64,000 nucleotides of DNA from Gammaproteobacteria bacterium (GTDB lineage Bacteria; Pseudomonadota; Gammaproteobacteria; UBA4575). Numbering within the stretch: the first letter of the stretch is position 1; every line of letters starts with the position of its first letter. The DNA is taken from contig JBGCDS010000010.1 of the NCBI GenBank assembly GCA_045105615.1, forward strand, positions 24,452 through 88,451, in the 5' to 3' direction. Made by a program: the position numbers and the translations under genes. The notes beneath the pieces are model-generated. The model was not told the origin of the DNA and made no database searches. It was given only the letters and a program-made list of their open reading frames with translations. Shown here in pieces: positions 1 to 64,000 of this stretch.

Positions 1-36
1 CTAAAGCGGCAGTAGCTTTTTCTTCTTTGTAAATAC

Positions 37-642
37 TTACTGGTCAAAAGAGCGGGCAAATAAAATACCCTTTTCAACCCATACGTCTACGCCAATACCA
101 TTGACAAAGTGGCGGACTGGCTCCTGCCCCTCTTGCAAATTAGGCAACTCACTAAATAAGTCTTTGTCATACGGCGCTTGATAAACAACTTGGATTCTTC
201 CGGTTGCTTTATCTTGCATACGCAGTTGCGCAGCAGTCTCTCCTTGAATTGAGCAATAACGCCCACCGATGAGTTTTAAATTATTATTGGCCACGAACCG
301 AGATGGGCTCAACGAAAAGTCCAATTTACCAAAGTAAGCTCTCACCTCGTCTAGCGAAGTGCTGGATACTTCCATTGGCTTCATTTTCAAATGATTATAA
401 GAAACTTCTTCAGCGATAATTTGCGACACATCAGCCTGATTAATTAAACCAGCACCCCAGAATAGTCCCAAGGCAAGCGATAACACTAGCACTGCAGCAA
501 TTGCTCTCGCTTTAAATAAACTCTCTTGCTGTTTATTTTCGTGTTTCGCATTAAGCATTTTAGTCAAATCTTGCAACTGCTCACTGTTAAGTTGCTTTGA
601 TTCAACATACTCTTTCACTGTGTTTTTTAATTCTCGCTTCAT
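37..642 (-). CDS. Putative anti-sigma factor: cytoplasmic N-terminus, one TM helix (AIAAVLVLSLALGLFWGAGLI), periplasmic C-terminal domain. Overlaps the upstream ECF sigma gene by 4 bp
   Basis: ORF track. Start ATGA overlaps the sigma-factor stop (639-642). Single hydrophobic segment; position directly downstream of the ECF sigma gene. Confidence 0.5.
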   Translation of the reverse strand: MKRELKNTVKEYVESKQLNSEQLQDLTKMLNAKHENKQQESLFKARAIAAVLVLSLALGLFWGAGLINQADVSQIIAEEVSYNHLKMKPMEVSSTSLDEVRAYFGKLDFSLSPSRFVANNNLKLIGGRYCSIQGETAAQLRMQDKATGRIQVVYQAPYDKDLFSELPNLQEGQEPVRHFVNGIGVDVWVEKGILFARSFDQ

Positions 643-1121
643 GATGCTACTTCCCTGCTCGACCCATCAAACTGTGCTTCGAGTCGCTTTCTTAAACGAT
701 GAATTTTAGATAGCAATGTGCCACGCGGCATCCCCAAAAACTCTGCCAACTCATCTGTTGTGTACCCTTCTACCGCCCAAAAATACATAATCTCACGCTC
801 CAAAGCCGTTAGCTGTTGCCAAACCACTTCGAGCTGATTTTGAGATGCAACAATTCTTTCTAGTGAATTAGTATTCATATCTACATAGGTAACTGTCTCA
901 TCATACTGCTCTTCATCAACCTTTGAATGCTTCCTACGTTCGTCAATATAATGGTTTCGAATAATTGTTTTAATGTAAGCAATCTCATTATCAATATCAC
1001 TATTATCTGCTTTTAAAAACTTCTCAATACTTGACTGCAGAAGGTCGTAGGATTCATGTTCTTCACCCGTTAGCGAAAAGCAGTAACGATACAAACTATT
1101 TAATTGCTTTTCATCAAACAT
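639..1121 (-). CDS. ECF-type RNA polymerase sigma-70 family sigma factor
   Basis: 160 aa. Region-2-like segment (IRNHYIDERRKH) and region-4 HTH (YTTDELAEFLGMPRGTLLSKIHRLRKRL) typical of sigma-24/ECF factors. Confidence 0.8.
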   Translation of the reverse strand: MFDEKQLNSLYRYCFSLTGEEHESYDLLQSSIEKFLKADNSDIDNEIAYIKTIIRNHYIDERRKHSKVDEEQYDETVTYVDMNTNSLERIVASQNQLEVVWQQLTALEREIMYFWAVEGYTTDELAEFLGMPRGTLLSKIHRLRKRLEAQFDGSSREVAS

Positions 1122-1123
1122 AC

Positions 1124-1879
1124 TTAATGTTTAATCCATTTATTTTTGATTAGCTGTTCAAGCGCTGCATTCAAGCGAGGAGCTTCAACAAATAGCTCGG
1201 CAATATCAGACAGTGTTTTTTTATCCTGTATCGCAGTGATCAATCTAAACAGGTCCGCATCTATTTTTCTTAGTGACACTTGATATTGATCTCTGAAAAT
1301 GCATAAGTATTCATGCTCAGCAGCGACTATTGCCTTATTCTCAACAGCATCACTTTGATGCATCTCCCATAACTCGGCGATTGGGTATTCAGATGCAAAT
1401 ACAGACACACTCGCTTGCAAGGAGAAATTCATTTCGCCTGCTTGAGCAGCACATGCGCTTTGAAATTCGGTCATATCCAATTTTATATTATCCGCAGAAA
1501 AATAAACTTCTTGGATTTGCCACTCTAACTGAGCCAAATCAGCGAGGTATTGAAAATCTGTCAGCTCAGCTCTTTGCTCAATTAGCTTTTGAAGAAAAGC
1601 TGGAAATCCGTCTCCATATTGATTTAGATCAAAACTTTTTGATGGATTTTTTTGAACATATGTTTTTGCAATCTGTTTAAAATAATCACTGCCCAATATT
1701 TTTTCACATATTGGATATACACTCATCAATACCGATACATGTAATAATCTTACATTGGTTCGATAAATCTCTATTCTTTCCGACGGCTTTAAATTACCCT
1801 GTTCACATATAGACAACAGTACTGCATTATCAGAATTATATAATGCTGCCCAAAATTCTTTTTGTAAATTAACTAACAT
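1124..1879 (-). CDS. DUF2063 family protein (HvfC/BufC-like putative DNA-binding partner protein of MNIO RiPP systems)
   Basis: 251 aa. Motifs YRTNVR..L..S..YP, NQYGDGFPAFL, YLADLAQLEWQ match the DUF2063 N-terminal domain; sits directly downstream of a DUF2282 peptide gene. Confidence 0.65.
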   Translation of the reverse strand: MLVNLQKEFWAALYNSDNAVLLSICEQGNLKPSERIEIYRTNVRLLHVSVLMSVYPICEKILGSDYFKQIAKTYVQKNPSKSFDLNQYGDGFPAFLQKLIEQRAELTDFQYLADLAQLEWQIQEVYFSADNIKLDMTEFQSACAAQAGEMNFSLQASVSVFASEYPIAELWEMHQSDAVENKAIVAAEHEYLCIFRDQYQVSLRKIDADLFRLITAIQDKKTLSDIAELFVEAPRLNAALEQLIKNKWIKH

Positions 1880-1983
1880 AAATTAATACATATGACATGC
1901 GCAGCTCTTAGAAAATAAACACGGATAATAATCTTTGAACTACGCATGTTTATGTAACCTATTATTAATAATAACTTGGCTGA

Positions 1984-2268
1984 TTACTTAGCAGGTTTTA
2001 CTTTTGCCACTGTACCACCAGTGATTTTTGCACAGGTACCACCTGGGACATAAACCCACTCTGTGTCATCATTATCAATAGTCGCTTGGCCAGCACAGCC
2101 ATGCTTACCATCTAATGCGCCACAATCATTCTTCCCGGCTTTGGCTATACCTGCGCATTTTTCCCACTCTTTAGGTTGATCTGGCACAGCCTGTGCAGAT
2201 GTCGCGGCGAATAGACCGACAGATAGAATTGTAGCGATTGCAGAATCAACAACGATTTTTTTACTCAT
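1984..2268 (-). CDS. DUF2282 family secreted Cys-containing peptide (bufferin/BufA1-like RiPP precursor)
   Basis: 94 aa. Sec signal peptide (..ATSAQA). Core EKCAGIAKAGKNDC...HGCAG...VPGGTCAKITGG with 4 Cys in the spacing typical of DUF2282/bufferin precursors. Confidence 0.7.
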   Translation of the reverse strand: MSKKIVVDSAIATILSVGLFAATSAQAVPDQPKEWEKCAGIAKAGKNDCGALDGKHGCAGQATIDNDDTEWVYVPGGTCAKITGGTVAKVKPAK

Positions 2269-2520
2269 ATTTCGTACTCCAGGATGATTAGTATTATCAC
2301 GAGCAATTGATATTTTTACTTGCTCTCACACCCTAAGACGAAATTGAGATTAACTTGATTGCATGAATTTAAAAATACTCTGGCTACCGGCTCTATGAGG
2401 AGGTCACACACTTATTAACGTGCCGCTTAAGTGATAGGCCCTGGCTTGAGTACCTCAGTTTTAAGTAGCGGAGTCAAGGCCACCTAAAATTACGGAGCTT
2501 TTACTTTGTAAATTTATAAA

Positions 2521-2685
2521 TTACTTGGTTAACAACAATTTATTAGATTTCGTCAATTGTAACAAATAGGTTTCACCTGCATGGCTTATCCATGCATAAC
2601 GCTTACCTTTTAACAGGCTTGTTAGAGACACCGCAGAATTTTGTTGGCCTTGTTGATTAGAGTTAAGTGAAAGATGATTTGTCAT
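2521..2685 (-). CDS. Small hypothetical ORF (54 aa, MTNHLSLNSNQQGQQNSAVSL...). Internal Met of the 77-aa track ORF, preceded by a strong RBS (AGGAGCG, 5 nt spacer)
   Basis: Reverse complement of 2686-2697 gives AGGAGCGCTAAC-ATG. No recognisable domain. Confidence 0.2.
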   Translation of the reverse strand: MTNHLSLNSNQQGQQNSAVSLTSLLKGKRYAWISHAGETYLLQLTKSNKLLLTK

Positions 2686-2796
2686 GTTAGCGCTCCTGAG
2701 TGAGTCTTTAATTACCAATATGTAAATAATAATCGTTCTCATTCGTAATTGCAAACTCTATCCTCGTTATTATCTCTCAGCTGAATTTGCTAAAAA

Positions 2797-3678
2797 TTAA
2801 CTCATTATCTGGGCTAGATTCAAGCCTTCCTTTCCTATTGGCGGACACCAATAATAATTACCAGTGATTGGCTTTGAAAATGTAAACAGTGCATCTGTCA
2901 CATCATCATCTAATCCCACCATTCTTCTTAATTGCATTTCAAATGCATCGAATGAATGACCAAATGAGACAAACATTAGGCCTGATTGTTGATTCTCAAT
3001 CCATGGCATCGAGCGTCTGACCACATAGGCCTGCGGATCGAAATCATCCTGTTCAACTCTTTTAACATGAGCACTTTTAGGTGCATCTGCTATTTCTTCA
3101 TCTGTGGCCTTAGTTCTGCCAATCGTATGATCTTGTTGTTGCACGGATAAATTTTCAAAATGATTTAGGTCGTGCTGCCATTGCTGAACCGCAACGAAAC
3201 TAGAACCATCCATTTTATTACTCTCACCGGACATTAACGCAGCTTGCAGAGCTAATTCATCCTTAGGATTTTCTGTACCATCTTGATAGCCAGTCAAATC
3301 CATGCCGTCACCATATTTAAATCCATCTACCACGTGAATCAATTCAAACGCTGGCTTGGCTATCACTTCGATCGCACGACCTCGATGTAGCAATTCGCCT
3401 AAATCATCACCACGCAACCAAAACCAGAGATCACCAGGAGTTGCTGACATAGGCACAGGCGCTTTACTTAATTCGGGAAACAGGTGTAATCCAGGCACCT
3501 CTTTATGCAATGTTGTTGCGACTTTAATACCTATCCCCATCACTACATTTTTACCATCAACCATATGCGATAAAGATGTCAGTACACTTTTTAATTCAAT
3601 AGGGTTTGTGATACCAAAAGTTAAATATCGTGAGCGTACGGGGACATCTAGAAATATAGCGGGTTGACCTGTGTGCAT
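2797..3678 (-). CDS. Dyp-type haem peroxidase (YfeX/EfeB-like, cytoplasmic class)
   Basis: 293 aa. GYQDGTENP motif and overall DyP family similarity. Confidence 0.75.
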   Translation of the reverse strand: MHTGQPAIFLDVPVRSRYLTFGITNPIELKSVLTSLSHMVDGKNVVMGIGIKVATTLHKEVPGLHLFPELSKAPVPMSATPGDLWFWLRGDDLGELLHRGRAIEVIAKPAFELIHVVDGFKYGDGMDLTGYQDGTENPKDELALQAALMSGESNKMDGSSFVAVQQWQHDLNHFENLSVQQQDHTIGRTKATDEEIADAPKSAHVKRVEQDDFDPQAYVVRRSMPWIENQQSGLMFVSFGHSFDAFEMQLRRMVGLDDDVTDALFTFSKPITGNYYWCPPIGKEGLNLAQIMS

Positions 3679-3755
3679 AAGTAAAACTCAATATAATATT
3701 AGTAATCGTATTATAACCATCAACCTAGTCATAACGAATAAGTTGATAGATAAGC

Positions 3756-5540
3756 CTATCCTGTTTGCTGGCGACCGTATAGTTTAGTGTATAAACCATT
3801 AGACCCTAGAAGCTCCTCATGACTACCGTGCTCACTGATCATGCCATCGTCAAACACAAATACTCTATCAGCCTGCTTCACAGCACTAAGTCGATGCGCC
3901 ACAATAATAGTCGTTCTATCCTGCAAAAACGACTGCAAGGATTCATGCACACGCGCTTCAGTATCAGCATCCAACGCTGAAGTAGCTTCATCAAGAATGA
4001 CTACATTAGGGTTAGTTAACGCCATACGCGCGATTGCAATACGTTGACGTTGACCACCAGACAATCTAATTCCATCCATCCCTAAGATGCTATCTAAGCC
4101 ACGAGGCATTTGCTCGACGATATCTCGTATCTGTGCAACTTCTAATACTTCCCAAAGCTGTTCATCTGGCACATCTCTGCCTAGAGTTAAATTCATACGA
4201 AGTGAATCGTTAAATAGTGCAGGATGTTGCAACACGCAAGAAACATGCTCTCGCACAACCTCCATACCTATTTTTTGCATCGACACACCATTAAATTTAA
4301 TCTCTCCAAATAATGGTGGATACAACCCAAGAAGCACTTGGACGAGTGTAGACTTACCTCCACCACTCGCACCGACTAATGCTACTTTTTCACCAGCCGC
4401 AATAGAAAGGTTGACGCCATTAAGTACATAAGGCCCATCACCATAGGCAAACTTAATACCTTCTATATCCACAGCCATACCTTTTTGCTTAAGGAATGGA
4501 TTTAGCTCGTGCTCATAAACCGGTTCATTAGGCAGATACATTAATTCATTAATACGCCCTAATGCAGCCTTTGCACTAAAGTATGAATATTGAATATTCA
4601 ACACATCTTGCACCGGCCCCATCATGAACCAAAGATAGCCAAACACCGCAATCATTTCACCAATAGATAACCCAGCAAATAACACCATTGCCATGCCGAC
4701 AGCACGAAAAACATCAAATCCAACTAAAAAGATAACAAACGACAAACGATTAGCAGCATCGCTTTTCCATGAATAAGCCGCCGAGTGATCACGCACTTTT
4801 GCAGCCAATTTATCAACGCGCGATAGGTAAAACTTCTCCCGATTACTTGCTCTAATTTGCTGAATACCATCGAGTGTTTCAGTCAATGCCTGTTGAAATA
4901 TCTCGAAGGCTTTATTTTCATTCTTTTTTAAATTCTTAACACGTTTACCCATCACCATCGTGAAATAAATCACCACGGGATTCATCAAAAGTATAAATAG
5001 TGCTAATTGCCAGTGCAGCCAGAGCAAAATCGCAGCCACGCCAATAATAGTTAACACTGAAACAATAACTTTACTGACTGTCTCACCAGCAAAACTATCA
5101 ACTGTATTCAAATCCGTAACAAATAAAGATGAAACAGTACCACTGCCAACTGTTTCATATTCTGACATGGCTATAGACTGCAATCTGTTTAGCAATTGCG
5201 AACGAATTTTATAAACAACATTTTTAGAGATACCAACAAACTTTTTAGTCTGCCATAGGTTAAGCAGCACTGAGGTAACTCTAAGGATAACGGTGATGAC
5301 CAAAATCCCTGCAATATAAAATAGCGGACTATGATCTGAACTCGATGACAACCAATCAAACGCGGCAACCACCTTGCCTGGTTGATCAAGTAAAATCTCA
5401 TCAACCAGTAGTGGAATCAATAATGGAATCGGCACGCTAGCCAACACTGCAAATATTGCGATAATGTTGGCTACTACTAAAGTACGCCGATGCTGCAACG
5501 CCAACTGAACAATATATTTAAATGTATATGTTGCTGGCAT
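3756..5540 (-). CDS. ABC transporter fused permease/ATP-binding protein (exporter type, MsbA/multidrug-like)
   Basis: 594 aa. N-terminal 6-TM domain; Walker A GASGGGKST; signature LSGGQRQRIAIAR; Walker B ILDEATSALD. Confidence 0.85.
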   Translation of the reverse strand: MPATYTFKYIVQLALQHRRTLVVANIIAIFAVLASVPIPLLIPLLVDEILLDQPGKVVAAFDWLSSSSDHSPLFYIAGILVITVILRVTSVLLNLWQTKKFVGISKNVVYKIRSQLLNRLQSIAMSEYETVGSGTVSSLFVTDLNTVDSFAGETVSKVIVSVLTIIGVAAILLWLHWQLALFILLMNPVVIYFTMVMGKRVKNLKKNENKAFEIFQQALTETLDGIQQIRASNREKFYLSRVDKLAAKVRDHSAAYSWKSDAANRLSFVIFLVGFDVFRAVGMAMVLFAGLSIGEMIAVFGYLWFMMGPVQDVLNIQYSYFSAKAALGRINELMYLPNEPVYEHELNPFLKQKGMAVDIEGIKFAYGDGPYVLNGVNLSIAAGEKVALVGASGGGKSTLVQVLLGLYPPLFGEIKFNGVSMQKIGMEVVREHVSCVLQHPALFNDSLRMNLTLGRDVPDEQLWEVLEVAQIRDIVEQMPRGLDSILGMDGIRLSGGQRQRIAIARMALTNPNVVILDEATSALDADTEARVHESLQSFLQDRTTIIVAHRLSAVKQADRVFVFDDGMISEHGSHEELLGSNGLYTKLYGRQQTG

Positions 5541-5578
5541 TGTATTTTTACTTATTTATTAAACCTTAGCTAAAATCC

Positions 5579-5953
5579 CTATTCGCTTTCTTTTTTCTCT
5601 TCTTCATCCATTGATGCGCGAACTTGATCCATATCTAGTCCTTTTACCTTCTCAATAATATCTTCCAGCTGCGCGGGTGCTAATGCCCCTGCTTGGTTGA
5701 ATAATAAGATTTGTTCCCTGAATATCATCAACGTTGGTATAGATCTGATTTGGCATGCCTGGCCCAGTTCTGTTTGCTCTTCAGTATTCACCTTTGCAAA
5801 GGTAACATCGGTATGATTTTCAGACGCCATTTCAAATGTTGGCGCAAAAGATTTACACGGTCCACACCATTCTGCCCAGAAATCAATAATGACAATATTA
5901 TTTCCTTGGATTGTATCGTTAAAATTATCAGAATTAAGCTCCAGCGTGGCCAT
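5579..5953 (-). CDS. Thioredoxin
   Basis: 124 aa. WCGPC active site; acidic C-terminal tail. Confidence 0.85.
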   Translation of the reverse strand: MATLELNSDNFNDTIQGNNIVIIDFWAEWCGPCKSFAPTFEMASENHTDVTFAKVNTEEQTELGQACQIRSIPTLMIFREQILLFNQAGALAPAQLEDIIEKVKGLDMDQVRASMDEEEKKESE

Positions 5954-5961
5954 AGTGTCTC

Positions 5962-6564
5962 CTAGTTATTAAAATTTCCTTGCGAATAATAGTATTCAAT
6001 ATCCATCAATACATCTCGTAGATTTTCTAAACGCACCAAGGGATTATCAATCTCAAGAATACGTTGTTTTTGTTCTAATTCAAACGGCAAATATTCCGTC
6101 AGCCTAGCCGCAACCCAATGTGCACTGTGCAAATGTTGACTTTGCAAGCTGAACGGCTCACCCAATTCTTTTATAATCACAGATAGCAAATGCCCCCACT
6201 CCTCAAAGATTTCGGGAAGCGCTTCATCGTCATCTTGTTGCAGATAATCCACCTCCGCAATAATCAGCTGATTAGCCTGTACTTGTGTGGATTTTATCAC
6301 TATTCTTGATTGACCTTGAACGGTCACCCCTAACAAACCATCAGGCAAGGTTTCCCAGTCAATAATACGGCAAGAAGTTCCCACATTCTGATGTTTTGCC
6401 GCATTTCCCACTTCACGTCCATCTTTAATCAAGCAGATAATAAATTCGCTTTGGTTACGTGAACACTCTTTCACCATATCCAAATAACGTGATTCAAAAA
6501 TTCTCAGTGGTAACACGCCGCCTGGGAAAATCACTGAATTTAACGGAAACAAAGGAAGATTCAT
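5962..6564 (-). CDS. Stand-alone Lon N-terminal (LON substrate-binding) domain protein
   Basis: 200 aa. N-terminus MNLPLFPLNSVIFPGGVLPLRIFESRYLDMV matches the Lon N domain. Confidence 0.7.
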   Translation of the reverse strand: MNLPLFPLNSVIFPGGVLPLRIFESRYLDMVKECSRNQSEFIICLIKDGREVGNAAKHQNVGTSCRIIDWETLPDGLLGVTVQGQSRIVIKSTQVQANQLIIAEVDYLQQDDDEALPEIFEEWGHLLSVIIKELGEPFSLQSQHLHSAHWVAARLTEYLPFELEQKQRILEIDNPLVRLENLRDVLMDIEYYYSQGNFNN

Positions 6565-6566
6565 AT

Positions 6567-7817
6567 TTAACTTACTGTATAGAAAATTCTATCCAACATA
6601 AAATGAAAAAAATACGCTTGAGTAGCTGCCGAGCTCTCCAATAGATTTGATTTTGATACACGCAACACTTGAGACTTCACTAGCGCCTCACAACGATAGT
6701 TAGAAAATTGCTTAGACAAAATATTATCAGACAACCACTGTTTTGCATTTATAGTAAAATGCTGACCTTCAGTCACTAACAGAGCCTTCCCTTCTATGAG
6801 ACACAGATACTCATCCAACAATTGCTCATTAAAAATTATATCACCGCTATTAACGGACGAAATTTCTAAGCAATTAGCTAACTCATGAAGTACTTCCAAA
6901 TTACTATCTTCAAATATCTCAAATTTTTTAAGTTGATCTGTATCTAAGTCTTCATAGTTATTTTCATTAGTACTAATTTGATCTGCCACAATTAAAATCT
7001 CAGTCTCAAATTCTGCTGCCGAATTAAATCTATTTTCAGGTTGTTTAGTTAGCGCTTTTACAAGCAATGCTTTCAACGATTCTGGGTGGATGTCTTCTAT
7101 TGCCTCTGGCTCACTGCCAATAATTTTATACAACACGGCGTGTGCATCATCACCAGAGAAAGGCAAATCGCCGACAATCATTTCATATAATAATACGGCT
7201 ACTGAAAATAGATCACTCAATTCATTTGCTAACGTACCATCAATTAATTCTGGCGCCATGTAGGATGGTGTTCCCATTAGCCCCGAATCATCAGCCTCAC
7301 CCGAATTTAATATAGAAATTCCAAAATCTACTACTTTCACCTGCTCATTTTGAGTAATCATTATATTGCTTGGCTTAATATCACGATGAATAATATTTTT
7401 TGTATGCGCGTAATCTAACGCATGACAAATCTGCGCAGCAATATTCAATGCTGTGCTAATAGGCAAAGATTTCTTCCGCTTTAAAAGCGCTAACAAACTC
7501 TCGCCTTGGATATATTCCATGACAATATAGCCTTCATAATCACCAATTCCTGCATCGTATACTGAGACAATATTTTGATGTTGCAATCGTCCAATTGCCT
7601 GCGCTTCAGCATAGAACAAATCATTAGCTACTAAGTCTTCATCTCCACTGGGATCAAACAATTGAATGACTTTTATTGCGACCTTGCGGTCAAGGAATGG
7701 ATCATAAGAACAAAACAAAGTGCGCGTCGGCTGAGTACGCACAGCTTCTTCTAAAGAAAATTTTCCGATGTTTCCAGTAGAAGCTAAACTTCTCCTACGT
7801 TGCCGTCTTTCAAGCAA
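6567..7817 (-). CDS. Hanks-type Ser/Thr protein kinase with C-terminal cyclic-nucleotide-binding-like domain
   Basis: 416 aa. VAIK, HRDIKPSN, DFG, APE motifs. C-terminal ~120 aa resemble a CRP/cNMP-binding beta-barrel (GDIIFNEQ...CLIEGKALLV). Confidence 0.75.
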   Translation of the reverse strand: MLERRQRRRSLASTGNIGKFSLEEAVRTQPTRTLFCSYDPFLDRKVAIKVIQLFDPSGDEDLVANDLFYAEAQAIGRLQHQNIVSVYDAGIGDYEGYIVMEYIQGESLLALLKRKKSLPISTALNIAAQICHALDYAHTKNIIHRDIKPSNIMITQNEQVKVVDFGISILNSGEADDSGLMGTPSYMAPELIDGTLANELSDLFSVAVLLYEMIVGDLPFSGDDAHAVLYKIIGSEPEAIEDIHPESLKALLVKALTKQPENRFNSAAEFETEILIVADQISTNENNYEDLDTDQLKKFEIFEDSNLEVLHELANCLEISSVNSGDIIFNEQLLDEYLCLIEGKALLVTEGQHFTINAKQWLSDNILSKQFSNYRCEALVKSQVLRVSKSNLLESSAATQAYFFHFMLDRIFYTVS

Positions 7818-7838
7818 TGAATTTCCTTCACTTATACA

Positions 7839-9203
7839 TTAATGATTCAAACGCTGGTTGAGACCGGTAATAAGTTTGTCGCAAACCCCACCAAAACCAC
7901 CATTACTCAAGATAAGCACATTATCCTGAGGCTGTAAGATTGACAGCAAATATTCGACCAAACGTTCTATATCAGTGAATATATTGCTATGTAGACCCGA
8001 TAATACCCTCTCTATCGACCAACTCAACTCACCGCTATCATAAATACATAGTTCAGTTGCAGGAGATAAAGCTTCTTTCAAACGATGCGCATGAATGCCC
8101 ATCTGCATGGTATTTGAACGAGGCTCAAATACTACAATCATTCTTTGCTTATCATACTGCTGCTTAAAGGCTTCTAAAGTACATTTGATTTCAGTTGGAT
8201 GATGTGCAAAATCATCGTAAATAGTAATTCCATCGTACACGCCTTTATTTTCTAGACGTCTTTTCACTCCAGTAAAATTAGAAAGCGCTTTTAACGAATG
8301 CTCTACACTTACACCTGCATGTCTTGCAGCACTTATTGCAGCCATTGCATTCAAGGCATTATGTTCGCCTAATAAAGATAAGCGCCCCTCGTATCTTTTA
8401 CCTCCCTGTGTTGAAATTTTATAAGGGTTTTTTTTATCGTGCACATTTGCTAGATGCCAATAATTAGATGCTTTCACTCCGAATGATTCATTTTCAGACC
8501 AGAGCCCCTGGTCTAACACCTGTTGAATATTCTCATCATCACCATTGAAAATTAGCTTACCTAACTGCGGAAGAATTTTTATCACATGATGGAATTGTTT
8601 CTGCACATCTTGAAGATCACGAAAAATATCTGCATGATCAAATTCAATATTATTAATGATCAAGGTGCGCGGCTGATAGTGAACGAACTTAGAGCGCTTA
8701 TCAAAAAAGGCTGTGTCATATTCATCAGCCTCAATAACAAAAAATGGTTTATCTCCAATACGCGCAGAGACACCAAAATCATTTGGCACGCCTCCTATTA
8801 AAAAACCAGGCTGCATCCCTGCATGTTCCAGGATCCATGCAAGCATGCTCGCGGTAGTTGTTTTGCCATGCGTACCTGACACTGCAAGCACCCAGCGGCT
8901 TTGCAACAAATGCTCACTCAACCATTGAGGCCCCGATATCATTGGCCATTGCTCACTCAGCATTCGCTCTATCACAGAGTGCCCTCGAGTCATTACATTC
9001 CCTACAACGACCTGATCAGGACGTATATCTAATTGCGATGCATCAAAGCCTTCAATTAAATCAATACCTGCCGCTTCAAGCTGTGTACTCATAGGTGGAT
9101 AGACGCCCTCATCTGAGCCAGTAACTTGATAACCCATTTGTTTAGCCAGCAGCGCCAAGCCACCCATAAATGTTCCACATACCCCGAGGAAGTGAATATG
9201 CAT
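7839..9203 (-). CDS. mpl: UDP-N-acetylmuramate:L-alanyl-gamma-D-glutamyl-meso-diaminopimelate ligase
   Basis: 454 aa. Mur ligase family, N-terminus MHIHFLGVCGTFMGGLA; GTHGKTT P-loop. Confidence 0.85.
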   Translation of the reverse strand: MHIHFLGVCGTFMGGLALLAKQMGYQVTGSDEGVYPPMSTQLEAAGIDLIEGFDASQLDIRPDQVVVGNVMTRGHSVIERMLSEQWPMISGPQWLSEHLLQSRWVLAVSGTHGKTTTASMLAWILEHAGMQPGFLIGGVPNDFGVSARIGDKPFFVIEADEYDTAFFDKRSKFVHYQPRTLIINNIEFDHADIFRDLQDVQKQFHHVIKILPQLGKLIFNGDDENIQQVLDQGLWSENESFGVKASNYWHLANVHDKKNPYKISTQGGKRYEGRLSLLGEHNALNAMAAISAARHAGVSVEHSLKALSNFTGVKRRLENKGVYDGITIYDDFAHHPTEIKCTLEAFKQQYDKQRMIVVFEPRSNTMQMGIHAHRLKEALSPATELCIYDSGELSWSIERVLSGLHSNIFTDIERLVEYLLSILQPQDNVLILSNGGFGGVCDKLITGLNQRLNH

Positions 9204-9204
9204 T

Positions 9205-9747
9205 TTATATCCTTAGCATTTCTGAAATTGAAAGAAGCATCATGGCATTTAACAATCTATAGCCCAAACTAATGGATATGCCTGATGATAGATTTAGATC
9301 AGCAGCATGTCTCACAATATGTCCATAGGCTATTATTATCCATATAAACATTAAGAAAAATAAAAGCCTGCCAACACTTGAAATATCTTTGACATTTTGA
9401 TCAACGATAAATACATATGAACATATCGTATGCAAAAAACCAATAACCACTCCGACACCTAAAAATGCATTGAACGTTTGATTGATACGCTCTTTTTTAC
9501 CTCGTAATATCAGCCGTGTGAAAATATATAATAGAATTAAATCCAATACGCCATGAATAGCGCCTTTTGTAAATCCATAAATAAGCAACGCATTCAATAT
9601 GGACAATCCCAAATACAGGTATATTAATATTATTCGGAACGCCTTAGATGAGGGACAATCTTGCGGCTTAGCACTTAGCAATGCCAGACGAATATAATAC
9701 TCAAGAATATATTTCATTCGCTTAGCGTATAAATTTATATATGCCAC
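9205..9747 (-). CDS. Hypothetical polytopic inner-membrane protein
   Basis: 180 aa, 4-5 hydrophobic helices. Overlaps the upstream lpxA-like gene by 26 bp. Confidence 0.45.
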   Translation of the reverse strand: MAYINLYAKRMKYILEYYIRLALLSAKPQDCPSSKAFRIILIYLYLGLSILNALLIYGFTKGAIHGVLDLILLYIFTRLILRGKKERINQTFNAFLGVGVVIGFLHTICSYVFIVDQNVKDISSVGRLLFFLMFIWIIIAYGHIVRHAADLNLSSGISISLGYRLLNAMMLLSISEMLRI

Positions 9748-10480
9748 GCTTTGATGGCGCCGCCAACCAGTCTTCTAACAGCACCAATTCCTTTGTGGTT
9801 GCTGGATAAGGCTCACAATCACCTGTGCGAATTAGGCGAATTCTTTTTTCTAGGGCCTTATATTTATCGCCCGTAATCCCCGCTCTGCGCAAACCAATTG
9901 TATTCAACTTGTAATGCGCTACCGGATCTCGCCCCAACAGACAAAATGGCAATACATCTTTTGCAACAGGCGCAAATCCGCTTACCATGGCATAGGCGCC
10001 AATACGACAAAACTGATGTATCCCTACATTACCGCCAATGATGGCTTTATCTCCTACTTCCACATGCCCACTAAGTGCTGCGTAAGCAGTAAGAATCACC
10101 TCATTACTTAACAAACAATTGTGTCCCACATGTGTATTACACATTAGATAACAACCGTTACCTATTTTAGTCAGCTCTTGATTATTATTAGCGCGATGCA
10201 CTGAGCAAAACTCTCGAAAAATATTATCATTACCAATTTCCAACCAAGTTTCTTCGCCGTGGTAGGAAATATCTTGCGGCGCACCACCAAGCACAACATG
10301 ATCAGCGACGGTATTTCGCTCACCCATGTTGACGTAAGAATGAATTATGCTATGTGCACCAATGGTAGTTCCTGAACCGATGCGCACATTAGCATGCACG
10401 ATTGAATATGGTCCGACTTCTACATCTTCTTCTAGATTTGCTGAGCTAGAGACAATTGCTGTTGTATGAATATTTGCCAT
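9722..10480 (-). CDS. LpxA-family acyl-ACP--UDP-GlcNAc O-acyltransferase paralog (left-handed beta-helix hexapeptide repeats)
   Basis: 252 aa. Hexapeptide repeats and C-terminal helical domain align with LpxA. Not in the canonical lpxD-fabZ-lpxA-lpxB context. Confidence 0.7.
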   Translation of the reverse strand: MANIHTTAIVSSSANLEEDVEVGPYSIVHANVRIGSGTTIGAHSIIHSYVNMGERNTVADHVVLGGAPQDISYHGEETWLEIGNDNIFREFCSVHRANNNQELTKIGNGCYLMCNTHVGHNCLLSNEVILTAYAALSGHVEVGDKAIIGGNVGIHQFCRIGAYAMVSGFAPVAKDVLPFCLLGRDPVAHYKLNTIGLRRAGITGDKYKALEKRIRLIRTGDCEPYPATTKELVLLEDWLAAPSKRGIYKFIR

Positions 10481-10519
10481 GCCGAATAATATCTGATTCG
10501 GCTGAAGGGGTGAAGGTGA

Positions 10520-12914
<2,395 letters not shown>

Positions 12915-12958
12915 TCAACGCAAGCGCCAATAAATATTAGTTGGATAACTTATAGTGA

Positions 12959-13738
12959 CTACGCAGTGACACTCTGCTTGGTTGCTCGCAAACCAAATAA
13001 CTGTACTTGCTCTTTGTATACTGAGATTGATTGTTTGGTGATTAAATTATGATTCTCATCTAGTAAATCACCGTTTAAAAATGCTGCTAGTCGTTGCGCA
13101 TGCTCAGCCATTATATTAAACGATTTAAGTTCATCTTCGGGACCAGGCAATTGCAATATCATGGTTAAACCGCGTGTTTCAAATGCATCCATTTCCTGCA
13201 TATCAAACACACCTGGTTTAAGCATATTAGCAACACAATAAACACTAAGCTTTTTACTCAGCCTCTCAACATTGTAATGAAATATGCCCATCTCACCATA
13301 TTCAAGATCTAGGTCTGACATCATACGAACTATCATTGGTCCGGTGAAGACTTCACCTGCTCGCGCAACTACATGAAAAATCACCAGCATTTCTTTGCTG
13401 GTTTTATCGCTGGCAGCCTGTTCGACTGATGTCGTTCTACGAGTGGCCTCCATCCGTGCACGCTGCGCCTCTTGCACTCTTTTAGAAATTGTTTCTTCGC
13501 GCAGCTCTTTGCTAACATCTTGAAACTCTGAGCGCAGATCATCTGGCAGACCCAATGTCTCGTCCACTTGAGACAATGAAGGTATATCGTCTAGCTCATC
13601 AGTCAAATCAATATCGTTTTCACTGAGCTCATCGATTTGTCTATCTTTAGAATTAGCGCGATACCATACATAAATGGCCGCAATTATCACTGCCGCAAGG
13701 ATAGCCAGCGCGATACGTAACTCAAAAGCAGATACCAT
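12959..13738 (-). CDS. zipA: Cell division protein ZipA
   Basis: 259 aa. N-terminal TM, charged linker, C-terminal FtsZ-binding domain; synteny smc-zipA-ligA. Confidence 0.8.
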   Translation of the reverse strand: MVSAFELRIALAILAAVIIAAIYVWYRANSKDRQIDELSENDIDLTDELDDIPSLSQVDETLGLPDDLRSEFQDVSKELREETISKRVQEAQRARMEATRRTTSVEQAASDKTSKEMLVIFHVVARAGEVFTGPMIVRMMSDLDLEYGEMGIFHYNVERLSKKLSVYCVANMLKPGVFDMQEMDAFETRGLTMILQLPGPEDELKSFNIMAEHAQRLAAFLNGDLLDENHNLITKQSISVYKEQVQLFGLRATKQSVTA

Positions 13739-13778
13739 ATTGCCTACCTATTTATATATTTTGATCGAAACAGCATTA

Positions 13779-16700
13779 TCACGCTGTCGCAAGTTTAACT
13801 GCTTCTTCTATATCTACTGAGACCAATCTAGACACACCAGGTTCATTCATTGTTACACCCAACATATGGTCTGCGTAACTCATGGTACTCTTATTATGAG
13901 TAATAAATACAAACTGCACATGCTTACTCATGTCTTTAATTAGATCACAGAATCGTCCGACGTTGGCATCGTCCAAAGGTGCATCGACCTCATCGAGTAG
14001 ACAGAATGGCGCAGGGTTTAATTCAAATATCGCTAGCACAAGCGCTACTGCGGTTAATGCTTTTTCACCACCTGAGAGTAGCTGGATTGAAGACACGCGC
14101 TTACCCGGTGGTCTTGCCATAATCGTGACACCTGCAGTGAGCAGATCATCGCCTGTCATTTCTAGATATGCTTTACCGCCAGGGAACAAGCGCGGATACA
14201 TTCTTTGCATATGAGAATTGACTAAATCAAAGGTCTCTTTAAAGCGCTCTTTAGTTTCTTTATCGATCTTACGGATAGCAGTCTCTAACGTTTCTAACGC
14301 TTTATTCAAATCTTCATGCTGCGAATCAAGATATTCTTTGCGTTCGCTTTGTTCTTTAAACTCATCAATGGCAGCTAGGTTTATAGAACCAAGGCGTTTA
14401 ATCTTTTCTTCAATCTCTGCAACCAGTTTTTCCCAACGATCTAATGCTGCATCTTCTGCTAACTCATTTGTCAGTTCTTCCATCGTCCAATCAAACTGAT
14501 CTAACTGCTCTTTAATTGTTTGTACACGAACTTTTAGTTCCTGCCACTTCATACGCTGCAGATTTAAAGCTTCACGTTGCTCTCCAATCTTATTATCGGC
14601 ACTGACACGCTGCTCATCTTTTTCTCGAATCGTTGTGTCTACTTTTTCCAAACTGGCTCTTGACTCAGCAAGTCTCTGTTCGACTAACAGCCTGCTTTCC
14701 AATTTATTTTTTAACGTTTCGGAGAATTCTTGAATAGGTTGATCACTTTCTGCAATTGCTTCAGCTAAATGCTCAAGACGAAGATTGCCTTCCGACTGCT
14801 CCATCTGCAGACGACTAAAAATTGATTTAGAAGTAGCTGAACGCGTACGAAGGGCTTCAATTTCCAACTGTAGTGAATGCTTTCGCTCTTGTAATTGAGT
14901 TGCCTGCTCTTTACGTTCATTAAACTCAAAAACAACTTCCTCTTTACGTCCAAGCAGTTGATCTTTACGCACTTGCAAAGAATTTAAATTAACCTGCGCG
15001 ACCTCATAGCTTTTTGTCGCCGCTTGCTTCTGACTAGAATAATCATGCAGCTGAGAGGTTACCTCTTCAACAGAATTACGTAACTGCGTATCACGATGCT
15101 GCCAATGCTTGATTGCAGCTTGGCTCTTGGACAACTCTGACTGAATCTCTGCATGCTGCTGGAATGCCAAGTTATGCGCCTGCTGAGCATCTTCGCGTTG
15201 TTGCTCTTGATCAGACAACTGCTCTAGTGCATTTTGATGCTGCTCAGAAATAACCGCGATCACTTCATTAATCTGACCCAATTGCTCTGTCAGATCTACA
15301 ATATCTGCTTTTCGACTTAATACACCATCATTTCCATTTTCAGTATTAGAGTAACGCACCCATGTGGCGCTCAACCAAAGTCCATCAGCAGTAATCACTG
15401 ACTCGCCATCTTGAAGTTGTTTGCGAATAACTAATGCTTGATTTAGATTGTCAGCTACGAGAATTTTTTGTAATTCTGCTTTTATACCCAAACTAGATTT
15501 TATCTTACTAGCAAGCGTATTTGATGATGCCTGTATATCTTGAACAGTATTTGCTTCAAAAAACATCACATGTCCTTCTTGCAATTCATCTAATTGCAAC
15601 GCAATTTGATCTAGATCCGAGGTGCAAATCGCTTCAAGGTAACCATCTAATACTGTTTCGACTGCACGCTCCCAACCTGCTTCCACTTCAACCTGGTCAG
15701 CAAGTCTTGGCGCACGATCCAAATGTTTATCGCTAATCCATTGCTGCAGTTGTTGCTGTTCGCCTTTTAAAGCAGCATCCTGCAGTGCTTGCAAGGTGGA
15801 TAATTCGCTTTTGATCTGTTGATTTTCAGCTTTACTATCCTCAAGCTGCATAGACAGATCTTCGATTCTTCCGCGTGACTGAGTAATATTTTCAATGGAT
15901 TGCTCGAGCATACGCTTACAATCACTCACAGCTTCCGCGCGCGCTTCTAAACGTTTTTGAATGGAGTCGAGATCGAACTCATGCTCACTTTGAAGCAACT
16001 CGTTGTGTTCTGATTGATATCGTTGCTGTCGCTCTTGCAAGCGATTCATTTCTTGACCTAAAAATTCGATACGCTGCGAATGCGCCTGTACTTGATGACT
16101 TGGCTCGTTCGCTTCATGCATGAGTTCTTCCCATGCTTCACGCCATAATATCTCTGCGGTTTCAGCGCTAGATACTGCTTCGCCGACTTCAACATATTGC
16201 TCATTAAGCGACTCAAGCTCAGCCTGCATAGTTTGCATTTGCTGCTCAAATTCCTGCTGCGCATCATCCTGTTTCGCCAACTCTTCAACTAACGAGTCTA
16301 AATTTGATTTGGTTTTTTCCAAGTCACTTTCATGGCGTTGCTTAGTTTCGCTAGCATGTTGAATAGACTGTTCTAAGCGAGAAATATCTGCACCTACTTG
16401 ATAGTATTCGCCCTGTACTTTATTCATTGAGTCATTAGCTGAACTATGCTCTTGGCGCAACTGCTCCAACTCAGCTTCTAGTGTGCGCAAGTGAGCAATC
16501 GTTTCTTCTAGCTTTGTTTCTTTATGTTCAACGTTCTTATGTTGCTCATCCAGCTCTGTATGCATAGATTGCATACGCAACAATAATAATTCTGCATTAG
16601 AACGTCGCTCTTCAGACTTTAATTGCTTATATTTTTCTGCGGCAGAGGCTTGGCGCTTCAACTTTGCAATTTGCTTAGCTACTTCTTCGATCAAATCATT

Positions 16701-17279
16701 TAACCGATCTAAATTCTCGCGCGTATGACGAATTCTATTTTCTGTTTCACGACGTCGCTCTTTATATTTTGATATGCCGGCCGCTTCTTCTAAATGCGCA
16801 CGCATTTCTTCAGGTTTAGCATCTATTAAACGCGATATTGTTCCCTGCTCGATAATGGCATAACTACGTGGACCTAAGCCGGTACCCAAGAAAATATCTG
16901 AGATATCACGGCGACGGCAATGGGTGCCATTTAAAAAATACTTAGATTGGCCATCTCGAGTGACTTGACGACGAATCGCTATCTCACTATACGAGGCATA
17001 TTGGCCACCGGCTTTACCTTGAGCATTGTCGAATACTAGCTCGACGCTGGCTTGACCCACCGGCTTACGATTACTAGAGCCTTTGAAAATAACGTCTTCT
17101 AAGGTGTCACCGCGTATGTTTTTTGAGCTAGCGCCCATCACCCAGCGAATAGCATCAACTATATTGGATTTTCCACAGCCGTTTGGACCGACGATTCCCA
17201 CCATATCACTAGGGAATAGGAAGTCTGTTGAGTCGACAAAGGACTTAAAACCAGACATTTTTATTTTACGAAGACGCAT
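13779..17279 (-). CDS. smc: Chromosome segregation protein SMC
   Basis: 1166 aa. N-terminal Walker A GPNGCGKSN, long coiled coils, hinge, C-terminal LSGGEK signature and Walker B DEVDAPLD. Confidence 0.9.
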   Translation of the reverse strand: MRLRKIKMSGFKSFVDSTDFLFPSDMVGIVGPNGCGKSNIVDAIRWVMGASSKNIRGDTLEDVIFKGSSNRKPVGQASVELVFDNAQGKAGGQYASYSEIAIRRQVTRDGQSKYFLNGTHCRRRDISDIFLGTGLGPRSYAIIEQGTISRLIDAKPEEMRAHLEEAAGISKYKERRRETENRIRHTRENLDRLNDLIEEVAKQIAKLKRQASAAEKYKQLKSEERRSNAELLLLRMQSMHTELDEQHKNVEHKETKLEETIAHLRTLEAELEQLRQEHSSANDSMNKVQGEYYQVGADISRLEQSIQHASETKQRHESDLEKTKSNLDSLVEELAKQDDAQQEFEQQMQTMQAELESLNEQYVEVGEAVSSAETAEILWREAWEELMHEANEPSHQVQAHSQRIEFLGQEMNRLQERQQRYQSEHNELLQSEHEFDLDSIQKRLEARAEAVSDCKRMLEQSIENITQSRGRIEDLSMQLEDSKAENQQIKSELSTLQALQDAALKGEQQQLQQWISDKHLDRAPRLADQVEVEAGWERAVETVLDGYLEAICTSDLDQIALQLDELQEGHVMFFEANTVQDIQASSNTLASKIKSSLGIKAELQKILVADNLNQALVIRKQLQDGESVITADGLWLSATWVRYSNTENGNDGVLSRKADIVDLTEQLGQINEVIAVISEQHQNALEQLSDQEQQREDAQQAHNLAFQQHAEIQSELSKSQAAIKHWQHRDTQLRNSVEEVTSQLHDYSSQKQAATKSYEVAQVNLNSLQVRKDQLLGRKEEVVFEFNERKEQATQLQERKHSLQLEIEALRTRSATSKSIFSRLQMEQSEGNLRLEHLAEAIAESDQPIQEFSETLKNKLESRLLVEQRLAESRASLEKVDTTIREKDEQRVSADNKIGEQREALNLQRMKWQELKVRVQTIKEQLDQFDWTMEELTNELAEDAALDRWEKLVAEIEEKIKRLGSINLAAIDEFKEQSERKEYLDSQHEDLNKALETLETAIRKIDKETKERFKETFDLVNSHMQRMYPRLFPGGKAYLEMTGDDLLTAGVTIMARPPGKRVSSIQLLSGGEKALTAVALVLAIFELNPAPFCLLDEVDAPLDDANVGRFCDLIKDMSKHVQFVFITHNKSTMSYADHMLGVTMNEPGVSRLVSVDIEEAVKLATA

Positions 17280-17353
17280 AGGTTAATATCCAGTAAAATA
17301 ACAGCTAGTTATAGCAAGTTGTTGAGAATCTAAAACCAAAAGATTATGTAAAT

Positions 17354-17746
17354 ATGTCAAAAAATATTCCAGAAAATATATTAGATACGTTTGAAAATCC
17401 CGAACCAGGAAATGATTATACCATCCGAATCACTACACCTGAATTTACTTGTCTGTGTCCGCTCACAGGACAACCAGACTTCGCACAATTACGCTTAGAG
17501 TATATACCCGACCAACTATGCGTTGAACTTAAGTCTTATAAATTATACATGGTGTCGTTCAGGGATACAGCCGCTTTTCACGAAGCAATAACAAATCAAA
17601 TTTTAAATTCATTATCTTCTTTAACCGCGCCTCGCTTTATGCGCTTAACTGCAGAATGGAATGTGCGCGGAGGGATTTATACACAAGTCGTCGTTGAGCA
17701 TCGCAAACCAGGCTGGCAAACAGCAACAGCTGTTCAATTGCCTTAA
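17354..17746 (+). CDS. queF: NADPH-dependent 7-cyano-7-deazaguanine reductase (unimodular type)
   Basis: 130 aa. Catalytic Cys in [14 protein letters not shown] and QueF motif region. Confidence 0.85.
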
Positions 17747-17770
17747 GCAAGTTATCTCATAAGGTACTGT

Positions 17771-18493
17771 ATGTTTAGGGGTGTAAGTTTTTTCTTTGCT
17801 GGCTTTAAATTAATTTTTAGCCATGGAATAAAACGCTTCGTGCTCATTCCATTAGCTATCAACATTTGCATTTTTGCATTTGGCTTCTGGTTTGGCATGG
17901 AATGGTTCGATCAATTCCTAGAAAATGTGCTTCCATCATGGTTAGCCTGGGCAGAATTCATACTATGGCCAATATTTGCACTCAGCTATTTCCTCGTCAT
18001 GTTTTATTTGTTCACATTATTAGCAAATATTATCGCCGCACCATTCAATGGTCTTCTTGCTGAAAGAGTTGAACAACAATTACGCGGCCAATCCAGCCGA
18101 CAAAATCAGTCAACAATCAAACAATTACTTAAGGAGCTACCAAGAACGGTCGGCAGCGAGATCAACAAACTATTTTATTTCTTGTTGCGCTCATTACCAT
18201 TATTAATTTTATTTTTAATTCCAGGCGTCAACATCATTGCCCCTGTGGTTTGGTTTTTATTTTCTGCGTGGATGCTAAGTCTTGAATACTTGGATTACCC
18301 GCTTGGCAATCACGGCATTTTATTCAAGCAAACAAGAAACCTTGCCAAACAACAACGCACACGCTGCTTAAGTTTTGGCGCTTTGGTGAGTGCATTCACT
18401 ATGATTCCGATATTGAACTTTATAGTCATGCCAGTTGCTGTTGCAGGCGCTACAGCACTATACGTAGACTCAATGTCAGAGATAGATACTTAA
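17771..18493 (+). CDS. cysZ: Sulfate transporter CysZ family membrane protein
   Basis: 240 aa, 4 TM. N-terminus FFFAGFKLIFS...IPL typical of CysZ. Confidence 0.7.
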   Translation: MFRGVSFFFAGFKLIFSHGIKRFVLIPLAINICIFAFGFWFGMEWFDQFLENVLPSWLAWAEFILWPIFALSYFLVMFYLFTLLANIIAAPFNGLLAERVEQQLRGQSSRQNQSTIKQLLKELPRTVGSEINKLFYFLLRSLPLLILFLIPGVNIIAPVVWFLFSAWMLSLEYLDYPLGNHGILFKQTRNLAKQQRTRCLSFGALVSAFTMIPILNFIVMPVAVAGATALYVDSMSEIDT

Positions 18494-18501
18494 AAATAAT
18501 A

Positions 18502-19647
18502 TCAGCTGTTTAAAAATTCTGACAATCTTTGCATACCTATACTGATGCGTTCGTCGCTAGTCGTATAGGCAAACCTTACATATTGATTTGCTTGATACTG
18601 GCCAAAATCACAGCCCGGCGTAATCGCTACCGCTTTACTTTCTAGCAGTTCTCTACAAAACAAAAAGCTATCGTTACTGTATTTGCTTATATCCGCATAC
18701 ACATAAAATGCACCTTGAGGCATAACCGGTACATTAATATCTAACTTACTAAGCGCGTCACATAACAAATCTCTGCGTCGCTTAAACATTTCTCTACGCT
18801 GTTCGACTATTTCCCTAGTCTCTTCTGAAAACGCCGCCAACGCAGCATGCTGTGAGACTGTAGACGTTGCTAGATAGGTATTTTGCGCAATCACATCTAA
18901 ACTATTCATATATTTCATTGGCGCAACTGCCCAACCTGCACGCCAACCCGTCATACCAAAATATTTTGAAAAACTATTTATTACAATAATATTGTCTCGC
19001 AGACCTGCAACCGTCTCACTCTCGATATCGTAGGTAAGCCCTTGATAAATTTCATCAACAATAAGACATTTATTTTTCAATGCCAAATAATCTGCCATTT
19101 CTAATAGCTGAGCCTGCTTACACACAGTACCTGTAGGATTTGATGGGGTAGCAACTAGCACTGCAGCTATATCGTCTTGCCAATTTTCTTCAACTAAGCG
19201 AGCATTAAGTTGAAAATCTGTTTCGCTATTTACCGACACTGCAATCACCTCACTCCCCATCAACTTTGTCACATTGCGATTACATGGATAAGTTGGATCA
19301 CAGATCATTAATTTTTCACCCGCATTCAATACATATGAAAGTGTTAATTGCAAAGCACCTGATGCACCCGGGGTAACGATAATTTGCTCTGGCTGAACGT
19401 TCACACAAAAGCGCTTGTTATAATATTCACTAATAGCTCTGCGTAACTCGAACAAACCTAAGGCCGAAGTATATTGAGTCAGCTGATTTTGAATAGCAGC
19501 GATGCCAGCATTGGCAATGGTTTGTGGTGTTGGGAAATCAGGCTCACCTATTTCCATATGCACTACATCTCTACCCTGCGCTTCCATCTGTTTGCAGCGC
19601 GCAAGAATATCCATAACATGGAAGGGTGCTATATCTAATTTATTCAT
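18502..19647 (-). CDS. Pyridoxal-phosphate-dependent class I/II aminotransferase. Start placed at the internal ATG (MNKLDIA); the track ORF extends to 19692 with a non-ATG start
   Basis: Aminotransferase fold motifs, SFSKYFGMTGWRAGW (PLP lysine region). Confidence 0.8.
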   Translation of the reverse strand: MNKLDIAPFHVMDILARCKQMEAQGRDVVHMEIGEPDFPTPQTIANAGIAAIQNQLTQYTSALGLFELRRAISEYYNKRFCVNVQPEQIIVTPGASGALQLTLSYVLNAGEKLMICDPTYPCNRNVTKLMGSEVIAVSVNSETDFQLNARLVEENWQDDIAAVLVATPSNPTGTVCKQAQLLEMADYLALKNKCLIVDEIYQGLTYDIESETVAGLRDNIIVINSFSKYFGMTGWRAGWAVAPMKYMNSLDVIAQNTYLATSTVSQHAALAAFSEETREIVEQRREMFKRRRDLLCDALSKLDINVPVMPQGAFYVYADISKYSNDSFLFCRELLESKAVAITPGCDFGQYQANQYVRFAYTTSDERISIGMQRLSEFLNS

Positions 19648-19704
19648 CACTAACGATATCCTAACTGACAAATAGATTGTTAGCGGAAACACTCAACTGA
19701 ATTG

Positions 19705-21099
19705 CTATTTACGCTTATAAAAGCTCATCATCCTTTCACGCTTACGCTGCTGCCTAGGCGTCAAAGTATTGTGCTTACCAGCATAGGGGTTTTCTGGCGT
19801 TCGAAATAGAAAGCGAATTGGTGTTCCTACCAATTTAAGTTTGTTACGGAAAAAATTCTCCAGATAACGTATGTACGATTGCGGCAATCTACTTGTTTGC
19901 GAACCATAAACTACAAAAGTGGGGGGATGCGATCCACCTTGATGAGTGTAACGCAGCTTAATTCTTCTACCTTTCACTAATGGAGGTGCATTTGCCTCTA
20001 CAGCCTGCTCTAACAATTTATTAGCATCAGATGTAGTCAGATCAACAGAAGCAGACTGATTAGCTACAATCACTGAGTTCATTAACTTTTTCAAGCCGAT
20101 TTTTTTCTCTGCTGAAATTTTTATTTTTTCAACATAGGCTAAATATTGATATTTAGTATCTAGCGCATAGTTCAGCATGTGATAGTCATCTTTGCTCGCA
20201 CTATCTGTTTTATTAAGCGCTAACACAATTGCGCGACCTTGACGCAGAGCAATCTCTAACAGGGTGCTATCTTGGTCAGCCATACCTTCCATAACATCGA
20301 CCATGCATATCACGACATGGGCAGATGAAATTGCATCTAGCGTTTGAACTATACTGTATTTTTCAACCGCTTCGCGTACTTTGCTTTTACGTCTGACACC
20401 TGCTGTATCTATCAAGGTGAATTGATGCTGATTGAATTCGAATGGAATTCTTACACTATCTCGCGTGGTCCCAGGCACTGATGACGTCACGAGACGGTCT
20501 TCTTTTATCAGTGCATTTATTAATGTTGACTTACCTGCGTTAGGACGGCCAATAATAGCGATACGTGTTGCTTGATCCTGCTCATCCTCTTCTTCAGATT
20601 CATCCTCTTCAGGCAAATCCTTAAACAAATCTTCTATCATGGACTCGATACCACGCCCTTGCTTTGCAGCAATCGGATATAATTTAGGTGCGCCAATCTG
20701 GTGGAAATCACCTGCAGCAATATCTGCATCAACACCGTCAATTTTATTCACTACTAAAACGTATTCTATATTGCGCTTGCGCAACATCGACACAATGGCA
20801 TGATCTTCAGGCATCAAGCCATCTCTGGCATCCACTAAATGCAAAACAAAGTTTGCTTCTTCAATCGCATAATCTGTTTGCGATTGCATACCGACTTCTA
20901 TTTCATCCTGCTCATCAACAATGCCGCCGGTGTCAATCAATACAAAAGACTTATTATATCGCTCACAGATGCCATATTTTCTATCACGTGTTAAACCTGG
21001 ATAGTCAGCCACCAACGCATCTCTAGACTTGGTCAAGAAATTAAATAATGTTGATTTGCCGACATTAGGTCGACCGATTAGAGCAATGACAGGACGCAT
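19705..21099 (-). CDS. der: Ribosome biogenesis GTPase Der (EngA), two GTPase domains plus KH-like domain
   Basis: 464 aa. Two G1 motifs GRPNVGKST and GRPNAGKST. Confidence 0.9.
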   Translation of the reverse strand: MRPVIALIGRPNVGKSTLFNFLTKSRDALVADYPGLTRDRKYGICERYNKSFVLIDTGGIVDEQDEIEVGMQSQTDYAIEEANFVLHLVDARDGLMPEDHAIVSMLRKRNIEYVLVVNKIDGVDADIAAGDFHQIGAPKLYPIAAKQGRGIESMIEDLFKDLPEEDESEEEDEQDQATRIAIIGRPNAGKSTLINALIKEDRLVTSSVPGTTRDSVRIPFEFNQHQFTLIDTAGVRRKSKVREAVEKYSIVQTLDAISSAHVVICMVDVMEGMADQDSTLLEIALRQGRAIVLALNKTDSASKDDYHMLNYALDTKYQYLAYVEKIKISAEKKIGLKKLMNSVIVANQSASVDLTTSDANKLLEQAVEANAPPLVKGRRIKLRYTHQGGSHPPTFVVYGSQTSRLPQSYIRYLENFFRNKLKLVGTPIRFLFRTPENPYAGKHNTLTPRQQRKRERMMSFYKRK

Positions 21100-21169
21100 A
21101 ATTATAGAGTCAGCAAACCGAATACGATTTCGAATTTAGCTATTCAAGTAGTCTCTTGTGATTTCTGCG

Positions 21170-22360
21170 TTAATTAGCAGAGATAATTGAGTAAGAAGCT
21201 AGGCGACCGCTAACATCAATAATGTATGCAGTCGTGTTCGTCGACACATGAGAAGTCTGGATTGGTGTTTTACCAAGCTTAGCACGACCAATAATGCGCC
21301 CATCTTGTTTTGATAAGGCATGAATAAAACCCTGATAGTCACCCACCAATATCGCATTACTCTGTACTACTGGTGCTGAAAGTTGTCGATATAAGAATTT
21401 ATCCTGCTTCCAAGAGCTTACTCCAGTCTCTTTTTCTAATGCCCAAACATTATCATCTTTATCCGTGACGTAGACCAAAGCATCGTCTATCGATACTCCC
21501 GAGATGGATGCTAAGTCTCGCGCCCATCTAATCTGTCCATTATCACGGCTAATCGAGACTACACGCCCATGAAAACTAGCTGCATAAACAAAATTATCAT
21601 CTAATGCTATTTGGCCATCAACATCGACCAAGCGTTCTAACTCGCTTCTACCTGAAGGCACAGACACTCTCGCCTCCCAGATAACATTGCCACTTTGCGT
21701 GGATATCGCAATCACTTTGCCGTTATCCATACCTGCATAGATAACGCCATCACGCACTATTGGCACACTAGCACCGCGCAATGTTAATGCAGGGGGTGTT
21801 TGTGTCACAGTCCATAATTTTTCGCCTGTACTAATAGACAAGCCTAAAATGCGATTATCGTTCGTCCTCAATACCGCAAGGTCATTATTAGTATGCGCAA
21901 TTGAAACGACTTCGCTAGCAACATTAGTTGACCAAGCTTCTGTGCCATCCCGACTATTGATTGCAGCTACCACACCGTCGCGTGTTCCCACTACCAAATA
22001 CTGCGCATTACCACCTACACCAGCAGAAACTAAGCCTTCCACCTTACTCGACACGACAACACGACCACTATCTAATTCATGCACAGATACATTGCCACCT
22101 GTCTGCGTAAAAGCAATTTTATCATCGAGCAGATGCGGCTTAAGCTGTATAAAATTCTCTTCTGCTTCACCACCAAGAGACGCCTGCCAGTTTTGATGGA
22201 TACTCACTTCAGAATCAAAATCACTTAATTCTTCTGGCTCACGAAGCTCTATTTCAACTTCCTCATCGTCACCAAACCAAGGAATATAACTGCATGCAGA
22301 CATACCTGCTGTCATAGCAAGTAACATGAATGTTGTTACTAAACGAGATTTATTCTTCAT
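21170..22360 (-). CDS. bamB: Outer membrane protein assembly factor BamB (PQQ beta-propeller lipoprotein)
   Basis: 396 aa. Lipobox (MSAC); repeated propeller blades; synteny yfgM-bamB-der. Confidence 0.85.
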   Translation of the reverse strand: MKNKSRLVTTFMLLAMTAGMSACSYIPWFGDDEEVEIELREPEELSDFDSEVSIHQNWQASLGGEAEENFIQLKPHLLDDKIAFTQTGGNVSVHELDSGRVVVSSKVEGLVSAGVGGNAQYLVVGTRDGVVAAINSRDGTEAWSTNVASEVVSIAHTNNDLAVLRTNDNRILGLSISTGEKLWTVTQTPPALTLRGASVPIVRDGVIYAGMDNGKVIAISTQSGNVIWEARVSVPSGRSELERLVDVDGQIALDDNFVYAASFHGRVVSISRDNGQIRWARDLASISGVSIDDALVYVTDKDDNVWALEKETGVSSWKQDKFLYRQLSAPVVQSNAILVGDYQGFIHALSKQDGRIIGRAKLGKTPIQTSHVSTNTTAYIIDVSGRLASYSIISAN

Positions 22361-22372
22361 TCAATATAACCT

Positions 22373-23014
22373 TTAGGCATTCTCTTTATTAGAGCTGCCT
22401 AGATTGTCACGTTTCATTTTCAAGTACTCAACATCACCAGGCTCAGAAGAAGATATTGCTTCATCATAAGCCTTACGCGCTGCCTGATTATCTCCACGCT
22501 CTGCATACAGGTCACCACGTAATTCTTGTAGTAACGAGTGATACGCAGTTGGATATCCTTGGTCTAATAACGCCTGCGCTTTTGGATACGCGCTAGTTGC
22601 TATATACACACGCGCTAGTCGTAATTTGGCTAAAGTGATGACGGTATCTTGCTTACCGTTATCGATCACCCATTGTAAGTTTTCAATGGCGGCATCTATT
22701 TGCCCTTCGCTTTCTTTCGCTTTCGCTACGAGTAACGCACCCCAGGAGGCGTAAGGCGTTGAGGGATAATCTGCTTTAAGTTTTTCAGCTTGTACCACTA
22801 CGCTATCAATTTTTTGCGCAAGAATGCCTTTACGCATTTCATTATATTGATCGGAGGCTTCAATAGCTTGCTGCTCTTGATATACGTTCCAGCCTTTCCA
22901 ACCAATTAACGTACCCACGCCAATCACTACTCCAGCAATCACTGAGCGGCCATTTTCTTTCCACCATTCTTTGATGGCTCTTAATTGTTCATCATCTGTC
23001 TCGTGGTCAGCCAC
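22373..23014 (-). CDS. yfgM: YfgM family membrane-anchored TPR protein (ancillary SecYEG subunit)
   Basis: 213 aa. N-terminal TM, TPR-like C-terminus; synteny hisS-yfgM-bamB. Confidence 0.7.
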   Translation of the reverse strand: MADHETDDEQLRAIKEWWKENGRSVIAGVVIGVGTLIGWKGWNVYQEQQAIEASDQYNEMRKGILAQKIDSVVVQAEKLKADYPSTPYASWGALLVAKAKESEGQIDAAIENLQWVIDNGKQDTVITLAKLRLARVYIATSAYPKAQALLDQGYPTAYHSLLQELRGDLYAERGDNQAARKAYDEAISSSEPGDVEYLKMKRDNLGSSNKENA

Positions 23015-23034
23015 GGGGCCTCCTAAACTTTATA

Positions 23035-24309
23035 TTAATTCTGTTGTTTCAATAATTGCAGCAACTCATTTTCAGACAAAACCTGTTGGAGTTGTTTTTC
23101 CTGAAGGTGTTTTACAGCAATTTGTTGATTATTGACTTCGTTCTCACCAACAATCAGGGCAAGACGCGCTCCCGAGCGATCAGCACGTTTCATCTGCGAC
23201 TTGATACTACCACCTCCACAATTCATCTGAATAGCGCAATCAGGCAATTGCTGTCTAATTTTTGCTGATAGTTGAAAAGCATAGCGGCTAGCTTGATCAC
23301 CTAATGCAACGAAATAAGCATCAATCTTCGATATTGAGTCAGCCATTTGTTGTTCTGCCAGGCTTAGCAAACGCTCTAAACCAACTGCAAATCCGGCAGC
23401 ACAGGTGGACTTGCCACCCATTTGTTCAACTAATCCATCATATCTGCCACCCGCACAGATTGTGCCTTGAGCTCCCAACTCCGTGCTCACCCATTCAAAG
23501 ACTGTGCGATTGTAATAATCTAACCCTCTCACTAAGGTGGGGTTAACGCTATATTCTATGCCCATTTGATCTAACAATTGCCGCATTAAATCAAAATGAT
23601 CTTTAGCCTCTTGATCGAGAAAATCGAGCAACTTAGGCGCGTCAGCGACAATTACCTGAACCTCTGGGTTCTTGCTATCTAATACTCTTAATGGATTTGC
23701 ATGAAGACGTTTACGCGCATCTTCATCCAGTACATTTTCATGATCCGACAGGTATGCGATCAACTGATCTCTATGTTTTGCACGCGCTTCTACATCACCA
23801 AGACTGTTAAGTTGTAACTGTAAATTTTCCGCAGGCAACCCCACTGCTTGCCACATAGAACAAGTTAACACGATCAACTCGACATCAATATCTGGGCCTG
23901 GCATGCCAAAGGTTTCAACACCTAACTGATGAAATTGACGATATCTACCCTTTTGAGGACGTTCACGTCTAAAGAATGGCCCTAAGTACCAGTATCGTTG
24001 CTGTTGATTATGCAACCAACCATTTTGAATACCTGCACGTACCGCACTTGCTGTACCTTCAGGTCGCAAACCCAACCAAGCATGATCAGCTCCATCTTCA
24101 AAAGCATACATTTCTTTTTCAACGATATCGGTCACTTCACCAATAGAGCGTTTAAATAATTCTAATTTTTCTACAATAGGTGTACGAATTTCTTGGTATG
24201 CATAATTCTTTAATACGTTTAATAGTCGAGATTCCAGCATGCGCATAGCCGCCGCTTCTTCGGGGGCAAAATCGTGCATCCCACGAATAGATTGGATGTT
24301 TTTACTCAT
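23035..24309 (-). CDS. hisS: Histidine--tRNA ligase
   Basis: 424 aa. Class II aaRS motifs; HisRS family. Confidence 0.95.
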   Translation of the reverse strand: MSKNIQSIRGMHDFAPEEAAAMRMLESRLLNVLKNYAYQEIRTPIVEKLELFKRSIGEVTDIVEKEMYAFEDGADHAWLGLRPEGTASAVRAGIQNGWLHNQQQRYWYLGPFFRRERPQKGRYRQFHQLGVETFGMPGPDIDVELIVLTCSMWQAVGLPAENLQLQLNSLGDVEARAKHRDQLIAYLSDHENVLDEDARKRLHANPLRVLDSKNPEVQVIVADAPKLLDFLDQEAKDHFDLMRQLLDQMGIEYSVNPTLVRGLDYYNRTVFEWVSTELGAQGTICAGGRYDGLVEQMGGKSTCAAGFAVGLERLLSLAEQQMADSISKIDAYFVALGDQASRYAFQLSAKIRQQLPDCAIQMNCGGGSIKSQMKRADRSGARLALIVGENEVNNQQIAVKHLQEKQLQQVLSENELLQLLKQQN

Positions 24310-24341
24310 ATTTTGAACAACTAAAGAAAATAAATATGCGA

Positions 24342-25274
24342 TTAAGAATTGCTATCGTCGATCAAAAATCTTGCAGTGTTGTTTCGACGAATATAAACAG
24401 AATGATCAAATGGTTTCCCATTTATTTCTAACTGCACCCCAGGAGAGTTTCCAAGAAACACATTGAATGGTGCTTGCCCAGAAATAATTCGAGTAGCACC
24501 TGGTTTAATTAACCCATGTAGCAGTCTCCGTTTTCTTGCATCAAAAATTTCTGTCCAGCTTTCTTGAGTATATTTGACCGTGATTCTTACCTTGTCCAAC
24601 TCACCACCACTAAACGGTGCCTCAACAATTGCCGGAACCACCTGAGCTTGCTGCTGTTGCTGTGGAGCGGGTTGATCTTCTACTTCAGGCGTTGCATTTT
24701 GTTCATCAGAAATATGTTTGGGATCGATACTACCTAGCACTACATCATGCTCAGCCTCATTTTTCTGTTGTGGCTCTTGCACCTCATCGACTCCCGCCAG
24801 GTGCTCGTCATCAAATCGCTCTACTACTGATGCTAATTCAACCGGGTCCGCATCTTCTTGGTATACCCACCATGACATCAATAACCCTGACAGAATCACA
24901 ACAACAGATACCGAGCTCCAAATTACAATTGGATCAACACCTGATGAACTTATCTTTTTAGCTTTTTTAACTTGAGGAGTAACAGTATCTGTTTGCACCT
25001 CTCGATCACAAGAATAAGACACAAGTAATTGCTTAGAATCTATTTCCAGTAGCTTTGCATAACTACGGATATATCCTTTGACGAAAACATCATTTGGTAA
25101 CTGATCAAACTGATCATTTTCCAAAGCCACAACGACTTCTTCTCTCAAATGTGTCTGTCCAGCCACATAGGCAATACTATATGATGCGGACTCACGTGCT
25201 TGACGTAAAATTTCGCCTATGCGTTTATCTTCAGTTGGAACTTCAGTAGATACTGCTGTGGAATGATCAGTCAC
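24342..25274 (-). CDS. rodZ: Cytoskeleton protein RodZ (HTH, TM, periplasmic domain)
   Basis: 310 aa. N-terminal XRE-type HTH, single TM, Q/P-rich linker; synteny. Confidence 0.75.
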   Translation of the reverse strand: MTDHSTAVSTEVPTEDKRIGEILRQARESASYSIAYVAGQTHLREEVVVALENDQFDQLPNDVFVKGYIRSYAKLLEIDSKQLLVSYSCDREVQTDTVTPQVKKAKKISSSGVDPIVIWSSVSVVVILSGLLMSWWVYQEDADPVELASVVERFDDEHLAGVDEVQEPQQKNEAEHDVVLGSIDPKHISDEQNATPEVEDQPAPQQQQQAQVVPAIVEAPFSGGELDKVRITVKYTQESWTEIFDARKRRLLHGLIKPGATRIISGQAPFNVFLGNSPGVQLEINGKPFDHSVYIRRNNTARFLIDDSNS

Positions 25275-26041
25275 TAATTCAACCTCGCCAATTGTTCTGC
25301 TTCTTTTGAGCTTGGAAATTGATTATTGAGTAATTTTGCATAGCTCTGTGCAATTCTATTATTCCCTAAACCACGTTCTGTACGATATGCCAAGAGTAAA
25401 GATTGAGCCGTGTGCTGAGATACTTCCTCAAAGTCACGCAAATAGCTTTGAGATATCGCAAAATCATCTTGCAAAAAATGTGACTTAGCCAATTGGTATA
25501 GGGCTACTCTGTTACGCGGATTCAAACGAATAGTTTCTGCAAAATATTCCTGAGCAGCTTGATAGTTAGGTATCTCCATAGCACATACGCCCGCTCTTAA
25601 GCTTGTTGCTTCACGGTTCTTAAACAGAGGATTATCTAGTGTCTTACCGAAATGGGTATCTGCTTCTTGATATCTAGCTTTACGGCACAAGAAAGACGCA
25701 TAGTTTTGCTGTGCTCTAGAGTCTTTCGGGTCGATCTTTATCGCCTCTTTATAATAGTACTCTGCTGCTTTAGGCTGATTAAGTTTCTCTTGCAAGATCG
25801 CATAGGTCCATCTAGCAACTGATGAATCAGGGTCCTGTTCAAAAACTTTTTGTAGCTTATCGTCCGCAAGCTGGTAATCACCACTAGCAATATAACTTGC
25901 TGCCAACTGTATATTGATATCAGCTGCTTCAGAATTTCTCTCTACCCGCCCCGAATCACGATCACTGGAATGGCGCGTGGTCTGCGTTGTACACGAAACT
26001 GTTGTTATAACGCTCACAATTATCAACACTATTAAACGCAT
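25274..26041 (-). CDS. pilW: Type IV pilus biogenesis/stability TPR lipoprotein PilW (PilF)
   Basis: 255 aa. Lipobox VSC; TPR repeats; position between rlmN and rodZ. Confidence 0.7.
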   Translation of the reverse strand: MRLIVLIIVSVITTVSCTTQTTRHSSDRDSGRVERNSEAADINIQLAASYIASGDYQLADDKLQKVFEQDPDSSVARWTYAILQEKLNQPKAAEYYYKEAIKIDPKDSRAQQNYASFLCRKARYQEADTHFGKTLDNPLFKNREATSLRAGVCAMEIPNYQAAQEYFAETIRLNPRNRVALYQLAKSHFLQDDFAISQSYLRDFEEVSQHTAQSLLLAYRTERGLGNNRIAQSYAKLLNNQFPSSKEAEQLARLN

Positions 26042-27198
26042 TCTGTTTCAATTCTCCGACTAATTAGTGAACGCTCGTACATTTTCACATAATGATTACC
26101 ACGATGCACACGGTCTGCTACTTGGCCCGCTAATTGTCCGCAGGCAGCAGCAATATCTTCTCCTCGAGGTCGCCGAGTGATGACGACAATATTATTTCTC
26201 ATCAGTACTTGGCTAAATTTATCTATCGCTTCTTGACTAGAACGCTGATAACCAGACTGCTCAAATGCATTAAATGGAATTAAATTTATTTTAGCGCGAA
26301 TACCCTTTAGTAAATTAACAAGTTGTTGAGCTTGCTCTTCGCTATCATTCACACCATCCAACATGACGTATTCAAAAGTAACGCTTTCTTTACGATTTTT
26401 ATTATCCAAATAGCGTTGGCATGCAGCTAACAATTGCTCGATAGGGTACTTTCTATTAATTGGCACTAATTCATTTCTAACTTCATCGGTTGGAGCATGC
26501 AATGAAATTGCTAAGCTCACATCTACTGCCTGTGATAATTCATCAATCTTTGGCACGACACCTGATGTGCTCACAGTAACTTTACGCTTACCCATACCGT
26601 AAGCAAAATCATCTAACAATAAATTCACGACAGGCAAAACGTTTTTAAAGTTCAATAGCGGCTCACCCATACCCATGAACACCACATTGGTAAGCATCTG
26701 CTTACCATTATACAGAGAGCGTAATCGTTGATCTGCTACCCATACCTGTCCGATGATCTCTGCCGCAGTAAGGTTACGATTAAAGCCCTGTCTGGCGGTC
26801 GCGCAAAATGTGCAATCCAATGCACAGCCTACTTGTGATGAAATACATAGCGTTCCACGTGTAGATTCAGGAATATAAACTGCTTCTATCGCGTTGGTTT
26901 TACCATCGCTATCTTCACCAACATTTAATAACCACTTAATCGTGCCATCTTCAGAAAAATGTTCTGATTCAATGCTAGGGAAAGTAATTTTACTATTAGC
27001 TTGTAACAACTCACGAAGTGACTTACTCAGATCAGTCATCTCATTGATGTCAGTGATGCCACGTTGATACAACCATTGCAATATCTGTTGGGCGCGGAAT
27101 TTCTTTTCACCGCGCTCAACAAAAATTTTCTCTAGCGAAACCCGATCAATGCCGACCAGGTTCACCAGATTATCTGCATTGTTTATGCTCGCGGACAA
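26032..27198 (-). CDS. rlmN: 23S rRNA m2A2503 / tRNA m2A37 methyltransferase, radical SAM
   Basis: 388 aa. [10 protein letters not shown] radical-SAM Cys motif; RlmN family. Confidence 0.9.
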
Positions 27199-27611
27199 AG
27201 CTCACCTTCTGAGAAGAAATGTGCAATTTCAACTGCTGCTGTTTCTGGCGCATCAGAACCATGAACTGCGTTAGCATCAATGCTATCTGCGAAGTCAGCA
27301 CGTATTGTTCCAGGCGCCGCTTCTGCTGGGTTAGTTGCACCCATGACGTCACGATTCTTTTTAATCGCGCCTTCACCTTCCAATACTTGAACCACAACCG
27401 GGCCAGAAGTCATGAAACTTACAAGGTCTTTATAAAAAGGACGTTCCTTATGAACTGCATAAAATCCCTCAGCTTGTTCTTGTGTCAGTTGTAGCATTTT
27501 AGCTGCCACAATTTGTAATCCAGCTTTTTCAAATCGACTGTAAATCTCGCCAATTACATTTTTTGCTACTGCATCAGGTTTAATGATGGAACAAGTGCGC
27601 TCCTTTGCCAT
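27183..27611 (-). CDS. ndk: Nucleoside diphosphate kinase
   Basis: 142 aa. NAVHGSD active-site His motif. Confidence 0.95.
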
Positions 27612-27730
27612 TTTCTAGATCTCCAAGGTTTAAGTTAATTTTCAGAAATAAGGTCTAATCGATTAATTCTACTCGGATATTACCCAGGTGTGAACGGCTA
27701 GCCCCGTTAAATGAGCCAACTAAATTTGAA

Positions 27731-27768
27731 TATCGGGGAAAAGCCTCGCTACGGATGTATTTCGAGGC
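27731..27768 (-). terminator. Rho-independent terminator-like hairpin downstream of iscX (stem GCCTCG/CGAGGC followed by a T-run on the minus strand)
   Basis: Inverted repeat 27742-27747/27762-27767; reverse complement followed by TTTTCCCC. Confidence 0.4.
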
Positions 27769-27790
27769 GGATTACTAATAAATTACCGAA

Positions 27791-28042
27791 TTAATCTCTC
27801 TCGTCGAGCCAAGCCATCTGAATAGCCTCAAGTACGCGCTCGTTAGATTTCTCAGGATCGTCTTCAAATTCTGCTAATTCGCATACCCAGGCATGCAAAT
27901 CAGTAAATCTTACGTATTGAGGGTCGACATCAGTATGTTTTTCATCAAGCTCAATCGCAATATCCAAGGTATCTGTCCATCTCAAACCCATGTTATCTCC
28001 CTTTATAACTTCAGAGTCAGACTTAATGATTCTCTGAAACAA
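27791..28042 (-). CDS. iscX: Fe-S cluster assembly protein IscX
   Basis: 83 aa acidic protein; position after fdx. Confidence 0.8.
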   Translation of the reverse strand: MFQRIIKSDSEVIKGDNMGLRWTDTLDIAIELDEKHTDVDPQYVRFTDLHAWVCELAEFEDDPEKSNERVLEAIQMAWLDERD

Positions 28043-28382
28043 GATTAATTGTGTATTTTGGAATCTCGATAGTTAAATCTTCCTCACCCACAATTGCTTG
28101 GCAACTCAACCGTGATTCAGTATCCAAGCCCCATGCCTTATCCAGATAATCCTCTTCCATTTCGGTTGCCTCAGAAAGAGAATCTAAACCTGATCGCACA
28201 TGTATGTGGCAGGTTGTGCATGCACATGATTTCTCACATGCATGTTCTATTTCAATACCATGTTTAAGTGCTGCATCACATACACTTAAGCCAGGTTCAA
28301 CGTCGACAGTTTTGCCTTCAGGACAAATTTGTTCGTGAGGTAAAAAAGTTAATTTAGGCATAATAGTTTCTTCACTTTTCAA
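28023..28382 (-). CDS. fdx: [2Fe-2S] ferredoxin of the ISC system
   Basis: 119 aa. Cys ligands CxxxxxCxxC...C. Confidence 0.9.
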
Positions 28383-30240
28383 ATTCTTCTAGTTTGCGAC
28401 CTTTCATCATCGTGCGCACACTGTTATTCATGCGCCGCGCTACATACTCTTCACTAGCTGCTTCTACATTTTTTATCGCCTGTTTGATTTGTTCTGCATC
28501 AGATGCATTATTCCTTGTGTCAATTAACGCATCTCGCTGACTAATGATTTTCTCTAACTCTTCCTGTTCAAGCAATTGTTTACCATCTTTGGCTAATGCG
28601 GAATTAAGGGCTTCTACTACACGATCTGCTTCAACCTGCTCTTCCCGCAAACTACGCGCAACCATATCTTCTTGTGCATGATCCATCGATGCTTTCAGCA
28701 TCCCTTCGATTTCAGAATCCGTCAGTCCATAAGAAGGTTTCACTTCTATACTAGCAGAAACACCGGTATTCACTTCTTGCGCGCTAACACTTAATAGACC
28801 ATCTGCATCTACTTGAAATGTCACTTTAATTTTTGCCGCGCCTGCAACTAGTGGTGGCAAACCAGTTAAATCAAAGGTGGCTAGCGACCTGCAATCGGAT
28901 ACTAGTTCTCGCTCACCCTGCAAGACATGCACTCGCATAGCCGTTTGCCCATCTTTATAAGTAGTAAACTCCTGTGCACGTGCGACAGGGATAGTTGTGT
29001 TTCGATTAACGATTTTCTCAACCAATCCACCCATTGTTTCTATGCCCAAAGACAATGGAATCACATCAAGCAATAACATTTCGTCACCCGGTTTATTGCC
29101 GGCCAGTATGTCAGCTTGTATAGCTGCACCAATAGCGACTACTCGATCTGGATCAATATTAGTATGTGGTGCTTTATCAAAAAATTTTTCTACCTGCGCT
29201 CTCACCAATGGCACACGCGTTGAACCACCCACCATCACAACTTCAGAAACATCTTCTTTCTCTATGCCTGCGTCACGCAGAGCTCGTCGAGAGGCCACGA
29301 TAGTTTTCTTCACATAAGACTCAATTAACTGATCAAATTGTTCGCGTGTTAATTCACATTTGGAATAACCAGCAACTTCGATAACAGTTGAACACTCACT
29401 AGTTAACTGTTCTTTTGCATATCTTGCAGAAGATAAGAGCCTTCTCATGGCAATATCATCTTTGCGTATTGAAGGGTCTAATTTTTCAATCACCCAGTTA
29501 GCAATCGCATGATCAAAATCATCACCACCCAATGCAGAGTTTCCACCGGTTGCCATGACTTCAAATACACCTTTTCTTAAGCGTAATATTGATACATCAA
29601 AGGTGCCACCACCCAGGTCATAAACAGCAATTACACCCTCAGCCGATTGATCTAGGCCATAGGCTATCGCAGCCGCAGTCGGCTCATTGAGCAAGCGATA
29701 CACATTTAGACCCGCTAATGTTGCTGCATCTTTAGTTGCTTGTCGTTGAGAGTCATCAAAATATGCAGGTACAGTAATAACAGCACCTACCAGTTCACCA
29801 CCTAACGTTTTTTCTGCACGCTGTTTGAGCGCCAACAAAATGTCAGAGGAAATCTCTACAGCAGTGCGTGGTCCTAATGCGGTTTTTACCCGTGGCACAC
29901 TATCGTTATTACTCTCAAATTGAAACGGAACGTAATCATTCGTTACCTGGATATCTTGAGCTGAACGCCCTAATACGCGCTTGATTGAAGCAATCGTATT
30001 TAATGGGTCTTTAGAAAATTTTTCTAGCGCACTTACGCCCACTTCCGGTGCCTTTCCTTCAGCATAATAAACAACTGAAGGCAGTATCGCCCGACCATCA
30101 TCATCAACCAGCGTTTCTGCAACACCACTGCGCACAGATGCCACCAATGAATTAGTCGTTCCAAGGTCGATACCCACCGCCAAACGATGCTCATGCGGTG
30201 CGGTAGACATTCCTGGTTCTGAAATTTGTAATAAGGCCAT
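28372..30240 (-). CDS. hscA: Fe-S protein assembly chaperone HscA (Hsp70 family)
   Basis: 622 aa. GIDLGTTNS motif; HscA family. Confidence 0.95.
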
Positions 30241-30246
30241 ATGTTT

Positions 30247-30789
30247 TTAGAGTATCTGATCTTCCAAGGCTTCTTGTTTTTGGTTTATCTGCTGCTGCAG
30301 TCTTGTAAAAAACTGTAGCTTCAACACAACTTCTTTAGCCTCATCCCACTGCTGTGTATTAAAATAAGTTTGATAATTTTCAATCAGCTGAGATTTTTCC
30401 TGTTTTGATTGACGTGCCAGATCGTCTAGAGACTCGAGCGGATCTTCCTGCCGATCAACTTCATCTATCTGTTCTCGCAGACTCATTTGAGCCATTAAGA
30501 AATCCATATCTTTAGTTGTATCTTTTTCTGTATTAAAAGGCACATTCTGTAATTCAAGTAAGTAACGCGCCCTTAATGACTCATCTTGCAGGGTTTTATG
30601 TGCTTCATTAATAAACGTAGTTGCCTGCATAGCAATGCGCTTAGCCTGATCATTACCTTCTATAAATCGATCGGGGTGAAATTGAGACTGCAGCGCTTGA
30701 TATTGATTAGCTAACTTAGCAGTATCAATATGGAATCGCGTCTCAAGCTCAAACAGCTCGAAGTAATTTCGAGAGAAATTAAATTCCAT
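30247..30789 (-). CDS. hscB: Co-chaperone HscB (J-domain)
   Basis: 180 aa. HPD motif (QFHPDRF). Confidence 0.85.
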   Translation of the reverse strand: MEFNFSRNYFELFELETRFHIDTAKLANQYQALQSQFHPDRFIEGNDQAKRIAMQATTFINEAHKTLQDESLRARYLLELQNVPFNTEKDTTKDMDFLMAQMSLREQIDEVDRQEDPLESLDDLARQSKQEKSQLIENYQTYFNTQQWDEAKEVVLKLQFFTRLQQQINQKQEALEDQIL

Positions 30790-30832
30790 AAATAGTTAGA
30801 TTCGTAAAAACTAGATGAAAATACTAGACAGT

Positions 30833-31156
30833 CTAAACAGTAAAGCTTTCGCCACAACCGCAGCGATCTTTTTCATTTGGGTTATTAAATTTAAACCCTT
30901 CATTTAGGCCTTCTTTTGCAAAGTCGAGCTCGGTGCCATCCAAATAGACTAGGCTTTTTGGATTAATTAATATTTTCACACCGTTTTCTTCAAACACTGT
31001 ATCTGTATCTTCAACCGCATCGGCAAACTCTATGGTGTAAGCCATACCGGAGCAACCAGTCGTTTTCACACCAAGACGTACCCCAACTCCCTTCCCACGT
31101 TTCTCTAGGAAGGTTTTAACACGATTTGCAGCGCTGTCAGTTAATGAAATAGACAT
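30833..31156 (-). CDS. iscA: Iron-sulfur cluster assembly protein IscA (A-type carrier)
   Basis: 107 aa. C-terminal CGCGESF motif. Confidence 0.9.
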
Positions 31157-31165
31157 TAGCTTAAA

Positions 31166-31570
31166 CTACGCGCGCTTCTTTTCTTTAGCTGTGTCTTGCT
31201 TACCTTGATAATCGGTAATCGCAGCACGAATAGCATCCTCTGCTAATACTGAGCAATGAATCTTCACTGGTGGCAATGCAAGTTCTTCAGCAATATCAGA
31301 ATTTTTAATCTGACTTGCCTCATCTAAAGTTTTTCCTTTAACCCACTCTGTAAGTAAGCTGGAAGAAGCAATCGCTGATCCGCAACCGTAAGTTTTGAAC
31401 TTAGCATCCTCAATAACGCCATTCTCACCAACTTGGATTTGCAGCTTCATTACGTCACCACATGCAGGTGCGCCAACCATGCCAGTACCCACACTTGCAT
31501 CTTCTTTATCTAATGTCCCTACGTTACGGGGATTCTCGTAGTGATCTAATACTTTTTCGCCATATGCCAT
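31166..31570 (-). CDS. iscU: Fe-S cluster scaffold protein IscU
   Basis: 134 aa. GAPACGD, LPPVK motifs. Confidence 0.95.
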   Translation of the reverse strand: MAYGEKVLDHYENPRNVGTLDKEDASVGTGMVGAPACGDVMKLQIQVGENGVIEDAKFKTYGCGSAIASSSLLTEWVKGKTLDEASQIKNSDIAEELALPPVKIHCSVLAEDAIRAAITDYQGKQDTAKEKKRA

Positions 31571-31604
31571 TGTTCGACTCCTTAAATTTAAATATACCTA
31601 ATTA

Positions 31605-32828
31605 TTAATGTGCGGCCCATTCGATGGACTTCAAGTCCACGCCGTCTTTATACATATCCCATAACGGCGAAAGATCACGCAATTTACTCACTGCTTCTCT
31701 AATTACCTTAATAGCATGATCTACATCCTGCTCTGTGGTGAAACGTCCAATACTGAAACGTAGTGAACTATGCGCTAATTCATCATCACGTCCTAACGCT
31801 CTCAATACATAGCTAGGCTCCAATGATGCGCTGGTGCATGCAGAACCAGAAGATATTGCAATATCTTTAAGCGCCATAATTAAGCTTTCACCTTCAACAA
31901 AATTAAAACTCATGTTCAAGTTATGTGGCACGCGATGATCTAAGTCACCATTAATATAAACCTCTTCCATATCATTTAAACCATTGAGCAAACGGTCTCT
32001 TAGCATACGAGTACGTTCGTTCTCGCTTGCCATTTCTTCTTTAGCAATTCTAAATGCTTCACCCATACCAACAATTTGATGAGTCGGCAAAGTGCCAGAA
32101 CGCATACCACGCTCATGACCACCGCCATGCATTTGCGCTTCGATACGTACACGCGGTTTACGGCACACATAAAGAGCACCGATACCTTTAGGTCCATATA
32201 TTTTATGTGCAGAAAAACTCATTAAATCGACATTCATATCTTTAACATCGATTTCTACTTTACCCGGGCTTTGCGCAGCATCTACATGAAAGATTATTTT
32301 TTTCTTACGTGCCAATGCACCAATTGCTTTAATGTCTTGCACAACGCCAATTTCATTATTCACATGCATAATAGAAATTAACACTGTGTCATCGCGGATG
32401 GCCTCTTTAAGCTTATCCATATTAACCAAGCCATCTGTCTGAGGCTCTAAATATGTCACCTCAAAACCTTCTCTCTCTAACTGTCTACAGGTATCTAGCA
32501 CAGCCTTATGTTCAGTTTTTAGAGTAATAATGTGTTTGCCATTTTTGCTATAAAAATGCGCAGCACCTTTAATCGCTAGATTATCAGATTCAGTTGCACC
32601 ACTCGTCCAAACAATTTCTTTAGGGTCAGCATTGACTAATGCAGCAACGTTTTTTCTTGCTTCATCTATCGCTTCTTCAGCTTTCCAACCAAACGCATGA
32701 CTTCTCGATGCTGGATTACCAAAATTACCTTCCGGGGTTAAGCACTCCATCATTGCTTTTGCTACGCGCGGATCAACTGGCGTGGTAGCACTATAATCAA
32801 GGTAGATGGGTAGTTTTAACTCGCTCAC
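31605..32828 (-). CDS. iscS: Cysteine desulfurase IscS
   Basis: 407 aa. [15 protein letters not shown]-lysine motif; SSGSACTS active Cys. Confidence 0.95.
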
Positions 32829-32868
32829 TGATAATATCCTTTATTAAATTCTTTTACGTTTTTTAAAC

Positions 32869-33336
32869 TTACTGAAAATCAACTCGCTGCTCACTGCCGA
32901 GCATACGATCCTGTCGTTCTGCCACTTCAACCACACGTTGTTTATTGATGGCATCTTCCAATGTAATTCCTGAGAGAAAAACATGTATCTGCGAACTTAG
33001 TTCTTCCCATAACTCATGGGTCAAACAACGCTGCTGGTTTTGGCAATCTGCATTACCGCCACATCGAGTAGCATCTACATTCTCATCCACTGCGGTAATA
33101 ATATCGGCAATAGCAATCTTATCCGTAGCATGTGCTAGACGATAACCACCGCCAGGTCCTCGCGTACTTGCCACTAAACCACGTCGACGCATGCGGCCAA
33201 ATAACTGCTCTAAGTATGAAAGTGAAATACCCTGTCTTTCGGATATATCGCTCAGCGACACAGGACCTTCTGTTTGATGGATAGCCACATCAAACATTGC
33301 TGTCACTGCATATCTGCCTTTAGTACTAAGTTTCAT
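32869..33336 (-). CDS. iscR: Fe-S cluster assembly transcriptional regulator IscR (Rrf2 family)
   Basis: 155 aa. Rrf2 HTH; three Cys cluster ligands CGGNADC...C. Confidence 0.9.
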
Positions 33337-33374
33337 TTTTGATCACCGATGTCATGATGGCGAAAATGATACCA

Positions 33375-33399
33375 ATACCCGACTATTTTAATCAAGTAT
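33375..33399. promoter_or_regulatory. Putative IscR type-1 operator in the iscR promoter region (ATACCCGACTATTTTAATCAAGTAT)
   Basis: Near match to the type-1 IscR motif ATASYYGACTRwwwYAGTCRRSTAT, about 40-60 bp upstream of the iscR start. Confidence 0.4.
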
Positions 33400-33459
33400 A
33401 GCTAACGGGCTAGTTGTACAGGCTTATGCAGGCTAAAAAATGCCTGATATTTCCATAAG

Positions 33460-34200
33460 CTATTGTTTTAAAATACTTTTTAATATACCCCTGAGAATAT
33501 TGATTTCTGCACTGCTCATTTGTGTACGGTCGAACAGTCGTCTCATCTTTCGCATTAAGGGTGTGGGATTGTCTTTATCCAGAAATTCAATTTTATCTAA
33601 CGCTTGCCATAAATGTTCATAAAACCCTTCTCTCTCTGCAACTGGTGCAAGCGCCTTACCCTGAGCTGGCTCACTTCTGGATACTCCATGCTGCACATCT
33701 AACTGAGCAACATGCCATTCATAACATAAAATTTGTATGGCGGCGGCAATATTCAGTGATCCGTAATCACTATTAGAAGGAATCGTGCAAACTGTACTGC
33801 ATAGGTCAATTTCTTCATTACTTAGTCCATTTCTTTCTCGACCAAATACCCAAGCTACTTGGGTCTGTTGGGAATCATTGAGCATTTGCTGCATAAGCTC
33901 TTTCGGTGTCACCACCGGTGCAGATAATTTTCGGTTACGCGCAGTAATACCCACGACATTCTGACAGTCTGCGACAGCATCAGTCAGAGTATTGAATTGT
34001 TGCGCGTTTTCGAGAATATCCGCAGCACCCGAAGCTCGTGCAAAGGCGGCAGGATCTGGAAATTTCTTAGGTATCACTAAGCCAAGATCATAAAGACACA
34101 TGGTTTTCATAGCACGCGCTGCTGCCCCAATATTGCCAGGGTGCGACGTCTCTACCATTACTACTCTGGGTTGTTTGATTTTAGTTTGCATCTGTTCCAT
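33460..34200 (-). CDS. trmJ: tRNA (cytidine/uridine-2'-O-)-methyltransferase TrmJ (SPOUT)
   Basis: 246 aa. SpoU family; divergent from suhB as in enterics. Confidence 0.85.
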   Translation of the reverse strand: MEQMQTKIKQPRVVMVETSHPGNIGAAARAMKTMCLYDLGLVIPKKFPDPAAFARASGAADILENAQQFNTLTDAVADCQNVVGITARNRKLSAPVVTPKELMQQMLNDSQQTQVAWVFGRERNGLSNEEIDLCSTVCTIPSNSDYGSLNIAAAIQILCYEWHVAQLDVQHGVSRSEPAQGKALAPVAEREGFYEHLWQALDKIEFLDKDNPTPLMRKMRRLFDRTQMSSAEINILRGILKSILKQ

Positions 34201-34275
34201 GGATTATTAAGCTTACAAATTGATTCGTCTCTGCTACTCTTTGCCGCCAATTCAAACGAACCGCTTATTTAAAAT

Positions 34276-35064
34276 ATGAAACCTGGATTAAATATTGCGG
34301 TCAGCGCAGCTAGAGCGGCCGGTCAAGTCATACTCCGAAACATTAACCGCTTGCCGGATATAAAAGTCCACTCTAAAGGCACTAATGATTTTGTTAGCGA
34401 GGTTGACCAGCAGGCTGAAAAATCGATTATTGAGATCATCCAAAAAGCATACCCTAGTCACGCTATTCTTGCTGAAGAGTCTGGCGCCCGATCTGGTGAT
34501 GAGTGCGAATGGATTATTGACCCTCTAGATGGCACCACGAACTATTTACATGGTGTCCCCCAGTATTCCGTTTCGATTGCCATGCGCGAAAAAAATAAAC
34601 TTCAACTTGGTGTTGTGTACGACCCACTCAAAGAAGAATTATTTTGTGCTTCTCGCGGTGACGGTGCAACATTAAATAATCGCCGCATCCGTGTCAGCAA
34701 GCAACGCGATTTAACCGGCAGTTTAATCGGCACAGGTTTACCGTACCGAGATAATCAAGAATTAGAAGTATACATAGCTACTCTGCGAGCCTTATTATCC
34801 AGAACATCAGGCATACGGCGTGCTGGTTCTGCAGCATTAGATCTAGCCTATGTAGCCTCTGGGCGCTTCGATGGTTTTTGGGAATTTGGATTAAACACCT
34901 GGGACATTGCCGCTGGTGTACTTCTAATTCAAGAAGCAGGCGGTTTAGTCAGCGACATAGAAGGCGGGCATACCTACATGGAAACAGGCAACATCGTCGC
35001 GGCCAATAGCCAGATGTACAAAAACCTAATCACGACTATCAATAACGCCGTTAAATCTGTTTAA
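34276..35064 (+). CDS. suhB: Inositol-1-monophosphatase
   Basis: 262 aa. DPLDGT and WDIAAG motifs. Confidence 0.9.
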   Translation: MKPGLNIAVSAARAAGQVILRNINRLPDIKVHSKGTNDFVSEVDQQAEKSIIEIIQKAYPSHAILAEESGARSGDECEWIIDPLDGTTNYLHGVPQYSVSIAMREKNKLQLGVVYDPLKEELFCASRGDGATLNNRRIRVSKQRDLTGSLIGTGLPYRDNQELEVYIATLRALLSRTSGIRRAGSAALDLAYVASGRFDGFWEFGLNTWDIAAGVLLIQEAGGLVSDIEGGHTYMETGNIVAANSQMYKNLITTINNAVKSV

Positions 35065-35067
35065 GCG

Positions 35068-36000
35068 TTACGGTAGTTCGTCCAGCTCTTCGTTTTCTTT
35101 TTCATCTGGAATTAAGTCTTCAGAGGTAACATTGAGCAGAACTAGCATTGAGCTAGCGATATAAATCGAAGAGTAAGTCCCCACTACTACGCCGACAATT
35201 AATGCCAGCGCAAATGAATGTATCACTTCGCCACCAATAAAGAACAGCGCCAGCAATACCAACAAAGTTGTCAATGATGTCACCAAAGTACGAGATATGG
35301 TCTGATTGACAGAGCCATTAATTACTTCCATTGGTGTCCACTTGCGCATGCGCCGAAAATTTTCACGAATGCGATCAAACACAACTATGGTGTCATTCAA
35401 ACTATATCCAATCACCGCTAATACCGCTGCTAATACAGTCAAATCAAATGATGCCTGCGTCACTGAGAAGAAACCGACAGTGACAATCACGTCATGTACT
35501 AATGCAGCAACAGAACCAAGTGAAAATCGATACTCAAACCTTAAAGCGACATAGATAAGAATACCAAACAGCGCATATAATACTGCTAAACCACCATCAT
35601 CTCGCAATTCTTCTCCCACCTGCGGCCCTACAAACTCCACACGTCTCATCGACAATTCACCCGTTGACTGCAATGCTGCTAACACCTGGTTGCTTAACTC
35701 CGATGCTTTATCTCCACCTGCTGCTGGTAGACGAATCAACACATCTTTTGCGGTACCAAAATGTTGCACGATTGCATCTTCAAATGAAGCTTCTTCTAAC
35801 GCGTCGCGGATAGGCTCGAGTTCCACAGCCTGCTGATAACCCACTTCAACCAGAGTACCTCCAGTAAAATCGATACCAAGATTTAAACCACGTGTACTTA
35901 ATGATGCAATAGAGATTGCTATCAATACTGCAGAAATTATCCAGGCAACTTTTCTCTTGCCAAGAAAATCGATATTCAATGATTCGTTAAGTAATTGCAT
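35068..36000 (-). CDS. secF: Protein translocase subunit SecF
   Basis: 310 aa. SecD/SecF family. Confidence 0.9.
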   Translation of the reverse strand: MQLLNESLNIDFLGKRKVAWIISAVLIAISIASLSTRGLNLGIDFTGGTLVEVGYQQAVELEPIRDALEEASFEDAIVQHFGTAKDVLIRLPAAGGDKASELSNQVLAALQSTGELSMRRVEFVGPQVGEELRDDGGLAVLYALFGILIYVALRFEYRFSLGSVAALVHDVIVTVGFFSVTQASFDLTVLAAVLAVIGYSLNDTIVVFDRIRENFRRMRKWTPMEVINGSVNQTISRTLVTSLTTLLVLLALFFIGGEVIHSFALALIVGVVVGTYSSIYIASSMLVLLNVTSEDLIPDEKENEELDELP

Positions 36001-36005
36001 AGTGT

Positions 36006-37874
36006 CTATATCGCCAATTTTGGCGCCTGTTTATTTCCGTAGATTAAATTAATTAACGCACGTGTTCCCATGATTGCAGTCAGCATTGAACACATAATCC
36101 CAATCGAAAGCGTTACTGCAAAACCTTTGATAGGGCCCGTACCAAAAGTAAATAAAACAATCGCAGCAATTAGCGTCGTCACGTTTGCGTCAGCAATGGT
36201 TGATAGGGCTTTTGCATAACCCGAATGAATACTCGCTTGCGGCGAGTTACCGTTGCGCAGTTCTTCTCGAATACGTTCAAATATCAGCACGTTGGCATCA
36301 ACCGCCATACCAACGGTAAGCACAATGCCCGCAATTCCGGGCAGAGTTAATGTTGCACCAGGAATCATCGACAAAATTGCAATAATTAATAGCAAATTCA
36401 CCGTCAGCGCAATATCAGCCACAATGCCGAATACTCGATAGTAAATCACCATGAAAATCATTACTAAAATCATGCCTAGTAACACAGAGCTTTTGCCTTG
36501 ATCAATATTATCCTGACCTAAGCTTGGGCCCACTGTTCGCTCTTCGATAATGCTCATCGGTGCAGCTAATGCACCCGCCCTCAATAGTAATGCTAAATTA
36601 CGTGCTTCACGCGTAGAATCTAAACCAGTAATTTGGAAACGATGGCTTAACTCATCTTGTATCCGCGCAATATTAATAACCTCTTCCACTTTACGAGTCC
36701 GCGTTTGAAGTTGGCCGTTATCGTCTTTGTAGTATTCAGTTTTATTCTCGATAAAGACTACTGCCATTAAACGCTTAATATTTTCGCCAGTTATTTTTCT
36801 GAATTTCCTCGCACCTTCACCATCTAGATTAATAAATACCGCAGCACCACCAGAGTCTTGATCAAGCCCAGAAGACGCATCAGTAATGTATTCACCTTCT
36901 AACTTTGGCTTACGCTTGAGCAACACTGGTGTGCCATCACGTTCAAAATATAACTTGTCACCAATTGGCGTTTGGCCTGTTTGCTTAGCAGCAAATGCAT
37001 CTGCCTGCTCATCTACCATGCGAAATTCTAATGTTGCTGTAGCACCTAAGATATTTTTAGCTTGAGTAGTATCTTGCACGCCAGGCAGCTGCACCACGAT
37101 ACGGTCTAAGCCCTGTCTCTGAATAACTGGCTCAGCCACACCTAATTCATTAACACGCTTTCTTAACGTTGTAGTATTTTGCTGTACTGCAAAGGTTTGT
37201 AATTCTTGTTTCGCTGTATCTTTAAAATCAATCTTAAGATCAAATCCTTTATCAGCACTAACTTCGACAAAGTCTAGATCAGTTCGAAAGTTATCCTTTA
37301 ATTCTGCTAAACCAGCTTGCAAGTTTTCTTCGTCACGAAACTTCACTAGCAAACTACTATTATCATGACTAACAGAAACATATTTAATTTTTTCTTCTCT
37401 TAAGGCGGTTCTAAATTCACCCTCATAACGATCCAGTGCTTTTACTAACGCTGCTTCCACATCAACCTGTAACAAGAAATGCACACCACCACGAAGATCT
37501 AAACCCAGGCTCATCGGACTAGCATTTAAACTTCTTAACCAACCTGGCACTGCAGGTGCAAGATTTAACGCAACAATGTGTTGCGAGTCTAGAATGCTTT
37601 TTAATTCATCGGCTGCTTTCAGTTGCGCATCGGTATCAGAAAAACGAACTAGCAACTGCTGAGAATCAGTCACTTCTGTGCCTTTACTATTTAGCTCGCT
37701 TTGCGTGAGCACCGTTTCAATTTGAGCTTGTAGGCCGGCAGGTAACTCACCACTGTCATGAGATATCTGAACGGATGGATCTTCTGGAAACAGGTTAGGT
37801 AATGCATAGATAGCCGCGATAGCTAATATGCATACCAACATGGCATTTTTCCAAAACGGATAGTGATTTAGCAT
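36006..37874 (-). CDS. secD: Protein translocase subunit SecD
   Basis: 622 aa. SecD family. Confidence 0.9.
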   Translation of the reverse strand: MLNHYPFWKNAMLVCILAIAAIYALPNLFPEDPSVQISHDSGELPAGLQAQIETVLTQSELNSKGTEVTDSQQLLVRFSDTDAQLKAADELKSILDSQHIVALNLAPAVPGWLRSLNASPMSLGLDLRGGVHFLLQVDVEAALVKALDRYEGEFRTALREEKIKYVSVSHDNSSLLVKFRDEENLQAGLAELKDNFRTDLDFVEVSADKGFDLKIDFKDTAKQELQTFAVQQNTTTLRKRVNELGVAEPVIQRQGLDRIVVQLPGVQDTTQAKNILGATATLEFRMVDEQADAFAAKQTGQTPIGDKLYFERDGTPVLLKRKPKLEGEYITDASSGLDQDSGGAAVFINLDGEGARKFRKITGENIKRLMAVVFIENKTEYYKDDNGQLQTRTRKVEEVINIARIQDELSHRFQITGLDSTREARNLALLLRAGALAAPMSIIEERTVGPSLGQDNIDQGKSSVLLGMILVMIFMVIYYRVFGIVADIALTVNLLLIIAILSMIPGATLTLPGIAGIVLTVGMAVDANVLIFERIREELRNGNSPQASIHSGYAKALSTIADANVTTLIAAIVLFTFGTGPIKGFAVTLSIGIMCSMLTAIMGTRALINLIYGNKQAPKLAI

Positions 37875-37939
37875 GTGATTCTCTCGATACTCGCTGTGTT
37901 CTTATTAGTTCTTAGCTGCTTAGTTAAATGTATAAGCCA

Positions 37940-38269
37940 CTAATCTTGGTTTAGGGTGCCCTTAGGTAACACGCTAGCGATAGCATGCTTCTGAACTTTA
38001 ATAACGACATTCTCAGCTAATTCAATGCGAATAATGTCCTCACCAACACCTTTAATCTTTCCCATCATTCCGCCATTAGTCACTACCTCATCACCTTTAC
38101 TAAGCGAATCCATTAGAGATTTATGTTCTTTCGATCTTTTTTGCTGAGGGCGAATTATCATGAAATACATAATGGCGAAAAATATGCCTATCATCACTAG
38201 CATTTCTGTACCACCACCGGCTGGAGCAGGTGCAGCCTCAGCATGAGCATCACTTATTAAAAACATCAT
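37940..38269 (-). CDS. yajC: Preprotein translocase subunit YajC
   Basis: 109 aa, single TM; synteny tgt-yajC-secDF. Confidence 0.85.
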   Translation of the reverse strand: MMFLISDAHAEAAPAPAGGGTEMLVMIGIFFAIMYFMIIRPQQKRSKEHKSLMDSLSKGDEVVTNGGMMGKIKGVGEDIIRIELAENVVIKVQKHAIASVLPKGTLNQD

Positions 38270-38312
38270 TTATCCTTTAGGCGTGCCTGTTGTCTAAATA
38301 CGAAGCGGCGTA

Positions 38313-40506
<2,194 letters not shown>

Positions 40507-40613
40507 TCAACAGGCACAAAAATATAATAAAGCAGGCAATATTATCAAACTGAAAACGTAAGCATGCTTGATGTTATGGGAGTTTCGGTTACACTTCGCG
40601 AACCTTAACATAT

Positions 40614-40698
40614 GCCGGGGTGGCGGAATTGGTAGACGCGCCGGATTCAAAATCCGGTTTCTTCGGAAGTGCGAGTTCGATTCTCGCCCTCGGCACCA
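40614..40698 (+). tRNA. tRNA-Leu (anticodon CAA), class II with long variable arm, CCA encoded
   Basis: Cloverleaf readable: acceptor GCCGGGG/CCTCGGC, anticodon stem CCGGA/TCCGG, loop TTCAAAA, long variable arm. Confidence 0.85.
40644..40698 (+). repeat. attL: 55-bp 3' segment of tRNA-Leu, duplicated exactly at 47128-47182
   Basis: Exact 55-bp direct repeat read by eye in both places. Confidence 0.75.
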
Positions 40699-40799
40699 TT
40701 TAAAAACAGATAGTTACGCAAACACGATCGATCGAACAATTTTTTAAATGTGTTTACGGGGGAGTTATAGGGGATTGCGCATCGTTTACTCATAAAATC

Positions 40800-41720
40800 C
40801 TATCGTGCAGGATTATTAAAATGCTTCACTAGCGCCACTCCATTATGATTCTCAATTAACTTATATGCAGACGTATTCATTATCGTATGCATGAAGCAAT
40901 GGTGCACAGTTAGCACTAAATCCTGCAATTCTGAGTTTGCTTCTAAATCCTCAATTTTCAATCCCAATTCTTTACACTCGTCAATATGTATATGTCTATC
41001 ATGTTGCCGGTTGGTGTCGATTGCAGACAATTTATCTGTTATGTGCCTCGCCTTTTCTTCGGCGTCGGTTTCTCCCTCAAACATACATGTGACCAATTGC
41101 TTCTGCACAAAATCGTTTGCCAGCTTAACTGTATCCTCAACCGTTTTAAAAAATCCAATAGCATATTTGTTAAGTATTGGATGCCATATAAGCGCTCTAG
41201 CCTGATCAGTTTTCATTTCATCGTATGCTTGCTGAAATTCATCAAGTATGGAATATGCTGAAGTACCATTAATTTGCGGATCAATTGGCCCCAAGTTTGA
41301 TTGCTTACCCATCACTATAGATTTACAAGAGCATGACATGATCGTTCCTGCTGACATAGAAATCTGCGGCACAATTGCCCTGATATTATTGCCAAACATT
41401 CTGTGCAAATAGTCAATCAACGATTGAGATGCTGCTAGAGAGCCGCCCGGAGTATGGAGAATCAGATCCAAACCCAAACTTCTATCCATCTGATGCACAG
41501 CCATCATTAACCCATTTTTATCTTCATCTGTTATGGACATTTCTTGAGAATATGGCTTACTCAACCAACCCGAGTAATAACAGATGACGTTTCTATTTGT
41601 AAATCCAAAAAGTTCTTGCAAATATTTTCTTCTAATAGTGTCCGATACAGAAATTATTGCATTCTCATGCTGTTTAATTAATTGATTATGTTCAGTTAAG
41701 ATCTCATTCCAATTTGGCAT
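40800..41720 (-). CDS. SDH-family (serine dehydrogenase proteinase, ClpP/crotonase-fold, S49-like) serine protease, stand-alone cargo of the island
   Basis: 306 aa. Similarity to Clp-fold SDH/SppA-like proteases (LHTPGGS..., GPIDPQ segments). Confidence 0.6.
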   Translation of the reverse strand: MPNWNEILTEHNQLIKQHENAIISVSDTIRRKYLQELFGFTNRNVICYYSGWLSKPYSQEMSITDEDKNGLMMAVHQMDRSLGLDLILHTPGGSLAASQSLIDYLHRMFGNNIRAIVPQISMSAGTIMSCSCKSIVMGKQSNLGPIDPQINGTSAYSILDEFQQAYDEMKTDQARALIWHPILNKYAIGFFKTVEDTVKLANDFVQKQLVTCMFEGETDAEEKARHITDKLSAIDTNRQHDRHIHIDECKELGLKIEDLEANSELQDLVLTVHHCFMHTIMNTSAYKLIENHNGVALVKHFNNPAR

Positions 41721-42359
41721 TTTATTACCCTATTTTTACTTTATATCGACTCGCCTGATAGATTTGTTGCATTACGTGCTATATTTAAAATCTCAATAAA
41801 GTACTGTTACTAAAAAGAATCGACATACTGATTACATTCAATAATCTAATATAGCCATATAAAAATCATGAAAAGTGATACTAATACAACCATTATTGAA
41901 AAACACAAATATATTGACTCAACAATCGATCAGTATATTTCTGAGCATGGTCCAGAATTCTTTGGCTCACGCAGCATCTCGGTCAGCATTGATGGATCTG
42001 GAGTGCTAAAAAATCTTATTAACAATCTCGAGCAACCCGAAAGAGAGTCATTTGTATCATCAAATGCTTTTTTACTGGACTGATTTAGTTTCAGACTAGA
42101 GATTGAGCCATTCCAGCGGCTTACTGAATTTTTCAAAGTTGGCGCAAGCCTAAGACCATACCGGAAGTATATTTCTCAATCATTCTGCTTGAATTATTAA
42201 CATCCACTCCCCTTAAACTCCCCCATTTTCAGCAGCATAAAAGGTCTAACGCGCTATTGCTAGCCTATAAAGCATGAAGTCACAAGATTATATATCCTGT
42301 GTTGCCATATATTGGGCTTTGTTGTAGGTTATATCTAAGATTAATTTCAGGCCAAATAC

Positions 42360-43421
42360 ATGGCTCACATCGAAGCCCGTACAGATAAAAAAGGCAAAAC
42401 TCGCTACCGCGTTCAGATAAGACTAAAAGGACACCCAACTCAGTCAGCAACTTTCGAACGCAAAACTGATGCTAAGAAATGGGCACAAGACACCGAATCA
42501 GCGATTCGAGATGGCCGTCATTTTAAAACTGTTGAGTCAAAACGACATACTGTCGGCGAAATGTTAGATCGATACATCAAGACCGTACTTCCCAAAAAAG
42601 GTAAAAATCAATCTAACCAGAAACCTCAACTCGAATGGTGGAAGGAGAAAATTGGGGGCTATCTACTTGCAGACGCAACACCATCTCTAATTGCTGAACA
42701 CCGCGATATGCTTCAAGAAGACAAAACGCACATGGGGACCAAGCGATCCCCTTCCACCGCCAACAGATACCTTGCTGCGCTCTCTCACTGCTTCACAGTA
42801 GCTGTTAATGAGTGGGAATGGCTAGATGACTCCCCCATGCGAAAAGTGCGCAAATGCAAAGAACCACGAGGCCGGGTGAGATTCTTATCTGATGATGAAA
42901 GAAAACGATTACTCCTTGCATGCCAAGAAGTTGAGAATGGAAGTCTGTACCCTATTGTTGTGCTGGCCCTCTCTACGGGTGCTAGACAATCAGAAATACT
43001 CACATTGAAATGGAAACAGGTGAATTTAAAGCGCGGCCAAATTACATTATTTGACACAAAGAATGACGAAATTCGCTCAATCCCACTAGTTGGCCACGCT
43101 CACGAGATAATTCAACGGCTATCGCAAATTCGAAGAATTGATTCTGATCTACTTTTCCCAGGGAAAAGAAATAAAAAATCACCAACCACTATACGAGCTG
43201 CCTGGGAAAAAGCGCTTGAAATTGCTGAGATTGAAGATTTCCGCTTTCATGACCTCAGACATAGTGCAGCATCCTATCTCGCCATGAGCGGCGGCACACT
43301 CGCTGAGATCGCAGACATATTAGGACACAAGACACTGCAAATGGTGAAGAGGTATGCGCACCTTTCAGATAGTCATAACAGCAAGGTTGTATCAAAAATG
43401 AATGATCAAATTTTTAGCTGA
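42360..43421 (+). CDS. Tyrosine-type site-specific recombinase/integrase (phage integrase family, N-terminal arm-binding domain)
   Basis: 353 aa. Catalytic R (TGARQSE), HxxR (HDLRHS), H (LGH), Y (RYAHL). Confidence 0.9.
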   Translation: MAHIEARTDKKGKTRYRVQIRLKGHPTQSATFERKTDAKKWAQDTESAIRDGRHFKTVESKRHTVGEMLDRYIKTVLPKKGKNQSNQKPQLEWWKEKIGGYLLADATPSLIAEHRDMLQEDKTHMGTKRSPSTANRYLAALSHCFTVAVNEWEWLDDSPMRKVRKCKEPRGRVRFLSDDERKRLLLACQEVENGSLYPIVVLALSTGARQSEILTLKWKQVNLKRGQITLFDTKNDEIRSIPLVGHAHEIIQRLSQIRRIDSDLLFPGKRNKKSPTTIRAAWEKALEIAEIEDFRFHDLRHSAASYLAMSGGTLAEIADILGHKTLQMVKRYAHLSDSHNSKVVSKMNDQIFS

Positions 43422-43423
43422 AA

Positions 43424-43939
43424 ATGGCTTCCAATAAATTCACAGGGAAGCTCAATAAGAGACTAATAGATAGAAGTCGCGAATTAACCGTAGCTCTCCT
43501 CAGAGATGACATAAATAAGCAGAATCAAATCTCCCAGGAGATTAACGAAGAGATCAATGAAAAATTGAGCTTACTTTGCGAACACTATGGACTCTTTGAC
43601 ATAGAACCACAGGAAAAACTGTTATATGAACTCTCACTCTCGCTTGCGAGAGACTTCGTGCCTGGATTCAAGCTAGAAAACAAAGTAGGTGCACCCACAA
43701 AATGGTCCCTAGGAGTGCTACAGGACCTTTATAACACTGTAAATACTCTTAGGTCCTCTAGATCACCTAGAGGTAGCGTCAATTGGGCTTGTATACAGCT
43801 CGCAAGACAAGAGCAATGGAAATCAATTATAAAACAAGAGTCTACATCTCCCGAAAAGGTACTTGAAAGCTACTACTACAAAGCAAAAAATAGCCAAGCA
43901 GCACTCGCGAAGTCATTTAAAAATAAAGTTCTGAAATAA
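43424..43939 (+). CDS. Hypothetical protein, translationally coupled to the integrase
   Basis: 171 aa, no recognised domain; start 3 bp after the int stop. Confidence 0.4.
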   Translation: MASNKFTGKLNKRLIDRSRELTVALLRDDINKQNQISQEINEEINEKLSLLCEHYGLFDIEPQEKLLYELSLSLARDFVPGFKLENKVGAPTKWSLGVLQDLYNTVNTLRSSRSPRGSVNWACIQLARQEQWKSIIKQESTSPEKVLESYYYKAKNSQAALAKSFKNKVLK

Positions 43940-44053
43940 TACAAAATCCAATTTTTTAAGGATTACTCTTTTACGCGTCATTGTTCCCAACTGCTCAAGC
44001 AAGTAGGTGCTTGGCAACAGGAAGCAACAATAAATACGCATAAAGGTAATCAT

Positions 44054-44266
44054 ATGAGCTCATCAAATTTATTCACTGTACGTCAATTCTCAGAAAAACA
44101 TCGCGCATTCTCAGAGGGTGGCATTAGATGGCAAATCTTTAATTCAGACAAAAATGGTCTTGGTAAGTCTGGTGCAATTCTTCGCATTGGAAGAAAAATT
44201 TTGATCAATGAAGATAAGTATCTGGACTGGCTATATGACTCTAATCAACTCAAGTTAATTGACTAG
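44054..44266 (+). CDS. Small HTH DNA-binding protein (excisionase/AlpA-like)
   Basis: 70 aa. LFTVRQFSEKH.....IRWQI pattern typical of MerR/Xis-type HTH. Confidence 0.45.
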   Translation: MSSSNLFTVRQFSEKHRAFSEGGIRWQIFNSDKNGLGKSGAILRIGRKILINEDKYLDWLYDSNQLKLID

Positions 44267-44278
44267 AAAGCTAAGATA

Positions 44279-44770
44279 ATGCCATCAAAAGACAGACTAA
44301 AAGTCAAAGGCAGAAAAATTAGCGGGGGTTTTGTAGCTTTCCCACATGATTGCTTGAATCACGTAAATTTCATTATATTGTCCCCTTATGCAGTAAAACT
44401 CCTAGTGGACTTATACAGTCAATATAGAGGCAAAAATAATGGCGACCTATGTATGACTTGGTCAATGATGAAAAACCGTGGGTGGAGATCTGAAGCAACT
44501 TTAAACAAGGCTAGACATGAATTAATACATTACGGGTGGATCACTCTCACTCGGCAAGGTGGTCGAAATGCAGCAAGCTTGTATGCAGTGACATGGCAAT
44601 CTATCGATGAGTGTAAAGGCAAACTTGATGCTAGGGCCACTAACGTTGCATCAGGCGCCTGGAAAGAACCAAAAATGCCATTTCTAAAAACTAAAAAATC
44701 AAAACGAGTACTACGCGATCCGTATCAACCTACTACGCCTAAAGTAGTAAAAATAGGAGTTATACCTTGA
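44279..44770 (+). CDS. Putative winged-helix replication-initiator-like protein
   Basis: 163 aa. LSPYAVKLLVDLYSQ....GD...SMMKNRGWRSEATLNKARHELIHYGWI resembles the Rep/wHTH N-terminal domains of mobile elements. Confidence 0.35.
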   Translation: MPSKDRLKVKGRKISGGFVAFPHDCLNHVNFIILSPYAVKLLVDLYSQYRGKNNGDLCMTWSMMKNRGWRSEATLNKARHELIHYGWITLTRQGGRNAASLYAVTWQSIDECKGKLDARATNVASGAWKEPKMPFLKTKKSKRVLRDPYQPTTPKVVKIGVIP

Positions 44771-44908
44771 TACGATTTTTAATTACATCATCTGATGAAT
44801 TAATGTAGCCAATTTTCAGCAATTCGCTACTACACATGCTGCATACCTTTATATAAATATACCATGTAGTGCAGCATTTATTTTCATTGCAATAGCAAGG
44901 AATTAACA

Positions 44909-45319
44909 ATGCCATTTAAAAAAGGTCAATCAGGAAATCCAAAAGGTCGCAAACCCGGCTTAAGCAACCAGGCCAAGTTTCGAGGACTAATCGAAGCGCA
45001 CATTCCCTCTCTCGTCGATACCGTTGTTAAAAAAGCATTAGCAGGCGATATGACTGCTATGAAAATTTGCATTGACCGTGTATGTCCACCACTCAAAGCA
45101 AGAGATGAATTAATCAAGATCAATAAAATGGGCTCTCAACAATTACTAGATCAAGCAAACACTGTTTTGCTCGAGATGCACTCTGGGAAAATTAGCCCAA
45201 CTGAAGCTGGAAGTATTATGCGTGTTCTCGAATCTAAGACTAAAATTTTGGAAATCGTTGACCTAACGGCGCGAATTGAAGAATTAGAAAATTTTGCGAA
45301 TAATGGAAATAAGCCATGA
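44909..45319 (+). CDS. DUF5681-like phage/mobile-element protein (N-terminal GNPKGRKPG motif)
   Basis: 136 aa. KGQSGNPKGRKPG motif. Confidence 0.45.
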   Translation: MPFKKGQSGNPKGRKPGLSNQAKFRGLIEAHIPSLVDTVVKKALAGDMTAMKICIDRVCPPLKARDELIKINKMGSQQLLDQANTVLLEMHSGKISPTEAGSIMRVLESKTKILEIVDLTARIEELENFANNGNKP

Positions 45320-45582
45320 GTATCCATAGAAGAATAAATAAACTTGAGGAGAAAATTTACCCTCCCAAGAAAATTAAACCTCCCCGTATTATCATGATTG
45401 GTATTGATGAAACGCAAGAGCAAGCATATAAGCGTCAAGTAACAGATAAAAATATCGACCGCAGTGATTTTGGCCAGCTTATTTGTATACGATTCACAAA
45501 TTCTAAAAATCCATTTCTAGGTGATGACGTAAAGCCTAAGGAGCTTGGAAGTAACCTCACACACCCTACTTGGAAATATTGA
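45316..45582 (+). CDS. Hypothetical protein (ATGA overlap with the upstream gene)
   Basis: 88 aa, basic N-terminus. Coupling to the upstream ORF. Confidence 0.3.
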   Translation: MSIHRRINKLEEKIYPPKKIKPPRIIMIGIDETQEQAYKRQVTDKNIDRSDFGQLICIRFTNSKNPFLGDDVKPKELGSNLTHPTWKY

Positions 45583-45737
45583 TGATCTTGAACTAAACAA
45601 GCCCCATCAGATAAACTCATGAACACCTTAACGGTATTAGTCAATGACTGCTTTCGACCCAAAGAGGACATGTGTTACTAATGTTTCTATTGAACTTATG
45701 ATTATAATGATAGTAGCGAACAACTAAAAAATGTGAA

Positions 45738-45992
45738 ATGAAGAGTAAAAGCCAAAAATTAGTCTGGTCTTACCTGCTTGCGTCTTTATTTGTGGCCAGT
45801 GCATATACCTATATGGTAGTTGATACGTTTTTAAGAACAGGAGAATTTTGTATAAGCATGCCTGGTCGAGGCTCAACTTCTCAGGGCTGTTTATCTGAAT
45901 TTGCTCCTATTTTTATTGGTATAACTATTTTCTGGTTGGGTTGTGCAGTTCATTTTTTATTATTAGGCCTTAACAAAAGAGGTTTATGGTAA
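45738..45992 (+). CDS. Small hypothetical membrane protein (2 TM)
   Basis: 84 aa with two hydrophobic helices. Confidence 0.35.
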   Translation: MKSKSQKLVWSYLLASLFVASAYTYMVVDTFLRTGEFCISMPGRGSTSQGCLSEFAPIFIGITIFWLGCAVHFLLLGLNKRGLW

Positions 45993-46091
45993 GAAAATAA
46001 AAAGGTCAGACTTGTTGATATATAGGCGACATACAAAGACATTACACTTGAAACATAAAAGTTTAATTTTATTGTTAGCGAATGACCGCTA

Positions 46092-46595
46092 TTGAGCCGT
46101 AAAGTGACAAATAAGACACCCATGAAAACAACCAATGTAATCACATTAATAATATTTTTATTGACGGGGTGCGGTTTATCGAACTCAGAAATTGGTATGT
46201 GTTATCCACAGGGAAATCACTTAGATTTATTTACAGAGGAATTAGATAAGCGAGGCATTACCTATACTAACGATGCTCAAAATCCTGAGTGTGTAAATAT
46301 GATGAACATATCGGATGAAGATGTCCAAGAAATACAAGACTATGTTTTTGGAATTTCTCCACCAGCTAAATATAGTCGTGCATTTAAAATTTCAGGCTTT
46401 CTTGAGTCAACGAATGATCTTAGCGATCTAGAAAACATTGAATATAAGAATGATAATTTGCGTGCAATAAATATACTTGAGGAAAATGATATCAAAGTGA
46501 AAACTATGGTCTATTTTGGTACAGAGCATATTGTTTGGAATAAGAAGGACGATGTGCGAGTAAGAGAGTTGCTAAACTTAGAGCCTCCCAAATGA
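46092..46595 (+). CDS. Hypothetical lipoprotein (lipobox LLTGC). True start probably the internal ATG (MKTTNVITLIIFLLTGCG)
   Basis: 167 aa. Signal peptide plus lipobox Cys. Confidence 0.5.
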   Translation: MSRKVTNKTPMKTTNVITLIIFLLTGCGLSNSEIGMCYPQGNHLDLFTEELDKRGITYTNDAQNPECVNMMNISDEDVQEIQDYVFGISPPAKYSRAFKISGFLESTNDLSDLENIEYKNDNLRAINILEENDIKVKTMVYFGTEHIVWNKKDDVRVRELLNLEPPK

Positions 46596-46601
46596 CCGCT
46601 A

Positions 46602-46958
46602 TTGAGCCGAAAGAAGACTACTTTATCCATGGATAAAGATGAATTAATTGCAGAACGAGAATTGATCTTCGTAGCACCTGACGGCTCAGAGACTTTCTCT
46701 AGCGTGCAGTTTGGTACGCCATATTTCACTGATGAGCATGGATGTTGTTGTGATTGGGAAATTCCAGGTATTGAGAAGCGTCGTTTTGCTGCTGGTGTAG
46801 ATGGAATACAGGCAATTTTATTATCTATGTTAATGGTAGCGTCACACCTCGATAATAAAAGTGATAAAGGTTGGAAGTTTTTGTGGCCTGATGATCGGTC
46901 GCAATCATCTGTCAGTGAATTATTTTCAGCTGAGCAGTTCAAAAAGTTAACTGAATGA
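46602..46958 (+). CDS. Hypothetical protein, acidic, CCC motif
   Basis: 118 aa. Shares a 19-nt leader with the preceding gene. Confidence 0.4.
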   Translation: MSRKKTTLSMDKDELIAERELIFVAPDGSETFSSVQFGTPYFTDEHGCCCDWEIPGIEKRRFAAGVDGIQAILLSMLMVASHLDNKSDKGWKFLWPDDRSQSSVSELFSAEQFKKLTE

Positions 46959-47127
46959 CTGCTTTTGCGTCGGTAGCATTATCAAATTAAGTTAAGGGGA
47001 CTTACGGGGGAAATTTCAACAACCTCTGACAATAATTGACTACTATCCCCAATCAAACAATTAGGTTAACTTCTTGATTTTGATATTGGAGTTTATGGCG
47101 GTTGATGGTGACATGTTGCTCTTGGAT

Positions 47128-47182
47128 GATTCAAAATCCGGTTTCTTCGGAAGTGCGAGTTCGATTCTCGCCCTCGGCACCA
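47128..47182 (+). repeat. attR: 55-bp direct repeat of the tRNA-Leu 3' end
   Basis: Exact copy of 40644-40698. Confidence 0.75.
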
Positions 47183-47327
47183 GGTCACGTCTATCATTCT
47201 CAAATAGACAACTAATCAGTTACTTGATCCGAATCACATGCATCAATCGCTTGCTCAAGCCATATATGCAAAACCAACTTCATTTCCAACCAACCGCCCA
47301 GATATAATACTCACGAAGATAACATTT

Positions 47328-47404
47328 GCCCCGGTAGCTCAGCTGGATAGAGCGTCCCCCTCCTAAGGGGAAGGCCGTGCGTTCGAATCGCGCTCGGGGC
47401 ACCA
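47328..47404 (+). tRNA. tRNA-Arg (anticodon CCT), CCA encoded
   Basis: Acceptor GCCCCGG/TCGGGGC, anticodon stem TCCCC/GGGGA, loop CTCCTAA. Confidence 0.8.
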
Positions 47405-47749
47405 ACCAAAATTGGAAATAACAAAAAGTAAGACATTAAGTTATCTAACAACCTATACAACACCTGTATTCAAACATTTTACAATACTTGTCATTCCAAA
47501 AGGTGCTCACAAAATATTCGGTATAGTCAATTTTATGGCGCACCCAAACAAATAATATTATTATAACTTACTGTTCTATATAAACTTTTATGCGCTCCTC
47601 TCCATTGGTAACTATTTAATCTATGTAATATTAATAACAACTCAGCAATAATGGTTAATTTTCATACTATTGTTAGCCTCAACAATTGCTTTGCTTTAAA
47701 AAAAAGAATGCTATAAAGCGCTTCGTTACTTAAGAACAAGCGGTTAGTT

Positions 47750-48277
47750 TTGGCTGGAACTACTCGCAAAACTACTCAACATATAGCAAAGCCGAACAAA
47801 TATATAATGAGCAAATCAAAAAAACTTTCACCCTCTGAGCTAAAGTCATTTACACGCTCGTTTCTTCAGTGCGGAGATCATTTACATACGCTCTGTCGAC
47901 TTGAAGTCAACAATCGCCTAGCCAAGTATGACGTAAAATATAGTCAATGGTTAATATTAGATTGTTTAACCCAGGAACAAGTGGACAATCCATCTAAGGT
48001 CGCATCTCAGCTCGGCATGGAAAGAGCCACTGTCAGCCGTAGCTTAGACATTCTTGAATCTCGCAATTTAGTCAGTCGAACACACAACCTAGCTGATAGG
48101 CGTGTAGTAGAAATACAAGTCACAGCTCAAGGCAAGAAGATCGCACAGTTAGGTGTTCAACGCCTTGAGCAAATCGTTCAATCAGTAACCTCAGATCTAT
48201 CTAGTAGCCAAATATCTGAAACATTTACGCTTCTCGATGTCATCAAAGATAATTTAAACCAAAAAATAGCACGTTAG
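47750..48277 (+). CDS. MarR family transcriptional regulator
   Basis: 175 aa. Winged-helix MarR signature (LGMERATVSRSLDILESRNLVSRTHNLADRRVVEIQVTAQG). The real start may be the internal ATG (MSKSKK). Confidence 0.8.
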   Translation: MAGTTRKTTQHIAKPNKYIMSKSKKLSPSELKSFTRSFLQCGDHLHTLCRLEVNNRLAKYDVKYSQWLILDCLTQEQVDNPSKVASQLGMERATVSRSLDILESRNLVSRTHNLADRRVVEIQVTAQGKKIAQLGVQRLEQIVQSVTSDLSSSQISETFTLLDVIKDNLNQKIAR

Positions 48278-48474
48278 ACGCATAGCCACTCCGTTGGCCC
48301 ATCTCATAACTATGCTGTTACAGCATAGGCATTGAATTCCCTTACATCATTCAAGCTATACCTAAGTTAGAATGATGTAGAGATCATTGCTTCTTGACCG
48401 CAAGCACGCAATACTTACACACATAACTAATAATAATAGAAAAACGATAACTTGGCCCCAAGTTAATTACGCAT

Positions 48475-49338
48475 ATGCCTGAAAATACACCAAATAGACA
48501 CACTCCATGCCCTCTATGGATATGGGCCATTTTACTCCTCGGCTTAATTTTGCTGTATCTACTCTATTCCCACGCAACATCAGAAAAAGCGCTTGAAATT
48601 CAACAGGATATCCAAACAAGAATCAGTCAAAGCCTGCTTGAATCAGAACAGACCAGCGCGGTTAAAGCTACCACTAATGGCCGCGATGTAACACTCAAAG
48701 GTAGTGTGATTAGCCAGGAGACACTCGCTACTGCAGAAAAAATTGCTAAGCGCACAGTAGGTGTTAGGCAAGTCATTAATCAGCTTACTACAGGTCAACA
48801 AGAGGTGAGTCCTGAGTCTGATGATACAGAGGCATTTTCTAGCGCAAAACTTGAGCCTATGCCGGATGAATTTGCTCCGTTACCAGCACTCAAGGCTAAA
48901 GTTGAAGCATTGCCTGATGAATTTGCGCCACTCGAAGATGAAGTCATGCAGAAAAGCGAAACTGTAGCGATTGAACAGGCACAGAAGAAATTCAATCAAT
49001 TAGATTTTAGCAATATCACTTTCGAGAAAAACTCTGTAAAGCTCACACCTATTGCACAACAGACACTCGACAACGCGGCCAAAGCGTTACTTGAAAATCC
49101 CAGCGTAAAGATCAGTGTTGATGGTCATACCGACAGCTCGGGCAACCCTGAGCTAAATCTAAATATTAGTAAGCAGCGCGCTAAGTCAGTATTAGATTAC
49201 TTAGTCAGCACTGGTGTTGATGCAACACGAATTGATGCGAATGGATTTGGAGATCAATTCCCAGTCGCACCCAATGAAACAAAAGCAGGTCGAATTAAAA
49301 ATCGACGCATAGAAATTAAAGTTAAAAACGGAGAGTAG
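48475..49338 (+). CDS. Membrane-anchored BON-domain/OmpA-family (peptidoglycan-binding) protein
   Basis: 287 aa. N-terminal TM; BON-like segment; C-terminal OmpA domain (VDGHTDSSGNPELN...RNRRIEIKV). Short PDEFAPL duplication. Confidence 0.8.
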   Translation: MPENTPNRHTPCPLWIWAILLLGLILLYLLYSHATSEKALEIQQDIQTRISQSLLESEQTSAVKATTNGRDVTLKGSVISQETLATAEKIAKRTVGVRQVINQLTTGQQEVSPESDDTEAFSSAKLEPMPDEFAPLPALKAKVEALPDEFAPLEDEVMQKSETVAIEQAQKKFNQLDFSNITFEKNSVKLTPIAQQTLDNAAKALLENPSVKISVDGHTDSSGNPELNLNISKQRAKSVLDYLVSTGVDATRIDANGFGDQFPVAPNETKAGRIKNRRIEIKVKNGE

Positions 49339-49342
49339 TGAT

Positions 49343-50863
49343 ATGTCTTATCTTGTAGGCGAAATGGGAGCCTACTTATTAGTTGCGGCAATTATTGGAG
49401 TACTAATAGGTTGGTTTTTAAGTCGATGCAAATGCAATAAAGCAATTGCCGAAATTGAATCTCAAAAACAAGCATTAAATACTGAGTTCACTTCTACAAA
49501 GAGCACCCTTGCTTTAAAAGAACAACAATTAACAGATTCTCAACACACTGTTGTTCAATTGCGTAGTGATGTAGCACTTGCCCAAGGTGAAGCCCACCTA
49601 ATGACTTCGCGCTGGAATAGCACGTTAAAACAAGCACGCCAGGCACCTAACCAGTTAAAGTGGATTAAATCTTTACAGACAAAATTAGCCAGCAAAAACA
49701 CACAGCTTTCGCAAAATCGCAAATATGCAGAAGCGAAAGCCTGGGAAGCAAAGGTCACTAAAGAAAATCTTTCTAGGGTTCATAACAGACTCACCCAAGT
49801 TGACGCTAAAGTTGCCAACTTAAAAGATTGGGTTTCGGTTTTCCAGACCAAGCTAATGAAAACAAAAACAGACTATGGCCAGCTGCGTAACTACGCAACT
49901 GCCGCCGCACGAAGTGATCGTGCTTATAAAGACAATTTAACACGTGCGCATAACCGCCTAACTGAGATTGAAGGCAAGCAACAACCTTTACGCACTTGGA
50001 TTCGTGTTTTCCAGACTAAGCTAATGAAAACAAAAGCTGATTACACTCAGTTGCGTAGCTATGCTGATAACATCCAATCATCTTTGAGTGCTAATGAAGA
50101 TAACCTTAATCGCACTCACACAAGATTATCTGAAGTAACAAAAGAGCTTGCACAACTACGTGATCGCAAAAATAATCCTATGCCTCCATTACCACCGGCT
50201 GCAGAAGTTAGCGATAACAAAACATTACGCTTAGTTGATCGCATTCGATTACTCGGCACCTCTAAGAAAGAGGTCTATGGGCGCATGCACAACCAAATTC
50301 GTGAAGCACGCTTAGAAACAATTGAAACAGAACGCGTACTTACCGATAGTTGCGAAGAAAAAGATGCCATCATTAACGGCTTACGTACACAGCTACGTAG
50401 CGCTGAAAATAGAGCCCAAAAAGCCCCTGTTGTTCAATTAGATCAAAGCGTCAGAATCAAAGAACTCGAGTCCGAGGTTGCCAAGTTGAACGCCGGCACT
50501 CACACGCAATCTGAACTTGAAAGTCAGCTGCGCGAGCATCGTTTCACTATTGACGCCTACCGCTCAAAATTGGACACAACAAAAAACCAGCTACTCACTC
50601 AAAGAGTCAACAGCATTGATAATCAGGATGACGCCATCCCTACACTGACGGACTCTGCCAGCGATGATTTAAAACTAATTAAAGGCATCGGTCCAAAATT
50701 AGAAGGCATACTGAATGATCTGGGTGTCTACAAATTCTCTCAAATTGCAGCATGGACACAAAAAGACATTGATGAGATCTCTACTAAACTAGGCAGCTTC
50801 AAAGATAGAATTTCTCGCGATGACTGGGTAAAAAAAGCCCACAAATTAGATAAGAGCAAATAA
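49343..50863 (+). CDS. Membrane-anchored long coiled-coil protein with internal ~56-aa tandem repeats and C-terminal helix-hairpin-helix-like domain
   Basis: 506 aa. N-terminal TM; heptad-rich; C-terminus LIKGIGPKLEGILNDLGVYKFSQIAAWTQKDIDEI. Start 5 bp after the OmpA-family gene. Confidence 0.6.
   Translation: MSYLVGEMGAYLLVAAIIGVLIGWFLSRCKCNKAIAEIESQKQALNTEFTSTKSTLALKEQQLTDSQHTVVQLRSDVALAQGEAHLMTSRWNSTLKQARQAPNQLKWIKSLQTKLASKNTQLSQNRKYAEAKAWEAKVTKENLSRVHNRLTQVDAKVANLKDWVSVFQTKLMKTKTDYGQLRNYATAAARSDRAYKDNLTRAHNRLTEIEGKQQPLRTWIRVFQTKLMKTKADYTQLRSYADNIQSSLSANEDNLNRTHTRLSEVTKELAQLRDRKNNPMPPLPPAAEVSDNKTLRLVDRIRLLGTSKKEVYGRMHNQIREARLETIETERVLTDSCEEKDAIINGLRTQLRSAENRAQKAPVVQLDQSVRIKELESEVAKLNAGTHTQSELESQLREHRFTIDAYRSKLDTTKNQLLTQRVNSIDNQDDAIPTLTDSASDDLKLIKGIGPKLEGILNDLGVYKFSQIAAWTQKDIDEISTKLGSFKDRISRDDWVKKAHKLDKSK
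49763..50149 (+). repeat. Intragenic tandem repeat, period about 168 bp (about 2.3 copies, plus a degenerate partial copy upstream)
   Basis: DNA TTCCAGACCAAGCTAATGAAAACAAAAACAGACTATGGCCAGCTGCGTAACTACGC versus TTCCAGACTAAGCTAATGAAAACAAAAGCTGATTACACTCAGTTGCGTAGCTATGC. Protein ...VFQTKLMKTK(T/A)DY.QLR.YA repeated. Confidence 0.6.
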
Positions 50864-50876
50864 CATTTACTCTTCA

Positions 50877-50912
50877 CTTATTCAGAATTGGAAGCCTCTG
50901 ATTCTGAATAAG
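50877..50912 (+). terminator. Perfect 12-bp inverted repeat (CTTATTCAGAAT...ATTCTGAATAAG) plus T-rich tract. Likely terminator for the coiled-coil gene, overlapping the 3' end of the convergent gene
   Basis: Read directly from the sequence; followed by TATTTTC. Confidence 0.4.
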
Positions 50913-51294
50913 TATTTTCAAATACCTTCACGCCTTTATCATCCAAAATCATACGTGGTGCTGGGTTTATTCTATCGCTAGTCAGTTTCAGCTCATCAGC
51001 AGTCATCGTCATGCGATTACCGCCGGCACTTTCCATCACTAAGCCAGCCGTTCTTTTTTCGGCATCTGTCACTTGCCAACTACCATAGATTGAACCTTGA
51101 CCATCAATCAGCTCAAATTCTCGCGCTTTCACTTTATGTGCATAAACAATTTCTGAACCGCTGTCGACTGAAATAACGTCGTAGATTGAGTAACCCACCA
51201 ATATAATAATTGCGATACGAGTATTACGTTGCAAAATCTCAATGGACTTCATGCGTTCTTCTAAACTTTTATCGTGTTTTGTATTCTCCGACAT
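50878..51294 (-). CDS. Hypothetical N-terminally membrane-anchored periplasmic protein
   Basis: 138 aa. TM IAIIILVGYSIYDVI; no confident domain. Confidence 0.4.
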   Translation of the reverse strand: MSENTKHDKSLEERMKSIEILQRNTRIAIIILVGYSIYDVISVDSGSEIVYAHKVKAREFELIDGQGSIYGSWQVTDAEKRTAGLVMESAGGNRMTMTADELKLTSDRINPAPRMILDDKGVKVFENTYSESEASNSE

Positions 51295-51312
51295 TGAAAT
51301 CTCCTAGCTTCT

Positions 51313-52044
51313 TTAATTATCACTTTTTATATTAAGTATTGCTTGCAGCTCAGTTAAACAATGAACTACATAATGAGGGTTTTGACCTCCCGGCCAAGCT
51401 TGTCGTTTGCGATTAAACCAAACAGCTTTACATCCTGCATTGATTGCGCCGAGCACATCTGTCTGCGCAGAATCACCCACATGCATAATATTAGCTAATT
51501 CAACTTTTGCTAATTTAGCCGCTTGTTTAAACATCTTTGGATGCGGCTTACTGAACCCTACTATTTCTGCGCTGACAACAAAATCGAAATGCTTGCCAAC
51601 AGGAATTTGATCTAGTTGGGCATTTCCATTTGTTATCGCCCCCAAAACAAAATGCTGTTTCAAGCTCGACAAAATTGATTCGCTGAATTCAAACAGCTCG
51701 ACTTGATTTCTGTAACGACGAAATAATTGCAAACCGTGCTCAGCAAACGCTTTGTTATATCCAAATTCATCGCCAATTTCTAACAACGAGCAATATCTTA
51801 ACTCAGTTACATTATGCGCGATGTCGGTACGACTATTCTGAAGCGCGACTCTTTTAGCTGCAATATCTTGTTGGGTGTAGGCATTACTCACCTGAGGATA
51901 ATTTTTTTCAATCCATTGATAAAGTTTTAGCTCTGCGCGAACAATTGTTGGCTCAACTGGCCAGAGCGTATCGTCTAAATCCAATGTCACGCATTTAATC
52001 TGTTCAGTCTGAGTGCTTTTAGCCATATCAGTTAACACATCCAT
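51313..52044 (-). CDS. HAD-IA family hydrolase (YjjG-like nucleotidase/phosphatase)
   Basis: 243 aa. DLDDTLW motif I; downstream HAD motifs. Confidence 0.75.
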   Translation of the reverse strand: MDVLTDMAKSTQTEQIKCVTLDLDDTLWPVEPTIVRAELKLYQWIEKNYPQVSNAYTQQDIAAKRVALQNSRTDIAHNVTELRYCSLLEIGDEFGYNKAFAEHGLQLFRRYRNQVELFEFSESILSSLKQHFVLGAITNGNAQLDQIPVGKHFDFVVSAEIVGFSKPHPKMFKQAAKLAKVELANIMHVGDSAQTDVLGAINAGCKAVWFNRKRQAWPGGQNPHYVVHCLTELQAILNIKSDN

Positions 52045-52474
52045 GTATTGTTAATGTGATTTTACGCTGATGGCCTCGATGCCTGTGTTCCCATAGATAA
52101 ACACCCTGCCAAATTCCTAGTGCCAGCTCCCCCTGCGTGATCGGCAGTGTTAATTCTGTTTGTGTCATGACTGAACGCACATGAGCTGGCATATCATCTG
52201 CGCCTTCACAGGTGTGGATAAATATCGGGTCACCGTCAGGCACTATTTTCTGCATAAACGACTCTAAATCCACTCTCACATCCTCATCTGCATTCTCACA
52301 AATCATCAGCGAGGCACTCGTATGATGTATAAACGCATGACAAACACCCATATTTATCTCTGCAGTACGCACAACAGCTCGAATATTCTGAGTGATTTCA
52401 GTTGTACCTCGGCCTGGTGTCGTAAATTGTAGGGTTTGCTGGTAATAGCTGACATTTTTAGACATTGTTTTCAA
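52028..52474 (-). CDS. YjbQ/UPF0047 family secondary thiamine-phosphate synthase-like protein
   Basis: 148 aa. Family similarity across the whole length. Confidence 0.75.
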   Translation of the reverse strand: MKTMSKNVSYYQQTLQFTTPGRGTTEITQNIRAVVRTAEINMGVCHAFIHHTSASLMICENADEDVRVDLESFMQKIVPDGDPIFIHTCEGADDMPAHVRSVMTQTELTLPITQGELALGIWQGVYLWEHRHRGHQRKITLTIHGCVN

Positions 52475-52548
52475 ATCTAGCTTCGTTTCAACCGTCGATG
52501 TTAGTTACACTATGCACCACTACATAGTAATCACAAAATCCACACACT

Positions 52549-53784
52549 TTGATGCAAATAGACACCAATGCAATGCTAAGACGAAAATCTATCGCAGTTA
52601 AAATTGGCGATGTCACTATGGGTGGTGACACTCCTATTGTCGTACAGTCGATGACCAATACGGATTCTAGCGACATAATTCGTACCGCCGCACAAATTGC
52701 AGACCTTGCCAAGGCAGGCTCAGAACTAGTACGGATCACCGTGAATAATATTGAAGCTGCTCGCGCCGTTCCACACATCAAAGAACAATTAGCGCGCATG
52801 AATATTTCCGTACCTATTGTTGGTGATTTTCATTTCAATGGGCATAAATTGCTGAGCGAAGCACCTGAGTGTGCTGAGCATCTGGACAAATACCGCATCA
52901 ATCCAGGCAATGTTGGACGCGGCAGCAAGCGTGATAGTCAGTTCGCTAGCATGATAGAAACTGCGTGCAAATATCAAAAACCTGTGCGCATTGGAGTAAA
53001 TTGGGGTAGTCTGGATCAGCAGATTTTGGCGGAACAAATGGATAATAATCAACAACTTAACAATCCAAAGTCTGCTGAAGAAGTGATGCAAGAAGCATTA
53101 ATCACCTCGGCATTAACTAGCGCCACTTACGCAGAGACACTGGGCTTAGGCGCAGACAAAATTGTGATTTCTTGCAAAATTAGTAATGCGCCTAAATTAA
53201 TAGATGTTTATAAACTTCTGGCGCAACGCTGTCCTTACGCATTACATGTCGGACTCACTGAAGCTGGCATGGGTATTAAAGGCACCGTTGCTTCTGCAGC
53301 TGCGCTAGGAGTTCTACTTCACCAAGGCATAGGTGACACTATACGCGTCTCACTGACACCGCAGCCTGGTGGCTCACGCACAGAAGAAGTCTTAATTGCT
53401 CAAGAGATACTTCAATCATTAGACTTACGGGCCTTTAGTCCAGCTGTCACATCATGTCCTGGCTGTGGACGCACGACTAGTGAATATTTCCAAGAACTCG
53501 CGGACGACATCCAAATATATCTGCGTGACTCCATGCAAGAATGGAAACAAACCTTACCTGGCGTTGAACATCTATCAGTCGCTGTCATGGGTTGCGTGGT
53601 GAATGGTCCCGGCGAAAGCAAACATGCAAACATTGGCATCAGCCTACCTGGTAGCGGAGAAGCACCAGTAGCACCGGTATATATAGATGGTGAAAAATCT
53701 TGCACTTTACGCGGCGACAACATTGCCGGGGAATTCAAACAAATTGTGACTAGTTATGTATATGAAAATTACCAACAGAAATAA
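52549..53784 (+). CDS. ispG: 4-hydroxy-3-methylbut-2-en-1-yl diphosphate synthase (flavodoxin)
   Basis: 411 aa. RRKS...VQSMTNT N-terminus; C-terminal Fe-S Cys (CPGCGRT...C). Confidence 0.9.
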
Positions 53785-54161
53785 CTAAAACTGAATATTG
53801 CGCCAGCATTTTGTCATCGCTTAATTCTCATATAACTCTATAACAATAGGTTACTTACACTTATTCAAGTGTTGTTCTAAAACATTTTCGCGCAATAACA
53901 TATTGTTAAAAAATTTAGGGAACTATCGGCTATATGGTAGTATCCTAGTCTACAGAAGGTAATTTTGAGAACTACATACATATCCTATGGAAGTAATATC
54001 TAGTAAGGTTGAAGAAGGTCTTTCCACGCACGACATTTCGTTATCAGTGTTGTTTGCATTGTGGCTAATTTTAGGACTAGCTACCTACGCATTTGCACTA
54101 TTTACGGTTTGGTTGCCGGAGATAGAAAGACTCACTATTATTTAACAGGCTGGGGAAATAA

Positions 54162-54689
54162 GTGTCGACAGTAATTACCCAAGAACGGCGAGGTTCTGAA
54201 GATCGTCGCATTATGATTGCGACTCCCTTATTCCCGTTTTTTGACTCCGAAGACACGCTAGTCAGACAAGACCGCAGACAGATCCCTGAACGCCGAATAA
54301 ATAACATTACAATAGAAGACACTGTTACTGAGAAAGCGAGTAATAGCAACATTGAAGAAGCGCTAGGCAATAAACGTCTTTTCATTTGGTTTCAAGATGA
54401 AATCCATGAAATAAAGCGCACTAACGATAATGTCTGGATTGGTAGATCTTCAGACTGTTTAGCTACATTCGAATCCCGTTTCGTTTCTCGCAAACATGCG
54501 AGGCTATATTTTGAAGATGGTGCATATTATCTACTTGATAATAGTATCAATGGCACGTACATCAAAAATGACGATGGCGAGACCTTTATAACCAAAGGTA
54601 AAGTCGTGGTAAAAGGTAGCGGAGTCATCAGCCTAGGCGTCCCTCTAGATCACTCAGAAAGTGATCTCATTCACTTCTTCATTGGCTAG
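54162..54689 (+). CDS. FHA-domain protein with Arg-rich N-terminal extension (GTG start with a good RBS)
   Basis: 175 aa. FHA core GRSSDC...VSRKHARL...DNSINGTYI. RBS GGGGAA 5 nt before GTG. Confidence 0.65.
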   Translation: MSTVITQERRGSEDRRIMIATPLFPFFDSEDTLVRQDRRQIPERRINNITIEDTVTEKASNSNIEEALGNKRLFIWFQDEIHEIKRTNDNVWIGRSSDCLATFESRFVSRKHARLYFEDGAYYLLDNSINGTYIKNDDGETFITKGKVVVKGSGVISLGVPLDHSESDLIHFFIG

Positions 54690-54811
54690 ATAATAAACAC
54701 GATAAAATCTGCTTCTAATCACAGCTAAATTTATCGGCTACATCTAACCGTTCTTCGGCTTTTTCTTTTAATGTCAATGCAGTTTATTTCTGCTTAAGAC
54801 ATACTTCGCGT

Positions 54812-55435
54812 ATGTCACAAAAACAATTCAAATCAGACGACAAGCCTGCTGAACGCCGGAAATGGGGAAAACGACCAAGCTATCCATTTGTTGATAGCCG
54901 AGGTGTGCTTGTTACCAAAAATCGACGCCTTGCAATCGATGTACGCGATGATGCAGATGAGCAAGAAAGCAACGGCCAGATGTCAGGTCGCCGTGCAAGC
55001 GATCGAGAAGCGCTAGATAATTCCGATACAGCGCCGGAGTTACCTGCAATTCTACGAGATAATGATTTAACGAACGCTGGCATACCCACATTAGAAACAG
55101 CGGCGTCTCTAGCGCAAAGCATGGAACTAGTCTTCCAAAAGTGGCGTATCAACCTATCAGCACAGGAACCACGCTGCAGTTTAGGACGAGATCAAAATTG
55201 CGATTTAGTTCTACTTAATAGATTCTCCTCTCGTCGCCATGGGCGCTTAGAATGGCGCAATGGTCAGTTCTATTTCTGCGACCATAGCTTCAATGGCACT
55301 TATATAGATTTCGATGATGGTCGCACGACCCATATTTGTCGTGACGAAAGCGTGCTTAGCGGTTCAGGTACTATCAGCTTAGGAAAACCCTCTAATATTG
55401 ATCAAGAATTCGTTATCCGTTTTAAAATTAGTTAA
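54812..55435 (+). CDS. FHA-domain protein, paralog of the preceding gene
   Basis: 207 aa. FHA core GRDQNCD...SRRHGRL...DHSFNGTYI. Shares the N-terminal ERR...PF.DS...LV...RR motif with the upstream gene. Confidence 0.65.
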   Translation: MSQKQFKSDDKPAERRKWGKRPSYPFVDSRGVLVTKNRRLAIDVRDDADEQESNGQMSGRRASDREALDNSDTAPELPAILRDNDLTNAGIPTLETAASLAQSMELVFQKWRINLSAQEPRCSLGRDQNCDLVLLNRFSSRRHGRLEWRNGQFYFCDHSFNGTYIDFDDGRTTHICRDESVLSGSGTISLGKPSNIDQEFVIRFKIS

Positions 55436-55749
55436 ACACTTGTCTACTTAACCACTTTTATCTCAAAACGGTGATTTGTTTATATAACTGCCGACCTCAA
55501 CACCAAATTCTGAATACAAATAAAGTATTATTAATATTCCGAGTTAGTCATCTCTCAATACCCACTCTTATTGCAAAACTGCGCTTAGTTCACATTTAGA
55601 GAAGGAACTCTGCTGATTTCGACTTTCCACCTACCGTTTATTCGCTAAATTATGACGTTCATCACGGGCAGGCACTGAATAGACCAATAGTATAGTCACC
55701 AACAGATTCAGAGAAACTACGCTCTTAACAGAGCCTAACCTTGAAGTGA

Positions 55750-56835
55750 ATGACTATGCGACGTAAACAACTAATAGATACAACCCATAAAATCCAACAG
55801 GCCATTTCTGATAGCGAACTGCTTGAGCGATTGCATGTGCGCATTCTTGCATTAAGCAAACAGGGTAAAAAAGTGCCTAATGTTGGCGACCTTTTAGCAG
55901 CACTAAATAAATTTTCAATATCGACAAGCAAACTCTCAGATGCTGAAAAAGAAGTGCTTAAACAGCTAGATCTACATTACTTGAATGATCCAAAAAATTG
56001 GCCTAAGTTGATTTCAACCGACCAACCAGAGTTACTTAAAAGTATATTTAGCAATCTACGCAGACTTCGATCCAGCCTAGGTTACTTCCAAAAAGTAATT
56101 TCAATTGGTCACGACGAGCTTAACGATATAAACAGCAATGATGAGACACTTTCTATTTTATTGTTAGCTGACGAGAATACTAAAGATACTCCAAAGAAAA
56201 TTGCATCAACCTTAGAAAGCATACAGCAACTATACAACTGCTTTGTCACTCTTGAGCATATTGATAACCCTCAAGATCTTACCATTATCGGCATGGACTC
56301 AGGCAATGAGAAATCAATCGAATTGACTGGCGAAAGCATAGTTCTAGAAAAGATGAAGGAGCTTTTATATGGCGTATGGATGCAAGTACTTCCTTCACAC
56401 AATCAATATTTAAGTGAACAACTTAAGTTGATCTTAAAATCATTACCAATACTTGAAAGAATCGAAGAGTTAGCAACTACCGGTCAAATCGAAAAAGAGA
56501 AAGCTGCATTAGCCAAGCGTCAACTAACAACTAGCCTGGAAGATTTAATTAGATCAAACACTATCATTGAAGAAATGTATGATCATTGGCAGCAAGACCC
56601 ACGTGTTGCAATGCAATTAACACCTCGCTTAACGACACAACAAGAAAAGTCAATTACCTCTGAGGAAGCGCCAGAATTTGCAACTCAGCAACGCACTAAC
56701 CCTTTTATGAAGAACGAAGAAAATGAGCTAATTGCAACTACCAATGCAAAAACGGCCGCCCAGAAAGTTACCAGTTTAAATGATGGTAACAAGCTAAGAT
56801 TCATTCAGTCTAAAAAAGCAGAGGCCAGCGAGTAA
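55750..56835 (+). CDS. Hypothetical all-alpha protein, no recognisable domain
   Basis: 361 aa ORF with uniform coding character; no family assigned. Confidence 0.45.
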   Translation: MTMRRKQLIDTTHKIQQAISDSELLERLHVRILALSKQGKKVPNVGDLLAALNKFSISTSKLSDAEKEVLKQLDLHYLNDPKNWPKLISTDQPELLKSIFSNLRRLRSSLGYFQKVISIGHDELNDINSNDETLSILLLADENTKDTPKKIASTLESIQQLYNCFVTLEHIDNPQDLTIIGMDSGNEKSIELTGESIVLEKMKELLYGVWMQVLPSHNQYLSEQLKLILKSLPILERIEELATTGQIEKEKAALAKRQLTTSLEDLIRSNTIIEEMYDHWQQDPRVAMQLTPRLTTQQEKSITSEEAPEFATQQRTNPFMKNEENELIATTNAKTAAQKVTSLNDGNKLRFIQSKKAEASE

Positions 56836-56844
56836 TCTAAGAAA

Positions 56845-57231
56845 CTATTTAGACTTGCCAAGCATTGCTCTAATTTTTTGACGCTCATGTTTATTGGGTT
56901 TTTTCAAAGTACGCGGTAAACCTTGACTTAAGATCTTACGTTGCGCAGTTATTAACTCTCGCTGCGCAACACTGTTCTCACTTTCTTGATATAACATCTG
57001 CGCTTCACTTGCAGATCTTCTGTGTTTAGCCATTCCACACACAACAACTTCTCGCTTGAAGTCCGGATGTGTAATCTGCAACACATCATCAACCTTCACC
57101 CGATAAGATGGTTTCACACGTTGACCATTAACATGTACACGCCCACCATCAACCGCATTACCAGCAATATTACGTGTCTTGTAAAAACGCGCCACCCATA
57201 GCCACTTATCTATACGTATTGATTCATCCAT
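56845..57231 (-). CDS. hslR: Ribosome-associated heat shock protein Hsp15 (S4 RNA-binding domain)
   Basis: 128 aa. IRIDKWLWVARFYKTR S4 motif. Confidence 0.85.
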   Translation of the reverse strand: MDESIRIDKWLWVARFYKTRNIAGNAVDGGRVHVNGQRVKPSYRVKVDDVLQITHPDFKREVVVCGMAKHRRSASEAQMLYQESENSVAQRELITAQRKILSQGLPRTLKKPNKHERQKIRAMLGKSK

Positions 57232-57515
57232 CTTGTTTAACGCTTGCCGCTATTATTGTCTCTACTATCCCTAAAATAACTCCATTTATCTTTTTCATAA
57301 AGATTGAAATATAACTGAAAGAATTAAACGTTAATGTGCACTCAAATTCATTCAATCAATTCTTTCAGCTTTGGAGAAAAATATGTCAACATTAAATTTA
57401 TTGTGCAGAGTGCCTGTATGCGTTTACTGGAAAGAAACCGTGCTTTTTAGCTTGTATATCATTAGCTCATTTATAACTTGCATTATATTTTTTTAATAAC
57501 AAACTTTAATGCTTA

Positions 57516-57983
57516 TTAATCCCACTCAACCAAATGATGCTCTAAAGGACCAGCATTTTTGCTGCTAATTACTCTATCTTTAACAGAACAATTCATTTCA
57601 TGAGTACTATTTAAATTACCTGTTAATAATGGATGCCAGGTATGCAGCGGTTTAGATTCAAAGCGCAATCGATATGCGCATGATGTTGGCAGCCAGGCAA
57701 ACTCATGAGGGCGTTGTATACTCAGCGAAATGCAGTCTGGTACTCTGCGAGTTCTATTTTCATAGTCTGTGCATCGACATTTATCAGCATCAAAAAGCTC
57801 GCACGCCACATTGGTATAATAAATCTTAGCAGTATCTTCGTCTTGCAATTTAGCCATGCAGCACTTTCCACATCCATCACATAAAGATTCCCACTGCTCC
57901 TTTGTTAGCTCACTTAAAGGCTTATCTATCCAATCTGGCGCATTTGATTTCACTAATTCAATGTTACTAGCCAGCAAGATCAA
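57516..57983 (-). CDS. ycgN: YcgN family cysteine-cluster protein (UPF0260)
   Basis: 155 aa. CDGCGKCC motif. Confidence 0.8.
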   Translation of the reverse strand: MILLASNIELVKSNAPDWIDKPLSELTKEQWESLCDGCGKCCMAKLQDEDTAKIYYTNVACELFDADKCRCTDYENRTRRVPDCISLSIQRPHEFAWLPTSCAYRLRFESKPLHTWHPLLTGNLNSTHEMNCSVKDRVISSKNAGPLEHHLVEWD

Positions 57984-59892
57984 GCATAATTTTGTTTAGT
58001 CGCGCAACAAAATCAGCTGGATTTTCTAACTGTCCGCCTTCTGCAAGAATTGCCTGTTCAAACAACAACATTGACCACTCTTTAACTTGATCTAGATCCG
58101 TCTCTTCATTCATTTTAACCAACATAGGATGGGATGGATTTACTTCTAACGTAGGTTTAGTCGTTGGCATTTGCTGACCTGCCTGTTTCATCAGGTTTTG
58201 CATATACAATGCCATGTCATGCTCATTGAGTACAATACATGCAGGAGATGTGGTTAAACGATGTGACACACGTACATTTTCAACTTTTTCATCCAAGTTT
58301 TCTTTGATCAGCTTAATGATGTCAGCTGACTCTTCCTCAATTTTCTTCTGCTGCTCTTTTTCATCCTGATCTGAAAGTTTATCTAAATCCAGTTCACCTT
58401 TAGCCACAGATACAAATGATTTTCCAGCATATTCATTCAATGAACCCATTAACCATTCATCTACACGATCATACATAAGAATGACTTCAATACCTTTCTT
58501 ACGGAATATCTCTAGATGCGGACTATTTTTTGCCGCATTAAAGTTGTCTGCAGTTATGTAATAAATAGATTCCTGTCCTTCTTTCATACGAGCAATATAA
58601 TCATCTAACGATACATTTTGATCATCTTTATCATCTTGAGTTGACGAAAATCTTAATAACTTCGCAATCTGCTCTTGGTTTGCAAAATCTTCACCTGGCC
58701 CCTCTTTGATTACTTTTCCAAACTCTTTCCAAAATGATTGATATTTTTCTGGTTCTTTTTTCGCGATACCCTCTAACAATCCAAGTACTTTCTTCACTGA
58801 CCCTGAACGCATTGAATCAATGACTTTATTTCCTTGAAGAATCTCTCTCGAAACATTTAATGGTAAGTCACTCGAATCAATCACACCGCGCACAAACCGC
58901 AAATAACGCGGCAATAATTTTTCCGCGTCTTCCATAATGAACACACGCTGCACATAAAGCTTTAAACCATGCGTTTGATTAGGCTCATATAAATCAAATG
59001 GCGCTTTACTTGGAATATAAAGCAATGAAATATATTCTGTCTTACCTTCAACACGATTATGCGACCAGGCTAGTGGGTCCGCAAAGTCATGGCCTACATG
59101 TTTATAAAATTCTTTATACTCGTCTTCACTGACATCTGACTTTGATCTCGTCCATAACGATGATGCTTTATTAACGACTTCCCATTTTAATTCTGCCTCT
59201 GCATCAGCTTCACCCTCTTCGCCATCCGGCTTTTCTTCAAGCATTTCGATTGGCAATGGCACGTGATCAGAGTACTTGGTAACTATGGAGCGCAGACGCC
59301 AACCAGAGAGTAGCTCTGCCTCCTCTTCTTTAAGGTGCAATATAATTTCAGTACCACGATCTGCTTTTTCTATTTCTGCTAAATCGTATTCCCCAGTTCC
59401 CTCAGACTGCCAGTGCACACCCTGCTTGGCATCGACAGTCGCACTACGAGTATTCAACTCAACTCTGTCTGCAACAATAAATGCAGAATAGAAACCCACC
59501 CCAAATTGGCCAATCAGATTAGAATCTTTGGCTTGATCCCCGGTAAGATTTTCTAAGAATTCTTTAGTGCCAGACTTGGCAATAGTGCCAATATTTTTAA
59601 TCACTTCTTCGCGTGTCATGCCTATGCCGTTATCGCTAATAGTGATGGTTTTGTTTTCTTCATCGTATGAGACTCGGATTTTTAAATCGGTATCATCAAT
59701 AAGCAGATCTGCATTGGACAGTGACTCAAAACGTAATTTGTCACAGGCATCTGAAGCATTTGAAACCAACTCTCGTAACACTATCTCTTTATTCGAATAA
59801 AGAGAATGAATCATCAAATGTAAAATCTGACTAACTTCTGACTCAAACTTAAGAGTTTCTTTATTGTTTTCTTCTTGCACTTGCTCACTCAT
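57967..59892 (-). CDS. htpG: Molecular chaperone HtpG (Hsp90)
   Basis: 641 aa. N-terminal GHKL ATPase motifs (LVSNASDA, GQFGVGFYS). Confidence 0.95.
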   Translation of the reverse strand: MSEQVQEENNKETLKFESEVSQILHLMIHSLYSNKEIVLRELVSNASDACDKLRFESLSNADLLIDDTDLKIRVSYDEENKTITISDNGIGMTREEVIKNIGTIAKSGTKEFLENLTGDQAKDSNLIGQFGVGFYSAFIVADRVELNTRSATVDAKQGVHWQSEGTGEYDLAEIEKADRGTEIILHLKEEEAELLSGWRLRSIVTKYSDHVPLPIEMLEEKPDGEEGEADAEAELKWEVVNKASSLWTRSKSDVSEDEYKEFYKHVGHDFADPLAWSHNRVEGKTEYISLLYIPSKAPFDLYEPNQTHGLKLYVQRVFIMEDAEKLLPRYLRFVRGVIDSSDLPLNVSREILQGNKVIDSMRSGSVKKVLGLLEGIAKKEPEKYQSFWKEFGKVIKEGPGEDFANQEQIAKLLRFSSTQDDKDDQNVSLDDYIARMKEGQESIYYITADNFNAAKNSPHLEIFRKKGIEVILMYDRVDEWLMGSLNEYAGKSFVSVAKGELDLDKLSDQDEKEQQKKIEEESADIIKLIKENLDEKVENVRVSHRLTTSPACIVLNEHDMALYMQNLMKQAGQQMPTTKPTLEVNPSHPMLVKMNEETDLDQVKEWSMLLFEQAILAEGGQLENPADFVARLNKIMLDLAG

Positions 59893-59974
59893 TACAGCTT
59901 TTACTCCAAATTAAATACGATATTTTTATAAATGGTGACATATCACTTAAATTCAACCTATTCAGACAAACTTT

Positions 59975-60409
59975 CTATTCCACATCATCTACATCTGCTT
60001 GCCCAGTAACTCTTCTGCGTATGTGTGACCATGTAATGCCTGTTGCCAAAATTCCGGCTAACACCACTAATACTAGATCAATAATCATTTTCATATCATC
60101 TGCGAGTGATGGAATAAAATCGATTGCTAACCAGAGTAACACACCAAAAAATGCAGCCGCCAAGATCAAACCAAACATGCCTAACGATCGCATAGTTGCA
60201 CGTATATACACCGCCCAAACAATCAACAAAACTATTCCTGCTAATAGCAGCAATGGCAGACTAGTATTTGTCTCACCTACCGGGTTCAAATATGACTGTA
60301 CCCAATCAAAATAAGACCAGCCATGTGGGTTATAAGTACCAAACACTAATCCAAGCGCAACTAGAAAACGCACCAACACGCCCTGCCAAGTAATTTTATG
60401 CAATGCCAT
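59975..60409 (-). CDS. Hypothetical inner-membrane protein (4 TM)
   Basis: 144 aa, hydrophobic helices. Confidence 0.5.
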   Translation of the reverse strand: MALHKITWQGVLVRFLVALGLVFGTYNPHGWSYFDWVQSYLNPVGETNTSLPLLLLAGIVLLIVWAVYIRATMRSLGMFGLILAAAFFGVLLWLAIDFIPSLADDMKMIIDLVLVVLAGILATGITWSHIRRRVTGQADVDDVE

Positions 60410-60417
60410 ACATGCTC

Positions 60418-60960
60418 CTAAACCATCTCACTTTTAATAAACATTTCACGAGTCGCTGGCGAATCCACTTCATGCTGTAACAACCAGTCTTTTTGTTGAA
60501 TTTCTTTACCCACGATACTGCCACAATATCCGCCAATACCACTTTTTTTCACCACACGATGACAGGGAATAATAATCGGGATGGGGTTATGACGACAAGC
60601 ATTGCCGACGGCACGTGGGCCACTGTCTATGGCCATCGCTATGTCACCATAGGTCAATGACTCACCATATGAAATCTTGACTACCTCACTCAATACTCTG
60701 TTTTGATATGTTGTTCCTTGAATGTCGATAGGTAGATCAAATTCAGTACGTTGTAGTTCAAAATATTCCATGATTTGCTGATGCACCTTAGCACCAAACC
60801 CTTTATTTGGAATACGTGAATCTTGTTTGGTTTTAATATAAAGCAGCCGCTGTATCCCCTTAGAGGAAATATTCAAGCCTAGCAGGCCGATTGGAGATGG
60901 CAGGATGTAATCAAACGAATCTATTGTCATTTCGTGTTGCCCAAACAACAAACGCCCCAT
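60418..60960 (-). CDS. ogt: Methylated-DNA--protein-cysteine methyltransferase (Ogt/MGMT)
   Basis: 180 aa. PCHRVV active-site motif. Confidence 0.85.
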   Translation of the reverse strand: MGRLLFGQHEMTIDSFDYILPSPIGLLGLNISSKGIQRLLYIKTKQDSRIPNKGFGAKVHQQIMEYFELQRTEFDLPIDIQGTTYQNRVLSEVVKISYGESLTYGDIAMAIDSGPRAVGNACRHNPIPIIIPCHRVVKKSGIGGYCGSIVGKEIQQKDWLLQHEVDSPATREMFIKSEMV

Positions 60961-61004
60961 AAATTTATGAGGCGTTTGTTTTACTAACTTTGCATGCTTT
61001 ATTA

Positions 61005-61352
61005 TTAACCAAGCTTTTCTTTAATTCTTGCCGCTCTACCGGTCAGGCCACGCAAATAATATAACTTTGCACGTCTAACATCACCACGACGCTTAACTTC
61101 AACAGAAGCAATTAGTGGACTGTGTGTCTGGAAAACTCTCTCGACGCCTTCTCCGTGTGAAATTTTACGTACTGTGAATGCAGAGTTTAGCCCACGATTT
61201 CTTTTCGCGATGACAACACCTTCAAAAGCCTGAAGACGTTCACGGTCACCCTCTTTTACTCTCACTTGTACAACAATTGTGTCGCCAGCGGAAAACTCAG
61301 GGAAATCTGATTTAATTTGTTCTGCTTCTAATTGACTAATTATATTGCTCAT
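61005..61352 (-). CDS. rplS: 50S ribosomal protein L19
   Basis: 115 aa. Family similarity; trmD-rplS synteny. Confidence 0.95.
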
Positions 61353-61356
61353 TTAT

Positions 61357-62109
61357 TTATCTCTCGTTTTTCGCTTTCACTTCAACTAAATATTCATTCA
61401 GTAGCTGCTGTTCTTGATCACTCAAGTTTTTCAGCTCAATCATGTCGGGGCGTCTTAAGTAAGTGCGTCCCAACGCTTGTTTTAATCTCCAACTAGCAAT
61501 CTTTTTGTGATCACCACTTAGCAATTCTTTTGGCACTTCACGACCATCAATTATTTCAGGCCTTGAGTAATGAGGGCAATCTAATAAATCACTCTCAAAT
61601 GATTCTTGTTCAGCGGATTGAACATCCCCAAGCGCACCTGGAAGTGTTCGCACCATGGCATCAATCAGCACCATCGCGGCAAGCTCTCCACCGCTGATGA
61701 CATAGTCGCCGATAGACCACTCTTCATCTACGTAGGTATCGATAAAACGCTCATCAATCCCTTCGTATCGTCCACATAACAAAATCAAATTTGGACATTG
61801 GCTTAGATTGCGCACTGCGGCTTGATCTAGCTTCTGCCCCTGCGGACTTAAATACACAACTTTTGCATTATCACTAGACTTTGATTTCACGTGGTCTAGT
61901 GTTTTGGTCAATGGTGCATACTGCATCACCATGCCAGGACCACCCCCGTAAGGACGATCATCTACTCGATTATTCGCATCATCTGAGAAATCTCGAGGAT
62001 TGGTTAATTCTAAATCAACTAGCTTTGCCCTCAATGCCCTCCCCACTACTCCGTGGTCTTGCATGGTTGCGACTAGTTCTGGGAACAATGTGATGACATC
62101 AATTCGCAT
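61357..62109 (-). CDS. trmD: tRNA (guanine37-N1)-methyltransferase
   Basis: 250 aa. SPOUT knot motifs. Confidence 0.95.
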   Translation of the reverse strand: MRIDVITLFPELVATMQDHGVVGRALRAKLVDLELTNPRDFSDDANNRVDDRPYGGGPGMVMQYAPLTKTLDHVKSKSSDNAKVVYLSPQGQKLDQAAVRNLSQCPNLILLCGRYEGIDERFIDTYVDEEWSIGDYVISGGELAAMVLIDAMVRTLPGALGDVQSAEQESFESDLLDCPHYSRPEIIDGREVPKELLSGDHKKIASWRLKQALGRTYLRRPDMIELKNLSDQEQQLLNEYLVEVKAKNER

Positions 62110-62152
62110 GTCCTTGCCCCTTTTATTTCAGCGCACTATTAGGACTGACTGA

Positions 62153-62662
62153 TTAAAAATCAGGATCCCAATCGACTATCATGCACTTTTGTTCTAAATC
62201 GATGGACTTTATGACCTGTCCTTGGATGTATGGAATTAAATGCTCGGTCTTACTCCTATCTCGCACTATCATGACATCATTGGCCCCAGTTTCGATAAGA
62301 TCTTTTATCGAGCCTAATGGCTTTTTTTCGGTATCTATCACATTTAATCCAATGAGTTGATACCAATAGTATTCATTTTTGGGTAATGGGCTTAATTGAT
62401 CTCCCGCTATCCAAATTTTACGATCTAGCAGCTCTAACGCTGCATCTCGGTCATTAATACCCTCAAGCTTAACAACCACGCCGCCTTTTTGTGCGCGACC
62501 TTCCTCAACTTGTACTGGTTGATCAAAATCATCTCCCAGATACCAGTGTTGATAGTCAATTATTTTAATTCGAGGTCGCGTGTAAGAATAAACTTTGACC
62601 CAACCTTTGACACCAAACAGACCATTTATTAGGCCTAATAAAACTTTTTCTTCTTGTTTCAA
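62153..62662 (-). CDS. rimM: Ribosome maturation factor RimM
   Basis: 169 aa. Synteny rpsP-rimM-trmD-rplS. Confidence 0.9.
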   Translation of the reverse strand: MKQEEKVLLGLINGLFGVKGWVKVYSYTRPRIKIIDYQHWYLGDDFDQPVQVEEGRAQKGGVVVKLEGINDRDAALELLDRKIWIAGDQLSPLPKNEYYWYQLIGLNVIDTEKKPLGSIKDLIETGANDVMIVRDRSKTEHLIPYIQGQVIKSIDLEQKCMIVDWDPDF

Positions 62663-62702
62663 GCGTGAGACAACCTATGGCTCATGCCGAATACCCAGCA
62701 AC

Positions 62703-62954
62703 TTAATTAGCCGCTGAGTCTACACCTTTCAATAGTGTTTCAACACGATCTGATGGCTTAGCGCCTACGCCCTGCCAATAGCTAACGCGCTCCATATCAA
62801 CGTGCAATCGGACTTCTTGCCCAGTTGCTCGTGGATTAAAATAACCTAATCTCTCAATATAGCCGCTATCTCTGCGTCTACGCGAGTCAGTCACTACGAT
62901 GTGGTAGAAAGGACGCTTCTTAGCGCCGCCTCGAGCTAATCTTATACTAACCAT
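62703..62954 (-). CDS. rpsP: 30S ribosomal protein S16
   Basis: 83 aa. [18 protein letters not shown]-terminus. Confidence 0.95.
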
Positions 62955-63066
62955 ATTATTTGCTTATTCTCAGCTGTGTTTAACGAACCGCATCCTATTG
63001 CGGCGAACCGCGCATTGTACGGAATCTACAGGAAATTTAAAGCTAAAATTCAACCTATTACCCTAC

Positions 63067-64000
63067 CTACATCGGCATATTAGGCGGCATTTTACCCTGC
63101 ATAGCGCGCATCATATTTTTCATCCCACCTTTCTTGGAGATTTTTTTCATCATTTTGCGCATTTGTGTGTATTGTTTAAGCAATCGATTGACATCCTGGA
63201 CTTGCATTCCTGATCCCGCTGCAATCCGTTGTTTACGCGTGGCTTTGATAATATCCGGAAAGCGGCGCTCTTTTTTCGTCATCGAATCAATCATCGCCAC
63301 CATATGAACGACTGATTTATCGCTAGCCTGGGATCTCATCGCTTCAGAAATATTGCCAGCACCTGGAAGTTTATCAATCAGACTATTCATCCCTCCCATA
63401 TTTTGCATCTGTACTAACTGAGAGCGTAAGTCATTAAGACTAAATCCCTTACCACTTTTAAGTTTTTTAGCTAATCGGCCAGCTTCATCATGGTCAACTT
63501 TTTGCTGAGCTTCCTCTACCAAGGAAACTACATCCCCCATACCCAAAATTCTTGAGGCAACACGGTCCGGATGAAACGGCTCCAGGCCATCGACTTTCTC
63601 ACCAGTACCTAAAAATTTAATCGGTTTGCCAGTAATCTCTCTGACAGATAAGGCGGCACCACCGCGCGCATCACCATCTGTTTTAGTCAGAATGACCCCA
63701 GTGAGAGGCAAGGCATCATTAAATGCCTGTGCAGACAAAGCAGCATCTTGACCACTCATGCTATCGACAACAAACAATGTTTCCACCGGATTAATCGCTG
63801 CGTGTAATGAAGTAATTTCATCCATCATTTCACTATCAACGTGCAAACGACCCGCTGTATCAACAAATAAAATATCAACGTGATTAGCTTCTGCATAACC
63901 AATCGCATTTTTAGCAATGGTTAGCGGTGCTTGATCAACATCACTTGGAAAAAAGTGAACGCCAACTTGGCCAGCAAGTGTTTCTAACTGTTTTATCGCC
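63067..64000 (-). CDS. ffh: Signal recognition particle protein Ffh. C-terminal M domain and part of the G domain; the N-terminal part lies beyond the window
   Basis: Reading frame stays open upstream of the track Met to the window edge (..DTAGRLHVDSEMM..). Met-rich M domain. Confidence 0.9.
   Translation of the reverse strand, partial: AIKQLETLAGQVGVHFFPSDVDQAPLTIAKNAIGYAEANHVDILFVDTAGRLHVDSEMMDEITSLHAAINPVETLFVVDSMSGQDAALSAQAFNDALPLTGVILTKTDGDARGGAALSVREITGKPIKFLGTGEKVDGLEPFHPDRVASRILGMGDVVSLVEEAQQKVDHDEAGRLAKKLKSGKGFSLNDLRSQLVQMQNMGGMNSLIDKLPGAGNISEAMRSQASDKSVVHMVAMIDSMTKKERRFPDIIKATRKQRIAAGSGMQVQDVNRLLKQYTQMRKMMKKISKKGGMKNMMRAMQGKMPPNMPM

What the first reader, a model, noticed from the sequence alone, without database searches (positions are those of the whole stretch)
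37..2268. Bufferin-type (DUF2282) RiPP precursor with DUF2063 partner and ECF sigma/anti-sigma pair, but no MNIO (DUF692) enzyme in the operon
The 94-aa secreted peptide has the DUF2282/bufferin architecture: a Sec signal then EKC..NDC..HGCAG..GTC with four Cys. The next gene is a clear DUF2063 (BufC/HvfC-like), followed by a translationally coupled ECF sigma/anti-sigma pair. That combination is characteristic of the copper-related bufferin/NGO1945-type loci.

In described loci the precursor is followed by a DUF692 multinuclear non-haem iron oxidase that converts the Cys residues to thiooxazoles. Here only about 100 bp separate the precursor and the DUF2063 gene, so no MNIO can be encoded in cis. 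Possible explanations are an MNIO supplied in trans, a decayed locus, or a DUF2282 peptide that works unmodified (for example as a thiol-based Cu binder under ECF control).
Basis: partly seen in the sequence, partly recalled or inferred. Interest (0 to 1): 0.6.

Follow-up and report, generated by a model that had tools for sequence, protein, structure and literature searches.

The report
Bufferin operon that lost its enzyme
This copper-peptide (bufferin) operon had its peptide-modifying iron enzyme gene cut out long ago, yet a whole clade of uncultured marine bacteria has kept the peptide, the enzyme's helper protein and the regulators intact, so either the enzyme is supplied from elsewhere or these parts work without it.

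Summary
On the minus strand lie BufA1/DUF2282 (2268..1984), a DUF2063 partner (1879..1124), an ECF sigma (1121..639) and a putative anti-sigma (642..37). No MNIO/DUF692 gene is in the operon, the 64-kb window or about 6 kb past its start.

It is a deletion derivative of a five-gene bufA-bufB-bufC-sigma-antisigma operon. Relatives carry that operon at the same chromosomal site, between hemP/Dyp and hemL. The 104-nt spacer is a scar: the first ~26 codons of bufB joined just upstream of bufC, with about 0.8 kb removed.

The scar keeps an RNA hairpin that also exists at the 5' end of intact bufB genes and shows compensatory changes.

At least 10 independent assemblies share the deletion, and the members with flanking genes form one clade. 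Synonymous sites are mostly saturated, yet bufA (dN/dS ~0.04) and bufC (~0.12-0.15) remain under purifying selection. bufC is no more relaxed than in MNIO-containing relatives. A conserved ECF-type promoter precedes bufA. The locus is therefore in use, not simply decayed.

No close BufB homologue lies on the contigs carrying these loci, including one of 2.4 Mb. A distant MNIO in trans could not be excluded, so trans maturation and enzyme-independent function remain nearly equally likely.

The parts
1984..2268 (-). bufA: Buf1-type bufferin precursor (DUF2282), 94 aa. It has a Sec-type signal peptide ending in AQA, followed by VPDQP, and four Cys in EKC / NDC / HGCAG / GTC.
   Evidence: PF10048 at 80.5 bits. 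The core is invariant, with all four Cys, in MNIO-less and MNIO-containing orthologues. dN/dS is about 0.04. The signal peptide was read from the sequence and not tested with a predictor.
1880..1983 (-). bufB scar. The 104-nt spacer is homologous to the first ~26 codons of the MNIO gene of orthologous loci (start codon through the G-L-R-x-P-H motif). It is joined a few nt upstream of the bufC start, with about 780-790 bp deleted.
   Evidence: Alignment A3 of 8 MNIO-less spacers with the 5' ends of bufB from L008, L055, L056 and L010. blastn of the spacer against L008. Spacer lengths are 73-109 nt in MNIO-less loci against 884-928 nt in MNIO-containing loci.
1896..1948 (-). Conserved RNA hairpin inside the scar. 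The 5' arm CATGCGTAGTTC lies at 1948..1937 and the 3' arm GAGCTGCGCATG at 1907..1896. The same helix exists at the 5' end of intact bufB genes, where the 5' arm covers the start region and the 3' arm encodes GLRxP.
   Evidence: RNA fold -29.6 kcal/mol, z = -4.3, 0 of 200 shuffles as stable. Across 12 loci, 92.4% of cells are paired and 7 of 12 pairs change on both sides; 0-1 of 500 shuffles reach this, and slid controls give 17-50% paired.
1873..1947 (-). Relic mini-ORF of 24 codons. It starts at the old bufB ATG and its stop codon overlaps the bufC start (ATGTTAG). It may be left-over translational coupling to bufC, which has no obvious Shine-Dalgarno sequence.
   Evidence: The frame is open and ends +7 to +19 nt past the bufC ATG in 5 of 8 MNIO-less loci, and is interrupted in L004, L058 and L005. 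This is suggestive only, because four of the five are close relatives.
1124..1879 (-). bufC: DUF2063-type MNIO partner protein, 251 aa. It has a helical N-terminal half and a C-terminal half of beta strands and helices.
   Evidence: PF09836 at 76.2 bits on residues 5-96. AlphaFold2 model with mean pLDDT 79.9. The best PDB fold match is TglI of the TglHI MNIO holoenzyme, 8hi7_A, E 4e-5, TM 0.54. dN/dS is 0.12-0.15. dN relative to the ABC gene is the same as in MNIO-containing relatives.
639..1121 (-). ECF-type sigma factor, 160 aa. It starts 2 nt after the bufC stop.
   Evidence: Sigma70_r2 and r4_2 hits. TIGR02937 at 51.1 bits, above the 42.9 cut-off. dN/dS is about 0.055.
37..642 (-). Putative anti-sigma factor, 201 aa. 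It is a single-pass membrane protein with a ~135-aa periplasmic domain containing the invariant motif GGRYCSIQG..AAQ.R. It overlaps the sigma gene by 4 nt.
   Evidence: No Pfam or NCBIfam hit of its own. It sits in the same position in about 40 buf loci. Three of 22 orthologues match DUF3379, best E 9e-6. There is no PDB relative. The anti-sigma role is inferred from context.
2336..2362 (-). ECF-type promoter candidate upstream of bufA: GCAATC-N15-TCGTCT.
   Evidence: These are the only invariant blocks just upstream of bufA in 11 orthologous loci. The motif occurs once in the 64-kb window against 0.03 expected. It occurs once per locus, always 60-100 nt upstream of bufA, in 21 loci including distant orders. 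Promoter function is inferred.

Best explanation
**What it is.** This is a Buf1 bufferin operon of the bufA-bufB-bufC-ECF sigma-antisigma type. Its MNIO gene, bufB, was removed by a single internal deletion of about 0.8 kb in the ancestor of a small clade of uncultured, small-genome marine Gammaproteobacteria.

**What remains.** The deletion left the first ~26 codons of bufB. These carry an RNA hairpin that sits just after bufA in intact operons too, and was probably kept because it sets bufA mRNA stability or downstream translation.

**Inferred working.** The remaining unit is still in use.
- The sigma factor drives a conserved ECF-type promoter in front of bufA.
- BufA is made and exported by Sec.
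- BufC, whose only known job is to present the precursor to an MNIO, is kept under unchanged constraint.

**Most likely mechanism.** BufC hands BufA to an MNIO encoded elsewhere in the genome, from another MNIO gene cluster. The two central Cys would then still become thiooxazoles and the peptide would still buffer periplasmic copper.

**Shown and inferred.** Shown here:
- gene identities;
- the deletion and its scar;
- shared ancestry of the deletion;
- purifying selection;
- conservation of the hairpin;
- conservation of the promoter motif.

Inferred: expression, the sigma/anti-sigma circuit, and above all the trans MNIO.
For: **Deletion of an ancestral five-gene operon**
- The site mpl-kinase-lonN-trx-ABC-Dyp-hemP-[operon]-hemL carries bufA-MNIO-bufC-sigma-antisigma in L008, L056, L055 and L010 (L055 and L010 end at a contig edge within bufC).
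- The same site carries bufA-bufC-sigma-antisigma in the window, L004, L005, L007, L009, L057, L058 and the P0018 locus. The P0011/L006 lineage has bufA-bufC but has also lost the sigma gene.
- The spacer aligns to the 5' end of bufB.
- The flank-gene tree makes the MNIO-less set monophyletic in 167 of 200 bootstraps, with L008 as sister.

**Still functional**
- All ORFs are intact, with dS mostly above 1. dN/dS is 0.04 for bufA, 0.12-0.15 for bufC, 0.055 for sigma and 0.10 for the anti-sigma.
- dN(bufC)/dN(ABC) is 3.2-7.1 (mean about 4.9) inside the MNIO-less clade, against 4.4 for the MNIO-containing pair L008-L056.
- The N-terminal DUF2063 half is still the more conserved half.
- The BufA core, including the residues around the two Cys that are modified in Caulobacter, is unchanged.
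- The promoter motif is invariant and the hairpin is retained with compensatory changes.

**Favouring trans supply**
- BufB and BufC are both required and sufficient for modification, and copper binding needs the heterocycles (PMC11626156).
- BufC folds like TglI, an MNIO partner.
- Only 21 of 4072 complete genomes with DUF2282 lack any MNIO, and many precursors are not next to an MNIO gene (PMC12452194).
Against: - No MNIO was found anywhere in the sequence that could be read: the 64-kb window, the flanks, and +/-6 to 10 kb in seven relatives.
- Neither the 120 best matches to a BufB profile nor the 120 closest homologues of the sister clade's BufB (down to 49% identity) lie on any contig carrying an MNIO-less locus. 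One of those contigs is 2.4 Mb, larger than the complete 2.16-Mb chromosome of the sister MAG.
- These genomes are small, so a second MNIO cluster is not a given.
- MNIO enzymes normally pair with a cognate partner encoded beside them, so the cross-pairing required here is unproven.
- Related lineages show further erosion of the locus. The sigma gene is gone in the P0011/L006 lineage, and only fragments remain in L054.
Confidence: 0.42

Rival explanations
1. Enzyme-independent system. No MNIO acts on this BufA. The exported 4-Cys mini-protein works unmodified, for example as a thiol/disulfide-based periplasmic metal or redox buffer, or as the ligand sensed by the anti-sigma factor. BufC has an MNIO-independent role, such as a cytoplasmic chaperone holding the precursor export-competent through its RRE-like half, or a regulatory partner.
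For: - No MNIO is in cis or in any readable flank.
- No BufB-like protein lies on the 2.4-Mb, 902-kb, 185-kb or 108-kb contigs among the best 120 hits of two searches.
- The genomes are small (about 2.1-2.4 Mb) and the ancestral operon was the one at this site.
- bufA and bufC are nevertheless under purifying selection at an unchanged relative rate.
- PMC12452194 reports 21 complete genomes with DUF2282 and no MNIO at all.
Against: - In Caulobacter, unmodified BufA1 does not bind copper usefully, and the PTMs require both BufB1 and BufC1 (PMC11626156).
- No MNIO-independent activity is known for any DUF2063 protein.
- The BufA core shows no shift in its conservation pattern after the loss. An altered chemistry might be expected to cause such a shift.
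- Absence of MNIO from the whole genome was not shown.
Confidence: 0.35
2. Slowly decaying remnant. Loss of bufB inactivated the pathway, and the remaining genes are on their way out. They look intact only because too little time has passed, or because of weak residual constraint such as the sigma/anti-sigma pair being needed for other targets.
For: - Further erosion is seen in relatives at the same site. The P0011/L006 lineage lacks the sigma gene, and L054 keeps only a 40-codon bufA fragment and anti-sigma fragments.
- bufC is the fastest-evolving gene of the locus.
Against: - Pairwise dS within the MNIO-less clade is mostly above 1, yet 8 of 8 sequenced bufC genes are full length (251-255 aa) with dN/dS 0.12-0.15, and bufA has dN/dS 0.04.
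- bufC evolves equally fast relative to the ABC gene in MNIO-containing relatives (4.4 against about 4.9).
- The non-coding hairpin and the promoter are also conserved.
- Neutral decay over this divergence would have produced stops and frameshifts.
Confidence: 0.15
3. Assembly or binning artefact: the MNIO gene is present in the real genome but was collapsed out of the MAG contig.
For: The window comes from a metagenome-assembled genome. Some relatives show split genes that may be sequencing errors, such as Dyp in L007 and lonN in L008.
Against: - The same junction, with the same scar, occurs in at least 10 independent assemblies from different projects and platforms: NCBI, ENA, JGI and three Logan runs.
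- The scars have diverged from one another by substitution and small indels.
Confidence: 0.01

Closest known systems
Orthologous five-gene operon bufA-bufB(MNIO)-bufC-ECF sigma-antisigma in sister MAGs (L008 = OX638335.1, L056, and contig-end-truncated L055) and in Shewanella spp. (e.g. L021)
   Same: - The chromosomal site is the same in L008, L055 and L056.
- Gene order, the ECF promoter motif, the 5'-bufB hairpin and the anti-sigma family are the same.
- BufA is 86-90% identical to the sister MAGs and about 70% identical to Shewanella.
   Different: Here bufB is missing except for its first ~26 codons.
Caulobacter vibrioides buf1ABCD with sigF/nrsF (Leprevost et al. 2024, PMC11626156)
   Same: - A DUF2282 precursor with a Sec signal and four Cys.
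- A DUF2063 partner.
- ECF sigma control, and a link to copper and metal stress by homology.
   Different: - No MNIO and no DoxX (bufD) here.
- The sigma and anti-sigma genes are inside the operon.
- The anti-sigma is a single-pass DUF3379-like protein, not the multi-pass NrsF.
Stand-alone Buf1 precursor genes not linked to MNIO genes (PMC12452194, sections 14 and 20)
   Same: A DUF2282 precursor without an adjacent MNIO. That paper also leaves open whether such peptides are modified in trans or not at all.
   Different: - Here the MNIO partner BufC and the regulators are retained with the precursor, a layout that paper does not describe.
- The deletion event, its scar and the subsequent purifying selection can be shown directly here.
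TglHI / MbnBC / HvfBC-type MNIO-partner holoenzymes
   Same: The BufC model's best structural match is TglI in the TglHI holoenzyme (8hi7_A, E 4e-5).
   Different: Sequence identity is only 12-14%. No enzyme subunit is encoded next to it here.

Membership tests
Buf1 bufferin precursor (DUF2282 / BufA1) | Match to PF10048 above the gathering score | tested here: met
   80.5 bits against 22.4, residues 35-86.
Buf1 bufferin precursor (DUF2282 / BufA1) | Four conserved Cys (first and last form a disulfide; the central two are PTM targets) | tested here: met
   The Cys in EKC, NDC, HGC and GTC are invariant in 25 aligned BufA sequences, including this one.
Buf1 bufferin precursor (DUF2282 / BufA1) | N-terminal Sec signal peptide | tested here: inconclusive
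   Read from the sequence only: MSKK, a hydrophobic stretch, then AQA before VP. The pattern is conserved in all orthologues. No signal-peptide predictor was available.
Buf1 bufferin precursor (DUF2282 / BufA1) | Central Cys converted to 5-thiooxazoles | not testable with these tools
   Needs mass spectrometry or NMR of the exported peptide.
Bufferin biosynthetic gene cluster (bufA-bufB-bufC, with or without bufD) | MNIO (PF05114/DUF692) gene adjacent to the precursor | tested here: not met
   The spacer is 104 nt. No MNIO was found by profile hmmsearch --max or tblastn in the window and flanks, while the control scored 434 bits. Only a ~26-codon relic remains.
Bufferin biosynthetic gene cluster (bufA-bufB-bufC, with or without bufD) | DUF2063 partner gene in the cluster | tested here: met
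   PF09836 at 76.2 bits.
Bufferin biosynthetic gene cluster (bufA-bufB-bufC, with or without bufD) | MNIO present somewhere in the same genome | not testable with these tools
Partial result: no BufB-like protein on the contigs with MNIO-less loci among the 120 best hits of two searches.
Bufferin biosynthetic gene cluster (bufA-bufB-bufC, with or without bufD) | DoxX (bufD) gene, an optional core member | tested here: not met
   The four operon ORFs have other identities, and the next gene is a convergent aminotransferase. DoxX is also absent from the MNIO-containing orthologues.
DUF2063-RRE MNIO partner (PME-type 1; BufC / HvfC / NGO1945) | N-terminal DUF2063 domain | tested here: met
   PF09836 on residues 5-96. 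Family-invariant motifs are conserved.
DUF2063-RRE MNIO partner (PME-type 1; BufC / HvfC / NGO1945) | C-terminal RRE-type domain and overall partner fold | tested here: met
   The AlphaFold2 model (pLDDT 79.9) has strands and helices at residues 158-245. A full-length fold match to TglI, 8hi7_A, gives E 4e-5 over 250 columns. A weak RRE match to TbiB1, 5v1u, gives E 2.1.
DUF2063-RRE MNIO partner (PME-type 1; BufC / HvfC / NGO1945) | NCBIfam HvfC equivalog score | tested here: not met
   45.8 bits against a cut-off of 142. It is a relative, not an HvfC equivalog.
ECF sigma factor | Regions 2 and 4 only, and a TIGR02937 match | tested here: met
   PF04542 and PF08281 hits in a 160-aa protein. 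TIGR02937 at 51.1 bits against 42.9.
NrsF-type anti-sigma (PF06532), as in Caulobacter bufferin loci | Match to PF06532 and a multi-pass membrane protein | tested here: not met
   No Pfam hit for the 201-aa protein. Three of 22 orthologues match DUF3379 instead. A single hydrophobic segment was read from the sequence.

The most novel reading that the evidence does not exclude
These bacteria have no MNIO at all. If so, a bufferin precursor and its DUF2063/RRE partner have been maintained by selection for a long time without the enzyme. That would reveal an MNIO-independent function for both proteins. BufA could be an unmodified thiol-based periplasmic metal or redox buffer, or the signalling ligand of the ECF circuit. 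BufC could be a precursor chaperone or regulator.
Probability: 0.35. Interest if true: 0.7.

Novelty: new variant of a known kind. Interest (0 to 1): 0.5.

Why it matters
Bufferins are the largest family of MNIO-modified RiPPs. Published work holds that copper binding needs the thiooxazoles installed by BufB together with BufC.

This clade is a natural, ancient bufB knockout in which bufA, bufC and the regulators are still under selection, with enzyme-containing sister lineages as controls.

The clade makes two open questions directly testable:
- Can a DUF2063 partner recruit a non-cognate MNIO encoded elsewhere?
- Do DUF2282 peptides and DUF2063 proteins have functions without the enzyme?

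The locus also exposes a conserved RNA hairpin at the bufA/bufB junction. It was retained even after its coding role vanished, which points to post-transcriptional control of the precursor-to-enzyme ratio in this operon type.

Tried and rejected
**1. MNIO hidden in the window or just beyond its start.** Rejected. tblastn and a BufB-profile hmmsearch --max on six-frame translations found nothing. The genes beyond the window start are hemL-like, thiE, thiD, rubredoxin, pfkB, Csp and GFA.

**2. The 251-aa protein as a fused or disguised enzyme.** Rejected. It has normal partner length, a DUF2063 domain and a TglI-like fold.

**3. MNIO-less as the ancestral state.** Rejected. The spacer is homologous to the 5' end of bufB, and the outgroups L008, L056 and L010 have the gene.

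**4. A burst of bufC divergence after the loss.** A first impression came from the 52%-to-26% identity gap. Rejected: that gap is a search-sensitivity effect. L008 bufC is an ordinary orthologue, and the relative rates are unchanged.

**5. The hairpin as a repeated REP- or MITE-like element.** Rejected. The arm sequence is not repeated elsewhere in the window beyond chance.

**6. The hairpin as a classical intrinsic terminator.** Not supported. There is no T-run, and the consensus scan did not call it.

**7. A relocated cognate bufB.** Not found on the contigs that carry the locus.

**8. Rfam match for the spacer or the upstream element.** None.

**9. PDB sequence searches for bufC and the anti-sigma.** No informative hit.

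**10. Supplementary Table S4 of PMC12452194 (genomes lacking MNIO).** The file is not held.
Full report
**1. What is there**

Four co-directional ORFs lie on the minus strand of the window.
- A 94-aa DUF2282/BufA1 precursor at 2268..1984 (PF10048, 80.5 bits).
- A 251-aa DUF2063 protein at 1879..1124 (PF09836, 76.2 bits).
- A 160-aa ECF sigma factor at 1121..639 (sigma-70 regions 2 and 4; TIGR02937 at 51.1 bits, above its 42.9 cut-off).
- A 201-aa single-pass membrane protein at 642..37 that overlaps the sigma gene by 4 nt.

The last protein has no family hit of its own. Three of 22 orthologues weakly match DUF3379 and none matches NrsF, so its anti-sigma role is inferred from position.

The bufA-bufC spacer is 104 nt. 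No MNIO is encoded in the 64-kb window or in the 6 kb beyond its start. tblastn with a Shewanella MNIO found nothing. A BufB-profile hmmsearch --max over all six frames gave a best E of 0.65, while the positive control scored 434 bits.

**2. What it really is: a bufB deletion**

A scan of species-representative genomes with BufA returned 48 loci. In Shewanella and many other Gammaproteobacteria the layout is bufA-MNIO-DUF2063-ECF sigma-antisigma, with the same anti-sigma family as here.

Relatives of the window's organism carry an operon at exactly the same chromosomal site: mpl-kinase-lonN-trx-ABC-Dyp-hemP-[operon]-hemL(convergent)-thiE.
- Four of them have the MNIO: L008 (a complete 2.16-Mb MAG chromosome), L056, L055 and L010. 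L055 and L010 end at a contig edge within bufC.
- Others have the MNIO-less layout: the window, three Logan contigs of the same organism, L004 (a 2.4-Mb contig), L005, L007, L009, L057, L058 and the P0018 locus. The P0011/L006 lineage has bufA-bufC but has also lost its sigma gene.

A neighbour-joining tree of four flank proteins (1348 columns) makes the MNIO-less set monophyletic in 167 of 200 bootstraps, with L008 as sister. A second, shorter data set was less decisive (68 of 200).

Aligning the spacers with the 5' ends of the intact bufB genes shows that the whole spacer is a bufB relic. It runs from the bufB start codon through the codons of the invariant G-x-G-L-R-x-P-H motif, then joins a few nucleotides upstream of the bufC start. 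The spacer is 73-109 nt in MNIO-less loci and 884-928 nt in MNIO-containing loci. About 780-790 bp were therefore removed, most simply in one event.

**3. The scar contains a conserved RNA hairpin**

The relic folds into a 12-13-bp stem. In the window the arms lie at 1948..1937 and 1907..1896, with a fold energy of -29.6 kcal/mol and z = -4.3.

The same helix can form in the intact bufB genes. There the 5' arm covers the bufB start region and the 3' arm encodes GLRxP. Across 12 loci:
- 92.4% of cells pair;
- 7 of 12 pairs show changes on both sides;
- 0-1 of 500 column shuffles reach the observed values;
- slid registers give 17-50% pairing.

In the MNIO-less clade the 3' arm no longer encodes anything, yet it stays complementary. 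Selection therefore acts on the RNA structure. The hairpin is not followed by a T-run and was not called as a terminator.

I infer that it stabilises the bufA message or throttles translation of what follows. That is a common arrangement in RiPP operons, but this step is inference.

In 5 of 8 MNIO-less loci a 22-30-codon ORF starts at the old bufB ATG and stops +7 to +19 nt past the bufC ATG (window 1947..1873). bufC has no evident Shine-Dalgarno sequence, so this may preserve translational coupling. Four of the five loci are close relatives, so the point is only suggestive.

**4. Is the locus alive?**

Pairwise synonymous divergence inside the MNIO-less clade is mostly saturated (dS above 1). 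The closest pair, the window and L007, has dS of 0.55-0.77.

All eight sequenced bufC genes are nevertheless full length. dN/dS values are as follows:

| Gene | dN/dS |
|---|---|
| bufA | about 0.04 |
| bufC | 0.12-0.15 |
| ECF sigma | 0.055 |
| anti-sigma | 0.10 |
| flanking housekeeping genes | 0.02-0.10 |

bufC is the fastest-evolving gene of the locus, but this is intrinsic to the gene.
- dN(bufC)/dN(ABC) is 3.2-7.1 (mean about 4.9) within the MNIO-less clade.
- It is 4.4 for the MNIO-containing pair L008-L056, and 4.4-5.1 for MNIO-less loci against L056.
- The ratio is higher, 6.2-8.4, for MNIO-less loci against L008. That leaves room for a modest burst on the branch separating them.
- The N-terminal DUF2063 half remains the more conserved half.

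The BufA core, including KNDCGALDGKHGCAGQ around the two Cys that are modified in Caulobacter, is essentially identical in MNIO-less and MNIO-containing orthologues.

Upstream of bufA, the only invariant blocks in 11 orthologous loci form an ECF-type promoter candidate, GCAATC-N15-TCGTCT (window 2362..2336).
- It is unique in the window, against 0.03 matches expected by chance.
- It occurs once per locus in 21 loci, including distant orders.

The AlphaFold2 model of BufC (mean pLDDT 79.9) best matches TglI, the partner subunit of the TglHI MNIO holoenzyme (8hi7_A, E 4e-5, TM 0.54).

These data argue against simple decay. Some erosion does occur in neighbouring lineages. The sigma gene is deleted in the P0011/L006 lineage, and only a 40-codon bufA fragment and anti-sigma fragments remain in L054.

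**5. Where is the enzyme?**

This is the unresolved point.

Two searches of the 5.8-billion-protein collection were run. One used a profile of 22 BufB proteins and the other used L008 BufB alone. Each found about 8000 MNIO homologues but lists only the best 120.

Those lists contain the BufB of L008 and about 30 clusters of its close orthologues. None of the listed proteins, down to 49% identity with L008 BufB, lies on a contig of the lengths that carry MNIO-less loci (2,402,513; 902,182; 184,643; 108,015; 91,530; 74,367; 41,091; 32,218; 28,240 bp).

A relocated cognate bufB is therefore not on those contigs, including one larger than the sister clade's complete chromosome. A more distant MNIO from another cluster type would fall below the listing cap, and the whole genomes could not be read with the available tools.

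**6. Reading against the literature**

- A survey of MNIO clusters notes that sizeable proportions of bufferin precursors are not next to an MNIO gene.
- The same survey found that only 21 of 4072 complete genomes with DUF2282 lack an MNIO altogether. It leaves open whether such precursors are modified in trans or not at all (PMC12452194, sections 14 and 20).
- That paper does not describe a precursor kept together with its DUF2063 partner but without the enzyme.
- Among the 48 species-level loci examined here, this layout occurs only in this one clade.

**7. Verdict**

Well supported (about 0.95): an ancient, single, internal deletion of bufB from a five-gene ECF-controlled Buf1 operon, with the remaining four genes, the promoter and the junction hairpin retained under selection.

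The mechanism of the remnant is uncertain. I rank the explanations as follows:

| Explanation | Probability |
|---|---|
| Maturation by an MNIO encoded elsewhere, with BufC as adaptor | about 0.42 |
| Enzyme-independent function of BufA and BufC | about 0.35 |
| Slow decay | about 0.15 |
| Assembly artefact | about 0.01 |

The first is only slightly ahead. It fits the unchanged constraint on BufC and on the BufA core, and the rarity of MNIO-free genomes. The second fits the failure to find any BufB-like gene on long contigs of these small genomes.

The finding is a new variant of a known kind. Its value is as a natural bufB knockout with matched enzyme-containing sister lineages.

Noticed in passing
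window 2370-2490 (minus strand), between hemP and the bufA promoter; also L004, L005, L007-L010, L055-L058: A ~110-130-nt non-coding element that is very highly conserved, with invariant blocks TACTCAAGCCAGG, GACCTCC and GTAGCCAGAGTATTT. It folds with a long closing stem (GAGGTACTC...GAGTA) followed by a T-run. It has no Rfam match at E<=1, and its 3' part is duplicated in L056. It could be an sRNA or a structured hemP 3' end.
   Followed up: partly
L006 (JGI Ga0535625_0241832) and the P0011 locus on ERZ4113377; L054 (CBDHFH010000002.1) about 5900-7000: The same locus is eroded further in relatives. In one lineage the ECF sigma gene is deleted and a shortened anti-sigma (173 aa) follows bufC directly. 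In L054 only a 40-codon bufA fragment and two anti-sigma fragments remain, although the promoter motif is still present.
   Followed up: partly
L001 7199-8107 (about 5-6 kb beyond the window start); also L057 16926-17834: A Csp (PF03860, copper storage protein family) gene followed by a GFA-family gene lies a few kb downstream of the operon in some clade members. It is absent from that position in L004, L005 and L058.
   Followed up: no
window 40614-47404: A probable small integrated island. In order it holds tRNA-Leu(caa) at 40614-40698, an SDH-type ClpP-like protease gene (40800-41720, minus strand), a tyrosine integrase (42360-43421, PF00589 at 113 bits), several small ORFs with no family, and tRNA-Arg(cct) at 47328-47404. 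Strand orientation and GC skew switch here.
   Followed up: partly
window 54162-55435: Two adjacent paralogous small FHA-domain proteins of 175 and 207 aa with similar N-termini.
   Followed up: no
window 2521-5540 (minus strand) and all orthologous loci: hemP, a Dyp-type peroxidase and an ABC exporter-type protein always sit immediately upstream of the buf operon, in MNIO-containing and MNIO-less lineages alike. A functional link (haem or iron with copper) was not examined. Dyp is split in L007 and in the P0011 locus, which may reflect pseudogenes or sequencing errors.
   Followed up: no
L009 6285-6372: In L009 the bufB relic ORF overlaps the called bufC start and ends +19 nt past it. The spacer is only 74 nt, so the true bufC start there is uncertain.
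   Followed up: no

Follow-up and report, generated by a model that had tools for sequence, protein, structure and literature searches.

What kind of element occupies the tRNA-Leu(CAA) gene in the window analyzed here, a stretch of 64,000 nucleotides, and by what route could it spread? The original prediction placed an intact integrative island at this gene, either a phage satellite or an integrative mobilizable element. We are confident that the block is a mobile integrative island and that it belongs to a widespread family found at tRNA and tmRNA genes; its life cycle is considered below, together with four other accounts of the locus.

Island ends and insertion site

The integration target is an intact tRNA-Leu(CAA) gene called by ARAGORN at 40614-40698 (+ strand). 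Its last 55 nt (40644-40698) form the attL core, and a second copy, the attR core, lies at 47128-47182. The repeat search returned a single 55-nt direct repeat with 100% identity and a spacing of 6,484, far beyond chance, and the exact repeats that had been claimed at this tRNA thus withstood re-inspection. Eleven ORFs occupy the 6,429 bp between the copies, of which the left one belongs to the intact tRNA as its 3′ end and the right one is a fragment without an ARAGORN call. A Logan contig (run SRR29999185) is 100% identical to positions 40672-47157, and the Logan contigs of the island end at the repeats. The flank following attR (47160-47194) is 97% identical to the corresponding flank in a sister genome (L089), and a tRNA-Arg(CCT) gene of the chromosomal flank, outside the island (47328-47404, + strand, ARAGORN), also adjoins the insertion site in that genome. 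The same tRNA-Leu of L089 holds a different island of 9.9 kb, and in a third related MAG, an integrase-bearing island adjoins queA and a tRNA-Leu, in line with the proposal that the site is an insertion hot spot. The block had also been described as AT-rich; overall, the difference in GC content from the remainder of the window is marginal (0.384 versus 0.411, with other 6.4-kb windows at 0.388 to 0.428), and the description fits only the two cargo ends (0.364 to 0.367), the backbone being at the host level (0.401).

All of the island ORFs are intact and closely packed, with coupled starts. None matched capsid, tail, lysis, large terminase, or relaxase families in Pfam, PHROGs, and NCBIfam, which agrees with the earlier statement that the block lacks capsid, tail, and lysis genes; domain and family searches of the ORFs found no conjugation domains, coupling protein, or known oriT-associated domain, and the island encodes no primase or helicase. 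A decayed prophage remnant would explain an integrase at a tRNA, a protease with homologues in temperate phages, and DUF5681 and winged-helix proteins with phage relatives. However, no structural, lysis, or large terminase genes are present even as fragments, the repeats are exact, and a compact architecture of 4 to 11 kb is kept over 134 genome loci in many genera; such an origin is very improbable. An integrase-bearing island with intact ends, whose architecture is like that of small satellite-like elements, is what the locus contains, as the original prediction had held in setting it apart from prophages.

Recombination genes, candidate origin, and island family

The tyrosine integrase (353 aa, 42360-43421, + strand) matches PF00589 (1.9e-32, over profile positions 2 to 171 of 172) and phrog_1 (9.5e-77). 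All six catalytic residues (R209, K234, H297, R300, H323, and Y332) are in place, confirming that the enzyme is catalytically intact by sequence; integrases in L098 and L430 share 56 to 58% identity with it. A 171-aa ORF contiguous with the integrase gene begins 2 nt past it (43424-43939, + strand) and has no family match in Pfam, PHROGs, or NCBIfam. A variable ORF occupies this integrase-adjacent slot in most relatives, and by analogy with iolg/icg of PICMI (PMC10803314), the 171-aa ORF is a candidate excision cofactor. The following gene (44054-44266, + strand) encodes a 70-aa protein with an excisionase/MerR-like sequence pattern, in a slot taken by AlpA in 32 relatives. Its earlier designation as an Xis/AlpA-like HTH protein could not be sustained beyond this position and pattern: neither an AlpA or HTH_17 model nor any other Pfam model matched, a profile comparison (hhalign) with AlpA of the island family was not significant, none of the seven homologues has a Pfam match, and homologues elsewhere stand alongside a genuine HTH_17 gene.

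The motif GGGGA-N6-GGGGA occurs three times in the 64-kb window (0.04 expected), always within the island. Copy 1 is located at 40759-40774 (+ strand, pattern search), copy 2 is inverted and lies about 140 nt upstream of the integrase gene at 42208-42223 (− strand, repeat and pattern searches), and copy 3 is found at 46996-47011 (+ strand, pattern search), 117 nt ahead of attR. Copies 1 and 2 flank the module of the protease and a 71-aa ORF, and islands L089 and L090 have comparable G-run pairs at each end; judged by sequence, these motifs are candidate arm-type binding sites for the recombinase or a recombination directionality factor (RDF).

A 163-aa winged-helix protein (44279-44770, + strand), defined by its homologues and AF2 fold, is the signature of the island family. 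It has at least 507 homologues, among which NNGD and RQGG are invariant, and its AF2 model (pLDDT of 86.6) shows a generic winged helix-turn-helix (wHTH) fold. It matches phrog_186 (7.4e-6) and, weakly, RepA in PDB entry 4pta (E = 0.22); one homologue is annotated "replication protein O." MarR/ArsR regulators match the model equally well as Rep or DnaD domains, which speaks against a satellite. The motif search placed a candidate origin at 44709-44880, where TACTACRC iterons (at 44709, 44731, and 44828) are followed by the AT-rich ATACCTTTATATAAATATACC. Three of the seven matches in the window cluster here (2.1 are expected in 64 kb), and they fit the family spacing of 22/53/44, with the third site degenerate; an alignment pairs this segment with the iteron region of L096, and the adjoining AT-rich stretch is conserved. 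Phased iterons (at least 3 copies) are found at the 3′ end of the wHTH gene in 42 of 82 family loci versus 2 of 73 controls. The iterons of the window are short 8-mers, weaker than the set of its relatives, and this was likewise counted against a satellite. The protein is plausibly an iteron-binding replication initiator resembling lambda O, DnaD-N, or RepA_N, and the Rep-like label it had been given is a plausible one.

The family itself is large, widespread, and unnamed. It comprises 134 genome loci in species-representative genomes of many genera, its hosts are Gamma- and Betaproteobacteria, its sites are tRNA or tmRNA genes, and its islands span 4.3 to 10.8 kb where end repeats were detected. 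All backbone genes point the same way: the integrase gene comes first, then the ORF next to it, a gene for a small HTH protein, and the wHTH gene, and the cargo beyond them varies. In 69 loci, int and the wHTH gene share a strand, with int about 2.8 kb upstream, and most loci have a tRNA or tmRNA immediately ahead of int. A 5.2-kb relative (L130) has a smaller gene set in the same order (int, orf70-like, wHTH, DUF5681). The island could also be stranded or domesticated, recent enough for its repeats to be exact, with its spread lost through the loss or decay of needed modules and its persistence owed to a benefit of the cargo to the host. The 8-mer iterons with one degenerate site, the lack of a primase, helicase, or recognizable AlpA, and a protease module that separates int from attL, in contrast to relatives with int directly next to the tRNA, would fit such a history; however, the tightly packed, intact ORFs with coupled starts, the full catalytic set of the integrase, the exactness of the repeats across 55 nt, the G-rich motifs preserved near both ends, and the order kept by L130 with even fewer genes make it quite unlikely.

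DUF5681 protein and cargo

Beyond the candidate origin, the island encodes a 136-aa DUF5681 protein (44909-45319, + strand; PF18932, 4e-12), in keeping with the earlier assignment, and an 88-aa ORF (45316-45582, + strand, ORF translation) that overlaps its stop by 4 nt and is therefore coupled to it; related islands also have a small ORF after DUF5681. This family takes the position of a small terminase: of 72 viral contigs that could be evaluated, 60 have the DUF5681 ORF directly upstream of a TerL-like ORF, and a terminase was confirmed by Pfam for 7 of 10 such neighbors tested. Full-length relatives are encoded in small int/AlpA islands, immediately ahead of Dsr1 or type I restriction-modification (R-M) cargo. 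The AF2 model consists of a basic tail, a 3-helix bundle, and a long helix, with no PDB match and no resemblance to a solved TerS or named viral protein. Based on gene position, the protein is probably a small-terminase-like packaging specificity protein. It is present in only 5 of 84 family loci, and packaging hijack is therefore not a family-wide trait.

The lack of any packaging-type gene in most family members would also suit an integrative mobilizable element that spreads by conjugation and not in phage particles. Such an element would excise, replicate transiently from the wHTH protein and iterons, and be transferred through an unrecognized oriT by a co-resident conjugative element, with the DUF5681 protein acting as a DNA-binding accessory protein and not as a terminase subunit. 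The wHTH protein and iterons suit a plasmid-like Rep/ori no less than a phage O/ori, weak homologues of the wHTH protein occur on Ralstonia and Cupriavidus megaplasmids, and one DUF5681 relative adjoins a giant protein (>3,000 aa) with ddrB-ParB and LPD domains; polyvalent proteins of this type are known from both phages and conjugative elements. However, a relaxase, a coupling protein, and known oriT-associated domains are all absent from the island ORFs, DUF5681 is strongly tied in position to TerL in viral contigs, the backbone is common to cf-PICI-like elements and phage contigs, and the gene order is like that of PICMI and PICI. We consider conjugative spread unlikely.

The left-end cargo, originally noted as a stand-alone Clp-fold protease, is a stand-alone serine protease of the SDH type with a ClpP fold (306 aa, 40800-41720, − strand); it matches PF01972 (2.5e-22) and phrog_11747 (2e-93), contains the motifs HTPGG (89-93) and SMSAGT (121-126), and has accessory-gene relatives of about 40% identity in temperate phages. 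Next to it, a 71-aa ORF (41868-42083, + strand), whose gene call also appears in Logan contigs, has no homologues in Pfam, PHROGs, or homologue searches. At the right end, three cassettes on the + strand are separated by copies of a short element on the same strand. Copy 1, a variant (AATGACTGCTTTCGACCCAAAGAGGACAT, 45644-45672), precedes cassette 1 (45738-45992), whose 84-aa translation contains two hydrophobic segments and has no homologues in Pfam, PHROGs, or homologue searches; copy 2 (ATGACCGCTATTGAGCCG, 46082-46100, direct-repeat search) precedes cassette 2 (46122-46595, start according to Logan contig L001), which translates into a predicted 157-aa lipoprotein with the lipobox LLTGC. Copy 3 (46592-46610, repeat search) includes the TGA stop of cassette 2, cassette 3 (46629-46958) encodes a 109-aa DUF6968 protein (PF22302, 5.4e-9), and a degenerate copy 4 (46955-46975, repeat search) ends the array. 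Three small envelope proteins had been predicted here; only two look envelope-located, with a lipobox or transmembrane segments, and the DUF6968 protein has neither a signal peptide or lipobox nor a transmembrane segment.

The inter-cassette element also separates unrelated ORFs in L089, L278, and L430, which suggests a composite island made of a satellite backbone (int to orf88) and independently acquired modules. One module would be the protease/orf71 block bracketed by inverted copies of GGGGAGTTxTAGGGGA, and the other would be the right-end array, swapping units via the conserved AATGACCGCT... element. The 20-nt inverted repeats at 40758-40777 and 42205-42224 and the lower GC content of both end modules relative to the backbone agree with this arrangement, which is compatible with a satellite; however, the repeat search found no internal att-like remnant, the hairpin of the L430 element copies is not conserved among copies, and no recombinase is consistently tied to the arrays (the L089 integrase is P4-type, and that of the window is of another type). 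We hold a composite origin as a tentative possibility. The protease and the three cassettes are accessory cargo, with a likely role in phage exclusion or competition. The idea that such elements bear antiphage cargo is borne out by relatives whose cargo slot holds proven defense systems (SoFic, Dsr1, and type I and type IIG R-M); for the island's own protease and three small proteins, it found no support, with no known defense model matched by PADLOC.

Proposed life cycle and comparison with known systems

With exact repeats, its own integrase, proteins of the origin-binding and packaging types, and no structural genes, the island is most likely a stripped-down phage satellite, and we lean, with slightly better than even confidence, toward the life cycle of a minimal phage satellite. 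For its excision, replication, helper dependence, and packaging, as for the cargo function given above, we infer the following course. The island inserted by a tyrosine-recombinase crossover in the last 55 nt of tRNA-Leu(CAA), the island copy rebuilding the tRNA. A helper phage would trigger the small regulators, and Int would then recombine the 55-bp core sequences to release the island, helped by orf171 and/or orf70 as putative directionality factors and using GGGGA-N6-GGGGA as arm sites. The winged-helix protein would bind the TACTACRC iterons at and beyond the 3′ end of its gene and, much like lambda O at ori-lambda, open the AT-rich stretch alongside; the circle would then be copied by host or helper replication proteins. 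The DUF5681 protein and its coupled 88-aa ORF might then serve as a small terminase guiding the helper large terminase to island concatemers, filling helper capsids, and Int would mediate reintegration in a new host.

Among known systems, lambda O and ori-lambda (also DnaD-N and RepA_N) share with the island a small winged-helix N-terminal domain and phased direct repeats both in the 3′ part of the gene and just past it, followed by an AT-rich stretch; in contrast, the sequence links are weak (phrog_186, 7e-6; PDB RepA, E of 0.22), the fold match is a generic wHTH one, and the island has no partner helicase loader. The right-end cargo alone resembles integron arrays and CALINs: its short ORFs are unrelated to one another, a conserved element marks off each of them, and this element accompanies different ORFs in different islands. 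However, the element is about 20 to 30 nt long with no conserved hairpin or R″/R′ boxes, IntI is absent, and the arrays are housed in tRNA-integrated islands.

The island falls outside the formal definitions of P4, PICI, PICMI, and cf-PICI, and SatelliteFinder-type marker sets would be expected to detect little besides its integrase. PICMIs have the order int, int-adjacent gene, alpA, and replication gene and are defined by a DUF3987/DUF5906 primase, a Pfam-recognizable AlpA, and insertion in fis; PICMI115 of Vibrionaceae has six genes and is about 1/8 of its helper genome, and eight copies (about 49 kb) fill a capsid (PMC10803314). The island is similarly small and compact, with a co-directional int, abutting ORF, small regulator, and replication gene, and neither has capsid-remodeling genes; by analogy, it would be packaged as concatemers in full-size helper capsids. 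Unlike PICMIs, it has none of the three defining features and instead has a small wHTH protein with iterons, a tRNA-Leu target, and a gene in the TerS position, which PICMIs lack. Compared with PICIs and SaPIs, among them those that encode a TerS of their own, it is about half the usual size, has no primase-helicase Rep, Stl/AlpA profile match, or cpm/ppi/rpp genes, and draws its TerS candidate from the uncharacterized DUF5681 family; the likeness lies in an integrase, small regulators, a probable Rep and candidate iteron origin, a putative small terminase of its own that would redirect helper packaging, and distal accessory or defense genes. The capsid, portal, and TerL genes of cf-PICIs are absent from the island, but two relatives of about 10 kb from IMG/VR (L346 and L347), with no tail-sized ORFs, share its backbone from int to the wHTH gene and add an HK97 capsid, an S78 (prohead) protease, a portal, TerS, and TerL.

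Organization and ends of the tRNA-Leu(CAA) island

ARAGORN placed tRNA-Leu(CAA) at 40614-40698 and tRNA-Arg(CCT) at 47328-47404 of the window, both on the forward strand. The final 55 nt of tRNA-Leu are repeated exactly at 47128-47182; the left copy (attL) lies within the intact tRNA, and the right copy (attR) is a fragment. The exact 55-bp repeats of the original prediction were thus recovered by a repeat search of the window, and this duplication of a tRNA 3' end on both sides of an insert is the signature of a tRNA-integrated tyrosine-recombinase island. The 6,429 bp between the repeat copies hold 11 ORFs. The leftmost, the only one on the reverse strand, encodes a 306-aa SDH-type ClpP-fold serine protease (40800-41720; PF01972, 2.5e-22; phrog_11747, 2e-93) and is followed by a 71-aa orphan ORF (orf71, 41868-42083; no Pfam or PHROG match). 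The 353-aa tyrosine integrase (int, 42360-43421; PF00589, 1.9e-32) has the full catalytic set R209, K234, H297, R300, H323, and Y332 and is catalytically intact, as had been proposed. A 171-aa ORF starting 2 nt past int (43424-43939) and the 70-aa orf70 (44054-44266), both without matches, precede the 163-aa winged-helix (wHTH) protein (44279-44770), which is followed by a 136-aa DUF5681 protein (44909-45319; PF18932, 4e-12) and an 88-aa ORF coupled to it by a 4-nt overlap (45316-45582). Judging from the translations, the first two of the three right-end cargo genes encode an 84-aa protein with two hydrophobic segments (45738-45992) and a 157-aa lipoprotein with the lipobox LLTGC (46122-46595); the third product is a 109-aa DUF6968 protein without signal or transmembrane segment (46629-46958; PF22302, 5.4e-9), so that only the first two look like the envelope proteins proposed earlier. 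Pfam and PHROG searches of the island ORFs found no capsid, tail, or lysis families, in agreement with the original prediction, and no large terminase, primase, helicase, or relaxase families.

The Xis/AlpA-like protein proposed earlier corresponds to orf70, which has an excisionase-type HTH pattern and occupies the AlpA slot, but no profile supports that identity. Pfam searches up to E=10 gave no match to PF05930 or PF12728, none of the 7 homologues of orf70 has a Pfam domain, and a profile-profile comparison with 32 AlpA proteins of the island family gave a probability of 0.3, which is not significant. Because its homologue in a Thiodictyon element coexists with a genuine HTH_17 gene, beside which it lies, orf70 is not simply the AlpA orthologue.

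The GC content of the island is 0.384, compared with 0.411 in the remainder of the window and 0.388 for the lowest other 6.4-kb stretch. Little weight can therefore be put on calling the island AT-rich: the value falls just under the lowest elsewhere, but only the two ends are low (0.364 to 0.367), and the backbone (0.401) is at host level. Promoter and terminator scans gave counts at chance level. The island sequence is present in three Logan runs, with a 6,486-nt contig 100% identical to 40672-47157 and ending at the repeats; since all of the Logan contigs end at tRNAs or repeats, they are uninformative on excision. Against an expectation of 0.04 in 64 kb, GGGGA-N6-GGGGA is found three times, always inside the island: at 40759 (forward strand, 61 nt inside attL), 42208 (reverse strand, about 140 nt upstream of int), and 46996 (forward strand, 117 nt before attR). 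Two related islands, L089 and L090, have G-run pairs of the same style close to each end, and we infer that the three copies here are arm-type sites, bound by Int or by a directionality factor. Copies one and two are mutually inverted, with the protease/orf71 module between them. That module stands between the tRNA and int, which in most relatives are directly adjacent; it may be a later, secondary insertion or an invertible segment. Inverted repeats of 20 nt with 85% complementarity (40758-40777 and 42205-42224) bracket the same module. The island is real, is not a prophage, and is intact in every testable respect.

The island family and a candidate replication origin

The wHTH protein has at least 507 homologues and no Pfam model; its conserved motifs are NNGD, RQGG, and IDECKGKLD. 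A scan of species-representative genomes yielded 134 loci in Gamma- and Betaproteobacteria, in genera including Rhodanobacter, Luteibacter, Dyella, Nitrosospira, Marinobacter, Alcanivorax, Endozoicomonas, and Microbulbifer. We analyzed 84 loci, comprising the window, the best 80 genome loci, and three contigs found earlier. In 69 of the 84, an integrase gene lies about 2.8 kb upstream of the wHTH gene on the same strand; a Pfam-type AlpA is encoded between the two in 32 loci, and a tRNA or tmRNA stands just ahead of the integrase in most. Where end repeats were detected, the islands measure 4.3 to 10.8 kb. Their downstream cargo is variable, with type I restriction-modification (R-M) systems in 13 loci, type IIG R-M in 4, second integrases, and many orphans.

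The insertion site is a hot spot, as the original prediction held. In the sister genome L089 (ENA ERZ28496113 ctg626), the gene order secDF, yajC, tgt, queA, tRNA-Leu(CAA), island, tRNA-Arg(CCT), MarR regulator, and OmpA-family gene has the same flanks as the window at 72 to 76% identity, and the proposed comparison with sister genomes found the site differently occupied there: a 9.9-kb island (6009-15958) sits in the same tRNA-Leu(CAA) with a 23-nt end repeat. It encodes a P4-type integrase, AlpA, a 68% identical wHTH protein, SoFic (PADLOC, 2.5e-91), a Band_7 protein, and a cassette array. A third related metagenome-assembled genome, L134, has an int-bearing island adjoining queA and tRNA-Leu; no empty site was found among the related genomes compared. 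That the island is a mobile integrative element of a widespread family can be held with high confidence, and much more firmly than any reading of it as a satellite.

The AF2 model of the wHTH protein (pLDDT 86.6) confidently predicts a winged helix. As a candidate for a specific Rep protein it gained little: Foldseek matches were generic (MarR/ArsR, DnaD-N, and RepA_N, all with E above 0.03), and the sequence links were weak (phrog_186, "DnaD-like helicase loader," 7.4e-6; RepA in a PDB profile search, E=0.22). The anatomy of the gene and its iterons argues more strongly for a role in replication than these fold or sequence links do. Within 450 nt beginning 330 nt into the wHTH gene, 42 of 82 family loci have three or more copies of a 14-mer, a count reached in only 2 of 73 control regions. 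The iteron sequence differs from island to island, and the spacing of about 22, 43 to 53, and 44 nt recurs. Three to five iterons at and just past the wHTH 3' end were noted in loci L090, L094, L104, L110, L117, L165, and L173 and in about 35 others. The window has no 14-mer iterons; three of the seven TACTACRC sites in the window (2.1 expected) are at 44709, 44731, and 44828, and they match the 22/53/44 register with one degenerate site. This region aligns with the iteron region of L096, the closest genome relative, and the AT-rich stretch ATACCTTTATA is common to both. Phased repeats by a putative initiator gene and an AT-rich region, as in an iteron-type Rep/ori, are thus present, in the window in a weaker three-site version to which the wHTH protein may bind. 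The layout of wHTH gene, iterons, and AT-rich stretch is that of lambda O and ori-lambda, and a wHTH homologue in a GenBank record carries the annotation "replication protein O." The same repeats are also compatible with an operator array for a regulator, which is a possible reading. A further observation concerns PP003913.1 (L432, 1-16187, "Pseudomonas phage vB_Pae_U1"), a 16-kb GenBank "complete phage genome" without structural genes; it encodes an integrase, cox, a wHTH homologue labeled "replication protein O," a primase, and Rhs, and it looks like an island or satellite rather than a phage.

DUF5681, cargo genes, and the right-end array

Of the 84 family loci, only 5 encode DUF5681, in every case right after the wHTH gene. 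In 78 IMG/VR loci, DUF5681 ORFs of 86 to 149 aa stand nearly always directly before an ORF of 385 to 510 aa, and Pfam recognized a large terminase in 7 of 10 downstream neighbors tested. DUF5681 lies directly upstream of a TerL-like ORF in 60 of 72 evaluable viral loci (IMG/VR, L011-L088 and L353-L429); it therefore marks the small-terminase position, which suggests a small-terminase role. The AF2 model (pLDDT 81) has a disordered basic tail, a three-helix bundle, and a long C-terminal helix, a predicted shape that would suit TerS. As a structurally recognizable TerS the protein was rejected: a PDB sequence profile search and Foldseek against PDB and BFVD returned no named terminase, and there was no match to a known TerS model. 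Its 28 full-length relatives are encoded in small int/AlpA islands, where a short coupled ORF comes next and defense cargo after it, such as a split Dsr1 at a tmRNA site (L178) and type I R-M in Methylobacter luteus (L176). In the tmRNA-integrated island (L178/L179, 11982-15874), the Dsr1-like gene is in two ORFs, a SIR2 part of 397 aa and a C-terminal part of 894 aa. On one JGI contig (L180, 3300006957, 1-9420), a DUF5681 relative lies beside a polyvalent protein of >3,000 aa with ddrB-ParB, LPD1, and LPD38; the family thus extends beyond small islands and terminase loci.

PADLOC gave no match for 10 of the 11 island ORFs, all but the DUF6968 ORF being covered by the scan; cargo of relatives matches SoFic (2.5e-91), Dsr1, and type I and type IIG R-M. 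Because such systems fill the cargo slot of relatives, the island cargo is a reasonable place to seek defense genes, the proteins to search being the stand-alone SDH/Clp-fold protease, the lipoprotein, the two-transmembrane protein, and the DUF6968 protein. Temperate phages carry scattered relatives of the protease, about 40% identical, as accessory genes: a Shewanella Mu-like phage has one between its late regulator and its lysis genes, one follows the tail genes of Gordonia phage BeeGee, and others are found in five Porphyromonas prophages. A single-sequence scan of IMG/VR found none. Literature searches returned nothing useful on DUF5681 or on SDH-type proteases in defense.

Each right-end cargo gene is bounded by a conserved element of 20 to 30 nt, AATGACCGCTNTTGNGCC and variants (also written AATGACCGCT... 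and AATGWCYGCTNTYG...), at 45644-45672, 46082-46100, 46592-46610, and 46955-46975; it is absent from the remainder of the window and from the majority of public contigs. The element also separates unrelated small ORFs in three island-like loci: five copies in L089 (11646, 14306, 14947, 15381, and 15782), three in a TARA scaffold (L278; 2300, 2763, and 3384), where small membrane and lipoprotein genes lie beside an IS30-type transposase, and five or more in L430 (6435, 9344, 10778, 12692, and 13157). L430 (ENA ERZ21788738 ctg49099l) is the closest backbone relative, with an integrase 58% and an orf70 protein 71% identical to those of the island; its array of about 9 kb holds about 14 small ORFs, including an OmpA-like beta-barrel and a DMP19 protein, with a hairpin form of the element (a perfect 11-bp stem and an 8-nt loop) between them. 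No proteins are common to the different arrays. A conserved hairpin of the attC type, as found between integron and CALIN cassettes, is not a property of the array: 16 copies gave no consensus structure, and the named hairpin was 55% paired, as were shuffled sequences. The element was also rejected as a phage promoter or widespread repeat, viral and metagenome scans having given mostly single, chance-level matches, with the exception of the three-copy TARA scaffold. A role as cassette boundary is a possibility.

Relation to known satellite classes

Nine IMG/VR contigs encode the wHTH protein. Two of about 10 kb from isolate genomes, L346 (UViG_2823115391_000001) and L347 (UViG_2671180080_000002), have the int...wHTH backbone followed by structural genes. 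By Pfam, L346 encodes HK97 capsid, S78 prohead protease, portal, TerS, and TerL, and L347, among the ORFs tested, capsid and portal; because these genes occur without tail-sized ORFs, both contigs are cf-PICI-like in content. Other wHTH-encoding contigs are true phage contigs, such as L351 with a P22-type portal. Unlike a cf-PICI, which has its own capsid, portal, prohead protease, and large terminase without tails, the window island has none of these genes, and BLASTP found none of this type in the 84 family loci.

The gene order of the island runs parallel to that of PICMIs, in which int is followed by an overlapping or contiguous gene needed for excision, alpA, and a replication gene; these elements, of about six genes each, go into full-size capsids as concatemers (PMC10803314). 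The island differs from them in lacking any Pfam match to the primase with DUF3987/DUF5906 of their definition (PMC10803314) and any match to AlpA (PF05930 or PF12728) even at E up to 10, and in residing in tRNA-Leu(CAA), whereas PICMIs integrate in fis with an element-encoded Fis N terminus. As in PICIs, phage structural and lysis genes are absent. Where PICIs have an AlpA/Stl-type regulator, the island has orf70, which has neither the PF05930/PF12728 match nor a significant hhalign result; in place of pri-rep it has the wHTH protein and iterons, with no primase or helicase domain; and as candidate for the packaging-hijack gene (terS, ppi, or rpp) it has DUF5681, a family of the TerS position without a match to known TerS. 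On balance, and by a modest preference, the island is best read as a minimal phage satellite; if that is wrong, it would be an ordinary small genomic island. P4-like markers (alpha primase-helicase, sid, psu, delta, and epsilon) have no matching Pfam or PHROG family in the island ORFs. The main rival, a hitcher dependent on conjugation, is rather improbable. The island encodes no relaxase domain of the kind expected of an integrative mobilizable element; an oriT could still be present.

A more inclusive reading, which we consider doubtful as a whole, would place the island in an undescribed, widespread class of minimal satellites of Gamma- and Betaproteobacteria, in which a lambda-O-like winged-helix initiator and phased iterons would replace the primase-helicase and a subset would have a DUF5681-type small terminase. 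One marine lineage would carry an integron-like distal array exchanging small genes via the 20- to 30-nt element, and the SDH-type protease and small envelope proteins would be new anti-phage or exclusion functions. 

If the satellite reading is right, a large set of small tRNA and tmRNA islands would be satellites, probably missed by marker sets of primase, AlpA, and known TerS; with at least 507 protein clusters in 134 or more loci counted by species-level genome, the satellite diversity of environmental Proteobacteria would be underestimated. DUF5681 would gain a role in packaging, as a small terminase or a specificity protein, and the inter-cassette element common to islands would hint at cargo exchange between them. 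The present case brings out an unnamed island family and a suggested function for DUF5681, along with uncharacterized cargo and a possible cassette-exchange element. By formal definition the island is not a PICI, PICMI, P4, or cf-PICI element, although it follows the same logic as these and has part of their backbone.

Follow-up and report, generated by a model that had tools for sequence, protein, structure and literature searches.

The serine protease encoded at positions 40800-41720 (−) of the window, the whole 64,000-nucleotide stretch of DNA that was analysed, belongs to a family whose members are usually encoded together with a small partner gene. The window copy is an exception to this two-gene rule, and even there a small gene that was inserted along with the protease, designated orf71, is present. 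By analogy with known small-partner operons, we suggest that the pair may form a partner-gated protease module of the conflict type, akin to toxin-antitoxin (TA) or abortive-infection (Abi) systems, with orf71 as the candidate substitute partner in the window, a reading to which we assign a probability of somewhat under 40%.

The small partner gene across the family

Since a gene of about 60 codons abuts the start of the protease gene in most loci, the family can be described as a two-gene operon. In 76 of 92 loci, 68 of them among the 80 genome loci, an HMM of the small partner built without the window sequence matched exactly one ORF. In 70 loci this ORF lies directly upstream of the protease gene and is read in the same direction, at a distance of approximately −8 to +13 nt. 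Judged from this gene order and spacing, the canonical cassette is a translationally coupled operon of partner and then protease. The partner protein (~60 aa), which has no Pfam match, is basic at its N-terminus and carries two motifs, LExxYxxxF and, in the C-terminal part, SLEQPSPLKxVPSxTTYG. In the databases, 102 partner proteins had been called independently as genes, all of them named 'hypothetical' and none with a Pfam match, and in-frame fusions of partner and protease were also found (P0180 and P0238). All-vs-all clustering of 1013 neighbouring ORFs yielded no third conserved gene beside the protease; the only recurrent neighbours were the partner, an IS1-type transposase with a small K/R-rich companion, and integrases.

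The conserved partner motif stands at or very near the C-terminus in many loci. This position would suit a pair in which the small protein is a precursor from which the protease frees a C-terminal peptide (...TTYGAYEEPI) that acts as a signal or is otherwise bioactive, and the cleavage of stomatin by NfeD offers a precedent for proteolysis of an operon partner. However, the neighbourhood has no conserved signal peptide, transporter, receptor or modification enzyme, and the precursor is wholly absent in the window copy, so that we regard peptide maturation as quite improbable.

The canonical partner was missing from both the window and its sister island (L004) when searched with the partner HMM at thresholds up to E<=200. 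The possibility that a decayed copy of the canonical partner persists upstream of the protease gene, on its strand, was also rejected, as no remnant was detected in any frame. The first-pass annotation had described the protease as an orphan with no obvious cognate partner; this description holds for the window copy with respect to the canonical partner, but not for the family, which is normally a partner-protease operon. Seventeen positions of the protease that are otherwise at least 88% conserved are changed only in the window protein and in P0002, with clusters at residues 154-158 and 188-201, and the substitutions P188I and C194V are unique among 91 sequences. Residues 186-201 are thus a possible partner interface, which may have been remodelled in the window lineage.

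The protease, its island and orf71

The open reading frame at 40800-41720 (−), which starts with ATG and encodes 306 aa, is a real gene. Its product had been placed at first pass among the ClpP-fold serine dehydrogenase proteinases (SDH), and both profile and structure searches bear this out. The protein matched PF01972 (SDH_protease) with an E value of 2.5e-22 and 79.7 bits over aa 63-257, above the gathering score of 31.3 bits, although the match spans profile positions 73-245 of 286 only. The AF2 model, computed with phage-collection sequences left out of the run, reached a pLDDT of 87.7 and a pTM of 0.85, and ClpP was the sole fold among solved structures that it matched (Foldseek E 2e-4, TMt 0.55-0.67), which identifies the Clp fold; among viral structures, the best matches were giant-virus 'serine dehydrogenase proteinases' (BFVD, E 1e-10, TM ~0.6). 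The NCBIfam equivalog NF047768 (Clp_like_SDH) was not reached, with 92.5 bits against a cut-off of 250, and PF00574 was absent from the Pfam matches. The subfamily corresponds to PHROG 11747 (2e-93), which has no function described for any member, and it carries two additions, an N-terminal MPNW helix pair of its own and an HH-containing C-terminal domain.

Ser123 aligned with the catalytic serine of ClpP (1y7o) and of the NfeD protease 1510-N (3bpp), sits at an MSAG motif in a strand-helix turn, and is invariant in 35-38 homologues. In the homologue alignment, His89, Asp147, His240, His273, His274, Lys287 and Glu290 are likewise invariant, and all of these except Glu290 are candidates for the catalytic partners of Ser123. 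Neither a transmembrane segment (max KD19 1.09) nor a signal peptide was found in the protein, which is probably a soluble, catalytically competent Clp-fold enzyme with Ser123 as nucleophile. The exact same protein is named 'S49 family peptidase' at NCBI, and this name or 'ClpP class serine protease' in some annotations might suggest an ordinary housekeeping, SppA-like S49 peptidase that is merely lodged in the island. Against this stand the lack of a transmembrane segment and signal peptide, a score of only 20.5 bits for TIGR00706 (SppA) against a cut-off of 155.45, the location of the gene inside att-bounded DNA, and the sporadic, horizontal distribution and variable neighbours of the family described below; we give the housekeeping origin very little credence.

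A perfect 55-nt direct repeat marks both ends of the island, which is 6.48 kb in size. Its integration target is a tRNA-Leu(CAA) gene at 40614-40698 (+), identified by ARAGORN, the 3' 55 nt of which form the attL core (40644-40698, +), and the duplicated tRNA-Leu 3' end forms attR (47128-47182, +). A tyrosine integrase is encoded at 42360-43421 (+) (PF00589, 1.9e-32; phrog_1, 9.5e-77). From these coordinates, the protease gene lies between attL and int and, being on the (−) strand with the tRNA-Leu at lower coordinates, reads toward the tRNA, as had been noted at first pass. The same annotation had also given the protease gene its own terminator-like hairpin. This was not found: the terminator scan detected none from the stop codon to the tRNA, in folding the 3' region showed no advantage over shuffled sequence (z = 0.45), and the only structures that can be drawn near the stop are an AU-rich hairpin of 6 bp that covers the stop codon and a 9-bp stem whose loop is 24 nt long.

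Within the island, the protease gene and orf71 occupy an accessory cassette of ~1.43 kb (40774-42208, boundaries approximate) between the two copies of a 15-nt motif. The left copy (GGGGAGTTATAGGGG; 40759-40773, +) and the right copy (GGGGAGTTTAAGGGG; 42209-42223, −), the latter ~140 nt upstream of int, form an inverted pair spaced 1435 nt apart and were the 2 matches in the 64-kb motif search, against 0.13 expected. The motif is kept in the sister island L004. In two cargo-less islands at the same tRNA-Leu (L095 and L096), a homologous inverted pair is found with its copies adjacent, ~85 nt apart, and the distance from the tRNA end to the int start is 337 nt. The motif (GGGGAGTTWWAGGGG) is probably an integrase arm-type (Int-binding) site or an operator. 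The GC content of the cassette is 0.34-0.37, compared with 0.40-0.45 in its flanks. Both the protease and orf71 were absent from 80 of 80 islands with a related integrase (45-75% integrase identity), including the two at the same tRNA-Leu, and this absence, together with the position inside att-bounded DNA, supports the earlier view of the protease as island cargo. On this sequence comparison, the protease and orf71 were inserted together between attL and int as a discrete cassette.

The candidate non-canonical partner, orf71 (41868-42083, +; 71 aa), was called as an ORF and starts 147 nt upstream of the protease gene on the opposite strand. It is conserved only in L004, as orf73 (51% aa identity), with intact frames, a dN of 0.37 and a saturated dS; no further homologue was found among 5.8e9 proteins. 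By eye, 'IIEKHKYID' and 'LEQPERESFVSSNAF' in orf71 resemble both partner motifs, yet the canonical-partner HMM did not match it even at E<=200, and hhalign aligned only a 10-column 'LEQP' stretch with the partner (P = 0.04, probability 1.3%). In view of the negative HMM search and this short alignment, homology between orf71 and the partner is not claimed, and orf71 is put forward as a candidate substitute partner of the window protease. The protease had been called 'encoded alone' correctly as regards the canonical partner, but it was acquired together with a conserved small gene. A hairpin followed by a T-run at 42104-42123 (+), 20 nt past the orf71 stop, is the sole terminator-like site nearby and belongs after orf71, not after the protease gene. 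The two genes diverge from a 147-nt AT-rich intergenic region (41721-41867), the presumed site of their promoters, in which a sigma-70 scan gave no convincing site.

Distribution of the family and its possible functions

At E<1e-5 the family numbers over 6,500 proteins, and at E<1e-30 it forms ~300 clusters (50% identity). More than 575 species carry the gene, and protease identity is ~50-57% across roughly ten phyla. Members occur sporadically, in a pattern of horizontal transfer and beside variable neighbours, and vertical, syntenic conservation within clades was not seen. Fifteen of 80 loci lie inside IS1-family elements that bear terminal inverted repeats, some of them only 2.5 kb in size, and one chromosome carries two copies (L053 and L054). 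In the L029 element, the inverted repeats lie at 6747-6774 and 9210-9237. Copies were also found in tRNA/integrase islands (L021 and L025), next to an integrase or tRNA at two further loci (L042 and L080), and at moron-like positions in temperate phages; the copy of a Mu-like phage has the Mor/C regulators on one side and the lysis genes on the other. Viral contig collections yielded few members of the family (6 loci).

In Porphyromonas prophages, the protease gene is located within the structural gene block, and this location, together with a weak profile similarity (phrog_53, 2.2e-7; NF045542, 19.7 bits), would be expected of a relic or satellite-type prohead maturation protease. The NF045542 score is, however, far below the cut-off of 120, no capsid, portal or terminase gene was found in the island by Pfam and PHROG profile searches, the Porphyromonas copies sit in a moron-like spot beside HicAB, and other members are carried by the 2.5-kb IS elements. 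A prohead role is effectively refuted by this context, and we give it hardly any weight.

The placement of the window cassette exactly between the putative Int-binding motifs and the int promoter region raises another possibility, in which the protease would control excision or induction by processing a repressor, Int/Xis or the small protein, as ImmA does by cleaving ImmR in ICEBs1. The four copies that adjoin integrases or tRNAs and the Mu-like copy near Mor/C are in line with such a life-cycle role. Most copies, however, have no integrase or phage nearby and occur in IS1-type transposons or amid housekeeping genes, a repressor-like HTH gene is not conserved beside the protease, and the 80 islands with a related integrase manage without the cassette; a role in the life cycle of the element is therefore unlikely.

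The 147 nearest neighbours of the homologues matched 186 different Pfam families and thus did not form a consistent housekeeping context. They include integrases, IS1 transposases, terminases, PIN, AbiEi, BrxL, type IIG RM, SspH and DRT; AbiEii and SIR2-TPR also occur as neighbours of the family. A link to defence islands had been raised at first pass, and AbiE, BREX, RM, SIR2 and DRT genes are indeed present, but recognisable defence genes make up only about 10 of the 147 (an approximate count), and many of the others are housekeeping genes. A protease that degrades the immune sensors or effectors of the host when the element enters would be expected as cargo of phages, IS elements and islands, which is where the gene is found. 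Such an anti-defence or establishment function is nevertheless rather improbable: stable chromosomal copies beside AbiE, BREX, RM and SIR2-TPR are a typical defence/TA signature, the gene is very rare in viral contigs, and its very high conservation across phyla is unlike that of an arms-race effector directed at host-specific targets.

Under the partner-gated conflict module that we prefer, the partner would use its conserved, strand-like C-terminal motif to dock on the protease and would gate it as an inhibitor, a dedicated substrate or a cofactor. The pair would act as a selfish module of the toxin-antitoxin or abortive-infection kind: when a labile partner is lost or displaced, through loss of the element or phage infection, the protease would be freed and could attack proteins of the cell or of the invader. 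For the window lineage, this reading implies that the canonical partner was replaced, with orf71 as the candidate substitute and the surface at residues 186-201 remodelled to match. A small upstream gene followed by a conserved larger one is the arrangement seen across the family, but in the window the small gene points the other way, at a distance of 147 nt. Several observations count against this reading. PADLOC-DB v2 gave zero model matches among 10 island proteins, the protease included; defence neighbours are few; viral contigs seldom carry the family; and the window has no canonical partner, which is awkward for a constitutive toxin unless orf71, which is not demonstrably homologous to that partner, substitutes. 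A literature search on the protease family from phage, anti-phage and defence angles returned nothing relevant.

A broader proposal, which we regard as doubtful, is that the small partner and the SDH protease constitute an unrecognised, widely transferred group of partner-gated protease toxins and a new TA/Abi type, of which the window is a partner-swap variant. If it is true, a Clp-fold serine protease would be the effector of a system that travels as a passenger on tRNA islands, on phages and on transposons of the IS1 family, and the window would record a natural partner swap in which the canonical partner was lost, a divergent orphan small gene was gained and the surface at residues 186-201 was altered. 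Protease effectors are of growing importance in bacterial immunity, and Clp-fold protease modules are absent from the defence and TA catalogues that we searched. Mobility on at least three kinds of element, combined with a sharply conserved partner motif, points to a compact two-gene system, for which the window copy would serve as a natural experiment in partner replacement.

Comparison with known systems

The protease shares the Clp/crotonase fold and the serine nucleophile with the SDH-type proteins of PF01972 (MEROPS S49-related; NCBIfam NF047768) and scores above the gathering score, but the profile match is partial and the N- and C-terminal parts are its own. ClpP (MEROPS S14) is the nearest solved fold, with the catalytic serine aligned. 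Identity to ClpP is, however, only 11-17%, the protease is ~130 residues longer, and the best profile-to-PDB E value of 3.7e-5 covers 84 residues only. By sequence reading, Asp147 appears at the position of ClpP His122 (IDPQ vs IHQP), and nothing indicates that the protease pairs with ClpX/ClpA or assembles into a tetradecamer. Lambda gpC and the ClpP-like head-maturation proteases belong to the same fold superfamily, with weak HMM similarity, but the protease scores far below their family cut-offs, the island has no capsid module, and other members of the protease family lie in IS elements or at phage-free chromosomal sites.

In Pyrococcus, the Clp-fold protease NfeD (1510-N; PH1510) specifically cleaves its operon partner stomatin (PH1511). 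Profile matches of the window protease to the NfeD/STOPP 1510-N group are weak (PF25145, 7.7e-4; 3bpp, 0.056), and NfeD differs in being membrane-bound, in using a Ser-Lys dyad, in having a large stomatin partner and in not being mobile-element cargo, whereas the partner of the present family is a soluble protein of 60 aa. The sharing of one operon by NfeD and its specific substrate serves as our working analogy for the small-partner operon.

In type II TA and AbiE operons, a small upstream antitoxin gene overlaps a conserved toxin gene. To our knowledge, a Clp-fold protease is not known as a TA toxin or as a PADLOC defence protein; moreover, the partner of the present family has no recognisable DNA-binding fold, unlike type II systems, and gene order and orientation in the window are non-canonical. 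The family nevertheless resembles type II TA/AbiE modules and the predicted Xre-COG2856 (ImmA/IrrE protease) pairs in the overlap of a small first gene with a larger, much better conserved gene downstream, and it shares with TA/AbiE-like modules a sporadic, horizontal distribution in prophages, islands, transposons and defence islands.

The protease and its family

The ORF at 40800..41720 (- strand) is intact, with an ATG start, and encodes a protein of 306 aa. Its earlier assignment to the SDH family was borne out, since residues 63-257 matched Pfam PF01972 ("ClpP-like SDH-type serine proteinase") with an E value of 2.5e-22 and 79.7 bits, where the gathering score is 31.3 bits; against the NCBIfam SDH equivalog the protein scored 92.5 bits, below the cut-off of 250. 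Models of SppA and of head-maturation proteases gave just ~20 bits each. It is very improbable that the protein is a housekeeping SppA-like peptidase, and slightly more improbable still that it is a capsid protease. The best-fitting library family was PHROG 11747 (2e-93, full length), in which the function is listed as unknown, and the identical protein at NCBI, from a gammaproteobacterial MAG, is named "S49 family peptidase". An AlphaFold2 model built from 35 homologues was confident (pLDDT 87.7, pTM 0.85), and the nearest solved structures were all ClpP (Foldseek E ~2e-4, TM on target 0.55-0.67, 11-17% identity), so that the Clp-fold anticipated in the first-pass annotation was recovered. 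When the family profile was compared by sequence with solved structures, ClpP (3.7e-5) and NfeD 1510-N (0.056) were detected and none was closer. The nearest viral models (BFVD) were giant-virus "serine dehydrogenase proteinases" (E 1e-10, TM ~0.6); Hyperionvirus, Klosneuvirus, Harvfovirus and the Mimivirus and Marseillevirus LCM lineages carry multiple SDH-type proteinase paralogues among these closest viral structural matches. The invariant Ser123 (motif SMSAGT) aligned with the catalytic serine of ClpP and of NfeD, and other residues invariant in 35-38 homologues, namely His89 (HTPGG), Asp147 (IDPQ), His240, His273-His274, Lys287 and Glu290, are candidates for completing the active site. 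A hydrophobic segment is absent (maximum 19-residue Kyte-Doolittle mean, 1.09), which places the protein in the cytoplasm. The gene product is a conserved, soluble Clp-fold serine protease that is probably active.

Relatives of the protease numbered >6,500 at E<1e-5. When 50%-identity clusters were searched through their 1.84 billion representatives, 302 were matched at E<=1e-30, a number that rose to 1,179 at E<=1e-10. A genome scan located relatives in >575 species. The best 80 of these species' matches came from Gammaproteobacteria, Nitrospirota, Nitrospinota, Planctomycetota, Chloroflexota, Acidobacteriota, Verrucomicrobiota, Desulfobacterota and others, and because all were 48-60% identical to the query, this evenness across phyla indicates horizontal spread of the family. 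Pfam, NCBIfam and PHROG already list the protease family itself, but neither its biology nor its partner is catalogued, and a literature search found no study of the family.

The canonical partner gene

In nearly all loci, an ORF of 55-115 aa abuts the protease start on the same strand, with gaps of ~-8 to +13 nt by crude ORF calling. An HMM built from these abutting ORFs, with the window and its sister locus L004 deliberately left out, gave a single match in each of 76 loci out of 92 (68/80 genome loci), and in 70 loci the matched ORF lay immediately upstream of the protease on the same strand. The partner proteins share a Lys/Arg-rich N-terminus, LExxYxxxF, and SLEQPSPLKxVPSxTTYG(AYEEPI), the last often very C-terminal. 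A profile search retrieved 102 partner-type proteins (52-106 aa) that independent pipelines had called as genes; all were "hypothetical" and none carried a Pfam domain. Seven HMM-negative loci (L039, L062, L071, L077, L080, L083 and L088) have an abutting same-strand small ORF of other sequence. Clustering of 1013 neighbouring ORFs found no other conserved neighbour gene. The protease family almost always comes with a small protein whose conserved C-terminal motif is strand-like, and the two-gene cassette that they form is undescribed.

Some loci depart from this arrangement. In the metagenomic homologues P0180 and P0238, a partner-like segment is fused in frame to the protease MANW... start; this segment is N-terminal and K-rich, with "IEKFEKMF" and a Ser/Thr-rich strand, and both proteins are C-terminally truncated. 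They may be Rosetta-stone fusions that occur naturally, or gene calls that read through. In L064 (5454-8909), the canonical partner (5454-5639) is followed by a same-strand 754-aa ORF and then the protease (8001-8909), which may represent a three-gene variant of the operon.

The window copy and its island

The first-pass annotation had presented the protease as a stand-alone orphan with no obvious cognate partner. The latter is literally right for the window, but the oddity has another reason, as the family almost always has a partner; the orphan framing gives way to that of an atypical member of the two-gene cassette. The canonical partner had no HMM match in the window or L004 even at E<=200, and upstream of the window protease no remnant of it was present in any frame. 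In this lineage a divergent orphan gene, orf71 (41868-42083, + strand; 71 aa), has taken its place; a terminator-like hairpin lies on the 3' side of orf71 (42104-42123). Apart from its counterpart in L004, orf73, no relative of orf71 turned up among 5.8 billion proteins. It is a real gene: in both copies the frame is intact and equally long, with a dN of 0.37 and saturated dS. As a homologue of the canonical partner it was rejected, its likeness being limited to a short "LEQP" stretch (hhalign P = 0.04, no evidence of homology). At 17 positions that show 88-100% conservation elsewhere in the alignment, the window protease and its homologue P0002 depart from all of the other 33 homologues (P154S, G157S, P188I, T189G, L191F, Q193T/S, C194V, N196D, W200L, S201A and others); in a set of 91 family members, P188I and C194V are unique. 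The changes cluster at 154-158 and 188-201 (residues 154-158 and 186-201 correspond to DNA ~41118-41259) and may mark a remodelled surface accompanying partner replacement. They coincide with the loss of the canonical partner in the window/P0002 lineage.

The island lies in a secDF-yajC-tgt-queA neighbourhood and is delimited over 6.48 kb by tRNA-Leu(CAA) (40614-40698) and a perfect repeat of its last 55 nt (47128-47182). The protease (-) is followed by orf71 (+), then by a tyrosine integrase (42360-43421, +) and lastly by small genes to which no clear function could be assigned, including a weak DnaD-like match, DUF5681 and DUF6968. L004, from another metagenome, is a sister island that occupies the same site and has a shorter tail (protease 83% aa identity, orf73 51%, integrase 87%). 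Two copies of the 15-nt motif GGGGAGTTWWAGGGG are present in the 64-kb window, against 0.13 expected; they lie at 40759-40773 (+) and 42209-42223 (-), bracket the protease and orf71, and are both kept in L004. The pair probably serves the integrase as arm-type sites, or forms an int operator. Among 80 metagenomic loci with integrase relatives (45-75% identity), none carried the protease or orf71. Two cargo-less loci, L095 and L096 (integrase 71-72% identical), use the same tRNA-Leu, have 337 nt from tRNA end to integrase start, and carry the inverted motif pair only ~85 nt apart, which argues that the protease and orf71 form a discrete ~1.43-kb insertion between the motif copies. This spacing, the 0/80 count and the low GC of the cassette (0.34-0.37, against 0.40-0.45 in int and the host flanks) support well the earlier reading of the protease as island cargo. 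Its supposed own terminator-like hairpin was not found: a scan between the stop codon and the tRNA detected none, and the 3' region folded no better than shuffles (z = 0.45).

Near attR, a 3-mismatch copy of the motif, AGGGGACTTACGGGGGA, was seen by eye at 46993-47009 (+). A tRNA-Arg(CCT) lies at 47328-47404, 146 nt past attR, and the island therefore splits a tRNA-Leu / tRNA-Arg pair downstream of queA. A 22-nt unit, AATGACCGCTATTGAGCCG(T/A)AA, is repeated three times (46081-46102, 46591-46612 and 46954-46975; 73-95% identity). In the copies at 46591 and 46954, TGA is the stop of the preceding gene; in those at 46081 and 46591, a TTG 6 nt later starts the next gene (orf167, which resembles a lipoprotein with an LLTGC lipobox, and DUF6968). 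These identical gene junctions hint that cassettes were serially added or duplicated at the distal end of the island.

Mobile carriers and a possible function

The protease is a mobile accessory gene. It lies between the Mor/C regulators and lysis genes of a Mu-like Shewanella phage, adjoins HicAB in Porphyromonas prophages, and sits between the tail genes and integrase region of Gordonia phage BeeGee; only 6 viral contigs in IMG/VR matched the patterns used. Two other islands have the orders int - partner - protease - tRNA-Glu, with the tRNA 96 nt downstream (L021), and tRNA-Lys - int - partner - protease (L025). That the pair controls the life cycle of such elements is unlikely, although the likeliest of the alternatives weighed.

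In 15/80 loci, the operon is enclosed by two genes on the opposite strand, one for a 275-300-aa HTH + DDE_Tnp_IS1 protein and one for a 65-90-aa K/R-rich protein. This transposase and small protein, the latter carrying "GGKARAxKLT", flank a cargo slot in an IS1-family element whose terminal inverted repeats start GGTAGTGGG. In L029 (6747-9237), the unit of ~2.5 kb lies between 28-nt terminal inverted repeats. L046 holds two tandem elements (~6800-9245 and 9250-12521), one with the protease operon, the other with a P63C-domain gene and perfect 20-nt inverted repeats; further examples are L026, L032, L033, L043, L056, L057, L065, L070 and L072. One Acidobacteriota chromosome (OY970265.1) carries the operon twice, at 4.58 Mb (L053) and 4.88 Mb (L054), with 296 kb between the copies; both have the same upstream gene (ORF 6687-7682), as would fit a duplication or transposition.

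The homologues' neighbourhoods answered in part to the expected defence islands. AbiEi/AbiEii and a nucleotidyltransferase adjoin the operon in L005/L013, and BrxL, type IIG and type I RM, SspH, DRT reverse transcriptases and PIN occur elsewhere. L007-L012 represent a variable hotspot with or without a SIR2-TPR gene. In this species-level lineage (L007, L008 and L012, 9125-11899, versus L009-L011), the operon occupies a site flanked by a metallophosphatase gene and argG, and some genomes have an 836-924-aa SIR2_2-TPR protein immediately downstream; the spot accumulates defence-like genes. The 147 nearest neighbours matched 186 Pfam families and housekeeping neighbours were also common; the defence-gene association is suggestive, not overwhelming. 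PADLOC models gave no match. An anti-defence role seems a little less probable than life-cycle control, and the same holds for maturation of a peptide by the protease.

We favour, at a probability of roughly 35-40%, a joint reading in which the small partner would bind the protease and gate it, as inhibitor, dedicated substrate or cofactor, and the pair would act as a selfish conflict module of the toxin-antitoxin/abortive-infection type. The cassette is relevant to defence-system, toxin-antitoxin and mobile-element research and is cheap to test. The reading is suggested because a small, variable upstream gene overlaps a conserved effector, because IS elements, phages and islands all carry the pair as a passenger and it is occasionally resident in defence islands, and because there is a precedent in NfeD, a Clp-fold protease that specifically cleaves its own operon partner, stomatin.

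Follow-up and report, generated by a model that had tools for sequence, protein, structure and literature searches.

A tandem pair of FHA proteins sharing an autonomous arginine-rich N-terminal block in an uncultured marine gammaproteobacterial lineage

GarA (Rv1827) and OdhI are small FHA regulators of Actinobacteria that carry an N-terminal ETTS motif, a phospho-acceptor which binds to the FHA domain of the same protein. FHA domains in general contact phospho-threonine (pThr) through a Gly-Arg in the beta3-4 loop, a Ser-x-x-His in the beta4-5 loop and an Asn-Gly in the beta6-7 loop. FipA is a small membrane-associated FHA protein, and Bdellovibrio DgcB (FHA-GGDEF) makes c-di-GMP through its GGDEF domain. 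On the side of nucleotide recognition, PilZ receptors carry an RxxxR and a D/NxSxxG motif, 20-30 residues apart, within a beta-barrel. A short linear motif is found in CleD, whose Arg-rich region sits at the C terminus and has yielded a c-di-GMP-sequestering peptide (Hee et al. 2020, PMC7382256). The CleD peptide CSP1, unfolded without ligand and of net charge +5, binds intercalated (c-di-GMP)2 in the nanomolar range via hairpin-DRR-x11-[R/K]RxxD and folds upon binding, which is weakened by single-residue loop deletions (PMC7382256).

Here we analysed a locus lying in a window of 64,000 nt (the whole stretch of DNA under study) from an uncultured marine gammaproteobacterial lineage. Three ORFs were verified on the + strand, namely FHA1 (175 aa, GTG start; 54162..54689), FHA2 (207 aa; 54812..55435; alignment A2) and a 361-aa gene, unk361 (55750..56835). 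FHA1 and FHA2 each consist of an Arg-rich block, an acidic linker and an FHA domain, and neither has a TM segment. Against Pfam FHA (PF00498; gathering cutoff 20.7 bits) they scored 44.8 bits (1.8e-11) and 39.3 bits (8.7e-10), respectively, and their homologues amount to 66 and 52 clusters. The two align with 30% identity (E 2e-21), the N-terminal block being inside the alignment, and are true paralogues, as a sequence-only reading of this DNA had proposed in describing two adjacent genes with FHA domains behind a common N-terminal block. The linker of FHA2 is long and acidic with a conserved DTAPELP, and its FHA domain contains clade-specific Cys/His residues in a CxH...HxC motif that may be a metal site. 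Across 116 sequences of both paralogues, conservation is complete or at least 90% at G94, R95, S109, R110, H112, N130, G131 and T132. Residues 70-175 of FHA1 were modelled by AlphaFold with a pLDDT of about 90 and 10 strands; the best Foldseek match of the model was Rv1747 FHA-1 (E 5.6e-8, TM 0.82), among 95 PDB matches at E<=1e-3 that included FHA structures with a pThr peptide bound. The profile score, the pThr-binding residues and the beta-sandwich fold (AlphaFold/Foldseek) all place the proteins in PF00498, and both FHA domains look functional, with pThr binding predicted from sequence and model.

In their layout, the two proteins are similar to GarA and OdhI, which, at 140-200 aa, likewise carry one FHA domain at the C-terminus behind a disordered extension with a regulatory role, and which are the closest solved sequences to the present pair as well as being among the Foldseek fold matches. 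However, the present proteins lack ETTS, their extension is an autonomous Arg-rich module existing also without FHA, they belong to another phylum, and they occur as a tandem paralogous pair together with a membrane micro-protein. Assignment to the GarA/OdhI family (NF041660) was rejected, the scores of 16.7 and 19.1 bits falling far short of the cutoff (200) and both ETTS and a family-wide Thr being absent. FhaB/FipA (Rv0019c) and TagH were the best NCBIfam matches to the FHA portion, but at 30-38 bits against cutoffs of 120-125 and with an unrelated N-terminus, and, unlike them, FHA1 and FHA2 have neither TM segments nor T6SS or cell-division genes nearby. FipA itself was dismissed on a score far under the cutoff, and T6SS TagH (TIGR03354) on 30-33 bits against 120, the flanking genes being ispG, YjbQ, HAD, hslR and htpG. 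The sequence-only reading had seen no kinase, T6SS or secretion genes nearby, and indeed none is encoded for about 10 kb around the locus; the sole Hanks kinase of the window (6567-7817) is 46 kb from the FHA pair, and the analysis identified no phosphatase or substrate. With DgcB, whose FHA domain with its phosphorylated N-terminal peptide (6hc1) was among the Foldseek matches, there is a precedent for FHA phospho-signalling tied to c-di-GMP; the present proteins differ in having no catalytic domain, so that any link to c-di-GMP would be as receivers.

The N-terminal block of FHA1 (residues 8-48; 54183..54305, + strand) reads ERR-x3-DRR ... PLFPFFDSEDTLV ... DRR-x4-ERR-INN and retains all four RR pairs, its columns being invariant or near-invariant. 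The corresponding block of FHA2 (residues 13-45; 54848..54946, + strand; ERRKWGKRPSYPFVDSRGVLVTKNRR....R) is partly degenerate in this clade, where two full RR pairs are left; distant FHA2 orthologues retain four, as in the FHA2 of locus L014 (ERRKHERRKWGRKVTYPFIDSDGVLVTKNRRRLVDRR). The general form of the block is [DE]RR-x3-[DE]RR...ΦPFxDxxGxLV...[DE]RR-x3-4-[DE]RR, with R15, R16, P25, D28, L33, V34, R38 and R39 invariant in both paralogue families. There are 8-9 Arg per ~37 residues and about 2.7 aromatic residues in each block, and a D or E precedes 89-95% of the RR pairs, the net charge being only +3 to +5. In the FHA1 model the block has a pLDDT of 50-60 and no confident fold by itself.

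A profile built from the block retrieved 272 representative protein clusters at E<=1e-3. Among the best 147 new clusters, short stand-alone proteins account for 105, TM-anchored ones for 10 and FHA fusions for about 28, and no fusion to a detected domain other than FHA was seen in this set. The majority of the best matches inspected are stand-alone proteins of 50-100 aa, some of the block proteins having an N-terminal TM helix immediately ahead of the block. An independent search of metagenomes, using a hand-made degenerate DNA pattern, gave 71 loci, in 58 of which the motif falls inside an ORF, 55 of these 58 ORFs being 50-113 aa long; a single viral contig was recovered by this pattern, and a phage origin was ruled out on that count. 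In Chromatiales, block and FHA are found in neighbouring genes, a 98-aa block protein being followed, at a distance of 26 bp, by a 361-aa FHA protein that shares the FHA subtype of the present pair. Pfam and NCBIfam models gave no match to the block, and neither did its profile when run against PDB sequences; in the literature searched, nothing on the motif, or on FHA together with c-di-GMP and arginine-rich regions, was found beyond the CleD papers. The block is an unannotated autonomous mini-domain, which in uncultured bacteria mostly makes up a micro-protein of its own, and is possibly a small-ligand sensor. Signalling genes are frequent next to block proteins, in the form of His-kinase or partner-switching genes (e.g. 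RR-PP2C-HATPase_c_2, RR-HATPase_c_2 with PAS-HK, CheA-like and GAF-PAS-HK). In a census of 136 neighbours of stand-alone proteins, GGDEF/EAL was not among the top families and showed no enrichment, about 4 stand-alone loci having GGDEF/EAL within reach.

Upstream of FHA1 lies a gene that had been overlooked, sORF52 (52 aa; 53987..54145, + strand), predicted to encode a single-pass membrane micro-protein, whose stop codon is 16 nt ahead of the FHA1 start. A tblastn search located it 5' of FHA1 at 26 of the 28 species loci, its protein is 90-100% identical where FHA1 is only 71-88% identical, nucleotide substitutions in the alignment fall mainly at third codon positions, and it is annotated as a gene in locus L002. 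The order sORF52, FHA1, FHA2 is kept in 26/28 related GTDB species loci, always adjoining hslR-htpG in the loci carrying it (hslR-CxxCxxCC-htpG), so that the cassette is vertically inherited. It is syntenic and core to this lineage, not accessory as the sequence-only reading had suggested; the view that the locus lies outside its expected syntenic context also fell, a matching arrangement being seen in at least 25 species-level genomes and the GC content being that of the flanks. The intergenic gaps had also been described as long and promoter-like; the one before FHA1 holds sORF52, and in a scan of the intergenic regions consensus promoter and terminator sites were not enriched over shuffles. 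An element T.TGGTAGTATC (53933..53944, + strand), situated ~45 nt 5' of the sORF52 ATG and with nearly every position invariant in 9 species (alignment A8), is likely the extended -10 promoter of the cassette. An Rfam search of the locus at E<=1 gave no match, and hence no riboswitch or known RNA; the whole window holds two tRNAs. A defence system was ruled out, PADLOC models matching none of sORF52, FHA1, FHA2 and unk361.

The third gene, unk361, adjoins this cassette and is outside its conserved core. Its relatives form only 17 clusters, the full-length ones (16 of 17) all being at least 61% identical, and it is found in the closest clade only, being absent from L013 and L014-L030, including all the more distant loci in which the FHA pair persists. 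The co-occurrence of three genes that had been envisaged thus holds for the FHA pair, together with sORF52, and not for unk361. That unk361 has no recognisable domain was borne out: Pfam, NCBIfam and PADLOC gave no match, its AlphaFold model has a mean pLDDT of 54, no fold match was obtained below E 0.02, and it shows no homology to the N-terminal part of the Chromatiales 361-aa FHA protein. The highly conserved non-coding region 5' of it (55590..55749, + strand; alignment A9, 8 species) includes a GCTCT/AGAGC hairpin with weak RNAalifold support and no Rfam match, and is interpreted as a separate promoter with the 5' leader of unk361.

Could the N-terminal resemblance be a low-complexity or compositional coincidence between unrelated FHA genes, and the three genes an arbitrary neighbourhood? 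Although Arg abounds in the region and AlphaFold predicts it poorly, and although unk361 does not co-occur with the pair beyond one clade, this explanation is exceedingly improbable. The local BLOSUM62 score of the N-terminal 50 versus 46 residues is 50, against 21.3 +/- 4.2 in 5000 shuffles, and since only 1/5000 shuffles attains that score the similarity is not compositional. Moreover, ordered invariant columns extend over more than 100 sequences, the profile retrieves hundreds of proteins with an identical motif order, and the tandem pair is kept in about 26 species. The block at the N-terminus is a genuine motif under selection, and coincidence is already refuted for pair and motif, holding solely for the membership of the third gene.

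Two further explanations accept the motif and give it another function. The block may be a protein-protein docking or auto-regulatory peptide and not a small-molecule sensor, either binding the FHA domain in cis or trans, as does the GarA/OdhI N-terminal peptide, or docking on signalling partners such as His kinases, receiver-PP2C-kinase modules or sORF52, with the FHA proteins as scaffolds. Such a role, which we consider doubtful, is suggested by the GarA/OdhI-like layout, in which a small protein begins with a disordered extension and ends in an FHA domain, by GarA and OdhI being the closest solved sequences (with weak NCBIfam OdhI matches), by FHA being the sole fusion partner in the clusters inspected and its adjacent gene in Chromatiales, by the signalling proteins common among neighbours, and by T32, which is nearly invariant inside the FHA1 family. 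Yet this position is V/T/E/N/I elsewhere, and many members have G, C, A, R, K, D, Q or Y in place of the Ser of the block 'DS'; because family alignments show no Thr or Ser conserved over the whole block family, the block is not a universal pThr pseudo-substrate, and we rejected pseudo-substrate as a general explanation. An ETTS-type motif is absent, most family members stand alone with no FHA gene close by, and their neighbours are heterogeneous, as would be expected of a common ligand more than of a common protein partner. Alternatively, and in our judgement improbably, the block would bind polyanions, as an Arg-rich RNA-binding hairpin or an anchor to polyphosphate or acidic phospholipid, attaching the phosphoproteins bound by FHA to RNA, to ribosomes or to the inner membrane. 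Arg-rich RNA-binding peptides are exemplified by BIV Tat and lambda N, and the Arg content combined with a beta-hairpin, the TM helix directly before the block in some members and the membrane micro-protein within the cassette are in keeping with this, as is the constant position of the pair beside hslR, whose product, Hsp15, is an S4-type RNA-binding protein. However, an acidic residue stands before nearly every RR, which with the low net charge is atypical for non-specific binders; the locus has no conserved RNA element or Rfam match; and the adjacency may be plain synteny, because hslR is on the strand opposite to the FHA pair.

The reading we prefer, albeit tentatively, starts from the observed architecture, conservation, cassette composition, autonomy of the module and its fusion to FHA only (in the clusters inspected), and regards FHA1/FHA2 as a ligand-gated phospho-threonine adaptor pair for an anionic guanine-type ligand, which would most plausibly be c-di-GMP or a related nucleotide messenger. 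A likeness of the block to RxxxR-type c-di-GMP motifs had been noted before; as a reasonable analogy it stands, the D or E before most RR pairs recalling the DRR...[R/K]RxxD of CleD, while the PilZ form of it does not. The block shares with PilZ an RR-x-x-x-R-like stretch followed by a D-S-x-G strand, and single-domain PilZ adaptors near chemotaxis or two-component genes exist; but here the Arg motif is ~6 residues from a DSxG, not a D/NxSxxG, ~40 residues are too short for the PilZ beta-barrel, and PilZ membership was rejected for this spacing and for the lack of a Pfam PilZ match at E<=1. In common with CleD there is a short linear motif of a beta-hairpin followed by DRR, a Pro-ended loop and RR-x-x-D/N, with acidic residues by the Arg pairs, aromatics, a charge of about +5 and an unfolded apo state (as judged here from AlphaFold pLDDT), attached to a signalling domain that is CheY-like in CleD and FHA here. 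By contrast, a loop of 3-4 residues separates DRR from RR here and one of 11 in CleD (DRR-x4-RR-xx-N/D versus DRR-x11-[R/K]RxxD), an extra N-terminal [DE]RR-x3-[DE]RR pair is present, and there is no detectable sequence homology. The CleD motif proper, DRR-x11-[R/K]RxxD after a beta-hairpin, was rejected on its spacer, x3-4 here, though hairpin, DRR and RR-x-x-[N/D] are present; the likeness is thus one of ingredients and not of motif. Overall, the observation made from sequence was confirmed and its interpretation partly supported.

In the mechanism that we propose, the mini-domain ([DE]RR pairs flanking the short beta-hairpin ΦPFxDxxGxLV), joined through an acidic disordered linker to the FHA domain, would be unfolded alone and would fold round a small anionic ligand whose bases are of the guanine type. 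The most plausible candidate is c-di-GMP or a second messenger related to it, and the [DE]RR triads, four in number, would correspond to the bases, also four, of an intercalated dimer such as the CleD peptide binds. Binding would govern the choice of phospho-threonine partners by the FHA domain, or the site at which it engages them, which would probably be the membrane, together with sORF52; FHA1, with the full motif, would be the sensor and FHA2 a diverged partner. What we infer is which ligand is bound, that it gates FHA, and what sORF52 does. The disorder indicated by the pLDDT of the block, the acidic residues before RR, the charge and the aromatics count for the ligand model, as do the DgcB precedent, the signalling neighbours and the adjoining block and FHA genes of Chromatiales; the loss of half of the RR pairs from FHA2 of this clade, the differing CleD spacing, the unfit PilZ motifs and the distance of 46 kb to the Hanks kinase count against it. 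A scan for GGDEF, EAL and HD-GYP motifs found none in about 448 kb of lineage sequence, which is mostly one syntenic region and so carries little weight.

More broadly, it is conceivable, if rather unlikely, that the [DE]RR-pair/beta-hairpin block represents a new, widespread minimal receptor class whose ligand is a nucleotide second messenger, be it c-di-GMP or some other cyclic di- or oligonucleotide, standing alone in many sediment and marine Proteobacteria, with the FHA fusions directly coupling messenger levels to Ser/Thr-phosphorylation signalling. FHA adaptors are already well known, and the interest lies in the ~40-residue extension, which forms hundreds of micro-protein families. Should the module bind a second messenger, it would be a new minimal receptor class, usable as a biosensor or sequestering tag like the CleD peptide; it would wire nucleotide signalling directly to phospho-threonine signalling through FHA adaptors, a connection without earlier description, and would supply a function for the many small ORFs that lack annotation in environmental genomes. 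Even without messenger binding, sORF52-FHA1-FHA2 stands as a three-gene cassette that is compact, tractable by experiment and part of the core of an uncultured marine lineage.

The three open reading frames that the sequence-only reading had described, FHA1 (54162-54689; 175 aa, GTG start), FHA2 (54812-55435; 207 aa) and unk361 (55750-56835; 361 aa), were all found where it had placed them. Both FHA1 and FHA2 matched the Pfam FHA model above threshold, and their products share 30% identity (E 2e-21) in an alignment that begins inside the Arg-rich N-terminal segment common to both, hereafter the block. When these N-terminal segments were compared alone, the local score was 50, against 21.3 +/- 4.2 for shuffled sequences, and 1 shuffle in 5000 reached 50; the resemblance, which could have been one of composition, is therefore not compositional, and the shared block is real. 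The GC content of the locus is in line with that of its flanks. Overall, the observation of tandem paralogues is confirmed, while its interpretation is partly supported, with the unit and its "accessory" status corrected.

Homologues of FHA1 (66 clusters), FHA2 (52 clusters and one FHA-adenylate cyclase outlier) and unk361 (17 clusters, with no relatives beyond its clade) belong without exception to uncultured marine Gammaproteobacteria, some of which carry the label "Thiotrichales". The window proteins were run by tblastn against 28 species-representative loci, in which FHA2 follows FHA1 on every contig long enough to show it, even where FHA1 identity has dropped to 43%; hslR-CxxCxxCC-htpG adjoins the pair almost always. 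The supposedly empty gap immediately upstream of FHA1 is occupied by sORF52 (53987-54145, plus strand), a 52-aa ORF for a single-pass membrane peptide that is present there in 26 of the 28 loci and often left uncalled in gene annotations. It is conserved more strongly than FHA1 or FHA2, its protein identity being 90-100% where FHA1 reaches only 71-88%; at the nucleotide level it varies mainly in third codon positions, and some 45 nt before it there is a conserved TGGTAGTAT element. From its presence in 26 of 28 loci and the constant FHA1-FHA2 order, it follows that the conserved cassette is sORF52, then FHA1, then FHA2. Being syntenic and vertically inherited across the loci of related species, this cassette is a stable part of the genome of this lineage rather than an accessory insertion. 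One MAG (locus L012, 8001-8522) carries a single chimeric gene with an in-frame TAG, in which the FHA1 N-terminus and FHA core pass into the C-terminus of FHA2 at the NGTYI region; either the paralogues have recombined or the gene is an artefact of co-assembly. In the close clade, synteny with the cassette extends to two conserved proteins, of 506 aa (49343-50863, plus strand) and 138 aa (50878-51294, minus strand); neither matched a Pfam family, and the former gave only weak coiled-coil-type PADLOC matches (RmuC/JetC-like, E about 1e-3).

The expected co-occurrence of three genes held for the FHA1/FHA2 pair and failed for unk361, which is confined to the closest clade (L004-L012) and missing from L013 and all more distant loci; all that links it to the pair is that it adjoins them in this single clade. 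Within that clade unk361 is more conserved than the FHA genes. Its product had no match in Pfam, NCBIfam or PADLOC, AlphaFold models it with low confidence outside residues 131-282, and Foldseek returned nothing significant. The roughly 160 nt upstream (55590-55749), nearly invariant across 8 species and without an Rfam match, contain a GCTCT-loop-AGAGC hairpin (about 55721-55736) with a variable loop and weak consensus-fold support. Distant relatives carry extra genes between FHA2 and hslR (as on L014, 9701-10411, minus strand), in the position of unk361, and the slot after FHA2 is therefore variable; one of the L014 genes, judged from its sequence, resembles a REP-associated/IS200-type transposase.

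In both paralogue families the core of the block reads [DE]RR-x5-P-x-[FY]P[FL][FV]D[SN]-x2-[TV]LV-x3-RR. The complete version is found in FHA1 (ERR-x3-DRR...hairpin...DRR-x4-ERR-INN); FHA2 of the window's clade retains two full RR pairs only, and distant FHA2 orthologues have all four. When 1.84 billion representative proteins were searched with a 45-position block profile, 272 matched at E<=1e-3. Among the best 147 new matches, 105 are short stand-alone proteins, another 10 carry an N-terminal TM helix, a fusion to FHA is seen in about 28 (in four of these the block is doubled in tandem), and a single protein has two blocks without FHA; no domain other than FHA was detected. No Pfam or NCBIfam model matches the block proteins, no PDB sequence matched the profile, and literature searches for the motif found no description of it. 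Independently, a degenerate DNA pattern covering the hairpin and RR pairs recovered 71 metagenome loci, with the motif inside an ORF in 58, of which 55 ORFs are 50-113 aa long; it found only one viral contig. This sole viral-contig occurrence is a stand-alone block protein whose gene has a KilA-N/Bro-N gene on one side and phage tail genes on the other, in a region resembling a prophage (L038, 5797-5979; also L039 and L040). Locus L112 has, some 900 bp away from an FHA gene with two blocks, a 59-aa ORF (6924-7103, minus strand) that is rich in ERR/DRR repeats and has no hairpin; micro-proteins with [DE]RR repeats may thus form a wider population.

A Pfam census of 136 ORFs neighbouring block genes was led by HATPase_c, Response_reg, GAF, PAS, CheW, HATPase_c_2 and SpoIIE; receiver-PP2C-HATPase_c_2 proteins, CheA-like hybrids and GAF-PAS histidine kinases recur in these neighbourhoods, and a receiver-HATPase_c_2 with a PAS kinase was also seen. 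Chromatiales MAGs carry the block and FHA as separate genes of one operon: a 98-aa block protein is encoded first, and 26 bp further downstream comes the gene for a 361-aa protein whose C-terminal FHA belongs to the FHA1 subtype (36% identity, E 2e-17). Receiver/Hpt genes border this operon on one side, MotA/MotB and an HDOD gene on the other. That block and FHA are fused in one lineage and adjacent genes in another argues that they work together.

The FHA domains themselves appear competent for phospho-threonine, the binding residues GR, SRxH and NGT being invariant or nearly so in 116 sequences. Residues 70-175 of FHA1 were modelled by AlphaFold at pLDDT about 90 and resemble solved FHA domains, best Rv1747 FHA-1 (TM 0.82), then ArnA, GarA, OdhI and others; the small actinobacterial regulators GarA and OdhI are the closest solved sequences. 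Identity with OdhI, FipA or TagH was rejected, all equivalog models scoring far below their cutoffs. The only candidate source of a phospho-threonine ligand in the window is a Hanks-type Ser/Thr kinase (6567-7817, minus strand; Pkinase 9.4e-49), 46 kb from the FHA pair with none nearer; the genes on either side of it encode a Lon substrate-binding-domain protein and a Mur ligase. In close-clade FHA2, residues 122-176 hold a nearly invariant set (C122, C130, C156, H158, H174, C176; CxH-x15-HxC), absent from FHA1 and distant FHA2 orthologues, which may form a metal or redox site.

As to mechanism, we rank highest, though tentatively, the possibility that FHA1 and FHA2 are ligand-gated phospho-threonine adaptors. 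The CleD peptide, unfolded without ligand and of net charge +5, binds an intercalated c-di-GMP dimer through a hairpin-DRR-x11-[R/K]RxxD motif (PMC7382256). The block is similar in its [DE]-RR pairs (Asp or Glu precedes 89-95% of RR pairs), low net charge (+3 to +5), two to three aromatic residues and low predicted order (AlphaFold pLDDT only 50-60, the model hinting at a hairpin and at two short helices where the DRR motifs lie). In contrast to the x11 of CleD, the block has a spacer of just 3-4 residues, and it carries a further [DE]RR pair on the N-terminal side; it therefore falls outside the CleD motif class. By analogy, its four [DE]RR triads might serve the four guanines of a dimer. No GGDEF/EAL enrichment was seen near block genes, and a motif scan detected no such gene in about 448 kb, mostly one syntenic region, from the FHA-cassette lineage.

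Somewhat less probable, in our view, is that the block is instead a protein-docking or auto-regulatory peptide; no Ser/Thr is conserved across the block family, which speaks against a general GarA-like pseudo-substrate. Slightly less probable again is that the block binds polyanions, RNA or membranes; non-specific polyanion binding is disfavoured by the acidic residue that accompanies each RR pair. FHA adaptors as such are known; what is new here is their association with an unannotated, widespread Arg-rich mini-domain, and the finding would gain substantially should the block turn out to be a new minimal receptor for a second messenger.
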